DNA from: Stegostoma tigrinum
Lineage: Eukaryota
Direction: 5' to 3'
Assembly (NCBI RefSeq): GCF_030684315.1
Contig: NC_081397.1
Span: forward strand, 15,276,421 to 15,340,420
Length of the DNA stretch: 64,000 nucleotides
Shown here: piece by piece, positions 1 through 64,000 of the stretch
Layout: each line of letters begins with the position of its first letter
Position numbering within the stretch: the first letter of the stretch is position 1
Position numbers and translations under genes: made by a program
Notes under the pieces: model-generated
What the model was told of the DNA's origin: nothing
Seen by the model: the letters and a program-made list of their open reading frames with translations, nothing else
The model's database searches: none

Positions 1-279
1 TCACAGTATTGATCCAGTGTCACTCCCCAGTCTCGCCAGAGCTCAGTGAGTGAGTGTGCATGGCAAATGTGAGAGGCCAGGCAGGCAAGAAAAATGAATA
101 ATAAGGCACACATACACACAGTTTCAAAAACAGTGAGGCCAAAAATAAGCAGACGTTGAAAGGCACACAGGTCAATCTCTGTCAGAGGTTTGTGAAGAAT
201 AGTTTCCAGAACAATGACTATTGAACAATTGATGTCAGGATGCTTGGATTTTACAATTTTGTGTAAATCATTTTAAAGA

Positions 280-900
280 CCATAAGATGTAGAAGGAGAA
301 GTAGGCCACTCAACCCATCGAGTCTGCTCTGCTATTCAGTGAGATTATGCCTGATCTGATTATCTTCAACTCCAGTATCCTGCCCTTTTTCCCATATCAC
401 TTGGTTTCCATTACTAATTTGACATCTATCGCATCTTTGAATATACGTAATAACCCAGCCTCAAAAGCCCTCGAAGTAAAGAATTCCACAGATACACTCC
501 CTTCATAGAGAAGAGATTCCTCCTGATCTGTATCTTAAGTGGACAATCCGTTATTCTGAGATGATACCCTCTGGTGCTAAAGTCTTCCCACAATGGGAAA
601 CAGCTTCTCCACATCCAGCTTGTCAAGTTCCTCCAAGAAACTTCTATGTTTCAATGAGGTTACCTCTCCTTCTTTGAAACTAAATGAATGCAGGCCCAAG
701 CTCCACGACTTCTCCTCATCAGACAATCCCTCCATAACTGAGATCAGCCTTGGAAGCCTTCTCTGACTGCCTCCAATGCCAATATATCTTTTCTTAGATA
801 AAGAGCTGAAAACTAGAAAACTATTCACTGTTGTCCAGCTGCGATCTGACTATCCTCTTGTATAGGTTCAGCAGAACCTCCTCACTTTGATACTTTATCC
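280..900 (-). mobile_element. CR1-like LINE 3' fragment (degenerate)
   Basis: CR1 ORF2 C-terminal remnants on the minus strand (e.g. 'QRRLPRLISVMEGLSDEEK') and a typical 3' tail near 280-340; many stops; boundaries approximate. Confidence 0.75.
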
Positions 901-1594
901 TGTTTTGTTTTGATGGTGGTTGGCTGGTAGCATTTAGAGTGAGAGATTCTTTTACCTGCAAAGCAAGGGCTGCTGTTGGGTGAGTTTTTGGCTGCGACTT
1001 TTCCGGTACTGTGGTGCTTGATCCCCAGCTGGTGGAGACAGGCTTGTAGTTCACTAGCAAACCTCTGCCACTAGCCCTTACCAGGGTTGCACTCGATATT
1101 TAACCACTTGTATTTTATATATTCCTGGGAAGATAAGACATAAACTTTAGGAGAGGTCTTTCTGTTAAAGGGTAAGCGGGGGGTGGGGACGGTGAGGGGA
1201 GCGGGTGATATAGTCAGCTCCTTTATGATAATTTTCTGTCACATTTCTCTCTCTCTCTCATTTGAAATTTTGCTGACATATTGCAGGCGTCACGGCATTG
1301 TTTCAGGCAGGGGTCATAATTTCGGGAGGGAACATGAGGGAGGTCAGAAAATAGCTCATGTTTAACAACAAAAAAATGAAAGGCAAACAAACAAAGAAAT
1401 TTTACAGCTGACCTTAGAGAGACTTCAATATTGGAAATACTCACAGCTGGGAGTGTCAGCATTTCACAGCATTGATCAGCTAAATGTTTGTTGAATCTGT
1501 TTTTTAAAAAATCTATTGTAATGAGTAGGGTGAGATTTTTCATGTTTTACTGAGATCACTCTCTTGATTTAAAAAAAATAAACAACAGGTATTA

Positions 1595-2235
1595 AGTTAT
1601 CCTAGAGCAGTAAGACTGCGCTATTTTCTGGGTTGTTGATGAAGACACAGAGATGGCCTTTAGTAGAGTGATGTGCTCTTCCTGCCTGATGTGGGACATT
1701 CAGGAAAAAATCAGTGGTACTGGTGATAATGTCTGCAGGAAGTGCAAATCCTATTGGATCACATAGAGTAGCAGTTAGAAGTAATGAGGAATTTGCTGGA
1801 GCCAGGGGTGTGATGAATGGAAGTATCAAGAAGGTAGAAAAATTCCAGGTACCATTAGGTAGATGGGTTACCTCTAGGAAAGGTAGGAGGGAAGGCCGGT
1901 AATTCAGGAGTCTCCTGCGGCTATCTCAATATCAAATAAGTTTGCTGTTTCGGAAAATATAGTGGGTGATGGACTCTCAGGGGAATACAGCATTAACAGC
2001 CATATTTCTGAGGCTGAGGCTGGCTCTGATGAAATGGGGGTGATAAATCACATTTCAAGTGATCAATTGTGACAGGGGACTTTCTGGTCAGAGGCACAGA
2101 TAATCACTTCTGCGGCCAACAGTGAGACATCAGAATGGTGTGTGGCCTCCCTGTTGTGAAGATCAAGGATATCTTGGAGAGGGTGCAGAATATTCCCAAA
2201 GAGGAGAGCGATCAGCAGGAGGTCGCTGTACATAT
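1595..2235 (+). mobile_element. CR1-like LINE ORF1 fragment (zinc-finger/SGNH esterase region)
   Basis: Homologous to 5970-6620 in this window; decayed Cys-rich start and GDS(L)VRG esterase-like motif. Confidence 0.65.
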
Positions 2236-2236
2236 A

Positions 2237-3352
2237 ACATAGAACACAGAAAAGTACAGCACAGTACAGGCCCTTCAGGCCACGATGTTGTGCCGTGGAA
2301 TAATCCTAATCCAAAAATAAAATAACCTAACCTATATTCCCCTCAATTCACTGCCGTCCATGTGCATGTCCAGCAGTCACTTAAATGTCACTAATGACTC
2401 CGCTTCCACGACTACCACTGGCAAAGCATTCCATGCGCTCACAACTCTCTGGGTGAAGAACCTCCCTCTGACATCTCTATACCTTCCTCCTAACACCTTA
2501 AAACTATGACCCCTCGTGGCAGTCAATCCTGCCCTGGGGAAAGGTCTCTGGCCATCGACTCTATCCATGTCTCTCATTACCTTGTACACCTCGATCAGGC
2601 CACCTCTCTTCCTCCTTCTCTCCAGAGAGAAAAGTCTGAGCTCAGTCAACCTCTCCTCGTAAGACAAGCCCTCCAGTCCAGGCAACATCCTGGTAAACCT
2701 CCTTTGCACCCTCTCCAAAGCCTCCACATCTTTCCTATTATAGGGCGACCAGAACTGGACACAATATTCCACGTGTGGTCTCACCAGGATCTTGTACACA
2801 GCAGCAAAACCTCATGGCTCGTAAACTCGATCCCGCTGTTAATGAAAGCCAAAACACCATATGCTTTCTTAACAACCTTATCCACTTGGGTGGCAACTTT
2901 GAGGGAGCTATGCACTTGAACACCAAGATCCCGCTGTTTCTCCACACTGCCAAGAATCTTGCCTTTAATCCTATATTCAGCATTTAAATTCGGCCTTCCA
3001 AAATGCATCACTTCCCATTTATCCAGGTTGAACTCTATCTGCCATTTCTCAGCCCAGCTCTGCAGACTGTGAATGTCTCACTGAAGCCTGCAATAGCCCT
3101 CGATACTATCAATGGCACCTCCAACCTTTGTGTCATCAGCAAACATACTAACCCACTCCTCAACCTCCTCATCCAAGTCATTTATAAAAACTACAAAGAG
3201 CAGAGGCCCAAGAACAGAGCCCTGCAGGACACCACTCAGCACTGGGCCTCCAGGCAGAATACTTACCATCTACAACCCCTCTCTGCCTCAGGTCAGCCAA
3301 CCAATTCTGAATCCAGACAGCCAGATTACCCTGTATCCCATACCTCCTGACT
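2237..3352 (-). mobile_element. CR1-like LINE, 5'-truncated (RT C-terminus plus 3' tail)
   Basis: ORF pieces 'GVLQGSVLGPLLF..FADDTK' and 'LVRPHVEYCVQFWSP..QRRFTRMLPG'; frameshifted. Confidence 0.93.
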
Positions 3353-4790
3353 TTACTTCCCATCTGTTTTTACTCAGGAGAAGGATGTAGGTGCAGAATT
3401 CTTGAAGAGAGACTGTGAGGTTCTTGAGCAGATTGACATCGGGAGTGAGGAGGTATCAGAGGTTTTGGCAGGTTGAAAGTGCACAAAGCCCCAGGTCTGG
3501 CTGAGTTGTATCCCAAGCTGCTGTGAGAGACAGAGCAGGAAATTACAGCTGCTCCGACCCAAAATGCTCATTGCTCTCTGGCCACAGTGGAGGTGCCAGG
3601 GAGCTGGAGGACAGCTAATGCCATTCTACTTTTCAAGCCGGTTGTGAGATAAACAAAGAAATTAAACTCTAGAGAGTCTCACATCATGGTAGGGAAACCT
3701 CAGGATAAAATTCAGAAGGAGAGACTTAATCTCCACTTGGGAAGCCAGATTTGATAAGGGATAGTCAGCATAGCTTTGTCAGAGGGAAATCTTATCAAAT
3801 ATGTCAGACTGAATTTTTTTGCAGAGGTGACCAGCTGTGTGGGTGACGGTAATGCAGAAGATGTGGTTTATAGGAATTTCAGCAAGGCCTTTCACAAGGT
3901 CCCACATGGGAGACTGCTAAAGAAGGTAAAATCATCTTGGCAAGTTGAGTCCAACGTTGGTTTAGTGCCCAGAGACACAGAGTGGTAGAGGCACTGTTTG
4001 AGTGCCCGGAGTCTAGTGTGCAGTGGGAGGTCACAGGGTCCTTATTGTTTGGGAGGTATATAAACAATACAGATCAGAGTGGGGAGAAGGTGTGGAATGA
4101 TAAGTAAGTTTGTGAATGACACAATGATTGTGTGGGCGGTTGACAGTGAGGAAGAAGTTGTTAGGTTAGAGAAGGATATAAATGGATTGGTCAGATGGAC
4201 AGATCAGTGGCAGGTGGAACTTAACCCTGGTAAATGGGAGGTGATGCACTAAGACAAAGAGAGTTCAATGAATGATAGGACACTGGGAAGCTCAAAGGAT
4301 CAGAGAGATCAGGAGTGCTTATCCATGAATCCCTGATGGCAGCACAACATGGTAATAGGATGGTTCGTAAGGCATTTGGGACACGATTTTATCAGTTGAG
4401 GCATCGATTTTAAGAGCAGGAAGGTTATGTTGGAGCTGTACAGAACATTGGCTCGGCCACAGGCAGAGTGCTATGTGCAGTTCTGTTCTCCAGACTATAG
4501 GAAAGATGTGATTACATTGGACAGGGTGGAGAGGAAAGTCACCAGGATGTTGTCTGGGACGGAGAATTTCAGCAATGGTGGGAGGCTGGATAAGCTTGGG
4601 TTGTTTTCCTTGGAGGGGAGAAGATAGAGGGGGAACCTGATAGAGCTTATGAGGGGCATGGACAGGGTGGATAGGAAGCAGCTGTTCAACTTAGTCGATG
4701 GGTCAGTAAGAAGGGGCATAAATTTAAGGTGAAAGGCAGGAAAAGCTTTTTCACCCAGATTGTGGTGGAATCGAGAAAGGGCTAGTGTTC
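3353..4790 (+). mobile_element. CR1-like LINE ORF2 fragment (old)
   Basis: 'FSKAFHKVPHGRLLKKV' and 'LYRTLARPQAECYVQFCSP'; multiple stops. Confidence 0.85.
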
Positions 4791-5899
4791 CTGAGCTCAC
4801 CCTGGAGGCAGCATCCCTGGAGCTGGCCACTTGTTCAACAGGTTGACTTTATGATACAATGGTGACTATGCATTTCAATTCAGATTTTAGCTGGACATAT
4901 TAATAACATCCTCTATTATATAACATCTAAATAATGGGTTGTCAAAATGTACAGCAATCAGTCAATTTCTGTGTCATGCAGTGCGTGTGAAATGAGATTG
5001 CTGTGAGACAAGAATAAGTCATCTCACCAACCTGCCTCTGAGCGGAAAGTTGCTGCATGTTGTCTGTCCTAAAGTGATACTTAAGATCAAGAGAATTGTG
5101 CTACTGAAATCATACTGCTGTGTGTCATCCAGGGCTCCCTTATTGAGCCAGGTTCACAGCACCAATTAAAGAACGCATATTCTATGAGGTCTAGCTGGTT
5201 GGCTTCATTATAGTCACTACAGTGGGTGCCTGGAATTTGCTGCCCAAGTTGGTGGTGGAGGGAGACCCTTAACTCTTTTAAAAATACCTTAACCCGCACC
5301 TTAAGTGCTATAAAGCTGTACGGTTATGGGCCATGTGCAGGAAGATTGGATTAAAGAGCATCTGGATGTCTTCGAGTCATCATAGTCAAGATGAGCTGAA
5401 TGCCACCCTTCTGTGCTGTATCATTTCTATAGTTCTAATAGGAAGTAAACTTCTGCACCTTCCCTTCACATCTTTGCAATAGGAACATCAGTTGTCCTGA
5501 CACAAATTGGATTGGCAATATCACTGTTTGAGTTCACCGAAGTCAATGCAATGCAGGCGAATGTGACTGGTTTAACTGCCTGAGATTTGGAACAGTTATG
5601 ATCAGCTGATTCCAGGTATGTCTGAATAGAAACTTACAAAGACAACATTTATGACCTCCAGGAAGCTGACTGAGCAAGTATGACGTCAGTTATTAGTCAT
5701 TTTTTTGAACAGTTTGCAACAGGGTAGGTTGTCCTTGGTGGTGTCTGTTTGAAATATGAATTATAAAATCAAGCTTAACTTTTGTTGAAGGGTTTTAGGC
5801 TTTGCCATGCAATTAGTATCTGTACCCAAATTCTATGGGCCTAAATGCTGAAAAGTCCCGGGATTATGGTCTGTGCCAGAAATCTTTAAAAGATCTGTC

Positions 5900-8800
5900 T
5901 CTTGATTAAGCTTTAAAAGTATAAAACATAGGTAATAAGTTTGCCTGAACCAGTGCTTTTTAAAGCCATAAGACTGTACTATTTTCTGGGTCTGTAGATT
6001 GTTAAGGTGCACAGATGGCCTTTAGCAGAGTAATGTGCTCTTCCTGTCAGATGTGGGAGAGTTTCCACGTTACTGATGGTTATGTCTGCAGGAAGTGTGT
6101 TTTGTTTTGAATCCCGTCAGATTGCATGGATCTTTTGGAGCGGCAGTTAGAGGCAATGAGGGGTTTGCAGGAGCTAAGCGGGTGTGTGATGGATGGCAGT
6201 TGCAGAGTGAGAGAAAAACAGAAGGTATTGTCAGGTGGATGGGTGACTTCCTGGAAAGGTAGGTGAGCAAAGCAGGGCAAACAGGAGTCTCCTGTGACCA
6301 TCCCCATCTCAAACAAGTATGCTGTTTTGGAAAATGTAGAGGTTGATCGACTCGCAGGGGAACGGAACACAAATAGCCAGGTTTCTGGTACTGAGACTGG
6401 CTATAATGTAACGAGGGGTACATCAGATCCCAAGCTATTGATTGTGATCGGGGATTCTCTAGTCAGAGGCACAGACAGATGTTTCTGTTGCTGACAGTGT
6501 GAAATCAGAATGGTGTGCTGCTTCCCTGGTGCCAGAATCAAGGGTATGGGGAGAGGGTGCAGAATATTCTCAATGGGGAGAGGGGTCAGCAGGAGGTTGT
6601 TGTATGCATTGGATTGAATGATAAAGGAAGAGAAAAGGATGAGATTCTGAGGAGAGAATATTTGAAGTTAGGCAGGAATATAAAAGGAGGTCCTTGAGGG
6701 GAATAATATCTGAATTACTCCCAGTGCCATGAGCTGGTGAGGGTAGGAATAGGAGGATAGAGCAGATGAATGCGTGGCTAAGGAGCTGGTGCAGGGGAGA
6801 AGGAATCACATTTTTGGATCATTGGAATCTCCAGAACGTTAACGTGAAGGGTAAGGCTGGTAGGTGTAGGGAATGCTGGGTGATGACAGAAATTGAAGTT
6901 TTAGTCAAGAATAAGAAGGAAACATATGACAAATATAGACAGCAAAGGTCAAGTGTACAGGTTAGTACCAACGACAGAGGAAGAGAAAAGGATGAGTTTC
7001 TAAAGCGAGAATGCAGGAAATTATGAAGCAGGCTGAGCATAGGCCCTCAAGGGCAATAATATGTGGCTTACTCCTGTGCCATGTGTTAGTGGCAGTCAGA
7101 ATAGAAAAATAGAGCAGATGATTGTGACTGAGGAGCTGGAGTGTGGGAGAAGGAAACACATTTTTGGCTCATCGGAATGTCTTCTGGGGTACAATTGATC
7201 TGTCTAAGAAGGACATGTTGCACCTGAGCGGCACAATGGCTCAGTGGTTAGCACTGCAGCCTCACAGCGCCAGGGACCCGGGTTTGAATCTGGCCTTGGA
7301 TAACTGTCTGTGCAGAGTTTGCACATTCTTGCTGTGTCGGCGCGGGTTTCCTCTAGGTGCTCTGGTTTCATTCCACAGTCCGAAGATGTGCAGGCTAGGT
7401 GGATCAGCCATGCTAAATTTCCTGTAGTGTTATAGGGATGGGGCTGAGTGGGATTCTCAAGGGGCAGTGTGTACTTGTTGGGCTGTAGGGCCTGTTTCCA
7501 CACTGTAGGGAATCTAATCTAATCTGACACGGAACACAGATTTGCCCTCTCGGGAGTTTCTTTTGAGGGGATGTCGATTGTGTCGGAGAAATAGTGAGGA
7601 AAGATGTCAGTCCGAGGCTGGAGCAGTTGAGAAAAGGAGCAAATCAAACAGTCAAAGCAGTCTGGAGCAGGACTGATAAATTGCACTGCATTTATTTCAA
7701 AGCAAGAGGCCGGTCAGGTAAGGAAGATGAACTCAGGCCATGATTGGGAACATGGGACTGGGATATCATAGCTATTACAAAAACATGACTCAAAGATGAA
7801 CAGGACTGGCAACTTAATATTGCAGGGCTCAGGTGCTCATGGAAGGATATGCTATGGAGGTGCCAGTGAGGAAAGGATAGAAAGGGGGACAAGAAAGGAG
7901 GAGGAGTGGTAATCCTTGTTAGGGATAACATTATGGCTGTGCTTAGGTAGGATATTCTGGGGAGTAGGTCCAGTGATGTTACTTGGGTCAAATTGAGAAA
8001 TGAGAAAGTGGTGATCACCTTACTGACACTGGTGTATAGCTGCACCACCCCCAACCCCCCAATAGTCAGTGGGAAATTGAGAAGTACATTCGTCAGGAGA
8101 TCTCCGTTATCTGTAAGGAAACTTGGCTTGTAATGTACGGGATTTTAACTCTCCAAATATAGAGTTAAGGACTTGGAGGGAGAAAAAATTGTCACGGGTG
8201 GACAAAAATATTTTTCTTACCTATTAGAGAAGGACCAAAACTTGAGCTTCTTTTGGGAAATGAGGCAAGACTGAGGTGTCAGTGGTGTGGTACGTTGGGA
8301 CCAGTGATCATAACTCTATGCATTTCAAAATAGTTATGGGAAGTGTTAGACCCGATCTAAAACTTGAAGTTTCAAATTAGAGGAAGGCCAAGTTTGACTG
8401 TGTTGGGGAAGAACTTTCAAAAGTTGATTGAAACTGGATATTCACAGGTAAAGGTACGGCTAGAAAATTGGTGGTCTTCAAAAAATGAGCTAATGAGAAT
8501 CCAGAGACAGTAAGTTCCAGTTACTGTGAAGGGCAAGGCTGGTATTGTATAGGGAATTCTGGATGACGAGAGGAATTGAGGCTCTGGTCAAGAAAAAAAG
8601 ATGGAATCATAAGTCAAGTACAGGCAGCAGCGTTCAAGTGAATCTCAAGTAGAGTATAAGGACAGTCAAAGTATACTCAAGAGAAAAATGAGGAAGACAA
8701 AAAGGGGACATGAGATAGATTTGGCAAGTAGGGTATGGAGAATCCAAAGAGATTCCTCAAATAGATCAAAGATTAAAGAAAAAGTAACGATGGAGATAAT

Positions 8801-10990
8801 AGGGCCCCTTAAATGTCAGGAAGGCCACCTATGTATGGAGCCGCAGGAGATGGGCAAGATAATAAATGAGCATTTTGTGCTAGTATTTACTGTGGAGAAG
8901 GGGACGGAAGGGAGGGAACTTGGAGAAACAAATAGTGATAGCTTAAAATGTGTTCCTATTACAGAGGGGGTGGTGCCGGACATCTTAAAGTGCATCAAGT
9001 TTGATCAATCCCCAGGACCTGATCAGGTGTACCCCAGAACTTTGTGGGAAGACAGGGGAGTGATTGCTGGGCCCCTTTGCTGAGATTTTGTATCATCAAT
9101 AGCCCTGGGTGAAGTAGCAGAAAACTGAAGGTTGGCTAATGTGGCACCATTATTGAAGAAACATGTTACGGAACAGCGAGGGAACTATTGACCAGTGTGC
9201 CTGTTGTCAATGATGGGTAAGTTTTTGGATTCTGAGGGACAGGATTTACATATATTTGGAAAGGCAAGGAATGATTAGATATAGTCAACATGGCTTTGTG
9301 CATGAGAAATCATGTCTCATGAACTTGGTGGAGTTTCTTTAACACATTTATATGGAATTCAGTAAGGCATTTGAAAGGTCTTAAAATGCACAAAGTTAGA
9401 TAAATCTCCAGGACCTGATCAAATACTTCTGTGGACATATGGGAAGCTAGGGAAGAAATGTGAGCCTGAAGTGGAGGTATTTGCATCTTTTACAGCCATA
9501 GGTGAGATGCCAGACGACTGGGGAGTGGCAAATGTTGTGGCATTATTTCAAACGTTTGCAATGAAAAACCAAAAAACTTATATTGAAACTACAAAGCAAT
9601 GAGCCTAATGTGAGCCATGATAAGTTGTTTGAGGGGATTCTGAGAGATAGGATCTACGTGCGCTTGCAAAGGCAAGGACTGATTATGGATCATCAGCATG
9701 GTTAGGTGTGTGAGAAATCAGTCCTCACAGATTTGGCTGTGTTTTTTGAACATGTGACCAAGTAAGTAGATGAAGACAAAGTGGTCGATGTTGCCTATGT
9801 GGCCTTTATCAAGATGTTCAACAAGGTTCTGCATGGTAGACGGGTTATGAAGGCTGGAAGGTGTTGAATCCAGGGAAGCTCATCAGCTGGGTACAAAATT
9901 AGGCTGACAGTAGGAAACAGAGGGTAGTGGTGGATGGCCATTTTTCAGATCGAAGGCCTGCAACCAGTCGTGTACTGCAAGGGTCAGTGCTGGGTCCAGT
10001 GTTGTGTTTCGCTTATAAAAAAATGATTCAAATGAGAATGTAAGAGGCATGATTAGTAAGTTTGCGGATGACACCAACATTGGTGGTAGAGTGGATACTG
10101 AAGGTTATCTAAGACAACAACAGGACCTTGTAGTGTTACCTAAGACTACAACAGGAGGAAAGGTCACTGGACCTTCACAGATGCTGCCAGACCCGCTGTG
10201 CTTTTCCAGAAACTGTGTTTTTTTAACAACAGGATCTTTTTCAACTAGGCCAATAGGCCGAGGAATCACAAATAGAGTTTAATTCTGATGTATACAAGGT
10301 GCTGCCTTTTGGTAAAACAAACCAGTGCAGGATTTGCACAGTTAATGGTAGAGCCCTGGGAGTGGTGTCAAACAAAGAAACTTAGGGATGCAGGTACATA
10401 TTACCTGGAAAGCGGCAACACAGGTAGACAGGATGGTAAAGACAGCCTTTGGCCCACTTGCCTTCATTGGTCAGAATATTGAAAATTGGGGTGGGATGTC
10501 ATTTTACAGCTGTGTAATCTCTGGTAATGCCACATTTGAGATACAGTATACAATTTCAGTCACTCTAATATAGAAAAGATGCTATTCAACCAGATTGTCT
10601 GTAAAGTAGACTTACAAAGATATTATTGAAACTGGAAGATTGAGATTTAAGGAGAGACTGGATAGCCAGGGACATTTCCTCATGAGGGCCGAAAGAAAGT
10701 GAATAACGAAAGTCTCTTCTCCCAGGTGGGGGAATTCAGAACTCGAAGGCAAAAATTTAAGGTGAGAGGAAAAGATTTAAAACGGACCAAACAGGCAACT
10801 TTTTCACTCAGTGCGTTGTACATATATGGAATGAGATGCTGCAGGAATTGGTAGAGGCGTGTGCAATTACACATTTAAAATGCATTTGGACAGGTTCACC
10901 AATCGGAAAGGTTGAGACGAATATGCACCAAATGCAGGCAAACGGGATTAAGTTCAGTTTGGAAAAGTTGGTCGTCGCGGACGAGTTGCA
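5900..10990 (+). mobile_element. Mosaic of near-full-length degenerate CR1-like LINE (ORF1 esterase, APE, RT, 3' tail)
   Basis: 'IVIGDSLVRGTD' and 'MNAWLRSWCRGEG' (ORF1), 'SPGPDQVYPRTLWE' and 'ISKFADDT' (ORF2); internal duplications and nested insertions. Confidence 0.88.
7228..7525 (+). mobile_element. HE1/V-SINE-like tRNA-derived SINE
   Basis: A-box TGGCTCAGTGG, degenerate B-box GGTTTGAATC, V-domain-like core, CR1-type tail GGGCCTGTTTCC ending in (AATCT)3. Confidence 0.88.
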
Positions 10991-11039
10991 AGTGTGTGGG
11001 GAAAATAAAAATAATTTATTCACATTACATTTCACCTGC

Positions 11040-11290
11040 CATGTACGTGCCCTCTCACAAGTTTGTCCAAATCAAAAATCACGCATAAGCCGATACAGAT
11101 CAATTGGTCACAAACTCCTCAGACATGAGCAAGATTGCCCCCTAAAAAGATGGCGGCGACCCGTGCACTGCCGAGCAAACCGGGCCGCCGCCTCTGCGCC
11201 CCTCATTTCAAATCAAGATGGCGGCAATGAACCGAGCTATAAATTCCGGGAGAGGTGAAAAAAAAACCCGGTAGCATTGGAAGGTCGTGG
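11040..11290. promoter_or_regulatory. CpG-rich promoter-like segment with two YY1 motifs
   Basis: AAGATGGCGGC at ~11147 and ~11215; locally retained CpGs. Confidence 0.5.
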
Positions 11291-11294
11291 TCAG

Positions 11295-12095
11295 AGGTAA
11301 TGAGAAGCGCAAACGCTGGAGATTCCAAGATAACAAAATGCGGGGCTGGATGAACACAGCAGGCCAAGCAGTATCTTAGGAGCACAAAAGCTGACGTTTT
11401 GGGCCGAGACCCTTCATCAGAAAAGAGGGATGAGGAGAGGATTCTGAAATAAATAAGGAGAGAGGGGGAGGCGGACTGAAGATGGATAGAGGAGAAGATA
11501 GGTGGAGAGGAGAGTATGGGAGGGGCTAGGTAAGTCCAGGGAGGACGGGCAGATCAAGGGGGCGGGATGAGGTTGGTAGGTGGAAAATGGAGGTGCGGCT
11601 TGAGATGGGAGGAGGGGATAAGTGAGAGGAAGAACAGGTTAGGCAGGCGGGGACGAGCTAGGCTGGTTTTGGGATGGAGTGGTGGGAGAGGAGCTTTTAA
11701 GCTTCTGAAATTCACATTGATACCATTAGGCTGCAGGGTTCCCAAGTGGAATATGAAATGCTGTTCCTGCAACCTTCGGGTGGCATCGTTATGGCACTGC
11801 AGGAGGCCCAGGATGGACATGTCGTCTCAGGAATGGGAGGGGGAGTTCAAATGGTTTGTGACTGGGGTGTACATTTGTTTACTGTGGACCGAGCGTAGGT
11901 GTTCTGCAAAGCAACCCCCAAGCCTCTGCTTGGTTTCTCCAATGTAGAGGAAGCCACAGCGGATGCGGTATACCACATTGGCAGGTGAACATCTGCTTGA
12001 TGTGGAAAGTCATCTTGGGGCCTGGGATGGGGGTGAGGGAGGTGGTGTGAGGGCAGATGTGGTACTTCCTGCAGTTGTAAGGGAAGGTGCAGGGT
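11295..12095 (-). mobile_element. Penelope-like element 3' fragment (GIY-YIG endonuclease tail plus pLTR with mutated hammerhead)
   Basis: Minus-strand 'RRLQEQHFIFHLGTLQPNGINV' resembles a PLE endonuclease C-terminus; reverse complement of 11391-11422 reads CTGATGA-A-GGG-tctcgg-CCC-aAAA-CGTC. Confidence 0.82.
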
Positions 12096-12840
12096 GTGGT
12101 GGGGTCGTATTCGGATTTACGGCTTACCGAATATGGTTAGGAAGCTTTTCCGTCGTGTCCAGTGCTCCCCACGCCGTCCCGAATTGTTAATCGTCCTACA
12201 GAAGCGACTGAAACCGCTTGTCCATCACCGTGGTGGATCTCGTGCATGCTCTATTCACACGTCGTCCTGCGCCCATGCACTGTTCTCCTTTTCCACAAGC
12301 AGATGGTGAGGAGGTGGTGGTGTTGGACCGGGGTGGACAATGTCTGAAAGCGCACAACATCAGGTGATAGACCAACATTCTCTCTCTCTGTCACACTCAC
12401 GTGAATCTATGGGGTGAATTTGTATTTGCAGGGACATTCAGTTTTGTTCAAAAAGCAAATAATCTATTGATAGTCAGTCAAAATGGTGTTTTGTAAATTC
12501 CTGCTTGAGAAATAAAAACCAGTTTGACTCCAAAGTAAAACAGAAACAGATTCTGAACAAGGTCTCACTACTGATGTGCACTGTCCGACCAGAAATGTTA
12601 CCCCCAAAAAAACCTTTATTTCTCTCAGGGCAACAACGACAGGAATTCGGGGATTTACACGTACATATCAATCAATTTAAAACCTTCTTACTGATGAAAG
12701 ATTTTACAGCATCTTGTTTAACACGGCCTCATCAGTGGTTTGACCCTTTGATCTTTTATCTCTGAAGAGATGGTCCCCACCGCCAAATATCCCGGGTACT
12801 TGAGGCACAATTGACTGTTGGCCCGACTGTCGTCTCGACG

Positions 12841-13020
12841 GGAGGATCGATTAGCTCAGCTTGCTGGATGACTGATCTCAGCATCGTCGGCTTAATTCTT
12901 GAAAAATCTGAGTTTACCATTGCTTTGCAACGTCCCCATTGCCAGATTCGCGGCGACCCCCTTATTTAAGTGAGCAGCCTGAAACTCCAGTTGGACTATG
13001 GCGACTTTGCCTTTTTATTG
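12841..13020 (+). mobile_element. Degenerate tRNA-derived SINE-like fragment
   Basis: TAGCTCAGCTTG A-box-like head; remainder heavily decayed. Confidence 0.35.
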
Positions 13021-13739
13021 AGTCAGTCTTGTTGTTATGCAATATAGAATGGAGCCGAGGGAAAACAAAACACTTAAATAAAATAAAGAACTGCAGATGC
13101 TGGAACTCTGAAACAAAAAGCTGATGAATGTGGGACTTTTTTTGTCCTCGCTGTTTAACTGGTTAAACTGTTCTCCATTTATCTCAAAGCTATGTCGGTC
13201 ATGATGAATTTAAGTGACTTTGTCATATCTTAATGTAATGATTTGAGATAAACGTCTATAAACTTTCACTTTCAAATAAAAGGAGTTTGCAAATGACATC
13301 ACTCTCAGTACAGGGTAGAAATTCAGAACACAATTTTTTTCTCTCTTATTTTGCCCCTCCTGCTGTCCCAAAGTTGTAAATGCTGGCCACACGCACGTCC
13401 ATTCCTCTTTGGGGTGAAATCCATATCTACTGTTTCCTTCCACAATTCCCAGATTTCTTCCGACTCCCAACTCTTCTGCTTCTCTCCATTACTGCAGTTC
13501 CTATCTGTTCACAGAAAATCAAACAAGTGAGAGTTTGAGGCTTGCAACGAATTCTGTGCAATTATACAAGGAACTATTCAGGCCTCACTTGGAATGCACT
13601 GAATGTTTATGCGTTTGTTATATGAGAAAACAAATCAGAATGGCACATATGCCATTTCCCTCAAAGAAACATTAGAACTGGAAATCATACAGTTAACTGA
13701 GTTAACAGAACCAGCCAAGTAACATCCTGTGCGTACAAT

Positions 13740-14180
13740 AGTCAATGGCGGCACAGCTACCCAGAATGCCAAAGAGCATTAAATGTTCCCTAGTCACAGG
13801 ACAGGAAAATGTGCGCCGGCGCAGTGCCATGTGTGACGACTTTGTGCAGGGTGATAGCGATGGAGGAGCGTTGGTTCAGGCGGCTCTTGGACCGCTAACA
13901 AACGGACAGAACGACGGGGCCGCTGCATTCAGCATATGGACGGAAAAGCTTCGTAAAGATGTTCGGTAAGCTGTAAACCCCAGCACGACCTTCTGATGCT
14001 TCCGTTTGTCGCCAATGCCGGAGTTTAAAGTTGAATTGATGGCCGCCATTTCGTTTGATAATGACGGGCGGTGGGGCGCAGGTGCGGCGGCAATGTTTGT
14101 TGGGGGAATGCGCTCGCGGTGCCGCCATGTTTTTAGGGGGCAACATTGTTCCTGACTGGAAGGAGTTTACCACCAATTGC
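13740..14180 (+). promoter_or_regulatory. CpG-island-like promoter / putative non-coding first exon
   Basis: CpG-rich; YY1-like ATGGCGGC/GCCGCCAT at ~13745, ~14042, ~14121; donor CG|GTAAGC at 13965/13966. Confidence 0.55.
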
Positions 14181-14239
14181 TTACAATGAGGATAACTCTG
14201 ATGCTGCTTGGCCTGCTGTGTTCATCCAGCTCTACACCT

Positions 14240-16250
14240 TGTTATACCAGTTTATTATCTGAATGGTTATGGATTTGAGAAGGGACACCAGCTTGTGAAG
14301 GTAAGCATGTATGCACAGCAGGCGGTGAAGATTGCAGATTGTATGTTAGCCCTCACAGTGAGATTATTTGAATACAGAAGCAAGACTGTTGTGCTGGAAT
14401 TGCACAGGGTCATTGTGAGACTGAGGGAGCATCCGATAGAAATGTATAAAATTTAGAGTCCTATAAGATATATGCAGAAAAGATGTTCCCAATGACTGGG
14501 GGGGGTCCAGAACCAAGGTTCGAGGTTGAAGGATGCAGTGTAGGACCAAAGACTAAGATGAACATAAATGTCTTCACCCAGGGAGTGGTGAGCTTGTGGA
14601 ATTCTCTCCCACAGCAAACAGTTGAGGCCAAAACATAGGACTGAAGTGTTCAAAGAGAAAGAAGGAACAGGGTACTAAGTTGCATGTTTGGCCATGATCA
14701 TTCAAATGTTGAAGCTGTAGGAAAGGGCTGAATGGCCTTCCCCTGATGTTAGTTTCTCTGACTGTATTGATGACGCATGAAGTAACTGGTGCAAGAACTA
14801 TTCCAAACATCAACTGGGGTAGTCATAGTGTGAAATGTTTAGAGGAAGTGGAATTCTTAACATGCATCCATGGCAGCTTTTGAAGCCAGTATTGAGAAGA
14901 TCCCACATGAGAGGGAATGGTACTGGACTTAGTTTTAGGTAATTGAAGCTGAGCAAGTAGTTGAAATATCAGTGAGGGAATCAGTTGTAGACATTGATCA
15001 TAACTCTGTTAGATTCAAGATTGTCTTGTACTGGACAAGTGGTGAGCGGTGAGGTCATTGTTTCTGACTGGCACAGCCTGAATGGGCTGAAGGGCCTTTT
15101 TCTTTGTGTGTGGACCTCGACGACTGTTGTAACTTTTATACTGTTATCACCCCGCTGTGTCCTTTTATTCACTTTGGGGCAATGAGTTTTTTGAATGCAA
15201 TCTTGCAACTAAAATCCCCGATCCCTCAAACCGTTCTGATAAAGCCATCGCCCACTCTGTGGGGAATTTCCTCAAATGTGGGATTTTTCTGATTCTGGTG
15301 TTTCTGATATCTTTGCAGGTGCCGGCTCCAGCGGGAGATTTCCAAATTGCAGACGGTGAAATTATTGAGTGAGTAACTTTGACCATTCTTTTACAATTTT
15401 GAGGTTTTTGGTGAGTGCCAGTTATATCTGGGATGATGCATACGGTCGCTTTGAAATCAATCCTTGATGGGATGCCTGGTAACTTGCCAAGCTGGACCCA
15501 AAATTGGCTCAGTACTGGGAAACAGAGGGCGATGGTAGAAGGCAGTTTGTGTGACTGGAATGCAGTGTGCTGTGACATACCACAGGGATCAATGTGTTTT
15601 CGTGATATTTGTACGTGAAGTAGATAAGACTTGAGAGAGATGATGACTAAGTTTGTGAATGACACTAAAATTAGTCGGGTGTTTGACAGTGAGGAGACAG
15701 GTGTTGCGTGACTGGAACATATGAACAGATTGGTCAGAAGGCAGATTAGTGGCAGTTGCAGTTTAACCCTGATAAATGGGAGGTGATGCACTTTGGCAGA
15801 AGGAACAAGACAAGGGTGTACTCAATGAATGGCAAAACGTTAGGAAGCTCAAATGAGCAAAAGGATCTTGTGTGCTCATCCACATACTCCTGAAAAATAT
15901 AGCAGGACAAATCAATTCATGCAGTTAAGAGCATATAAGGGATGCTTCCCTTTATGGATCATTGCATAGATTTCAGGAGTAGGGTGTTATGAAGCAGTGG
16001 AGGGTCGAACGTTCAGTTAATTAACCCAAAACTCAAGCCCCAATCTGATGTTGTGGGAGTAGAGGTTCATTTCTAATGGTGTCCTTAACACCCAGAGAAG
16101 CTTGCTTTGTAATCTGTTAAAAGAATAGAACATTGAACATAGAACAGTACAGCACAGAACAGGCCCTTCAGCCCATGATGTTGTGCCGACCATTGATCCT
16201 CATGTATGCACCCCCAATTTTCTGTGACCATATGCATGTCCAGCAGTCTC
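14240..16250. mobile_element. Mosaic of old CR1-like fragments (mostly + strand; minus-strand tail at 16130-16250)
   Basis: RT remnants such as 'WTQNWLSTGKQRAMVEG..IPQGS' and several CR1 3' tails. Confidence 0.7.
15319..15368 (+). other. Candidate 50-nt internal exon (possibly 5' UTR of the zinc-finger gene)
   Basis: Pyrimidine tract plus TTTGCAG| acceptor and GA|GTGAGT donor in non-repeat sequence. Confidence 0.4.
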
Positions 16251-17829
16251 TGGTTCAAAGAAAAGAAATCCCTGATCTCCACTGGAGAAGTCACAAGTAA
16301 AAGTAACAATTTATTTATTTAGCCCTAACAATAACCAAATTGTCAGAATTACTGACAAACAGAACAACTTTTGCCCCCACCCCACCCCATACACCAGGCA
16401 CGATCTATTCCCTAACTGAACTGAATTCTCTTGGCATGCTGTCCAAAGAAACACAAGTCCCATGCAGTATAAGCCCAATGAATAAGAATAATAAATTAAA
16501 ACATAATCTCTCCAAGTTCGCATAGAATCTGTCTCTGGAACGCTCTTCCTTCTGTTCATCTCATGCCATATACACTTTTATACCGCTCATTCTGCTGTCA
16601 AGGATGTTTTCTCAGTGAAGACTCTTTGCTGGAAGTGCCGTGGTGATACCTTTTGTGGATCTGATGGCGCTTTCACTGACAGCTTCGTGATTTCTTGTGT
16701 CAGCTGGGTGCTTATTTGTCAGATGGCAGTTGGCTCTCTGCCGATTTTCCAATTGTCCTCTTCATATATACCCTTGATGACCCGTCCATTTTTTTACAAT
16801 TGCATTGGCTGCTCGGGTTATGAATTGGCTGTTTCCAGCTCATTGCCAAAACATCACAACAAGCCTACGGATTTCAATTATGCAACCAATCAGTACATGC
16901 TTCCATTTTTGGTACTGCCTGAAATCTGCAGCTGTTTAGAGACCCATTTTCTGTATAATTCTCTAATCTCAGAAAAGCACTCTATCTTTTTTGTAACTTG
17001 CACACCCTAAACATTAACCGATTCTCTGTCCTCAGATACTGCCTGACCTGTTGTGATTTTTCAGCATTTTCTGTTTATTTCAGACTTGCAGCAGCAGCTA
17101 CGGTATTTTGCTGCTCTTTTGATGATAAGTCCATAAGACAGAGGAGCAGAACCAGAGTCTGCAGTCAGTCATGGCTGATACATTTCTCAACTCCATCTCG
17201 GCCTTCCTCCCAGAACCAAGTCAAGAAACACACACTGATGAATTAAAAGGCCATTTCTAACAGGGTGGGTGGTGGTCATATTGTGGCCTATGGGTTCCTA
17301 TTATTTGAGTCACACAGAATCACTGATTACAGTGGAGAAGGAGGCTACTCTGTCCATTATGCCTGTGCTGGCCTTTCTCCAAAAGCAAATCAGTGATTCC
17401 TATTATTTGCCCTTTTCTTTCGTCTTCAGGGGCTTTTTCCAGTTAGCTTTTGTAAGTCTTTGTATCACATTGAGCTGGAGTGGTGATGAATGAGAAGTGG
17501 CTGAGTTTACCCCGAGTCCTTTCAAAGCCAGCTGGGCCCTACAACTTCCAGCGTGAATTTGTCAAAGGGAGCTGGACACTACAGAAGATTGGGTCGCTTA
17601 ACACTCCAGACAGTGTATAACAAAAGAAATGGCTTGGCGAACAAATATTCTGCAGTTGTTTCAGAAACATGGGTGTTAACTTTCCAAAATGCATCAGATT
17701 CTGGAAAGTTTCTGTCTCACTGCAAAACAACAGACACAACCTCTGTATTGAAGAGCTGAGGAAGGCAGACAACAGGAAAATACAGGCCAGTTAGGGTGAT
17801 CTGTCATGGAGGGAATGAGAATCAATTAT

Positions 17830-18150
17830 TTGGCGGTATTATCACCAGACTATTAATCTGGGGACCTGGGTTCAGATCCTGCCATGGCCGGTGGTAGAAA
17901 TTGAATTGAATAAAACTCTGGCTTTAAGTTGAACAATGGTCAAGAATCCATTGCTGATTTTTCGGAACAAAACCATCTGGTTCGCTAAGGTCCACTGGAG
18001 AAGAAAGCTGCCATCCTGAACTGGTCTGGTTTACGTGTCCAGACCCACAGCAATGTTGACTGTTAACTGCCTTCTGGGCAGTTTATGGATGACAGTGAAT
18101 GCTGGCCTAGCCAGTGCCGCCCACCACCTCTGCATGAATTTGAAAAAAAA
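17830..18150 (+). mobile_element. SacSINE1-like tRNA-derived SINE
   Basis: B-box GGTTCAGATCC, body homologous to 31693-32040, A-rich end. Confidence 0.7.
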
Positions 18151-20019
18151 ACTGAAGAAATAAGTGAACAAAAGGATTTAAATGTGCTTAGAAAGATAAA
18201 GACTGATTAGGGAGAGCCAGCATGGCTTTGTGCATTGGAAATCGTGTCCCAGTCTGTCAGTTGTGTTATTTTTTTTGAAAATGTGGCAAAGAAGATTGAA
18301 GGTCGGGCAGTAGACATTGTGTATATGGACTTCAGCAAAACACTTGACAAGGTTCCGCATGGTAGATTGGTTAGCAAGGTTAGATCACATGGAATACAGG
18401 AAGCACTAGCCAGTTGGAATCAAATATGGATTCAGGGTATGAAACAGTGTGGTGGTGGAGGGTTGTCTTTTGAACTGGAAGCCTGTGACCAGGTGGTGTG
18501 CCATAAGAATCAGTCCTGGGTCCACTGCGTTTAGTAATTATCCAAATGATTTGCATGTGATGGTATAGCTCATAGGTTTGTAGATGACACCAACATTGGT
18601 GGTGTATGGACAGTGAGGAAGGTGATCTTCTCTGAGTAGTTTGGGATCTTGATCAGTGGGCTGAGGAGTGGCAGATGGAGTTCAGACAAATGAGCGGTGT
18701 TGCATTTCAATAAGGAAAATCAGGGCAGGATTTAGACAGTTAATGGTCGGGCCCATGGGAGTGTAGCTGGACAAGGGGATTAGGGTTGCAGGTGCAAAGT
18801 CCCTTGAAGGCGGAGTTGCAGGTAGACAGGGTGGTGAAGAAGGCATTTGGTACGCTCGCCTTCATTTGTCACTGCATTGAGTTATTGGAGTTGGGATGTC
18901 ATATTGCGACTGTACAGGACATAGTTAGAATACTGTATTCTGTTCAGGTCTCCCTGCTATGGGAAAGAAGTTGTGAATCCTGAAAGCGTTCAGAGATGAT
19001 TCACAGGGATATTGCCGGTATTGGAGTGTTTGGGCTGTGGGATGGGGCTGGAAAGGATGGGGCTTTTCTTCCCTGGAGCAGTGGAGGTTGAGTTGTGAGG
19101 CTTGCCGCATCAACGGCCGTCCCAGGCAGTGCATTCCAGACTTGCACCACCCTTTAGGTGAAAAATGTTTTCCTCCATTCCCCTGTAAAATTCTTGCCTT
19201 TCACTGCAAAATGATGCCCAGTGTTATTCACCCTTCATCTAAGGGAACAATTACTTCTTTGTGTTTCTCCAATTTAGTGGAATTCTTTGAGGAGTGACTT
19301 GTGCTGTGGATAAAGGGAGCCTGATGATCTCTTGTTCTTGGCTTTCCTGAAGGCATTTCACAAGGTACCATGGAAAAGGTGACTGTTTTGAGTGGGAGCT
19401 ACTGGTTTAGTGGTGCATACCGGCCTGGATACTGGATTGGCTGGATGATAGAAAACCGAGAATATCCGTAAATGGGTGTGTTTCAGATTGTCAGAATGTG
19501 ATGAGTGGGGAGCCACAGGGCTCTGCTGAACCTAAACCTTTTGCAGTTTATATCAATGACTTGGACGAGGGAAATGAAGTCATGGTAGGTACACTTTGTG
19601 TTGCTACAAAGCTATCAGGAAAGGTGGCTGTGAAGACTTAATTTCCCGACATCAGTTTGCAGCCTTTTTGAATGAATATTTCAGGTGATCTATGATATAA
19701 CAAAATGTGAAATTGTTTGCTTGAGGGGAAAAATGAGAAAAGAAGACAGGTGCAGAATCTTTTGGGGTTTAGATATCAGGGGGATCTGGTGTAAAATACA
19801 CAAAAGATTGGGATATAATTAACAAGTGAAGATGAAGGCTCATGGAATGTTCTTGTTTATCATGAGTGGAATCGAATAGCAAAGTAAGGATTTGATAATT
19901 CAGTTGTACAGGGAATAAGTGAAACCGCACCTCCATGACTGTGTGCCGTTCTGGTCTCATTATTGAAGGAAGGATGTAAATGCGGTGGAGATTCAATAGA
20001 CTGATACCTGAATGAGTGG

Positions 20020-20207
20020 AGATAGTAGGAACTGCAGATGCTGGAGAATCTGAGATAACAAGGTGCAGAGCTGGATGAACACAGCAGGCCAAGCAGCATG
20101 AGAGGAGCTGGAAGGCTGATGAAGGGTCGAGGACTGAAATGTCAGCCTTCCTGCTCCTCTGATGCTGCTTAGCATGCTGTGTCCATTGAGCTCTACACCT
20201 TGTTATC
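20020..20207. mobile_element. Fold-back PLE-derived mini-element with central hammerhead-like core
   Basis: ~65-bp inverted arms; CTGATGA (20116)...GAAATGTC (20136); imperfect TSD CCTGAA(T)GAGTGG at 20007-20019 and 20208-20219. Confidence 0.8.
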
Positions 20208-20462
20208 CCTGAAGAGTGGGTTGTCTTCTGAGGATATTTTGGACAGCCTGGGGAATGCTCACTTGTTCAGAAGAGTGAGGTGTGACTTGCCTCATGTTTA
20301 ATAACCTGAATGGGTTTTGACAAGGTGAATGTGGACATATTTTCTCCTCAGGCTAAGTCCAGAATGGGGGAAGATGGCTTTATCATGAGAGGAGTTCTTT
20401 ATACAAGATTAGTGTGACTTTGGAACCCTCTGCCTCAAAAGACAGTCGAGACTGGATCATTG

Positions 20463-20598
20463 TGTGGAGCTGGATGAACACAGCAGGCCAAGCAGCATCT
20501 TAGGAGCACAAAAGCTGATGTTTCGGGCCTTGACCCTTCATCCAGCTCCACACTTGGTTATCTCGGATTGTCCAGCATCTGCAGTTCCCAGTATCTCT
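20463..20598. mobile_element. Fold-back PLE-derived mini-element
   Basis: Perfect 15-bp TSD GAGACTGGATCATTG at 20448-20462 and 20599-20613; arms in opposite orientation. Confidence 0.85.
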
Positions 20599-20990
20599 GA
20601 GACTGGATCATTGAACATTTTTAAGGCAGAGGTGGGTAGATACTTGTAGATACTTGTTCAGCGAGGGTATCAAAAGTTATTGGGTGTAACTAGAAATTCA
20701 AAACATGATCTTATCGGTCATCGTCGTATTGAATGATGGAACAGGCGGGAGGGCCCGATAGTTCAAATGTTAGCCGTTGTGTTCATACATTTGACATGGA
20801 GCCAAATGCGATACTGGGACAGATGCATGACTTTGTATTTTTATGGGGAGACTCTCACTTCCATTAATTCTGTTCTAAATCAATTCCACAGGATATTAGA
20901 AGGAGAGAATTTACAGTCGGGAAACTGCAACCGATCAGGATTTCAGAGTGTCCCAATTTGGTGTAACCTGAATCTCGTTGGGTTTTGAAC

Positions 20991-21461
20991 ATGGAAGGAG
21001 AATACACTGTTGACAGCGGTGAGAAACTGTACATGTGTGACGTGTGTGCACGAGCATTCAGCCGATCATCTGACCTCTCGAAACATAAACGGAGTCACAA
21101 GGAGAAACTGTGGAAATGTGGGGACTGTGGGAATGGATTCAGATCCTCGACTGAACTGGAAATTCATCGGCGCAGTCACACTGGGGAGAAACCATTCTCC
21201 TGCTCTGAATGTGGCAAGGGATTCAGTCAGAAATCCCACCTGCAGAGACACCAGCGAGTTCACACTGGGGAGAGACCATTCTCCTGCTCTGAGTGTGGGC
21301 AGGGATTCACTAATTCCTCCAACCTGCTGATACACCAGCGAGTTCACACTGGGGAGAGGCCGTTCATCTGCTGTACGTGCGGCAAGGGATTCACTTTGGC
21401 TTCCAGCCTCCAGACTCATCAACGAATTCATACTGGGGAGAGGCTATTCACCAGCTCCTAG
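20991..21461 (+). CDS. C2H2 zinc-finger protein, 5 tandem fingers (156 aa from ATG 20991)
   Basis: Five CxxC-x12-HxxxH units, most joined by TGE(K/R)P linkers; candidate splice acceptor TTCCACAG| at 20891; stop falls inside a decayed sixth finger. Confidence 0.85.
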
Positions 21462-21740
21462 TGTGGGGGGGGGGATTCCCTGACACATGTAGCTTGATGA
21501 CACATTGGTGAATTCACACTGATGAGAGAGTGTTTACCTGTTCCTACTGTAGGACAGTGTTGAGTCAATTCACATAAACGACTGTACATCAGCAGACTGC
21601 CTGTGGAGAAGCTGAGTGAGGGGATTCACTGAATCTGCCACCTTTTGGACAGTTCACACTGGGGAGAGGCTGTTCACTTTCTCTGTGTCAGGGAAGGGGT
21701 TCATTGAGTTATGAAAACTGCTGAAATGTCAGTGAGATCC
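21462..21740 (+). pseudogene. Decayed additional zinc-finger repeats in the presumptive 3' UTR
   Basis: TTCACACT(GGG/GAT)GAGAG linker remnants at ~21513 and ~21653, and GGGATTC motifs, with stops and frameshifts. Confidence 0.75.
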
Positions 21741-22067
21741 TGAGTAACTGCTGTGATGAAGGATGTATAATTTATATAAATTCCAGTTTGGAAGTTGGCT
21801 TTTATAATAGTGACACTGAATTTGGTTCATTTTCTGAAAGTTTTCTTTGAAAGAAAAAGTGTGAATCCTTGTGAAACAGTGACCTTCCTCCAGCACTGCT
21901 CAGAATGCAAGTGGCTGTGGAGCCCCATGTGGAGTGAATGGGAAATTGTTTAGACTCTTGTTGATTTGCAATGGATGAGCAAACATCAAAGGACATCATC
22001 TTGTTTTCAGTTCAGAGTAATCAAGGATTGATTTTTCTTTATAAACCCAAGGTTAGAAGGTATTTTG

Positions 22068-22254
22068 GGGATAATGGGAACTGCAGATGCTGGAGAATGC
22101 AAGACAACAAAATGTGAGGCTGGATGAACACAGCAGGCCAAACAGCATCCCAGGAGCACAAAAGCTGACGTTTCGGGCCCGAAACGTCAGCTTTTGTGCT
22201 CCTGGGATGCTGCTTGGCCTGCTGTGTTCATCCAGCCTCACATTTTGTTGTCTT
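22068..22254. mobile_element. Near-perfect spacerless palindromic PLE-derived mini-element
   Basis: Arms 22101-22177 and 22178-22254 (77 bp each, one mismatch), 33-nt unpaired tail 22068-22100, 15-bp TSD TTAGAAGGTATTTTG at 22053-22067 and 22253-22267. Confidence 0.92.
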
Positions 22255-22549
22255 AGAAGGTATTTTGTTTAGTTTGGAGATAGGACTAAGATCAGAATCA
22301 AGTTTAGCCTGTCTACTATATAGAGCTCAGAATAAGTCACTAGAAACAAAAGAACAAAAAGTTACCTGAGTAGAACTTCTGAGGAGGGTTTGGTTTGAGC
22401 TGTGAAGGTATTAGAAGCGGAAAATGTTTATACTCTCAAATTTCGGAGAATTCATGAAAGAAAATTCCATAGTTCACAGGATGTGTTTGGGCCAAACCAT
22501 TTCAGATATAATTTAGAGATTTAATATTTGATGTAATTTCTCTGGATTT

Positions 22550-23200
22550 AAACCTGTGTTTAGAAATGTGGGCACACAGTTGCAGCAGGTAATCAGGAAG
22601 GCTTGTGGAACAATGTCACTTCAAATCTCCAACTCTCTTGAAGTAAAGTTGGGATGTCTTCCTGCAACTGTACAAGGGGCTGGTGAGACCACATCTCGAA
22701 TGCAGCGAATAATTTTGGCCCCCTTACGGAATGAAAGATATTATTTTATTGGAGGTCGTTCAGAGAATGTTCTCCAGGATATTCCCTTGTATGGAGGGAC
22801 TGTCATGTGAGCAAAGGCTAAACTTCGTGGGAGTCTATTCACTGGAGTTCAGAAGAATGAGAAGTGACGAAACGTATTAAATTAGGCTTGAAAGGGTAAA
22901 TGTTGAGAGGATTTTTCACTTGCTGGAAGAATCTCAGACCAAAGTGCATTGTCTCAGAACATAGGGCCACCACCAATTTAAGACAGATGAGGAGGAATTT
23001 CTTCTGTGGAGCGTTGAGAGCCTGTGGAACTTGTTGCCACAGAACAGGGAGGCAAAGTCGGGCCTAGTCTAAAATGAAGGCTGATGTAGATTCTTGATGA
23101 AGAATTATGAGAAAATTACAGGAAAGCAGCCGTGAAGAATGTACAGAATCAGGGCTGATCTGACAATGGCAGAGCAGGCTCAAGGGACCAAATAGTGCTG
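22550..23200 (+). mobile_element. Old CR1-like 3' fragment
   Basis: 'QLQQVIRKACG' and 'ctggtgagaccacatct' (LVRPHL) remnants; 3' tail. Confidence 0.65.
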
Positions 23201-24651
23201 TTGAGAAATAGGTTGGGAGCATTGTTTTTCTCTCTGTTTTCGTCTTGTGTAATTACAATTTTTTTTTGATTTTGCTGAAGAATCTCTGCAGCGTCACATG
23301 ATTGACCACCATATTAACCAAATTAAAAGAGTAATCTCAAGTGGAGATAGTCAGACACACAATTAAACTGTCACCCAATGTACCAGAAGATGTGGAAATA
23401 AAGTGTCATCCAGTATAAAATAATAAATGAAATTCAATTCCACCTGATACTCTAGTTGTTCAATAATTTACCCCATATTTACTCACAGGAGCAAAGACTG
23501 TCAGAAGCAGAGTGAAACTCTTGGTTGCGTACCAGACTTAAGGTGGATTTTTACAGAAGAAATCCCTCCCTCTCCCAGAGAGCAGCTTGCAAAATGAATA
23601 AAGCTCAAACAGCCCTCCAACTCCATTTTAATTTAATCCCTACTTCCTGTCACGTTTTTCATGTTGTTATTGCCCTGGTCACATCGTGTTTTTGCTGGTG
23701 GTGAAAAGTCCAGCAGCTGTTTTGGTGTATCTCGGTTCAATTTGAAAGCCTCTCACTGACAGCAGAAAGCCTCATTTCCAGCATTCTACCACCAGGCAGG
23801 ACCCCTGCAGAGAGTTACAAAATTAATAAAAAAAACAGAAACATATAAAATGTATTTGCAGAACTCGGAGGGAAACAATTTTCTTTTACTTGCTGGCAAG
23901 GGATGGGACACTTGTTTGCTGGGTGTGAAACTCAGGGTTCGTATTCCACCAGGGTTTGAATCTCCTGCACTAATGGAGTATTAAAAAGGAACTTGAACAC
24001 ACAAGTAGCTGAAAAATGACACTCTGGTGTGTAATTTGCTCGTTCTCTGTAGATGCAGGGAAAATGGGATGCATCTGAGAATAAGGTGTGCATCGGGTCA
24101 GTGATCACTTGTTAATTTATGCAACATTTGTAAAAAACACAATGCACTTTCCCAGAATCACAATGGTTTAACTGACCTAACCTGGATATGCTTCAAGTAT
24201 TTATTCAGACAAAGCTTTCCCTGATATAATCTCCCCTATTTATATATAACTCTACTCCAGTTGTTGTCAGAATTATGATGGGAGAGCTGAAATGGCCATG
24301 TGAGGGACAAATGTATTGATGGTGCAGGGATAAATTCAGTTTTTGTTTTGAATATCTGACTGTGCACAGGATCCCAGATCATAGCATGAGTTTTGAGATT
24401 GCTAAAACTGCTATGGTGGAAACAAGGAAAAGAAATGGAGCTAACTTCAGAAGGATGCAGGGATTCTGATAAAATGGACAACAAACCAATGGGTGGGATG
24501 TGAAATGGGTGCAGGGACAGTGAAAGTTCTGGTTTAATTTACGTTAAACTGAATCTTACATATGTGAAAAATAAGGCTGGAGTTCTGTCTTTTCAGGAAA
24601 GGCATGTTCGGCTGTGGTGAGGGTCCAGTTTCTTTCACTGATGTTGTGGGT

Positions 24652-24996
<345 letters not shown>

Positions 24997-25052
24997 TCAA
25001 GCAAACCAGTAATAGAGACAATGGCTCAGCTTCTTTCAATGAAGTTGTGGGT

Positions 25053-25142
25053 GGCTCTTAGAAGAGCCTTTGGGTTTTGGATGTGTTATCTCAGCAGAAT
25101 GTGGTGTCTCACTTGGAGCTGGTGTTCTTGCTCACCGCCTTT
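25053..25142 (-). pseudogene. H2B: Histone H2B 3'-end remnant with stem-loop
   Basis: 25109-25142 encodes KAVSKNTSSK*; 3' UTR homologous to intact H2B; stem-loop GGCTCTTCTAAGAGCC at 25053-25068. Confidence 0.88.
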
Positions 25143-25235
25143 TTACTATCTTTCATCGTGAAACTTGATTCTGCAGGTTTTCTGCCGGGCCTTGTGTTCA
25201 CTGCCCTTGTGGAGAAAAGGTTTAGTTCCAGATCC

Positions 25236-25370
25236 AGTTGGGGGCGGGAGTTAGCTGGAGGCGGAGCTGGACATTTCTCTGCCTGTCACTCAGTTGCCTG
25301 CCCGGGCCGCCTCTCACTCTCTGTCAGCTCTTTCTCAGTCAGGTCGGGGCGGGCTATATAAAAAAGGAAG
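25236..25370 (+). promoter_or_regulatory. H4 promoter (GC boxes, CAGGTC element, TATA)
   Basis: GGGGCGGG twice, TCAGGTCGG, TATATAAAA at 25355; conserved upstream of the second H4. Confidence 0.75.
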
Positions 25371-25410
25371 GTGAGGCACCTCGGGTCTTATTCGGCAGCG
25401 ATTGGAGTGA

Positions 25411-25731
<321 letters not shown>

Positions 25732-25761
25732 GCAAATCGTCCCTTTTCCAGCGAACCCAAA

Positions 25762-25800
25762 GGCTCTTTTCAGAGCCACCCAAACCCTCGAAAGAGACCG
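25762..25800 (+). promoter_or_regulatory. Histone 3' stem-loop plus purine-rich downstream element
   Basis: GGCTCTTTTCAGAGCC at 25762-25777, ACCCA, then GAAAGAG ~13 nt downstream. Confidence 0.93.
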
Positions 25801-26200
25801 GAGACCCGAGGATAGCCTTGTATATTTCACACTTGCTATCGCAATTCGGCAGCTGCTCTGGCTTTATCTCGGTTCATTGTAAAATTAACAACAGCAAGTA
25901 GATTGTAAAAAGGGATTCGATGTTAATTTTGTTTCCCGGGGTCATCAAGTGTGAAAGAGGAACTTGGGAAAAAAAAATGGAAGTTGTTGATACATGATTC
26001 ATTGGAGATAATTATGCTCTTTGCAGATACAGGGAAACGAGACAGGGTATGGCTGCAACCTAAAATAAAGGGCAGATGAGGGACCACACATCAAGTTCTA
26101 AAACAATTACATTATTTTTAAAAAGCCGACTGACATTACTAATACATACCGAAAATCATTTGCAAAAAGTTGGTTCAGCTGTTTCAGCGAAGTTGTGGGT

Positions 26201-26216
26201 GGCTCTGAAAAGAGCC
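26201..26216 (-). promoter_or_regulatory. Histone 3' stem-loop (H2B)
   Basis: Reverse complement GGCTCTTTTCAGAGCC followed by ACCCA. Confidence 0.95.
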
Positions 26217-26257
26217 GTTGGGTTTTGGATGTGTTTTTCTCTGCATAATGTGGGGTC

Positions 26258-26638
26258 TCACTTGGAGCTGGTGTACTTGGTCACCGCCTTTGTACCCTCC
26301 GACACGGCGTGCTTGGCCAGCTCCCCGGGCAGCAGCAGCCGCACCGCGGTCTGGATCTCCCGGGAGCTGATGGTGCTGCGCTTGTTGTAATGGGCCAGGC
26401 GGGAAGCCTCCCCCGCGATACGCTCGAAAATATCGCTGACAAACGAGTTCATGATGCTCATGGCCTTGGAGGAGATGCCGGTGTCGGGGTGAACCTGCTT
26501 CATCACTTTGTAGATATAGATGGCGTAACTTTCTTTCCTGGACTTTCTCCTCTTCTTACCGCCTTTCGCTGGCGCCTTCTTGATGATTTTCTTGGCGCCC
26601 TTCTTGGAAGTTGCCTGCGCTTTCTTCTCATCTGCCAT
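26258..26638 (-). CDS. H2B: Histone H2B (126 aa)
   Basis: MADEKK...[26 protein letters not shown]...AVTKYTSSK; ATG downstream of TATA. Confidence 0.98.
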
Positions 26639-26687
26639 CGTAACGGTCACTTTCAGACACAGAATAAGCGAAAACGGGCTCGGAGCT

Positions 26688-26810
26688 CGCTTTTTATAGC
26701 CTTACCGCGTCAGCAATGCTAATGAGGGATGGGGGAAAGTCTTGTTCATGATTGGACAGTTAAAAAGAATGTCGGAGCATGACATCAGCCTCGCTGTGAT
26801 TGGTTAGTTT
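26688..26810 (-). promoter_or_regulatory. H2B promoter: TATA, CRE half-site, variant octamer ATTAGCAT, two CCAAT boxes
   Basis: Reverse complement CTCATTAGCATTGCTGACGCGGTAAGGCTATAAAAAG; ATTGG at 26751 and 26799. Confidence 0.8.
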
Positions 26811-27194
26811 ATGGAGACAATGCGGATCTATCAGGATCTTCAATGAAATGCGAGACACAAACCAAATTCTGTACACGGAACAAACTCCGAGCTCACTCGC
26901 AAATCAACTGGTTATTGTCATTTAATGATATCTTGAACACAGTATCTGAGTGATTTTAATTGTGGCAGTGTGTTTTGTTCTACTCAAAGTAATCTTTCTG
27001 TGTAATATTATTTTATTTCATCTCTCTCTGAGTTCCGCAGGACACTTGTGTCATTGAGAGATTCAGGTTTATTGAAGGATAGTTTTGTCCAATATCTGTC
27101 AGTCTTTCCTATGTGAAAATGCGAGTGCAGTTATCTATCCGTCCCTGTCTGTTTATGCAGTGTGAATGAATATCACTCTCTCACAATCTGTTCC

Positions 27195-29980
27195 TGTCAT
27201 ACAGTCATAGAGATGTACAGCACTCTTGGGTCCACCTCGACCATAATAATGATATCGTAAATTAATCTAGTCCCATTTACCAGCATTTAGCCGATACCAC
27301 TCTGAACCCTTCCAAATCTTGTGCCCATCCAGAAGCCATTTAAATGTTGTAATTGTCGTATCCTCCACCACGTCCTTTGGCAGTTCAATCCAGTTATGCA
27401 TCACTCGCTGCGAGCTAATGTTGCCCACCTAAGGTTGCTCTTCAACATTTTACCTCTCCACTTAAACCCATGCCCTCGAGTTATGGATTCCTCTACTCTG
27501 GGCAAAAGAACTTGATTATTCACCCTATCCATGCTGCTCATAATTTTATAATCTTCTGGAAGGTCACCACTCGGCCTCCAACACTCCATGGAAAACAAGC
27601 CCCTACAAACCCTGTCTCTTCAGTCTTTCCCCAAAGGCCAAGTCTCCAACCGTGGCAACAATCTTTTAAACATTTTCTGAACTCTTTCAAGTTTAAAAAC
27701 CCCTTCCCATTTTAAGGGGACACCAGACCCGAATGCATTTTCTCAGAAGCTGAACCAATGTTCTGTACATTCATAACATGACCTCCCAAACCACACATTC
27801 AATGCACTGACCAATAAAGGCAAGTGTATCAAACACCTTCTTTGCTGACCTGTCGATCTGTAATTCCATTGCAAGGAGCTATGAACCTGTACTCGAAGAC
27901 CCTTTGGTTTGGCTTCCCTGGAGCTTATTTGGAGTCTGCCAGTCCTGCCCTGATTTTCCCTAACAAAATGTAGCACTTCATGTTTGTCAAGATTAAACTC
28001 CATCTGACAATCCACAGCCCATTGCTCCTTTTGATCAAGGTCCCATTGTAGTCTGAGGTCATACAGCATGGAGAAAGGCCCTTCAGGTCAAATTGGTTCA
28101 TGCTGACCGCAGTGCTGATTCAGCTAGTTCCAATTGCCTGAATTTGGTCTGTGTCCCTCTAAACCCTTGCTATTCAAATGTTTTTTTCAATGTTCCTATT
28201 GTACCTGCCTCAACCACTTTCACTGATTCCACATATGCACCACTCTCTCATGTCCTTCTTAATCCTTTGCCCTCTAGTTTTCAATTCCCTATTCTTGCAG
28301 AAAAAATACACTGTATGCATTCATCCTAACTGTCCTCTGATGATGTAACACACATCAATAAGGTCATACCTCATTCTCCTCTGTTCCAAGGAATAAAGTA
28401 CTCTTCTGGCTTACCTCTCCCTATAACTGAGGCCTCCTTGCCCTGGCAACATCCTCGTAAATCTTCTTTGCACACTTTCCAGTTTAAAAATGACTTTCCT
28501 TTAACAGGATGACCAAAACTGTACATTATCCTCCAAATGTGGCCTTACCAGCAACTTCTACAACTGTAACGTAACTCTTATACTCAATGTTCCAACCAAT
28601 GAAGGCCAGCATGTCAAATGCTTTCTTCACCACCCTGTCCACTTGTGGCATCACTTTCAATGAGCCATGTACTTGTATTCCAAGGTGCCTCAGTTCCACA
28701 ACACTCCTCAGGACCTGAACACTTCCTGTGCAAGTCCTACCTTGGTTTGACTTCCAAAGTGCAAAACCTCACACTTCTCTGTGTTGAATTGCATTTTCCA
28801 ATCCTCAGCTCACTTACCCATCTGATCAAGATCCTTCTGTTATTTTTGACAAACTTCCTCGCTATTAACAATGCCTCTCAATATTGTGTCATTGGCAAAC
28901 TTACTCATCATACCTTGTACATTGACATCCAGATCATTTATGTAAATGACACATAACTAACGTCTCAGCACAGACTCCTGTGGCACACCACAAGTCACAG
29001 GCCTCCAGTCCAAGAAACAGTCTTCAACCATCACCCTCTGCTTCCTCCCATCAAATACATTTTGAATCCAATTAGCCGACTCACCCTGGTAGCCATGCAA
29101 CCGAACCTTCCTTACTGGCCTGCTGTGCAGGACTTAGTCAAAGGCCTTACTAAAGTCCACACAGACAACATCCACTGCCCTACCCTTATCTCTCTGTGTG
29201 GTTACCTCTTTGAAAGTCTCAAAACATTTGTCAGACATGACTTCCAACTCTCAAATCCTTGCAGACTATCCCTAATCAGACATGGAATATCCAAATGTTG
29301 GTTGATCCTGTCCCTCACTATCCTCTCCGCTAACTTGCCTCCCAGTGATGTCAGCTCACTGGCCTGTAGTCCCCTGGCTTGTCTTTGCTACCTTTCTTAA
29401 ACAATGCAACAACATTACCCACCCTCCAGTCTTCCAGAACTTCACCAGTGGCTAAAAAGAAAGCAAAAACCTCTGCAAGGGCCTGTGCAATTTCTTGACT
29501 AGCCTGCCACATCATCCAAGGCTGGACTTGATCAGGCCTTGGGATTCATCCATCTCAATATGCTCTCAGGCTGAAAACACCTCCTCTCTGGTAATATATA
29601 TGCAGTCTAAAAATATCTCCACTTGTTCCCCTTATTTCCTTCGCATCCATGGTTCTCTCCTTAGTAAATACAGAGGAGAAATATTCATTAAAAATCACCC
29701 CCCACCCCAAACTCCTCTGGCACCACGCATAGACCACCATGTTGACCTTTAAGGGGGCCTGTTCTCTCCTGAGCCACCATTTTACTCTTAATATAGCTGT
29801 AGAACCGCTTGGGATTACCTTTTACCTAATCTGCCAGATCCATCTCATACCCTCTTTTTGACCTTCTGATTTCCTTCTGTAGCTATCTGGGGATTCATCA
29901 GAGTCTGATCGCTTAAACGCAATATATTCCTCCTTGTTTTCCGTGAGCAGAGTCTCAGTATCCCTCAATATCTCAGGTCA
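27195..29980 (-). mobile_element. Two or more CR1-like LINE fragments interrupting the satellite
   Basis: Minus-strand RT remnants and 3' tails at ~27200 and ~28060. Confidence 0.85.
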
Positions 29981-31692
29981 GCTTTTGTCACTTCTGTCAA
30001 CTTCTGCTGTCCGAATGTGTATGTTATTAGTCCGTAACATTCAGTTTGTGCTATGTGAAAGTACAGGTGTAATTCTCAATCTATACCGATCAGTTTCTAC
30101 AAAAGAATGTATGAGTGTTGTGACTAGTCCCTACATGTCCATTCTGTTGCATCAATATGAGTGGGCAGGCATTGATCTGTACCTGCCAATTTGTGCTCCA
30201 TGAATATGAGAGTTTAGTTTCTGCAAGGCAGATGCAAGAGTGTAGTTATCTCACTCTACCTGGGGAATATTGTTCTGTGACTATTTGAGTTCAGTTGTCA
30301 CAGTGTACCTACCACATGTTACTTGGTGAATATGAGAGTTTGGTTTTAAATCTGTGACTGTCAGCTTCTCCTTGGGGAGTTTGTTTGTACAATTATCAAT
30401 CTATCCCTGAAAGATTCTGCAGCGTGAATGTGTAATTGTAGTTATCATTCTGTCCATATCAGTCTTCGCTATGTGAATAGGAGTGTATTTACTAATTTGT
30501 TTCCTTCAGTTTCCTGTCATATGAAAATGTGAGGTTAGTTATCAATCTGTTCATTTTTGTCTGCGCTCTGAATGTTTGGCAGCAGTTATCACTCTGTACC
30601 TGTCAGGTTATGCTCGATGAATACATTTTCAGTCAATCCATGACTGTTTCTGTTATAAGAATGCAAGAGTTATTTATCATTCTGTTGCTGCCAGGCTCTG
30701 CTATGTGAATGTCTGATTGCTTTTATCAGTCTTTCCCTCTCAGTTTCTCTGTGCATATGGGAGTGTGGGTATGGGTATCAATTTGTACCTGCCATTTTCT
30801 GGTATCTGAATATGAGAGTTTGCATGTCAATCTGTACCTGTCACCTTCTGGTGTGTCAATATTTGAGTGCATCTGTTCCTGGCAGTTTGTGATACACAAA
30901 GGATGGCAGTGCAGTTATCTATCAGTCACTGTCACTATTTACTGTGTGAATGCATGAATGCAGTTATCCTTACGTATCTGTTAGTTTCAGCTGTGTGGCT
31001 TTGTGAATGCAGTTACCAGTCTCCGCCCGTCAGTTTTTGCTGTGTTAAAATATGAGTTTGATAATCAATCCATGCCTGTGAGTGCGTGCTCTGTGAATGT
31101 ATGGCTGTCATTACCAGTCTCTACCTCAAAGTTTCTGCTGAGTGTGTGTTTCGATATCCATCTGTACCTGTCAGTTTGTCATGTGAATGTCTGACTGTTG
31201 TCATCAATGTGACCCTATAAGTTTCTGCAGTTCAACTATGTGACTGTAGTTATTAACCTGCACCTTCCCATTCCTGCTGTTAAAATCTGAGTGTATTTAT
31301 CTATCTATGCCTGTCAGTTCCTGCGATGGAAAGATATGGCTGTTGTCATCCGCCTTTACCTGTCAATCTCTGCTACGCGAATGAGAGTTTAATTATCAAC
31401 CTATATCTGACAATTTCTATGAGGTTTATGCGAGTGTCAGGCAATATGCTGTGAAACCATGAGTGCTGTTATCAACTTATACCTGTCAGTTTCTGTATTG
31501 TGAATGAGAGGACAGGTATGAATCTTTCTCAGTCACTGCTGTGTGAATATGTGAGTGTGTTTACCAATCTCTCCCTGTCAGATCTGCGCTGCGGACATGA
31601 GAGCATAATTGTTAGTCAGTGCCTGTCATTTTCTGTGACGTAAATGTTAGTGTCATTATTATTGTCTCCGTGTCAGTTTCTGCTGTGTGAAT

Positions 31693-32040
31693 GGGGGAAG
31701 CAATGGCCGAGTGGTGTTATCACTGGACTGTTACTCCAAAGATCCAGATAATGTTCTGGGCACCAGGTTCAAATCCCGCTATGGCAGATGGTGGAATTTG
31801 AATTCAATAAATATCTGGAATTAAGAGTCTAATGATGACCATGAATCTATTGGCAATTGTCAGAAGAAAATAAAAATCATGTCTCTTTGGGCAGGAAACT
31901 GCCATCCTTACCTGGTCCACGCTACATGTGACCCCAGACCCACAACAGTGTAGTTGACTCTTAACTGCCCTCTGGGCAATTAGGGATGGGCAAAAAATGT
32001 TGCCTTGCCAGCAACACCCTTGCCCTGTGAATGAATAAAG
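31693..32040 (+). mobile_element. SacSINE1-like tRNA-derived SINE
   Basis: A-box TGGCCGAGTGG, B-box GGTTCAAATCC, ends TGAATGAATAAAG. Confidence 0.8.
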
Positions 32041-33374
32041 AAATGTGAGCTTACTATCAATCTGTATCTGTCAGGTTTTGTTTTAAGCTCTGTGGCTATG
32101 GGTGTCATTTTCAGTCTCAAAAGTTTCTGCTATTACAATGATTTTAGTTATTGATGTGATGTTAGTTTCTGCCAGGTGACTATTTGAGCAGAATTATCAA
32201 TCTGTAAATGTCACTTTCCAATATGCAAGTATGAAAGTCTGGTTGTCAGACTGTTCTGGCAGGTATATGCAATGTGAATAAAGGGAGTGTAGTTATCGGT
32301 CTGTCTCTGTCAAGTTTCTGTCATGTCAACCTCTGAATGTAACCTGAAAGTTTCTGTAATATGCATGTGTGACTGTAGTTATCAACATGTCCCTGTCATT
32401 TTCTGCTGTGAGAAGGTGAGTGTACTTATCCTTCTAGGTCAGTCAGTTTCTGCAATGTCCATCTGTGAGTTTAGATATCAATTTATCCCTGGTGTTTTCT
32501 GCTCAGTGAATGTGCGTAGTTATCAAAGTGAACCTGTCAGGTTATGCTGTGGGAGACAGAGTGTTATGATCAGTCTGTTCATGACAGTTTTTGCTCTGTG
32601 AATATGTGAGTGTAGATATTGACCTGGACCTTTCAGTTTCTGATTTGTGAATGTATGAGTGCAGTTTTAATTTGTACCTGTTAGTTTCTGCTCTGTGAAT
32701 CTGAGAGCGCAGTCATCAACACAGTCCACACAGTCTGTGTCAAGTGAATGAATGCAATTATCTGTCTCTGTTACGTCTGTTGAGTCCATCGACCTGCACC
32801 TGTCAGTTAATGCAATTGGAATGAAAGCGTATAGTGATCACCCTGTACCTGTCAGTTTGTCAGACTTGACTGTGTGAGTGTTGTTATTCATTGACGCCTC
32901 TCAGTTTCTGTAATATGAAGGTGAAAGTGCCGTTATCAATCCATACTATTCACTTCCTGCTGGGTGAATGTGTGAGTTCATTCTCTGTTTCTGCTATGTC
33001 AATATGACAGTTTAATTATCAATCTGTACATGTCAGTTTCTGTGAGGTGAATTTGTGAGTGCAGTTTTCAACATGTAACAATGAGCTGCTCTGTGAATAC
33101 TTGAGTGTCATCATAAATCTAAACCTGTCAGTTTATGCTGTGTGAAACTGGGAGTGTTATCATCAACCTGTTCCTGTCAGTTTCTGCTAAGTGGGTACCT
33201 GAGTATGGAGATCATTCTCTTCCTGTCAGTTTCTACTCAGTGAATGTGTTTCTGAAATTATCAGTCTGTCCATGACACACTGCTTTGCTACGGTAATGTT
33301 TCCTTATCAATCTGTATTTGTCAGTTTCAGCTCTGAGCATCTGAAAGAGTAGTTATTAAGGTTTGTAATTCATA

Positions 33375-34220
33375 CAGGTCAGGTACTCAACTACAACAGC
33401 AATCATCCCAAGAACCACAAACAAAGCTGCATCAAAACGCTGTTCAAGTCAGCCACAATACACTGTCACACCCGGAGCTGTGTAGAGCCAAGGAAGAACA
33501 TTGATACAGTGTCTTTAGAAGTGATAGTTACCTGAAAAGCGTCATTGCCAATAACTACAAAACAGATGACAACAGAAAGACACAACATGTCCAGAGACAC
33601 TAGTCACCCTGCCATACATTAACGGCATACCAGAAATGACCACTAGATGACACCGCCCAGTAGGAATCATGGTAGGCCACAAACGGACAGCTACTGATGA
33701 GAACAAAGGATCCGCAAACCATGACCGACAGAACCAACGTTATTTACAAGATATGAAATGTAAAAAGGAGTTAAGTTATTTACAAGATTATGAAGAGATC
33801 GTCGTTACCATCACACAGGGTAAACCGGTAGGAAATTAGCCTTCAGGATAAACACCAACTAGCTACCAAGAGACATGACCAACTATCACTCATCTAAATG
33901 TACACGGACAAAGACGGACACCAATTTGACTGGGACAACGTAGGCATACAAGGAGAAGCCAACCAAAGACATGCACCAGAATTCCTAGAGGCTGGCACTC
34001 AAACTGGAACTCCATTAATAAACATGTCAAGCTGGACTCCATGTACGAAGAGACAAATCCAGAAGTGATGCCACCCACCCCAGCAAACCGAGGCACATAA
34101 ACAGCAAGTAGGACAGAACACCACTGCTTCACTGGAGGCGCACTGATGATGTCACGTAGGATGATGACAAAATGTCTGTAAACAAACTTACAAGCTTGGC
34201 AAGCAAGTCAGCAAAAGCAT
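33375..34220 (+). mobile_element. Penelope-like element 3' fragment (second family) ending in a decayed hammerhead
   Basis: Reads 'VLNYNSNHPKNHKQSCIKTLFK' (RT thumb-like) and 'WHSNWNSINKHVKLDSMY' (endonuclease end-like); 34141-34178 = ca-CTGATGA-t-GTCA-loop-TGAC-aAAA-tGTC-tg. Confidence 0.78.
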
Positions 34221-34426
34221 AGTTATTAATCTGACCCTGACAGTAACTGCAATGCAAATGTGACTGCAATTATCAACTTCTATCTGTCAGTTACTGCAAT
34301 TTTGAATGTTACTGTTATCAATCTCAGTTTCTACTTGGTGACCATGTGAATACGCTTATAAGGACCAGCCAGATTCTGCTCTGTGAATATCAGAGTAGTT
34401 ATCAAAATGTACCTGTCAGTTTATGC

Positions 34427-36066
34427 CATAGAACAATACAGCGCAGAGCAGGCCCTTCGGCCCTCAATGTTGCGCTGACCTGTGAGCTAATCTCAGCCCA
34501 TCCCCCTACACTATCACATTATCATACATATTTTTATCCAAGGCCAGTTTAAATGCCCCTAATGTGGCTGAGTTAACCACATTGGCAGGCAGGGCGTTCC
34601 AGTGCCTTAAACACTGAGTAAAGAACCTGCCTCTAACATCTGTCTTATATCTATCACCCCTCAATTTGTAGCTATGCCTTCTTTTGCAAGCTGATGTCAT
34701 CATCCTCAGAAAAAGACTCTCACTGTCCACCCTGTCTAATCCTCTGATCACCTTCTATGTCTCTATTAAATCGCCTCTTAGCCTCCTTCTCTCCAATGCG
34801 AACAGACCCAAGTCCTTTCGTCATAAGGCCTTCGCTCCAGACCAGGCAACATCCTGGTAAATCTCCTCTGCACCTTTTCCAATGCTTCCACATCCTTCCT
34901 GTAATGGGGCGACCAGAACTGTACGCAATATTCCAAATGAGGCTGCACTAGTGTTTTGTACAGTTGCAACATGACATCACCACTCCGGAACTCAATCCCT
35001 CTACCAATAAAAACCTAACACACTGTACGCCTTCTTAACAGCACTATCAACCTGGGTGGCAACCTTCAGGGATCTATGTACATGGACACCAAGATCCCTC
35101 TGCACATCCACACGACCAAGAATCTTTCCATTGACCCAGTATTCTGCCTTCCTATTATTCTTCCCAAAGTCAATCACCTCACATTTATCCACATTGAACT
35201 CCATTTGCCACCTTTCAGCCCAATTCTGCAGTTTATCCAATTCTCCCCGCAACATTCTTCCACACTGTCCACCACTCCACCGACCTTAGTGTCATCTGCA
35301 AGCTTACTAACCCATCCACCTAGGCCTGCGTCCAATTCATTTATAAAAATGACAAACAGCAGTGGTCTCAAAACAGATCCTTGAGGCACATCACCAGTAA
35401 CTGGACTCCAGGCTGAATATTTTCCATCAACCACCACTCGTTGCCTTCTTACAGAAAGCCAGTTTCTAATCCAAACTGCTAAATCTCCCTCAACCCCAAG
35501 CCTCCGTATTTTCTTCAATCGCCTACCATGTGGAGACTTACCAAAGGCTTTACTGAAGTCCACGTACACCACATCAACTGCCCTACCTTCATCCACATGC
35601 TTGGTCACCTTCTCAAAAATACTCGATGAGGTCTGTGAGACATGATCTGCCCTTGACAAATCCATGTTGACTATCTCCAATCAAATTGTTGCTTGCTAGA
35701 TGATTATAAAACCTCTCTCTTATAATCCTTTCCAAAACTTTTCTTACAACAGACACAACGTTCACAGGTCTATAATTGCCTGGGTCATTCCTACTGCCAT
35801 CCTTGAACAAGGCCACAACATTTGCAACCCTCCAGTCCTCTGGTACTAAACCTGTAGACAATGAGGCCTCAACGATCAAGGCCAAGGGCTCTGCCACCTC
35901 CTCCCTAGCTTCCCAGGCAATCCTCGGAAAAATCCCATCCGGCCCAGGGGATTTATCTACCTTCACACCTTGTAGAACTGATCTCACTTCCTCCTTACTC
36001 ACCTCAATCCTTTCAATTCTAGTAGCGTGTAATTCAGTCTTCTCCTCTACAATATTCTCCTTTTCA
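34427..36066 (-). mobile_element. CR1-like LINE, 5'-truncated, relatively young
   Basis: 'KSPGPDGIFPR..NYRPV', 'DFSKAFGK..VPQGSVL..LADDTK', 'YKTLVQPHLEYCVQFWSP'. Confidence 0.95.
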
Positions 36067-36978
36067 CGTGAAACTGGGAAAGCTGGCTCCAGCATCTGCA
36101 ATTCTTGCTATCTTCAAGGTTATTTTCAAACTTTTCCTGTCAGTTGCTTCGATATGGAAATGTGCATGTACAGCAACTTGTATCTCAAAGTTTCTTCTCT
36201 GTCAATTTGAAAGTAAACTGATGTATCATTATGTACCCATGAGAATCTACTTTGCAAATATTTGAGGACAACGATCAAACTGTGCCTGTCAGTATTTTTC
36301 AAATCTGCGGATATGTGAGTGCAGTTACAAATTTGTACCTATCACTTCATGCTTTGTGAAATTGAGAGTGTTATCATCAATATGATAATGTGGATATGAC
36401 AGCGTAGTTATTGTTCAGTTGCTGTCAGTTTGCTGTGTGAATGTGAGCGTGGTTATTAATGTGTGCATGCCAGTTTTGGCTATGCGAATATTTTCATCAA
36501 TCTTTACCTGTCAGTTACTGCAAAGTCAATATGAGAGACTCATCAATCTTTTTTGGTCTGTTTGCATAATATGAATCTGAAAGGTTAGATATCGATCCAT
36601 GTTTGTTGCTTTCTACTTCTAAAAGTGGTTTAATTGTCAGCAATCAGTAATTTTATGGGTTGAGATGTGATTCATAATGTGATAGATGTTATTAGAGTCA
36701 TTTTATGTAGATTTTCTTCAATTTCTGCGTGTATACTTTGGACAAGGAGGTCTATCCACCTTAAAAATGGTGTAAATATCAATGGGCTATGAATGGTGAA
36801 ACTTATTGGAACTGGGCATTTTGAATGGAGAGCAAAGAAAAATAAAATTGCATTTTTTATGTGCTGTCTTACTGTTGGTTTGAACAGATCTGTTGGAAAT
36901 TAAGCTCAATGTGTGACTGACTCGATCCGCTCTGTGACTGTAGAAAGGATGTTCTCTACTCTGACAGTGGGAACATAC

Positions 36979-37086
36979 CTGCTGTTTATTATAATGAGCT
37001 GGTCACACTTGGCTTTGATCTGAAGCAATGTTACATTGTCCTGGTCCTTCCAGTGTTTGTCTGTAGGAAGACGGAACAGATAGCTC
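36979..37086 (-). other. Candidate 108-nt exon (paralog of 41950-42051)
   Basis: TTTACAG| acceptor and CAG|GTATGT donor; exon and flanks homologous to the second copy. Confidence 0.45.
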
Positions 37087-40000
37087 CTGTAAACCAACAT
37101 CAGTTGGGTTTGACAATATTTAACTGATCAATGCAACATTTTGCTAATAGTCATTTGGATATTTTGTTTATCACCAGGAATTCTAACATAACTATGGGTC
37201 AGATTCCAGTCTTGCACTGAGCTGCTTCTTGTCTAATAATTTTTAATGACATCAACACCATTTGAGTGAGGTCTCAAAAGTAACCAAAACCTGCACAGCT
37301 CCATGACTGCATCTACCTTAGACAAACCTGTCTGTGGATATGAGTTTAGTTATTGATTTATTCGTGTCAATTCCTACTTGGCGAATGTGAGAGCGTTGTT
37401 GTCAAATTTGGTAAATTATTTATGTATTACACAGCAGAGACTGACAAGGACAGAATGGCACAGATCTCTAGACTGACTTAAACGATCCAGCACAGAAGGC
37501 ATCCATGTGGCTCATCATGTCCATGCTGACCCGAACAACACCAGACAGCCATCACCATCCCATTTTCCTGCACACATCCCATAGCCCTGCAGCTTACAGA
37601 ACTTACGGGGGAGGTTCAGGTTGCTCTTAAAAGAGTTCGTGCATTGTGTATTGGCATCATCTCACTGCATTCGTTGTTGTGTCAGAAAATCAGTTTCCTC
37701 AAGTCCTTAATTGCATGAATAAGGAGAATACCTGGTGCTGCCTATTTGGTCTTCTCTGTTACTTGTTTCTTCCATTCACAGGTACAATTTCTGTATATAG
37801 GAATTACTTCTCTACCTGTCAGAATGTGCTATTCAATGGGGCTGCAGGTTTCAGTCCATTGCCCGTTAAAATTAGACAGACAGTCAACACAGACCAGCGT
37901 GATTATTTTGTGAAGAACTTGGAAAATAAAATTTAACACTCAGGACTAGGGCTGCTCTCATGTGCAAATTCTCAGAATTCATCTGAGAGTTTTTTTGAAA
38001 AGAGCTGTTGTGATGAAACAAGATGGACAGCCACACTCAATGGATCCTGTTTCACTCTTCCTGCATTATGCGACTGAGCGGTGTAAATGTTTCCTGTAAA
38101 TTGGAGAACCATTTACCACAGTGGGAGAGGAGAGAGTTTTCAAGTCATCTCTCCTGTAGTGAATGGGAAAGACCGTATGTTCTTCAGTTGTTTGAGCGTG
38201 TAGCTTTCACAGGCAGATGAAAATGCAGGACATTGCAATAGTATGAGTGTTGGCTTTTCTTCAGAGTTGAGGAGGGAAAAGGAACGGACCTTTGCAACTG
38301 CTATATTAGAGTCCAAACAGCAGTGGTGATATCAAGGGACATCTTCGAGTATGATATGAGTATTGAGTATTGATATGAGTATTGTTTCATATTGCATAGT
38401 GACATACGTTTTGGAATACTGAAGTAAAGGTATTAATTTAATATGTTATAGCCAAAGAGAAAGTGCCATGAACAAATCAACTGCATTGCAGCTGACTGAT
38501 CACAATGTTCCTTGTGCAGGAAAGAAAATTGGCTTATTTACTTCTATTTTATTTTGTGGCTCAGACATTACCCTTGCTGTGTGGGGAGGAAGAAGACAGA
38601 ATTTTTATTTTCTGTCATGCAGTGGAGAAAACTGCAACAGTCAAACTAAATTTACTGAAGAATAAACATTGCTGAACTCTCCTGGCAAACAAAAAAAAAG
38701 GAGAATGTTTACTATCTACCTGATTTGGCCAAATCCTTCTTTCTCCACTGTTTTGAAGAATGGCTTTTTATTGTGTTCCTTATTTGAGAAAATGGCAACT
38801 AGTTTTCTATTGTGTGAGATGTAATACTTCAAAGGGAGTGTCATGTGGAACACAGGGCTATTTGAATAATATTTAAGCTAATTAGAAAAAAAAACGTCCA
38901 TGATTATAAAGTCCTCCTGCTTAGGACAGAATAAAAGAAAAATATATTTCTGCTCGGTGACAAAACTGACAACTATCCGGCAATAAAGGTAGGGATGGTA
39001 GTTCCTCTACCACCATGATATATTGATGGAAATTGAATGCTGGCTGAATGGATGTAGAATTGTTGCCTCGTTGTTTCTAACCAGTACAGACTCAGTGAGA
39101 GACAGGACTGTTTTCTGTGTCGCAGATGTCTATGACTGTATATGTGTGAGTGATAATCATTTTGTGTATATCATTTTCTGTTAGCTGGAGTTTAAATGGA
39201 ACTCCACAGTTGTTAGTCCTTGCATCATATCTGTAGTTATGGCGTTTGCGCTTTGAACTAATTCTGGATCAGTCAGTACCTATGTCGGTCAGTCCATCCA
39301 CATGGAGACAAAGCAGAGTTAATATTATGGGACCTGTGACACTTCTTCAGAACACTCATTTCTCTTCACAGATGCTGCCAGACTTGCTGAGGTTTTGCGG
39401 CAACTTCTACTTTTGTTTCTGATTCCTATCAGCTGCAGTTCCTTGATTTTTCTATTTGTCAGGCTTTGACACTAAAAATGCATGTGGAATTCACGTCATT
39501 TATTTGTTGTGTTTATGTATGGGATTAATATTTATCAAAGGAGCAATTCTGTCCTGATCAGTTATTGGTCAACTAAACTTAAGTATCATTCATCATTTAT
39601 TTCGTTGACTCATGGTGACTGCAGTATTTCCCACATCTGTATTAAACATCGATCTCTAAGAAGACTGTTGAAACAATGTAACAGTGATCATCTGGATTGT
39701 AACTTGAAAAATATGCTTAATAAACATAGAAACTGAATTCAGTCAGAAACTGAATTAAATCTAAAACTGACAGACTGATTGAAAAAGACATTTATATATT
39801 CAGACAGCCATCCCTACCTCTCTTTTCTGCAATGTCGATATGTGAGTTTAGTCATCAATCTGTTCATGTTAGTTTCTGCCACGTGAATGTTTGAGTGCAG
39901 TTATCAGTTTGTATCTGTTGGTTTCATGAGCAGTTCATGAGAATTCTGTCACAAAATCCAACAGTTTTTTTCTTCTGAGGGAGCGACCAAATGATATTTA

Positions 40001-41104
40001 GTTTATGACCACAGCAATTACCATGGATTTAAATGCACGGGAATTGGATGCCTTCGCTCACATTCGGTACTGTTTGTCTCTTATGAAAAGGTAGCTCTCT
40101 GATCTGAAATCCATGAGGAGAAGCAATTTTGAATGTTACATGCTCTGAGGCTTGCAGTGTATTTGATCTTCATGCCTGGTACATGTTTAGCACATGTCAG
40201 GGCCGTGTATGTATTTGCAAGTCATTGTAAACCACTGTCGTGTGTATGTTGAGAGTGTGTTTGTGGTGAGACTTTGAGAGCGAAAAAACACATGCACTCA
40301 ATAAGCATTCTCTGTCAGGCTTTGACACAGGATGTGTGCATTTAAACGTCACATTATTTAATTGTCCTGTCTCTGTCTGGAACATGTGTTGGTCAAATGA
40401 TTAATACTATCCTGCTCAGTTACTGATGTGAATGTTTCCATCCACATCTGTACTCATTACCTACTTCACATCTGGTTGGCGTAACTATGCAATGGCATGA
40501 ACTAATTATTCACCTTTAAAAGGAATGCTTCGTGCACCTTGTTCTGATATAGGAAAGCCTCCGGAGACTAATTAACATCTCTATTTGAAGCTTTCCCCCA
40601 AATGCTTTTAGTGACTTGTGTTTTATTATGTGCATATATTTCTCGATTTCATCATAATTATCGGAAGAGTCTTTAAAAGTATTTCTTAATACTATGAATA
40701 ATATGAAAGAAACAACAAATTGCTGCATAATGGCCTTATCTGCTGTTTTCATGAAATTCTAGGCTGACTGTCATCTGGGATCATTCACATCCCTTGCCCT
40801 AACCAACTCTGTTCACCCGAAGGGACAATATCCTTTCATTAATGAGATTGGAATTAATCATGGCTGTAATTTGATGAATGTGTTTGATCCTCTGGTACTT
40901 ATGCAAACCATTAGTTCATCTGTTTGTTCTTGCAGGAGCTTACTATCCCCTTCAATGTTTGTTCCAAATCTTCAAACTGTCTCGCACAAACCTTCTCGCA
41001 GTTGTTCATACAAATGCTCCCTCTTGTGTCAGAATAACGTCTTCTCTTCTAATAGTAATACCTGTAATTTTTTATTCATTCACAGCATGATGGTGTTGCT
41101 GTCT

Positions 41105-41420
41105 CAGCTTGCATTTATTGCCTGCACCTAATTGCCCAGAGAGCAGTTCAGAGTCAACCTCATTGCTGTGGGTCTGGAGTCTCACGTAGGCCAGACCAGG
41201 TAAGCATGCCAGTTTCCTTCCCTCAAGGAAACAAGTGAGCCAGATGGATTCTTTTTCCTGACAGACAATGGACTCATTGTCATCATTAGATTCTTAATTC
41301 CAGATCTTTATTGAATTCAAATTCCGCCATTTGCTGTGGGGTGTTCGAAACCATGTCCCCAGAATGTTGTCTGGTCTCTGCATTAACAGTGCAGTGATAC
41401 GACCACGAAGTCAATGCCTC
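41105..41420 (-). mobile_element. SacSINE1-like SINE
   Basis: Reverse complement of the 31693-32040 family. Confidence 0.75.
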
Positions 41421-41444
41421 CCAGATCTGGTGGCCTTTGTTCAG

Positions 41445-41545
41445 AACTGAGGAAGCGTACCAGGCCTGAAACATTAACTCTGATTTCTCATCACAGATGC
41501 TGCCAGACCTGCTGTGCTTTTCCAGAATCTTCTCTTTATTATTTG
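41445..41545 (+). mobile_element. PLE-derived mini-element (third subfamily) with decayed hammerhead
   Basis: CTGAGGA (41447)...GAAACATTA (41468) followed by the CACAGATGCTGCCAGACCTGCTG arm also seen at ~10176, ~39368, ~45490 and ~45600. Confidence 0.6.
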
Positions 41546-41949
41546 TCTTCCTCAGTCACTGATAACATGTAAAGTTTCCTTCCATGTCTGTACCCAATAT
41601 CCACTCCATATATGGTTACATTGTTACAAGGACAACTTGAACTATTTACATACCTTGACTGTAACTTTAAAAATGCCCTTCCTCAACATGCATTCAATGC
41701 AGTTAGTGAGCATATATTTGTGAAGAAGATTCAATTGATCCCTCTTCAAATGCTTAAAAGAGACAATGGACTTTCAAAGATGAACTTTACTGGAACTGCA
41801 CCGGTTTATGGGGAAAGAGATACGTTTGTATTTTGTTGATGTTGTTTGACCCTTGGATTGAATGTATATATCTGGAATTTGAGCTCAGTGCAAGTCTCAC
41901 CCCTATGACTGTGGAAAGTAAATTCTCCACTCTGACAGTGCTAACATAC

Positions 41950-42051
41950 CTGCTGTTTGGTTGGAGCAGCTGGTAGATGCTGTACTGATGAAATATGACA
42001 CAGTCTTGGCCCATCAAGTATTTGCCTGGAGGAAGAAAGAACAGAATTCTC
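41950..42051 (-). other. Candidate 102-nt exon
   Basis: TTTACAG| acceptor, CAG|GTATGT donor; open in phase 0 (ENSVLSSSRQILDGPRL...KQQ). Confidence 0.45.
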
Positions 42052-42356
42052 CTGTAAATTAACATCCAACAATTTTGAAAATATTAGAACTGATCAAGGC
42101 AAAATTTAATTAATACTCACAATACTTCCTTGTTTTAAAGCCAACAATTCAAACAGAGAACACTTGGCTCGATAATTTACCTGGACTCCTCCTCATCTTT
42201 CTTTGTGCAAAATTCTAAAACAATTTATTAAGATACAAAAACTAACCAACACCTGTACAGTCCTTGAACTGAATGTTTACACATTTCAATACCCAGCTCC
42301 CAATACACTACCTATTTAAGGGAAGAACAACAGGCACTAAAAAAAATACGAGTGCT

Positions 42357-42388
42357 CTCTGATGAAGGGTTTAGGCCCGAAACGTCAG
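42357..42388 (+). ncRNA. Minimal type-I hammerhead ribozyme motif, core intact
   Basis: ct-CTGATGA-A-GGG-tttagg-CCC-GAAA-CGTC-ag: both conserved core boxes, 3-bp stem II, palindromic ACGT stem III, GUC cleavage triplet; stem I only 2 bp. Confidence 0.72.
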
Positions 42389-42486
42389 CTTTTGTGCTCC
42401 TGAGATGCTGCTTGGCCTGCTGTGTTCATCCAGCCTCACGTTTTATTATCTCGGATTCTCCAGCATCTGCAGTTCCCATTATCTCT
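42357..42486 (+). mobile_element. 130-bp PLE-derived mini-element starting at the hammerhead
   Basis: 12-bp TSD AATACGAGTGCT at 42345-42356 and 42487-42498. Confidence 0.88.
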
Positions 42487-42865
42487 AATACGAGTGCTGT
42501 GTTTATCCTTTACATGATTAACACGTTTGCATGGACTGTGACTTCTTTACGATTCAATGCCAATTCGCAACAAACAACGTGAAACAGAAGCTAAACGATG
42601 AATTACCATCAGCGTTCGGAGAATTAAATATCACAAGACTGACCCCCAACAACAGCTTCTTGCCGCTGTGTCTCCCTCAGCAGGCCCACACACAGCCCGA
42701 GAAAGGCCTCTCTCTCCCCGCCCCCAGGCCCAGGCCGCTCACTCCAAGTTCCGGGACCAGTTCCTGCTCTGCTCCGCTCCGCCTCTTACCAACAGCCCCC
42801 GGTTCTCCCTGAACTGAGCCCGAATCAATGCCGGTCTCGGAGCCCCCTCTGTGTCCCAGACTCAC

Positions 42866-43105
42866 ATCTCGATGCGCTGCTGGAAGGAGCCTGCTGTTCC
42901 CTCGCTTCCCTGTGCGCTGGTCTCTCCATTGCGGCCTGTCTCAAACAAACCTCTCCCACTCACTGACTCAATGCTCCTCAGTGGCAGCGCTGGGGGAGGA
43001 CCTCACGCATGCGCTCCTCCAGTCACAACAAGCAGCTTTTTTGTTGCCTTTGGCGGTTTTGGGAGGGGGGGCGGCGCGCAGAAACAACATCACGCATGCG
43101 CTGCA
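42866..43105 (-). promoter_or_regulatory. GC-rich promoter / first-exon-like segment
   Basis: CACGCATGCGC (NRF1-like) twice at ~43003 and 43091; GCAATGG at 42929; GTGAGT donor at 42865. Confidence 0.5.
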
Positions 43106-43145
43106 CTTCACAATGCTCCCCAGAAACAAACATCATTTGGTCATT

Positions 43146-43360
43146 GTCAGTCGGAACTGCAGACGCTGGAGAATCTGAGATAACAAGGTTTGAGCTGGAT
43201 AAACACAGCAGGCCCAGCAGCATCAGAGGAGCAGGAAGGCTGACATTCCAGGCCTCGACCCTTCTCTCTGAAATGGCTCCAGGCCCGAAACGTCAGCCTT
43301 CCTGCTTTTCTGTTGCTGTTTGACCTGCTATGTTCATCCAGCTCGACACCTTGTTAGAAA
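43146..43360. mobile_element. Fold-back PLE-derived mini-element
   Basis: Inverted arms around a disrupted hammerhead (GGCCCGAAACGTCAG); 9-bp direct repeat TTGGTCATT at 43137-43145 and 43361-43369. Confidence 0.8.
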
Positions 43361-43433
43361 TTGGTCATTTCCCTATTCCCTTCACTCTCAGTTAGAGCAA
43401 AGCCACTCCGTCCATTTAATGTGCTTCACTATT

Positions 43434-45225
43434 CATAGAACATAGAACATAACAGCACAGTACAGGCCCTTCGGCCCTCGACGTTGTGCCGACCTGTCAT
43501 ACCGATTTCAAGCCCATCTAACCTACACTATTCCATGTACGTCCATATGCTTATCCAATGACGACTTAAATGTACCGAAAGTTGGCAAATCTACTACTGA
43601 TGCAGGCAAAGCGTTCCATTCCCTTACTACTCTGAGTAAAGAAACTACCTCAGAAATCTGTCCTATATCTTTCACCCCTCAATTTAAAGCTATGCCCCCT
43701 CGTGCTCGCCGTCACCATCCTAGGAAAAAGGCTCTCCCTATCCACTCTACCTAACCCTCTGATTATTTTATATGTTTCAATTAAGTCACCTCTCAACCTT
43801 CTTCTCTCTAATAAAAACAGCCTCAAGTCCCTCAGCCTTTCCTCGTAAGACCTTCCCTCCATACCAGGCAACATCCCAGTAAATCTCCTCTGCACCCTTT
43901 ACAAAGCTTCCACATCCTCTCTTATAATGCGGTGACCAGAACTGTACACAGTACTCCAAGTGCGGCCGCACCAGAGTTTTGTACTGCTTCACCATAACCT
44001 CTTGGTTCCAGAACTCAATCCCACTATTAATAAAAGCTAAAACACTGTATGCCGCCTTAACAGCCCTGTCAACCTGGGTGGCAACTTTCAAGGATCTGTG
44101 TACATGGACACTGAGATCTCTCTGCTCATCTACACTGCTAAGAATCTTACCATGAGGCCTGTACTTTGCCTTCCGGTTACTCCTACCAAAGTGCATCACT
44201 TCACACTTGTCTGCATTAAACTCCATTTGCCACCTCTCAGCCCAGCTGTGCAGCTTATCGATGTCTCTCTGCAACATACAGCATCCTTCGTCACTATCCA
44301 CAACTCCACCGATCTTAGTGTCGTCTGCAAATTTACTAACCCATCCTTCTACGCCCTCATCCAGGTCATTTATACAAATGACAAACAGCAGTGGACCCAA
44401 CACCGACCCTTGCGGTACACCACTCGTAACTGGTCTCCAGGATGAACATTTCCCATCAACTACCACCCTCTTTTCTTTCAGCAAGCCAATTTCCGATCCA
44501 AACTGCTATATCTCCCACAATTCCATTCCTCCGCATTTTGTACAATAGCCTCTTGTGGGGAACCTTATCGAATTCCTTGCTGAAATCCATATACACCACA
44601 TCAACCAGTTTACACTCATCTACCTGTTTGGTCACCTTCTCAAAGAACTCAATAAGGTTTGTGAGGCACAACCTTCCCTTCACAAAACCGCGCTGACAAT
44701 CCCTAATCAATTTATTCTTTTCTGGATGATTATAAATCCTATCCCTTATATTGTTTTCCAACACTTTACCAACAACTGAGGTAAGGCTCAGTCGTGTATA
44801 ATTACCAGGGTTGTCTCTACTCCCCTTCTTGAACAGGGGAACCACATTTGCTATCCTCCAGTCATCTGGCACTACTCCTGTAGACAATGACGAGTTAAAG
44901 ATCAATGCCAAAGGCTCGGCAATCTCCTCCCTGGCCTCCCAGAGGATCAGAGGATAAATCCCATCCGGCCCAGGGGACTTATCTATCTTCACCTTCTGAA
45001 GAATTTCTAATACCTCTTCCGTGTGAAACTCAATCCCACCTAGTCTCATAGGCTGTATCTCAGTATTCTCCTCGATAACATTGTCATTTTCTAGAGTGAA
45101 CACTGTTGAAAAATATTCATTTAGCGCTTCCCCTATCTCATCTGACTCCACACACAACTTACCACTACTATCCTTGATTTGGCCTAATCTTACTTTCCTC
45201 ATTCTTTTATTTCTTAAATACCTAT
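43434..45225 (-). mobile_element. CR1-like LINE, 5'-truncated, young (RT with few frameshifts)
   Basis: ORFs 44456-45202 and 43786-44484: 'KSPGPDGIYP..DFSKEFDKVPH', 'GVPQGSVLGPLLF..KFADDTK'; CATAGAA tail repeats. Confidence 0.96.
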
Positions 45226-45228
45226 ACC

Positions 45229-45655
45229 TCGGCCCGAAATGTCACCTTTCCTACTTCTAAGATGCTGCTTGGCCTGCTGTGTTCATCCAGCTCCACAGCT
45301 TGTTATCTTGGATTATCCAGCATCTGCGGTTCTATTTATTGCTGATACAAACAGATCAAATTGTTACTGAGTTACAATGACCATATATGGAGTAGGTATT
45401 GAGTACAAATATGGAAGGTAACTTTTGATGTTATCAGTGACTGAGGAGGACAGAAATAATAAACAAAAACAGAATTTTCGGGTAGAGCTCAGCAGGCCTG
45501 GCAGCATCTGTGAAGAGAAATCAGAATTAATGTTTCGGATCCATGTGACCTTTGTGCAGAACAGTGGAAGTGTTTGAAAAGTTAACTATGATTTCTCTTC
45601 ACATGCTGCCAGACCTGCTTTGCGTTTCCAGCAAATTCCATTTTTGTTACTGACA
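45229..45655. mobile_element. Two adjacent PLE-derived mini-elements (single arm 45229-45345; fold-back 45460-45650)
   Basis: Homology to the other copies; inverted GGCAGCATCTGTGAAGAGAAATCA / TGATTTCTCTTCACATGCTGCC arms. Confidence 0.7.
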
Positions 45656-46459
45656 TACAGCACCGGAAGTTTTTTTGAATTTTTATTTAGGACTAAAATA
45701 ATCTTTTGATGAATACATGTCCCATACAAAGACACAGAAATTAAATAATGTGAAATACAAATGCACTTTCCCTGCCAAAGCCTGACAAGTAGAGAATGCA
45801 ACATGGACTGCCAGATGCAGAATAAAACTCTGCAAATAAATAAAACAAAAAATCCTAGTACAAGGTAAAACTAAGTATCTGTGATACCATAGAACCCTAA
45901 AAAACGAAACAGCACACACTGACTCACAGGGCCAGCTTTTTAAAAAGAAAAATTAGCTTGTCTGTCCATTTCTACATGATATCTTTATCCTGATACACTA
46001 TACCACAGATGGATAAATGAAAATGCCTCAGAAATACAGACCTGGTACATGTCAGCAGGAGGCCATTCAGCCCATTGTGCTTGCTCTAGAACATTTGTAC
46101 TCTTTGACTGACAGAAAGCTCATAAACAACAAATGGAAATGGGATGAAAGCTCACTCTCTACACCCTCATAACTATTCTCTCAGATTGAAGCACAGTCAC
46201 AGAATATCACTGGTGGCCAGAGAATAAAACCACTTTGATGCACAAGAGTAGAAATTGATTATTTTGGATTGAGAACTTCACTCACACAGTCACACAGCAA
46301 AAACTGGTATATTTGCAACAATTACTAAACTCATAAATGGACCTAACAGAAACGGAAAGGCATACATTAATAGTTGCTCTTGTTCACGTTGCAGTAACTG
46401 ACAAGAAGAGAATGATGATAACAGACACATTCTCATTGTTCAAAACAGGAGAGGGGTTC

Positions 46460-47170
46460 GACAGTTAATGGGAGGGCCCTGGGAAGTGTTCCCCAACAAA
46501 GACACCAAGGTGCTTGTGTGCGTAGTTCATTGAAAGTGGAGTCGCAAGTAGATAAGGTGGTGAAGCAAGTGTTTGCCTTCATTGGTCAGTGTATTGAGAA
46601 TAGGAGTTGAGATGTCACGTTGTGGCTGTACAGGAAATTTGTTGAGTCCCACTTTTACTGCTTGAAGTTGTAGCCAACCTGCCGTGGGAAGGAAGTTGTT
46701 GAACTGGAGAGGGTGCAGAAAGTATTTACAAAGATGTTGCCTGGACTAGATGGTGTGAACTGTTTGGAGAGGGTGAACAGGCTCGGGCTTTCTACCCTGC
46801 AGCATCAGAGACTGAGGGGTGACCTTATAGAGGTTTATAAAATCATGAGGGGCATGGATAGGGTGAATAGCCATGGTCTTTCTTTCTTGGGTGGAGGAGC
46901 CCAAACCTTAAGGGCATGGTGAGAGGGTCAATGTTAAAAGAGACCTGAGGGAGATTTCTTTAGTGCAGAGTGTGCGGCATGTTTGGAACAAGCTGACAGA
47001 GGTACACCTTGTGGAGGGTACAATGATAAGTTTTAAACACCATTGGACGGGTAGATGAACAGGTCGACATGAGAGGGATATGTGCAAAATGCTGGCAAAT
47101 GGGACGAGATCAGATTGGGATGTTAATCTATTGCAGACCAATTGGATGAAAGGGTCTGTTCCCATTCTGT
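46460..47170 (+). mobile_element. CR1-like 3' fragment
   Basis: 'QKVFTKMLPGL..RLRGDLIEVYKIMRGMDRV' plus tail. Confidence 0.85.
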
Positions 47171-48115
47171 TTCACTCATGGACGCTGTGATGCTCGAGCT
47201 GATTCTGTACATAAATACAGATACTGCAAGGACAGGTCAGAGTCTGGGTATCCTGCAGTGAGTGTCTGGTCTCCTGCTTCCCCAAATCCTGTCCAACATC
47301 TAATGTGATCAAGTCAGGAATGTGATAGTTTAGCCCCACTTACCCGGATGAATGCAGCTCCAAAAACACACCAGAAGCAAGGTACCATCCAGGAGAGTAA
47401 CACTTGATTGGCTGCACATCCGCAAACGTCCATTCCCTCAAACACCAATGCTCAAGCAGCAATGTGTACCTTCCAGAAGATGCACAGCTGGAATTCACCA
47501 ACGCTCCATAGACAGTGCCTTCCAAGCCCACGACCACTTCCATCTAGATACCACTGTGACACAGGGTGCCATCCAATACTTATGTGTTGCTTCAGTGAGA
47601 ATGTCCCATTTCTTTCATTTCTCTGTATGTTCTTTCAACATTGAATTAATATTTACGGGATAAAGGTCAAGGTGAATGAATACTACAGTTAACAGCTCAC
47701 TTGGATCAGATATTGTCATTGTACAGTGGAGCAAATTGAATGGGCCAAATTTTAAATCTGCTGCTTTGATTCCTTGCAGGAGTGAAACTGCAGACCTTGG
47801 ACAAAGACTCGGGGTACAGTCAGAATTCAGGGCCATCGCAGTATTTCGTCAACCAGTCACCAGATCATGCGGGGAGAGGGCCACAGCCACCCCTCTTGAA
47901 GATGCAGTTACCGCATTAATCTTTAGCTCAGATTGGAAAGCGAGAGTGATGATGCTCTGATTCTTGCAGTGCAATACATTTTGTGTTACAGTAATCCAAT
48001 GCAACGGGATCACTGTACCCTTCCCCTTATTCTATATGACCAATCGTTTGAAACTCCTAATTGGAGATGGACCCACCATTAGCCAGGCCAAGGTTTGACA
48101 CAATCTCATAATGAG

Positions 48116-48204
48116 TTTTGAGAAGATTTGTAGCTCAGGTTGAGGTTCTGGATGTGAGTTGGCTCACTGAGCTGGAAGGTTAGTTTGCAGACGTTTCGTC
48201 ACCC
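48116..48204 (-). mobile_element. PLE pLTR arm (3' half of hammerhead plus tail)
   Basis: Reverse complement begins GGGTGAC-GAAAC-GTC-TG, homologous to 34165-34215; inverted partner at 52722-52777. Confidence 0.75.
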
Positions 48205-48505
48205 TTTTTTTATTTGAAAAAATATACTTTTTTCATAAGATGTACAAAAAATAACACATTTACACACCTACCCAGTCATGCAGACCGCTTTGAGTTACCC
48301 AGGGGGTACATACACCAACTAAAGGAAAAAAAACAAACAAAGAAGAAAAAAAACAAAGCAAAGAAAATACCCCGGCAGTCGTCCACCCGCACAGTCCCCG
48401 TTGGCCCCCTGGCCAGTTGGGGAAGGCTCCAGCTGGGCCCAGTTACCAGATATGGCCCTTTTTACCATTCTGGATGAGGGGTTTCATACAGTGGTCTTTC
48501 CCCAC
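48205..48505 (-). mobile_element. Inverted ~300-bp copy of the Tx1 3' end (ORF2 stop, 3' UTR, poly(A))
   Basis: Reverse complement of 52432-52721, roughly 85% identical by eye; encodes terminal WGKTTV*. Confidence 0.92.
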
Positions 48506-51500
48506 CCCGACAACCCGGAGTCGATGGAGGAGGCGTCAGGTGATCCAGGGATGGGCGACGGTCCGGAAAGCAAGGAGGAGGGTGCGCCTGCAGGCCCAGT
48601 CACCGCAACCATCAGGCGGTAAGAGACAGCTGCAGGGGGGCTATAAGAGCTCCTCTGATGAGGGAGATTCGGAGGCGGCCCGCCCAAAGCAGAAGCTATA
48701 GATCTCAAGGGAGAAGGAAAGCAGCACCCCGCTTCCAGGTGACGGGAGGCGTCCTGAGGCTCTCTCCGACACCCAGCCACGTGCCGCTGGCGCCCTGGAG
48801 GGCCCCCTGGAATTTTCAGGTGGGAAGGAGAAAACAGCATGTCCCCAGCCTGACCCAGAGCCAGACTCTCCTGCCTCCCAACCCCCGCCGGGTGGATGCC
48901 ACCCAGAAGGCAGCACACACGGATTCCTGAGCCTGGAGATCGTCCAGCAGTTATCCCGGGCAATGGGCATGAAGGGACAGATGGATGGGCTGGACCTTGA
49001 ACTTGGGGAGGGTACTGTGTTCACTGCCCACAATGGGGGTATGAGTTGCGAGCATTAATGTGCGCAGCGTCAAGTCCACCGCAAGATGTGTGTCCATGTT
49101 GGCCAACCTGACCACCGTCAAGGCGGACCTCCTGTTTCTACAGGACTGTGGGATACTGCACCTCAGCAGGCACAGGGAAAAGGTCCAGCGCCTGGACCTG
49201 TGGGCCTTTGATCTGGTCGGGTGGTAACGACTGTCGCTCCTCGGGCCTGGCTATTCTGCTGCGGGGGCGCGACTTCGCCATCTCTCAAGTTCAGGAGGTG
49301 GTGGGGGGTCGCCACCTCGTGGTTGATGTCACCGACAGGAACGCTCTCCGGAGGCTGATCAATGTGTCCGCCCCAGCGGTACGGAGTGAGCGGTTGGCCG
49401 TCCTGCAGCGGCTTCCACCCCTGCTGGCTACGTCCAGGCCGGTCATCCTAGGCGGAGACTTCAACTGCATCATTGATGCAGATGGAAGATCCGGTGTGGG
49501 GATAGTGGGTGGAGGGAGTCAACTGGTCGTCATGTCCAGATTCCTGATGGGCACGATGAATGACGCCAATCTGCTCGACGTCTTCTGTATCCCTGCCGAC
49601 GGAGCCCAGCGGAGATGCACCTGGTCACGGCCAGACGGGTCTATCCGCTCAAGGATAGACTTCCTGTTTGTGTCACGGGTGTTCTCGCTCAGCTCCACCG
49701 ACATCGAGCCGGTGTTCTTCTCTGACCACTGCCTCCTGCTGGCCGACTGTCACTTACAGGATGACCAGCAGGCCGGCAAGGGAACGTGGAAGCTCAACAC
49801 GACTCTGTTGACCCCAGAGAACGTCAAGGAGCTTAAGAGGGAGTACTCCAGTTGGAGAACAGTGAAACCCCTCTTTGAGACTCCGGGCAACTGGTGGGAG
49901 ACAGTGAAGGAGAACATCAAGAGGTTCTTTGTCCTCAAGGGTGTTCGGAAGGCGAGAGAGAGGCAGGGAAAGCTGTCACTACTCCAGAAAAGGGTGCAGA
50001 ACTTACTCCTTCTGCAGTCGATGGCGGTCGAAGTCACGGAGGACCTCCGAGGTGAGGGGCCAGCAAGTCTCACTCTTTGCCGCGGAGGCCTCCAGGATAA
50101 TCTTCCAGTCCAGGGTCTGCTCCGTGGAGCAGGACAAGACGTGCTCGCATTTCTTCTTTCAGAAGGTGCACCAGGAAAGCTCTGTGCTCAGCCGGCTGAA
50201 GGAGGATGATGGCTCGGTGACGTCGTTCTTGGCCCGACATTTTGAGGATCAGCAGATCCTTCTATGCCGGACTGTACGACGTGAAGCCGACAGACAGCAT
50301 GGCCTCCAAGTCGTTCCTGTCATCTATCACAGAGGTCTTAGATAACAGCACGAGGGAGTGGCTGGACCGGCCGATATCCCTGGATGAGCTGACTAGAGTC
50401 CTCAAGTCCTTGGTGTGGAATAAGACTCCTGGGAGCAACGGCTTACCGGTCGTGCTGTATTCCGCTCTGTGGGACCTGGTCGGCCAGGACATGCTGGAGG
50501 TGTACGATAGTGCGCTTCGGGCAGGGGAAATGTGCAAGTCCATGACGAAGGGCATCATCACCCTCATTTACAAGAGGAAGGGGGAGAGGGAAGAAATTAA
50601 GAATTGGCGTCCCATTTCATTATTGAACATGGACTACAAAATCCTGGCCAAGGCCATAGCCAACCGGGTCAGGTCTGTCCTGGAGTCGATAATTCACCCG
50701 AACCAAACCTGTGCTGTGCCTGGCAGGAAGATCACTGAAAGCCTCACGCTGATCAGGGATATGATCGCCTACGTGGAGGACAGGAGGGTGGACACCTGCC
50801 TCGTCAGCCTGGACCAGGAGAAGGCCTTTGACAGGGTCTCTCATGCTTACGTGAGGGACATGCTCTCCAAATTGGGGTTTAGGGCAGGCATCCGCAATTG
50901 GATCCAGCTGCTCTACACCAACATCGTTAGCGCAGACTCGATCACCAGGTGGGAATTGGGCAATTTTCCCGTCAGATCTGGAGTCAGGCAGGGCTGCTCA
51001 TTCTCTCCTGCCTTGTTCATGAGCTGTATGAAGCCCTTTGCCGCAACATCAGGGAGGACGTGAATCTGAAGTGCGTGACTATCCCAGACAGCGGAGGCCT
51101 TCAGGTCAAGACCTCCCTGTACATGGACGATGTCGCCATCTTCTGCACTGATCGTTGGTTGGTGGGGTAGGCTGTTGGACATCTGCGGCCAGTTTGAACT
51201 GGCCTCGGGTGCCAAAGTCAATAGGGGTAAGAGCGTGGCCATGTTCTTCGGGAACTGGGACGACTGCCCCTTCATCCCCTTCACCGTCAGGACAGTCTAC
51301 CTGAAGGTGCTCTGTGTTTGTTTCAATGGAGCTGGAGCGTTCACTAAGACTTGGGAGGAGCATATCACCAAACTGAAGCAGAAGCTGGACAGGTGGACGC
51401 TCCGGTCCCCCTCCATCGCGGGTAAGAACCTGTTTTTCAGGTGCGAGGAGCTTTCGGTACTGTTGTATGTGGCGCAGGCCTGGCCTATTCTCTGGACCTG

Positions 51501-52721
51501 AGCCGCTGCGATCACCCGGGCCATCTTCCAGTTCATTTGGGGGTCAAGGATGGACTGGGTCCGTAGGGACACCATGTACAATAACCTGGAAAACGCGGGA
51601 AATGATGTACCGAACGCCACCCTCGCCCTGATGGCTACCTTTGTGTGCGGCTGCATCAAGCTGTGAGTAGATCCTCAGTACGCAAACACCAAGTGTCACT
51701 ACTTACTGAGGTTCTACCTGTCCCCTGGTGTTGTGAAGGATGGGCCTGGCCTTGTTGCCGCAGAACGCTCCGAGTTGTTGTACCGTTCCATAACACCTGT
51801 CCTTAGTGGAGAAATTTTTGAAAGGAAACCCCTTTGACCACAAGGCCGTCAGGCAGTGGTCAGCACATCGTATCCTCGAGACTCGTTGGGAAAAGGAGAG
51901 GGTGGATCCCGTCGTGTGGTTCCCCATGCAGACTGCCAAAGTGGTTCGGCAGAATGCCTCATCACCAGAACTTTCAAACAAGCACAAGGACATTGCTTGG
52001 CTGGCGGTGAGAGGGGCTCTGCCAGTGAGATCCTTTATGCATGCCCGGAATCTCTGCGCCACCGCACGCTGCCCTCGAGGTGGCTGCGGGGGTGCTGAGA
52101 CTGTCAATCACCTCCTTCTGGAGTGTGCCTATGCACAGGAGGTCTGGAGGGGGATGCAGTGGTATTTGTCGAGGTTCGTCCCGAGCAGCTCCGTGACATG
52201 AGACTCTGTGCTCTACGGGCTGCTTCCCGGGACGCACATTGAGACCAACATCATCTGCAACTGGAGGACTATCAATGCGGTGAAAGACGCTCTTTGGTCT
52301 GCCCGCAACTTGCTGGTCTGCCAGCTGAAAGAACTGACCCTGACTGAGTGTTGCAGACCGGCTCACTCCAAGGTCCAGGACTACGTGCTGAGGGACGCTC
52401 TAAAGCTCGGGGCAGCTGCCGCGAAGGCGCCGTGGGGAAAACCACCGTATGAAACCCCTCGCCCAGAATAGAAAAAAGGTCCCTATCTGGTAACTGGGCC
52501 CAGCTGGTACCTTCCTCAACTAGTTAGGGGGCCAACGGGGACTGTGCAGGGAGACGACTGCCGGGGTATTTTCTTTGTTTTTTTTTCTTCTTTGTTTTGT
52601 TTTTGCCTTTCGTTGGTGTATGTACTCCCTGGCTAACCCGGAGCGGCTTGCATGACTGGGTCAGGGTATAAGTTTTTTTGTACATTGTATGAATAAAGTA
52701 TGTTTTCTCAAATTAAAAAAA
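48506..52721 (+). mobile_element. Tx1-clade (L1 superfamily) non-LTR retrotransposon, 5'-truncated and decayed
   Basis: ORF1 tail; ORF2 from ATG 49033 with APE (GGDFNC, SRIDF, FSDH), RT (NWRPISLLNMDYKILAK, LDQEKAFDRV, GVRQGC, YMDD at 51120) and CCHC knuckle (CPRGGCGGAETVNHLLLEC); AATAAA at 52692 and poly(A); multiple stops and frameshifts. Confidence 0.93.
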
Positions 52722-52777
52722 GCGACGAAATGGCTGAAAAATGAACCTTCAAGCTCAGTGAGCAAACTCACATCCAG
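52722..52777 (+). mobile_element. PLE pLTR arm (3' half of hammerhead, tail-less)
   Basis: GCGAC-GAAAT-GGC-TG...GCTCAGTGAGCAAACTCACATCCAG is an inverted repeat of 48148-48204. Confidence 0.75.
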
Positions 52778-53245
52778 GATGTTGCCACAGTTGGAGAGTT
52801 TGAGTTTCATGGAGAGAGTGAATAGACAGGGCTTATTGTGGTTTGTTTTGCAGCTTGTTTTCCATGGAGTGTCAGAGGCTGGGTGGTGACCGTATAGAAG
52901 ATTATTCACGCTGTCCATGCCCCTCTTAATTTTATAATCAAGTTCTTTTGCCCACGGAAGAGGAGTCCAAATCTGGAGGGCATGGGTTTTGGATGAGAAA
53001 ACTATGATTTAAAGGGAACTTAAGGTGGGCAATGTTTGCACACAGAGAGTGGTGCGTAATTGCAGTGAGCTGCCAGAGGAAGTGGAGGAGTTGAGTACAG
53101 CTACAACATTTAAAAGGCATCTGGACGGGTATATGAATAGGAAGGGCTTAGAGTGATGTGGGTCAAATGCTGGCAAATAGGACTAGATTAATTTCGGATA
53201 TCTGGAAGCCATGGATGAGGTGGACCCACGAGTGTTGTACAATCG
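52778..53245 (+). mobile_element. CR1-like 3' fragment, paralogous to 27215-27660
   Basis: Same position and orientation relative to H2B, with shared idiosyncratic end (GAGGTGGACCCA(C/A)GAGTG(T/C)TGTAC). Confidence 0.8.
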
Positions 53246-53584
53246 TCCACACTGCATGAATAGTGTCAGGTGGATAACTGCACTCCCATTTTCAGATCGC
53301 AGAGACTGACAGATATTCGACAAAGTTTCCCTCATTTAAAATCGAATTCTTAACACAATACAGCTTATTGTGTACTGCAGAAATTACAGAGTGAAGAAAC
53401 AAAATAATGTTATACATGAAACGTTGCTGTGAGCAGAATAAATGCATTGTCGCAAATAAAACCTCTCAGGTACTGTGTTCATTAAATGGCAACAACTAGT
53501 TACATTTAAAGTGATCGGTATACAAAATTTCGTTTGTGTTTCACTTTCCGTTGCATATCCTGGCAGATCCACGTTGTGTCCCAC

Positions 53585-53705
53585 AGTAACCAATCACAGA
53601 AAAGCTAATCACATGGTCTGAGATTCTTCAAAACTGCCCAATCATGAACCAGAGTTTCCCCCATCCCTCATTAGCATTGCTGACGTGGTCAGGCTATAAA
53701 AAGCG
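53585..53705 (+). promoter_or_regulatory. H2B promoter: two CCAAT boxes, ATTAGCAT octamer variant, TGACGT, TATA
   Basis: CTCATTAGCATTGCTGACGTGGTCAGGCTATAAAAAG. Confidence 0.8.
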
Positions 53706-53754
53706 AGCTCCGCGCCCATTTTCCTTTATTGTGTGTCTGGAAGTGATCGTTTCT

Positions 53755-54135
53755 ATGGCTGATGAGAAGAAAGCGCAGCAAGCCTCCAAGAAGGGCGCTA
53801 AGAAAATCATCAAGAAGGCGCCGGGGAAAGCCGGCAAGAGAAGGAAACGGTCCAGGAAAGAAAGTTACGGCATCTACATCTACAAAGTGATGAAGCAGGT
53901 TCACCCCGACACCGGCATCTCCTCCAAGGCCATGAGTATCATGAACTCGTTCGTCAAGGATATTTTCGAGCGTATCGCGGGGGAGGCTTCCCGCCTGGCC
54001 CATTACAACAAGCGCAGCACCATCAGCTCCCGGGAGATCCAGACCGCGGTGCGGCTGCTGCTGCCCGGGGAGTTGGCCAAGCACGCCGTGTCGGAGGGTA
54101 CAAAGGCGGTGACCAAGTATACCAGCTCTAAGTGA
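53755..54135 (+). CDS. H2B: Histone H2B (126 aa, variant residues)
   Basis: [14 protein letters not shown]...[20 protein letters not shown]...TKYTSSK. Confidence 0.98.
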
Positions 54136-54175
54136 GACCCCACATTGTGCTGAGAAAACACATCCAAAACCCAAC

Positions 54176-54191
54176 GGCTCTTTTCAGAGCC
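54176..54191 (+). promoter_or_regulatory. Histone 3' stem-loop (H2B)
   Basis: GGCTCTTTTCAGAGCC followed by ACCCA. Confidence 0.95.
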
Positions 54192-56203
54192 ACCCACAAC
54201 TTCGCTGAAACAGCTGAACCAACTTTGTGCAAATGATTTTCGGTATGTATTAGTAATGTCAGTCGGCTTTTTAAAAATAATGTAATTGTTTAAGAACTTG
54301 ATGTGTGGTCCCTCATCTGCCCTTTATTTTAGGTTGCAGCCATACCCTGTCTCGTTTCCCTGTATCTGCAAAGAGCATAATTATCTCCAATGAATCATTT
54401 ATCAACAACTTCCACTTTTTGAACCACTTTTCGTTTGTAAATGATTCTCGGTGTCTATAATTAATGTCTCTAATCTTTATCTTTGTTTACACAAACGTTC
54501 TAAACATTAACGTGCGGTCCCTGTCCCTCTGTCGGTTACTTTCGGTTGCCTTCCTACCCAGTCTCTCTTCCCTCCCTGTACAGAAAGCACATTCATCGTC
54601 ACTCAGTCATTTTTTTTCAACAACTCCTGTGTTCCAGTTATTATTTACCCCTTGATCAGGAATTTCACCCCCTAGAAAGAAAACTAACTGCTCGAGTCCC
54701 ATGAACAGATCTTGCAGAATACTTGTCATTTCAGGATTTCAGCTGTCGGTGAGAGGCTTTCAAAATGAGCTGAGATAAAGCCAGAGCCAGGATTGCAGTC
54801 GCAAGTGTGAAACTGTGTGTTCAAGGAGAATATGGGAGGGCAACTTCCAACTATTGTTTCAAGTTTTAACCCGTTCACCCCGAAAAACGTTGTGTAAGTT
54901 TTTATAAATACATCAGCGTGCACTTGTAATGTGCAAGTGAATTAAATTCTAAGAAAAATTAAACTGTTCAATCCTCTTTGTAAAACTTTACCCACTATGT
55001 TGAAGGGTTTTTCCAACTTGTCCCAATAGGGTATGAAGGCTGGATTCATCCGTGGTAATGAAAAGTTTGATCGCTTATTTGAGTCCCATTAAGAGAAATG
55101 CCGTGCGATTCCTTTTTCAATTTCCAAATCTGTAAGGGAATTTATCCGATTTTTTTTCAGTTTGCAGTGTGTGGGGCTTTCTGCTGTCGGTGAGAGTTTC
55201 AAAATGAGCCGAGACCGATCGGAAAGACTGATCCAGCACAATAAGTGAGGGCTATTTTACCATGTTTTCTGAAAACGGTGTTGCTTAGGAAGTGACAGAT
55301 TGTGAAGTGAACATTTTTAACTGAAAGGAAATTAAATCGTAGGCATGAACGCAAAAATCCTGGTTAAAAACTCTTGGTCGTATTGCCCATGTTGGCGGGC
55401 TTTTCAAATCGGACAGAAAACGGTTTATGATTTGGCGCCCGTATTTTCCTACGGTTTCCACGCAGAGGAATTTTGTTTTATTTTCAAATCTCCCCGCGGG
55501 TTCTATCCGGTTTTGCAGAAAGCTGTAAATGAGGCTTTCTGTTGTCGGCGGGAAAATTTCCAAGTGAACCGAGAGGAAAGCAGAACAGCTGCCGGACTGG
55601 CATCGCAAAAGTGGAAATATTGTTGATCTTGTGCAATCGGGAGAGCGATTGTAAAATATTGTTTAAAGCAGGAATGCGCTCAACGGGAAAGAAACAGTTG
55701 TGATACTTTTATCAATATAACCGGGTGCTGATGTGTAATAAATTCAATCTGTGCAGAGAATAACTTTCGGCGGGCTTTTCTTTCCCGCTTCCACTTATTC
55801 TTCAGTTTTTGCGGGGAAAAAAGAACTTCAAGATCAAAAATAGACGGATTCAACTAGGCCGGGGAATCAGAGATTGTGTGAAGTATACAGTTGTATTCTA
55901 AAAGTAAATTATCTGGAATATGAACGCATTCTTCTTTGTAAATCTTCTACCCGTTTGAAACTATTGGATGGCTTTTCGAGTTTGAAAGAAAGCGGTTGAT
56001 GATTTGGTGCCGGGGTTTTCCGGCCTCCTCCCCGGGCCCCCTCCGGATTGGTGAGTGAAGCAGATATCTGATTGGGCATTGAAACGACATTAGGAGATAC
56101 TGAAAAATGTGACCAATCAGCAATGGCCGCACCCCCATTCCTCCCGAAGGTATAAGAGGGCGGGATGTGGCCGCATTGCAGCATTCTCTGTGAAAGTGTT
56201 TGA

Positions 56204-56608
<405 letters not shown>

Positions 56609-56637
56609 AGGGGCCGTTCTGTAACCTGACAACCAAT

Positions 56638-56653
56638 GGCTCTTTTCAGAGCC
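56638..56653 (+). promoter_or_regulatory. Histone 3' stem-loop (H2A)
   Basis: GGCTCTTTTCAGAGCC followed by ACCCA. Confidence 0.95.
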
Positions 56654-57261
56654 ACCCACAAAATCAGTGCAAAGCAGCTAGACTGTCACTGCTGGTTGAT
56701 TAATTTTCATTTTATGTGCAAACATAATTCCTTTTATTTTTTCCCTAACCGAGATGAAACTGGAGCAGCTACCGGACACGACGAATAAAGTCTGAGGTTT
56801 TACTGCAGGGACAGCGACTTGAAATAATAACTCAAAGCGGTATCCCCATCAATACGCTGACGGAACAAAGGACATGCAATAAGTCGCCGCAACAAAGAGG
56901 CCATTCGATACGAAACCGACCCGCCTCAGAGGATCGAATGAATACATTAGTGGGAGATTTGGTCGTGCAATTGAAATTTTGCCCAACGCATAAAAATTGT
57001 TTGTATGTTTTGATGGGCTTTTCGATTTGGTAACCTTTTCCCACCACCCTCCTCCGTCAAGCTCCGTTATAGCTGGCAATACGCCCAGTGAAGAAATTTG
57101 CCCACGGAGGCGTTTCAATCGGAAACTTATAAAATATGGGGTGCAATACTTCAATTGTGTTATGATTTCTGAACATTTATGAACCTGATTGCCCCGAGTT
57201 ACCTTTTGTCTTTAATGTGAATTAGTGTATCTCAGAACCAACAAATTTCTCTAACAGAAAT

Positions 57262-57410
57262 TATGGGAACTGCAGATGGTGGAGTATCCAAGCTGTGTAG
57301 CTAGATGCACACAGCACGCTCAGCAATATCCCGACACGTCAGCTTTTCTGCTTCTGAGATGTTGCTTGACCTGCTGCGTTCCTCCAGATACACACTTCTG
57401 TTGTCTAAGC
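57262..57410. mobile_element. Degenerate fold-back PLE mini-element
   Basis: GGGAACTGCAGATG tail plus diverged inverted arms. Confidence 0.65.
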
Positions 57411-57463
57411 TTCTGCAACAGCTGTGGCATTGAATCACATCGATAGCTCGCTGTGGGTTTACA

Positions 57464-57802
<339 letters not shown>

Positions 57803-57844
57803 CTAGAGCTGGGATTGGATACAGTCCCGTCCCTCAACCCCTCT

Positions 57845-57961
57845 GAGAAATGGGAACTGCAGATGCTGGAGAATCCAAGATAATAAAGTGTGAAGTTGGA
57901 TGAACACAGCAGGCCAAGCAGCATCTCAGGAGCACAAAAGCTGACGTTTCGGGCCTAGACC
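57845..57961 (-). mobile_element. PLE mini-element in the H3 promoter
   Basis: Single arm ending in GCTGACGTTTCGGGCCTAGACC (hammerhead 3' half on the minus strand). Confidence 0.85.
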
Positions 57962-58763
57962 AAACAGCTCCGGAAGGTACGGAAAAGGCAATAAAATAAT
58001 TGTTGAATTCAGATTGGTTAACCTGAAATGACAGTTTGTCAATTTGAAAAAAGCCCGCCGATTTTAGGTTAAATATTTAAAGGAAAAATAATGTCCGACG
58101 ACGATAAAATCTGTACTTTGTGGGATTTTTTAAAAACCAAACTTACAGTTAACGCGGAAAAGACGCGGGTTCATTGCCTGATCTGTCTCTAACAAGCAGG
58201 AGTAAAGCGGGGTGTTTTAACAAAGCCCAGATAAACGAATCAACCGGCCGCCTACCCCCCGTTAATGAATCTAAAAAACACCGCCGATTTAAGCATATTC
58301 AAAGCTAACAGGGTACTAAAGCTACACAATCTCAATTAATCGGCTCATTTTTATTTCACCCAGATATAAATAGTCCGAAAACTGTCACAGAGGGTAACAA
58401 GTCATTAAAATATCTGCATGCTTCCTTGAATGAAAACTGAACTGAATTCCTGGGAGGAATGAAATAGAAAAACTGCAATATGTAACATTTAGCATCAGGG
58501 CGAAATTACAAATCGAGATCTGAAATCCGGCTGCGGCACAGTACACCCTCGCTGTGTGCTGCCTTTCCTGTGCTCAGGTCTCCGTTCTCACTGCTTGATC
58601 TTTCTCTAACATTGGATACGAAATTAGTGTATTTTTGTAATGGAATGAGCCAAAATTAAAAGTCGCGAAAAATGTGAAATAACCAGCTGCAGTACACTGT
58701 CTCCTCCATATGTGCTGCCTTTTCCCATCCTCGGGTCTCCGCTCTCAATCGGAGGGTTTGGGT

Positions 58764-58779
58764 GGCTCTGAAAAGAGCC
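58764..58779 (-). promoter_or_regulatory. Histone 3' stem-loop (H4)
   Basis: Reverse complement GGCTCTTTTCAGAGCC followed by ACCCA. Confidence 0.95.
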
Positions 58780-58809
58780 TTTGGGTTCGCTGGAAAAGGG
58801 ACGAGTTGC

Positions 58810-59130
<321 letters not shown>

Positions 59131-59317
59131 TCACTGTAATCGCTGCCGAATGAGAGTGGAGCTGCCTCGCCTTCCATTTTTATACAGCCCGCCCCGACCT
59201 GACTGAGAAAGAGCTGACAGAGAGTGTGAGGCGGCCCGGGCAGGAAACTGAGTGACAGACAGTGAAATGTCCAGCTCCGCCTCCAGCTTACGCCCGCCCC
59301 CAACTGGATCTGGAACT

Positions 59318-59863
59318 AAGATATCAAAGTGTGAAGCTGGATGAACACAGCAGGCCAAGTAGCATCTCAGGAGCACAAAAGCTGACGTTTCGGGCCTAGA
59401 CCCTCCATCAGAGAGGGGGATGGGTGAGAGTTCTGGAATAAATTGGGAGAGAGGGGGAGGAGGACCGAAGATGGAGAGAAAAGAAGATAGGTGGAGAGGA
59501 GAGTAGAGGTAGGGAGGTGTGGAGGGGATAGGTCAGTCCAGGGAAGACGGACAGGTCAAGGAGGTGGGATGAGGTTAGTAGGTAGGAAATGGAGGTGCGG
59601 CTTGAGGTGGGGGGAAGGGATGGGCGAGAGGAAGAACAGGTTAGGGAGGCAGAGACAGGCTGGGCTGGTTTTGGGATGCAGTGGGGGGAGGGGATGAGCT
59701 GGGCTGGTTTTGGGATGCGGTGGGGGAAGGGAAGATTTTGAAGCTGGTGAAGTCCACATTGATACCATTGGGCTGCAGGGTTCCCACGTGGAATATGGGT
59801 TGCTGTTCCTGCAATCTTCGGGTGGTATCATTGTGGCACTGCAGGAGGCCCATGATGGACATG
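59318..59863 (-). mobile_element. Penelope-like element 3' fragment (same family as 11295-12095)
   Basis: 'RRLQEQQPIFHVGTLQPNGINVDF'; hammerhead-like CTGATGGA-GGG-tctagg-CCC-GAAA-CGTC on the minus strand at ~59382-59412. Confidence 0.85.
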
Positions 59864-61920
59864 CATTCATCCAGATTGAATTCTCTAAGTCATTTTCCAG
59901 CCCATCGAGGTATTTGATCAAGATCCATTTGTAATCTTAGGACACGTTCTCCCCTTAATACTATGCTACACACTTTGTTATCATCCACAAACGTGTTTAC
60001 CATGACTTCTCATTCAGATCATTTATATAATGACAAGCAAAAGAGGACTCAGTCCCAATCCCTGGGGAACACTTCTGGATGACAGGCCTACAGTCCAAAA
60101 AGCAACCCTCCATCTTCACTCTCTGTCTCTTGCCACTCAGCCAATTATACCTTGCTTCCCTTTGCAACAAGTGTTCCACCCTACACCATGCTGAACTCAT
60201 ACAATGTGTTGAATGTGGCTGGTTTCTGTGGTAGGGAATTACAAAGGATCACCACTTTCTAAATAAAGAGACTCTCACCTACTCAGCCATGAATGGCTTA
60301 TCCTTTCTCCTAAAAATATGACTACTATCAACATGAATATTCTTTTTGCATTTACATTTTCTTGGTCTGACAGTGTCTTACAGATTTCTAAGAGAATCCC
60401 TCATTCTTCTGAATTTCAGCAGATATATTCACAACCAATTCAACCTCTCCTTCATCCCAGTAAGCTGCCTGTTAAAATTATATTCACAGCAATACCATCC
60501 TTACTCAGTAAGAAGGCCAAACCTGCTCTCAATATTCTAACTGCTGTCTCACAGATGTCCTGATAAATTGTCACAATTCACTGTTTCCACATGCTCAAAT
60601 CCACGTTCCACAAAGGCCAACATACCTCTCGCCTTCCTCACTGTCTGCTGCACCTGCATACTTACTTTCAATGATTTGTGTATGAGACACACAGGTCTTG
60701 TTGCAAATATCACTGTGTCACTTTATCGACATTCAGAAAATGACCTCCCTTCCTTTTATTTTGTTACCAAATTGGATAACCAAACAGTTACCCACATTAA
60801 ACAGTGTCAGATATTCATTTGCCCACTGTCTCGATTTCATCCCACACAATGCATCCTCTTTTAGAGCTGACCATCCAACTAACTTTGTGTCATTTTAAAA
60901 CCTGGAGATATTACATTTGTTTCCCTCATCCAAATCACTGTGAATGTATTGCAAAGAGTTTTCATCCTAAAACTGATTCTTGCCATTGAGAAAAAAAATC
61001 CATTCATTCCCCCTTCGAGTTTCCTATTATCCAGCTAATTAAAAATAAAATCATTCAGAATGCTTTGCACCAATCACATTTCCTTGATGTTCACATGCTA
61101 ATATCTTATGTTGGATTTTGTTAAAAAGTTTTTTCTTGTAAATTAAAATGAACTCATCTGCTTTATCATCCCTACTCCGGTAGATTTGTCAGGCTGGGAA
61201 CATAGAACAGTACAGCAGACGAGCAGTTCTTTCAAATCCATGCTGACTTTGTCTGATCGTGATATTTTATCCCAATTATCTGCATTTTTTCCCCCTGCAG
61301 GCTGACTGGTCTAAAATTACAAGTTTTACCTCTACACACCTCTTACAAATAGATTGTTTACATTAGCTACCCTCCAATCTTTGGAAGTTATTGTAGCTCC
61401 TATGAAGATCTGGAACATCGCCATCAATACACCCACTATGAGCTCTGGGATATTAGTTATCCGTCCCTGGTTCCCAGCCTTCAGTCCTATCAATTTTCCC
61501 AACACAATTTACTGAACAATACTGACTTGATTCAGTTTCTCCATCTCATTCAACTCTCTTTTCCCCAACATTCCTGACGTGTTATGTGTGTCATCCTATG
61601 TGAACATAGAACGACAGTGAGTATTCAGTTGGATTTTCATTGTAAGTGAGGTACATTTGTGTTTATCAACGTAGGTTTATTTCCATTCTCCTTTTACATA
61701 TTTATCAAGACATTAAAAGTTAGTTTTTAATGGCTTCTGCAATTATAACCTTTTCCTCATTTCCTCATTCATAATCAATGCATTCGTTTATTCCTTCTTT
61801 CCTGATTTTAAATTGTTCCCCAGCTTCAGGTACTTTTAATTTTTTTCAAGTTCTTTTTCTCAATTTGTACGCCTCTTCCTTGGGTCAAAAACGGTGTTAA
61901 ATTGACCTCTTAAATGACTG
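59864..61920 (-). mobile_element. Old CR1-like fragments
   Basis: 'NWLSGKRQRVKMEG' and further minus-strand RT remnants. Confidence 0.65.
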
Positions 61921-62082
61921 TTTTGTAAACTGTAAAAAGAGCACCATCCATACTGACGAATACATCCATTTAAACGGTTTTGGGCAGCTGATGAGGAGGA
62001 ACACGTTCTTGATATAGAGCAAGTTCTCCTCCAAGCCACGCACCACACTAACTTAGAAATATATCCCTCGCTTCACTGTCGC

Positions 62083-62195
62083 GGGGCCGGGTTAATGTAG
62101 GGGATCTGGGGGCCGGCACGGACAGGGATGGGCCGAAGGGCCTGTTTCTGTAACGTCTCTAACCGGGGGCCGGGTTAAAGTAGGGGACCTGGGGA
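62083..62195 (-). repeat. Inverted copy (~1.4 units) of the 83-bp repeat at 63700-63952
   Basis: GGGGCCGGGTTAATGTAGGGGATCTGGGGGCCGGCACGGAC...GGGCCGAAGGGCCTGT is the reverse complement of that unit. Confidence 0.85.
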
Positions 62196-62453
62196 TGTCG
62201 GTGGGGTTGGGGCGTCGGGGTGGGGGGTCGACACGGGGTCCGCGGAGAGACCCCCCCCACCACCCCTGCCGCGAGGACAGGCCAAGCGCCCAAACACCGC
62301 CCCCCCCCACCCCCACCCCCACCCTCCCGACCAACACCCATTCCTATGTAAACGCGTCACGCCTGCAGTTCTGGCCTCCCGCCAGCGGATGGCGGTAGCC
62401 GGGATCGGTTGGAGGTGAATCGGGTCGGGTGGGGGGGTGGGCGCAGTGCTCAC

Positions 62454-62773
62454 CGGTGACGAAGACCCTGACGGCCCGGCTCGGGGGGCGGGGGGAACCA
62501 GGCCGCCGTCGACCCGTCCTCCTCCACGCTGTGACGGCAAACGTAGCTGACCAGCCCCGTCAGGGCAGCGACGAGGCGGAAGGCGGGTGGGGGGGGCGGC
62601 GCTGGCACCGGGGAAGACCCACCTGCCCCGACCCCCAGCCCGGTACAGCCCGAACGTCCGGTTGCCCTAGCGGACCCCCCGGGCCGGGGCCAGGCAGGTG
62701 ACGGTAACGTTCTCCCTGAGGTGGTAAACCCCGGTCCTCTGGCCCAGGGTGATCCGGGTCGGGGCCGGGCCGT
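62454..62773 (-). pseudogene. Ig-like (C2-type) domain exon, phase 1-1, disrupted as assembled
   Basis: CTGCAG| acceptor, DGPAPTRITLGQRTGVYHLRENVTVTCLAP..*..FGLYR...AFRL...SYVCRH...SRAVRVFVT, G|GTGAGC donor; requires two 1-nt deletions in C runs (320 to 318 nt) and contains one TAG. Confidence 0.68.
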
Positions 62774-62879
62774 CTGCAGGGGACCCCCCCCCCGGGGGAG
62801 GGGGCGGGTGTGCGGGGTCGGCCGGTGTTGGGGGGGGCAACAGAGGTGCGTACGGTCAGCTCGGGGCGTCCATCTTGCC

Positions 62880-63580
62880 TCCCCCACCCCACACCCGCTC
62901 TCCCCGTCCCCACCCTCCCCCCTCTCCCTCCGTCAGCCCCCACCCCCACCCCCACCCTGACCCCCCGCTCACCCCGTCCCCACCCTCCCCCCTCTCCCTC
63001 CGTCAGCCCCCACCCCCAGCCCTGACCCACCCTCCCCGTCACTACCCTCCCCCCTCTCCCTCCGTCAGCCCCCACCCCCAGCCCTGACCCCCCGCTCACC
63101 CCGTCCCCACCCTCCCCCCTCTCCCTCCGTCAGCTCCCACCCCCAGCCCTGACCCACCCTCCCCATCCCTACCCTCCCCCTCTCCCTCCGTCAGCCCCCA
63201 CCCCAGCCCTGACCCACCCTCCCCGTCACTACCCTCCCCCCTCTCCCTCCATCAGCCCCCACCCCCAGCCCTGACCCACCCTCCCCATCCCTACCCTCCC
63301 CCTCTCCCTCCGTCAGCCCCCACCCCTGCCCTGACCCCCCGCTCTCCCCGTCCCTACCCTCCCCCCTCCCTCTGTCAGCCCCTGACCCCCCGCTCTCCCC
63401 GTCCCTACCCTTCCCCCTCCCTCCGTCAGCGCCCACCCCTGCCCTGACCCCCGGCTCTCCCTGTCCCTACCCTCCCCCTCTCCCTCCGTCAGCCCCTACC
63501 CCGGCCCTGACCCCCCCTCCCCGTCACTACCTTCCCCCTCTCCCCGTCACTACCTTCCCCCTCTCCCTCCGTCAGCCTCA
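62880..63580. repeat. C-rich minisatellite, ~61-bp unit, ~11 copies
   Basis: CCCTCCCCCTCTCCCTCCGTCAGCCCCCACCCCCAGCCCTGACCCACCCTCCCCGTCACTA and variants. Confidence 0.92.
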
Positions 63581-63699
63581 TCCACGCATCCCCCCCACCA
63601 CTCGGTCTCTCTGTCTCTCTCTCTCCCGCTGTCTCTCCTGGGATACTTCCCCAGACTCCCCCGACTCTCCTCTGGGGAGATATTTCTCCTCATCTCACT

Positions 63700-63952
63700 C
63701 ACAGAGACAGAGATGGAAACAGGCCCTTCGGCCCATCCCCGTCCGTGCCGGCCCCCAGATCCCCTACATTAGCCCGGCCCCCGTTTAGAGACGTTACAGG
63801 TACAGGCCCTTCGGCCCCTCCCCGTCCGTGCCGGCCCCCAGATCCCCTACATTAACCCGGCCCCCGTTTAGAGACGTTAGGGAAAAAGGCCCTTCGGCCC
63901 ACCCCGTCCGTGCCGGCCCCCAGATCCCCTACATTAACCCGGACCCCGTTTA
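63700..63952 (+). repeat. 83-bp tandem repeat (~3 copies) derived from a CR1/SINE 3' tail
   Basis: AGGCCCTTCGGCCC at 63721, 63804 and 63887. Confidence 0.88.
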
Positions 63953-64000
63953 GTGTGTGGGCTCCCAATGGACTCTCGGACCCTGAGCGAGCAGCTCAGG

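What the first reader, a model, noticed from the sequence alone, without database searches (positions are those of the whole stretch)
48116..52777. Two outward-facing Tx1 3' ends nested in a fold-back Penelope repeat, both poly(A) tails at hammerhead loop II
Seen in sequence: [PLE arm, minus][poly(T) plus 300-bp inverted Tx1 3' end][4.2-kb 5'-truncated Tx1 plus poly(A)][PLE arm, plus]. The left tail is followed by GGGTGAC-GAAAC-GTC and the right tail by GCGAC-GAAAT-GGC. The PLE at 34141-34178 shows this is the 3' strand of stem II plus the GAAA core of a hammerhead. Established: Tx1-clade elements often target specific multicopy sequences (snRNA, tRNA, 5S rRNA, microsatellites, other transposons), and classical twin priming inverts an internal segment without duplicating the 3' end. 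Inference, two models. (A) A Tx1 family whose endonuclease targets PLE hammerheads primed on both strands of a palindromic target. (B) A Tx1-pLTR chimeric RNA was copied by PLE machinery, which made its usual inverted tail-less duplicate; consistent with this, only the left arm has the ~30-nt tail. I know of no description of either, but could not search.
Basis: partly seen in the sequence, partly recalled or inferred. Interest (0 to 1): 0.85.

Follow-up and report, generated by a model that had tools for sequence, protein, structure and literature searches.

The report
LINE targeting Penelope hammerhead ribozyme loop
A Tx1-type jumping gene sits at one fixed spot, the loop of a ribozyme motif in another jumping gene (a Penelope-like element), in every copy sampled from this genome; the window shows a Penelope fold-back with a Tx1 in each arm whose middle was likely deleted later, which adds a new target to a targeting habit already known for Tx1.

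Summary
All 59 of 59 dispersed copies found with Tx1-only queries end in poly(A) at loop II of a Penelope (PLE) hammerhead. Full-length copies have the CTGATGA half upstream. Variants shared among copies show purifying selection on ORF1, endonuclease and RT (ORF2 pN/pS 0.24 against 0.93 for private variants), and copies re-insert in tandem. So this is an autonomous, site-specific Tx1 family (model A), about 3,500 copies by a rough estimate.

The window's geometry is likely secondary. Seven paralogs in the histone cluster keep the centre (two hammerhead halves, two Tx1 5' ends); the window lost about 6.4 kb at a 7-bp microhomology. The 300-bp arm is therefore neither twin priming nor a PLE-made duplicate, and the one-tail rule belongs to the host PLE (45 of 45 fold-backs).

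Further: the Tx1 5' end mimics the target, and a core-breaking hammerhead variant upstream of the insertion site is in 41 of 110 occupied against 0 of 46 empty arms. The scan noted Tx1 targeting PLE hammerheads before in other genomes (unchecked notes); my literature searches found no report.

The parts
48113..48147 (-). PLE 'tail' (~35 nt) at the left end of the host Penelope-like fold-back
   Evidence: Boundary from 17 empty paralogous sites; matches the tailed arms of other copies
48148..48204 (-). Left PLE arm: 3' strand of hammerhead stem II, GAAA core, GTC site and downstream arm
   Evidence: 95% to a natural arm
48205..48211 (-). poly(A) of the left Tx1 (7 nt)
48212..48505 (-). 3' end of the left Tx1 (last codons of ORF2 and 3' UTR); remnant of a copy that is full length in paralogs
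   Evidence: 94-98% to the left, full-length Tx1 of C56 paralogs
48500..48506 (.). Deletion junction with CCCCACC microhomology; about 6.4 kb of the palindrome centre lost (two Tx1 5' parts, two hammerhead 5' halves, short PLE bodies)
   Evidence: 6438 bp against paralog L103
48507..49035 (+). 3' part of Tx1 ORF1 (right copy), decayed
   Evidence: Starts at position 1058 of a natural full-length copy; intact ORF1 elsewhere has ZCCHC3-type RNA-binding domains and zinc knuckles
49033..52452 (+). Tx1 ORF2 (APE endonuclease, RT, zf-RVT), broken by 9 stops and 4 frame changes
   Evidence: intact 1139-aa ORF2 in copy L202
52453..52721 (+). 3' UTR with AATAAA and 7-nt poly(A) of the right Tx1
52722..52777 (+). 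Right PLE arm, tail-less, starting at the 3' strand of stem II (decayed)
33400..34220 (+). Older, more distant PLE 3' end with a decayed hammerhead; a relative of the target family, not part of the insertion
   Evidence: 65-80% to the target PLE; sequence

Best explanation
This is a Tx1-type LINE family whose poly(A) ends sit at loop II of the hammerhead of one Penelope-like element, likely put there by its own endonuclease and reverse transcriptase, and the window is a Penelope fold-back with a Tx1 in each arm whose centre was likely deleted afterwards. Step 1 (pattern shown, mechanism inferred): the PLE inserts as a short head-to-head fold-back with one tailed and one tail-less arm. Step 2 (junctions shown, nick inferred): Tx1 ORF2 protein nicks at the loop II / stem II boundary and primes on the poly(A) of its RNA. 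Step 3 (inferred): the Tx1 RNA is a co-transcript that begins in upstream PLE sequence and carries a ~58-nt diverged copy of the arm, so the cDNA joins by homology with a variable crossover; this would favour full-length copies and carry Tx1-borne variants into the host hammerhead. Step 4 (shown for some loci): the site stays usable, giving tandems and doubly occupied fold-backs. Step 5 (inferred from paralogs): at this locus the 11-kb inverted pair was amplified with the histone cluster and one lineage lost about 6.4 kb of its centre.
For: 3' flank: 34 of 34 and 25 of 25 copies outside contig C56, found with queries holding no PLE sequence, are followed by the arm (25, 27, 31; two pairs are duplicates of one locus). 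Conversely 40 of 40 poly(A)-plus-arm junctions picked by pattern belong to this family. Of 77 3' junctions examined, 69 parsed: 37 join at the GTGAC position, 22 one G earlier, 10 with other 1-3 extra letters. Selection: ORF2 pN/pS 0.93 for private against 0.24 for variants in 7 or more copies (p 8.5e-7); endonuclease 0.29 (p 0.03), RT 0.13, ORF1 0.20-0.36; intact ORF2 in L202 and L128. Length: 34 of 40 copies reach the Tx1 5' end, whereas PLE upstream of the site has medians of 204-360 nt. In 9 of 20 fold-backs with one Tx1 the two PLE arms end within 60 nt of each other, as in 10 of 11 empty ones, yet only one arm has Tx1. Tandems: the upstream copy is younger in 3 of 4 (p 2e-4, 0.008, 0.025); 2 of 26 inverted pairs differ clearly in age. 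L221 holds a 5'-truncated Tx1 joined straight to an intact hammerhead 5' half. Locus history: 7 of 9 further C56 paralogs keep the centre, and the window's long Tx1 is 94-98% to their right copy but 88% to their left copy.
Against: No paralog keeps both ends and the centre: those with the centre lose the right Tx1 beyond position 4577, so the ancestral state is inferred from overlapping paralogs. No paralog with the PLE alone was seen (13 filled, 17 empty of 30), so the order PLE-then-Tx1 is not shown at this locus. Most 5'-truncated Tx1 copies lack the upstream hammerhead half (none of the 6 truncated copies among the 40); model A must put this down to later deletion or target loss. About half of the inverted pairs (14 of 26) share private variants above the 99th percentile of random pairs, including this locus (10 in 3249 sites), so the two copies are not always independent. 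One tandem (L171) has the older copy upstream. The endonuclease signal rests on 15 shared variants. No biochemical test.
Confidence: 0.82

Rival explanations
1. Model B as the main route: one or a few Tx1 insertions into a PLE master made a chimeric RNA, which PLE machinery copied with its usual inverted, tail-less duplicate.
For: All 45 fold-backs have exactly one tailed arm. Doubly occupied fold-backs are common (19 of 42 against 3 of 19). Some pairs are nearly identical at diagnostic sites (L176 0 of 20, L202 2 of 68). Truncated Tx1 copies usually lack the upstream hammerhead half. One PLE variant 32 nt upstream is linked to Tx1 haplotype.
Against: A passenger would not show purifying selection on ORF1 and all ORF2 domains. 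PLE products are hundreds of bases long but 34 of 40 Tx1 copies are full length. Symmetric fold-backs with Tx1 in one arm only are common (9 of 20). Several pairs belong to different subfamilies (53 of 73, 34 of 39, 36 of 70 diagnostic differences). The tail rule holds without Tx1 too.
Confidence: 0.07
2. Tx1 targets the hammerhead, but the second copy in doubly occupied fold-backs, including this one, often arose by arm-to-arm gene conversion or from a same-source RNA in one event, not by a separate later insertion. This is compatible with the best explanation and differs only on how the second arm was filled.
For: The partner is closer than random (median quantile 0.13; 10 of 26 below 0.05). 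Shared private variants in 14 of 26 pairs. At this locus both leaders share a variant not seen in the other leaders printed. Ages within pairs correlate (rho 0.44, p 0.025).
Against: Shared variants are scattered among diagnostic differences, which fits patchy conversion after two insertions. The copies at this locus differ at 6.7% of non-CpG sites and 12 of 71 diagnostic sites. The empty comparison set is younger (private load 0.0045 against 0.0082), so age structure may explain much of the excess of double occupancy.
Confidence: 0.3
3. One reading: one Tx1 event primed on both strands of a palindromic target and left a 300-bp inverted 3' end.
For: The window's geometry alone.
Against: Seven paralogs with the same outer flank hold two Tx1 5' ends and both hammerhead halves, and the window's junction has a 7-bp microhomology. 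A different deletion is seen in two other paralogs (L100, L101).
Confidence: 0.02
4. No endonuclease targeting: PLE reverse transcription stalls or the RNA is cut at loop II, and synthesis jumps onto the Tx1 poly(A).
For: The junction lies at a structural boundary of the RNA (fold). Tx1 and host PLE have similar private loads (0.0073 and 0.0082). Fold-backs with Tx1 are less often symmetric (15 of 32) than empty ones (10 of 11).
Against: The endonuclease domain is under selection. Tandems and two inverted pairs of unequal age show insertion into existing genomic sites.
Confidence: 0.06

Closest known systems
Tx1L of Xenopus laevis (inserts into the piggyBac-type element Tx1D)
   Same: Tx1-type LINE with an APE endonuclease that targets one site inside another transposable element (PMC4494074, PMC1950540, PMC6719617; passages). 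Nearest ORF2 relatives here are amphibian proteins at 44-49% identity.
   Different: The target is a retroelement's ribozyme motif, not a DNA transposon. Tx1L itself was not among the named hits, so no direct comparison was made.
Crocodilian Tx1-Mar, Tx1-8_Crp, Tx1-4_AMi, Tx1-9_AMi
   Same: Tx1 families preferring Mariner, LTR or Harbinger elements; tandem stacking and the hitchhiking question are treated for their SINEU partner (PMC4494074, passages and section 15).
   Different: None targets a PLE ('Penelope' occurs 0 times in that text). Specificity here is 59 of 59.
R2 in 28S rDNA
   Same: Site-specific, co-transcribed with its target; target homology at the RNA ends helps integration (PMC12203849, PMC3414825; passages).
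   Different: R2 has a different endonuclease class (recalled) and needs its own HDV-like ribozyme to cut; here the neighbouring host hammerhead is mostly broken upstream of Tx1 (8 of 110 intact cores).
Penelope/Poseidon-type PLE (the host)
   Same: RT with GIY-YIG relatives, minimal hammerhead, inverted 5'-truncated partner and a 30-40-nt tail at one end (PMC8557442, PMC11167929, PMC4209133; passages).
   Different: None of the passages read mentions a LINE nested in the hammerhead.

Membership tests
Tx1 clade non-LTR retrotransposon | ORF2 with N-terminal APE endonuclease, RT and C-terminal zinc-binding domain | tested here: met
   PF03372, PF00078, PF13966 on intact copy P0001 and on window fragments
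Tx1 clade non-LTR retrotransposon | ORF1 with RNA-binding domains and CCHC knuckles; poly(A) end | tested here: met
   PF23057, PF23058, PF00098 on a 487-aa ORF1; 3-10 nt poly(A), mostly 7-8
Tx1 clade non-LTR retrotransposon | RT phylogeny inside the Tx1 clade against named Repbase families | tested here: inconclusive
   Sister to ten proteins, the named ones amphibian (support 100), and near a zebrafish protein named 'transposon TX1 uncharacterized 149 kDa protein'. FastTree only, top 47 of 120 hits, no named Tx1 or L1 references, midpoint root.
Target-specific Tx1 family | More than 20% of copies flanked by one sequence type (criterion in PMC4494074) | tested here: met
   59 of 59
Target-specific Tx1 family | Independent insertion rather than hitchhiking (truncated copies flanked by target on both sides) | tested here: inconclusive
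   One clear case (L221); most truncated copies lack the upstream half. Independence rests on selection, tandems, unequal ages and one-arm occupancy.
Target-specific Tx1 family | Endonuclease nicks the target site | not testable with these tools
   Needs an in vitro nicking assay
Penelope-like element (host) | RT with GIY-YIG endonuclease | tested here: inconclusive
   RVT_1 on one fragment; Pfam gave no GIY-YIG hit on two C-terminal fragments; 2 of 22 homologs carry PF01541 and one more is named GIY-YIG protein
Penelope-like element (host) | Minimal hammerhead, inverted partner, tail at one end | tested here: met
   7198 exact 34-nt hammerhead matches, control 0; fold; one tail in 45 of 45 fold-backs
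L1-type twin priming product | Single insertion with an internal inversion made at insertion | tested here: not met
   Two 3' ends, and paralogs with two 5' ends and an intact centre

The most novel reading that the evidence does not exclude
The Tx1 family not only targets the Penelope hammerhead but disables it: it is co-transcribed from the PLE, carries upstream PLE sequence and a target-mimicking leader with ribozyme-breaking changes, overwrites the host hammerhead by homologous joining, and is selected to keep its RNA uncut so that it retains long target homology. That would be a reverse-R2 strategy and natural evidence that minimal PLE hammerheads cut in vivo.
Probability: 0.3. Interest if true: 0.75.

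Novelty: new variant of a known kind. Interest (0 to 1): 0.5.

Why it matters
It adds a retroelement ribozyme to the list of Tx1 targets and gives thousands of natural insertions at one base, with intact young ORF2 copies, as a handle on how APE endonucleases change specificity. The very high full-length fraction and the target-like 5' leader suggest homology-guided 5' joining in an APE-type LINE. If the enrichment of broken hammerheads upstream of Tx1 reflects selection, it offers an indirect test of whether the weak minimal PLE hammerheads cut in vivo, which PMC4209133 and PMC11167929 leave open. The odd geometry in the window itself is an ordinary later deletion.

Tried and rejected
Rfam did not detect the hammerhead. 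The tool for DNA around homologous proteins was closed, so the flanks of the amphibian relatives are unknown. No RNA holder listed for the element. Contigs of four runs from four other coded organisms were laid on copy L202: two cover most of the element deeply, but no listed piece bridges the poly(A)-arm junction, so linkage in other species was neither shown nor excluded. A paralog with the PLE alone was sought and not found among 30 examined. The core variant 18 nt upstream showed no significant link to any Tx1 haplotype column after correction. The IQ-TREE run did not finish; FastTree was used. An early reading that the chimera was spread by PLE machinery was dropped. The excess of double occupancy is not claimed as established, because the empty set was chosen by exact match and is younger. 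Literature searches that found no report of a Tx1 or LINE targeting a PLE hammerhead: (listings only, except papers named as read). Repbase and subscription papers (such as Kojima and Fujiwara 2004, seen only as a citation) could not be searched, and no supplements were read; target tables there may bear on novelty.
Full report
OBSERVATION. The window lies at G000:C56:15276421-15340420 in a 3.2-Gb genome, inside a histone gene cluster (histone stem-loops). It is probably a cartilaginous fish: a shark protein carries an 85%-identical piece of the PLE. The structure is as described: an inverted repeat 48148-48505 / 52432-52777 with 304 matches, 39 mismatches and 18 gap columns, a decayed Tx1 with endonuclease, RT and zf-RVT remains, and both poly(A) tails joined to the 3' strand of hammerhead stem II. 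Five other places on C56 hold the same structure at about 99%.

THE FAMILY IS SITE-SPECIFIC. Two searches with the Tx1 3' end alone gave 2420 and 2329 candidates, of which 40 each were scored. Outside C56, 34 of 34 and 25 of 25 are followed by the PLE arm; two pairs are duplicates of one locus. A pattern search for poly(A) plus arm gave 362 exact matches, control 0. I fetched 40 of the first listed, and all 40 were this family. Of 77 3' junctions outside that pattern set, 69 parsed: 37 join at the GTGAC position, 22 one G earlier and 10 with 1-3 other letters. The empty target folds with stem II closed by the 6-nt loop TAGAAT, so the junction is the loop II / stem II boundary. Exact counts are 7198 intact hammerheads and 1627 Tx1-type 5' leaders. 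With exact-match rates of 11 of 48 and 39 of 84 this gives roughly 31,000 empty arms and 3,500 Tx1 copies; these are crude estimates.

ANATOMY OF A FULL COPY. PLE body, then the CTGATGA half and loop II, then a ~58-nt leader resembling the arm but with fixed differences, then 5' UTR, ORF1 (487 aa), ORF2 (1139 aa), 3' UTR, poly(A), and the true arm with or without tail. Leader differences are nearly fixed far from the site (positions +36 to +46) and less frequent close to it, as a variable crossover between cDNA and target would give (inference). R2 offers a precedent for target homology aiding 5' integration (PMC12203849, passages).

AUTONOMY. Private ORF2 variants are neutral (pN/pS 0.93) and variants in 7 or more copies are mostly silent (0.24, p 8.5e-7). 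By domain: endonuclease 0.29 (p 0.03, 15 variants), RT 0.13, C-terminus 0.23, ORF1 0.20 and 0.36; the linker was not significant. C56 paralogs other than L103 were left out of these counts. 34 of 40 copies reach the Tx1 5' end, internal deletions allowed, while PLE sequence upstream of the site has medians of 360 nt (occupied) and 204-234 nt (empty). A PLE enzyme that stops after a few hundred bases would not cross 5.3 kb (inference). In 9 of 20 fold-backs with one Tx1 the two PLE arms end symmetrically, like 10 of 11 empty ones, which fits insertion into a finished fold-back. In four direct tandems the upstream copy is younger in three and older in one; 2 of 26 inverted pairs differ in age at p < 0.01. 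L221 has a 354-nt truncated Tx1 joined directly to an intact upstream half. Against a simple picture, none of the 6 truncated copies among the 40 keeps the upstream half.

THIS LOCUS. Nine further C56 paralogs share the left outer flank. Seven keep a full-length left Tx1, both leaders, both hammerhead halves, about 70 and 160 nt of PLE body head to head, and a right Tx1 from its 5' end to position 4577; two carry another deletion. The window's long Tx1 matches their right copy at 94-98% and their left copy at 88%, and its short arm matches their left copy at 94-98%. The window's junction has a CCCCACC microhomology and lacks 6438 bp against L103. No paralog keeps everything, so the ancestral state is an inference. 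Among 30 flank paralogs examined (of 40 listed), 13 are filled and 17 empty, and none has the PLE alone.

TAIL RULE AND DOUBLE OCCUPANCY. All 45 fold-backs scored have exactly one tailed arm: 8 with no Tx1, 25 with one, 12 with two. This is the PLE pattern (PMC8557442, PMC11167929; passages) and says nothing about how Tx1 arrived. The partner arm carries Tx1 in 13 of 25 and 6 of 17 occupied loci against 3 of 19 empty arms (tallied by eye; Fisher p 0.04). The empty set is younger, so age may explain much of this. Still, 14 of 26 pairs share private variants above the 99th percentile of random pairs, scattered among diagnostic differences. Patchy arm-to-arm conversion or a common source is likely, also at this locus; this is unresolved.

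THE HOST RIBOZYME. A change of the core CTGATGA to CTGTTGA, 18 nt upstream of the insertion site, is in 41 of 110 occupied and 0 of 46 empty partner arms; intact cores are 8 of 110 against 15 of 46 (p 1e-4). In a pattern listing, all 4 such variants among 100 lay at Tx1-type leaders (matched by position). Tx1 therefore appears to carry upstream target sequence to new sites (inference). That A6 is catalytic is recalled hammerhead knowledge. Whether the breakage is selected or is drift after release from PLE constraint is untested; the variant is not tied to one Tx1 haplotype.

COMPARISON AND NOVELTY. It works like Tx1L and the crocodilian Tx1 families that target other elements (PMC4494074, passages and section 15; PMC1950540 and PMC6719617, passages). 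It meets the domain tests for Tx1; placement among named families is inconclusive. Eight searches found no report of a PLE hammerhead target, but Repbase, subscription papers and supplements were not seen. A bioRxiv preprint on retrozymes (10.64898/2026.07.22.740005, passages) does not mention Tx1. Five unchecked notes of this scan report the same targeting in other genomes; none was found for fold-backs or for this genome.

VERDICT. Real; a new target for a known habit. The window's striking geometry is likely a later deletion. Interest 0.5.

Noticed in passing
window 22101-22254, also 11299-11415, 20024-20212, 42359-42491, 57849-57965, 59290-59406: A second, shorter repeat family with a hammerhead-like motif (recognised by eye); at 22101-22254 it forms a 77+77-nt near-perfect palindrome with no spacer.
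   Followed up: no
window 24627-26806 and 53587-59319: Two inverted groups of histone genes with histone stem-loops, 88-98% alike; the unit is repeated many times on contig C56.
   Followed up: partly
window 30000-33400: Diverged 49-bp tandem repeat array.
   Followed up: no
L140-L169 and other loci: Empty PLE fold-backs have nearly symmetric junctions (10 of 11 within 60 nt) and nearly identical arms (6 of 92 diagnostic differences), suggesting that both arms come from one cDNA that folds back.
   Followed up: partly
L213, L220, L236, L039, L046: Arms that begin with Tx1-leader variants and end with PLE-type sequence, with no Tx1 after them; they may be left by recombination between the leader and the 3' arm that removed a Tx1 copy.
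   Followed up: partly
Tx1 copies in L031-L209: Copies are mosaics of several subfamily haplotypes across 94 variant columns, pointing to frequent recombination among sources.
   Followed up: partly
L105 with L275, right Tx1 near position 1600: A 5.2-kb element with an (AGAAC)n end and a 1002-aa open frame is inserted in the Tx1; probably another LINE.
   Followed up: no
window 62280-63900: C-rich low-complexity repeat with a ~61-bp period.
   Followed up: no
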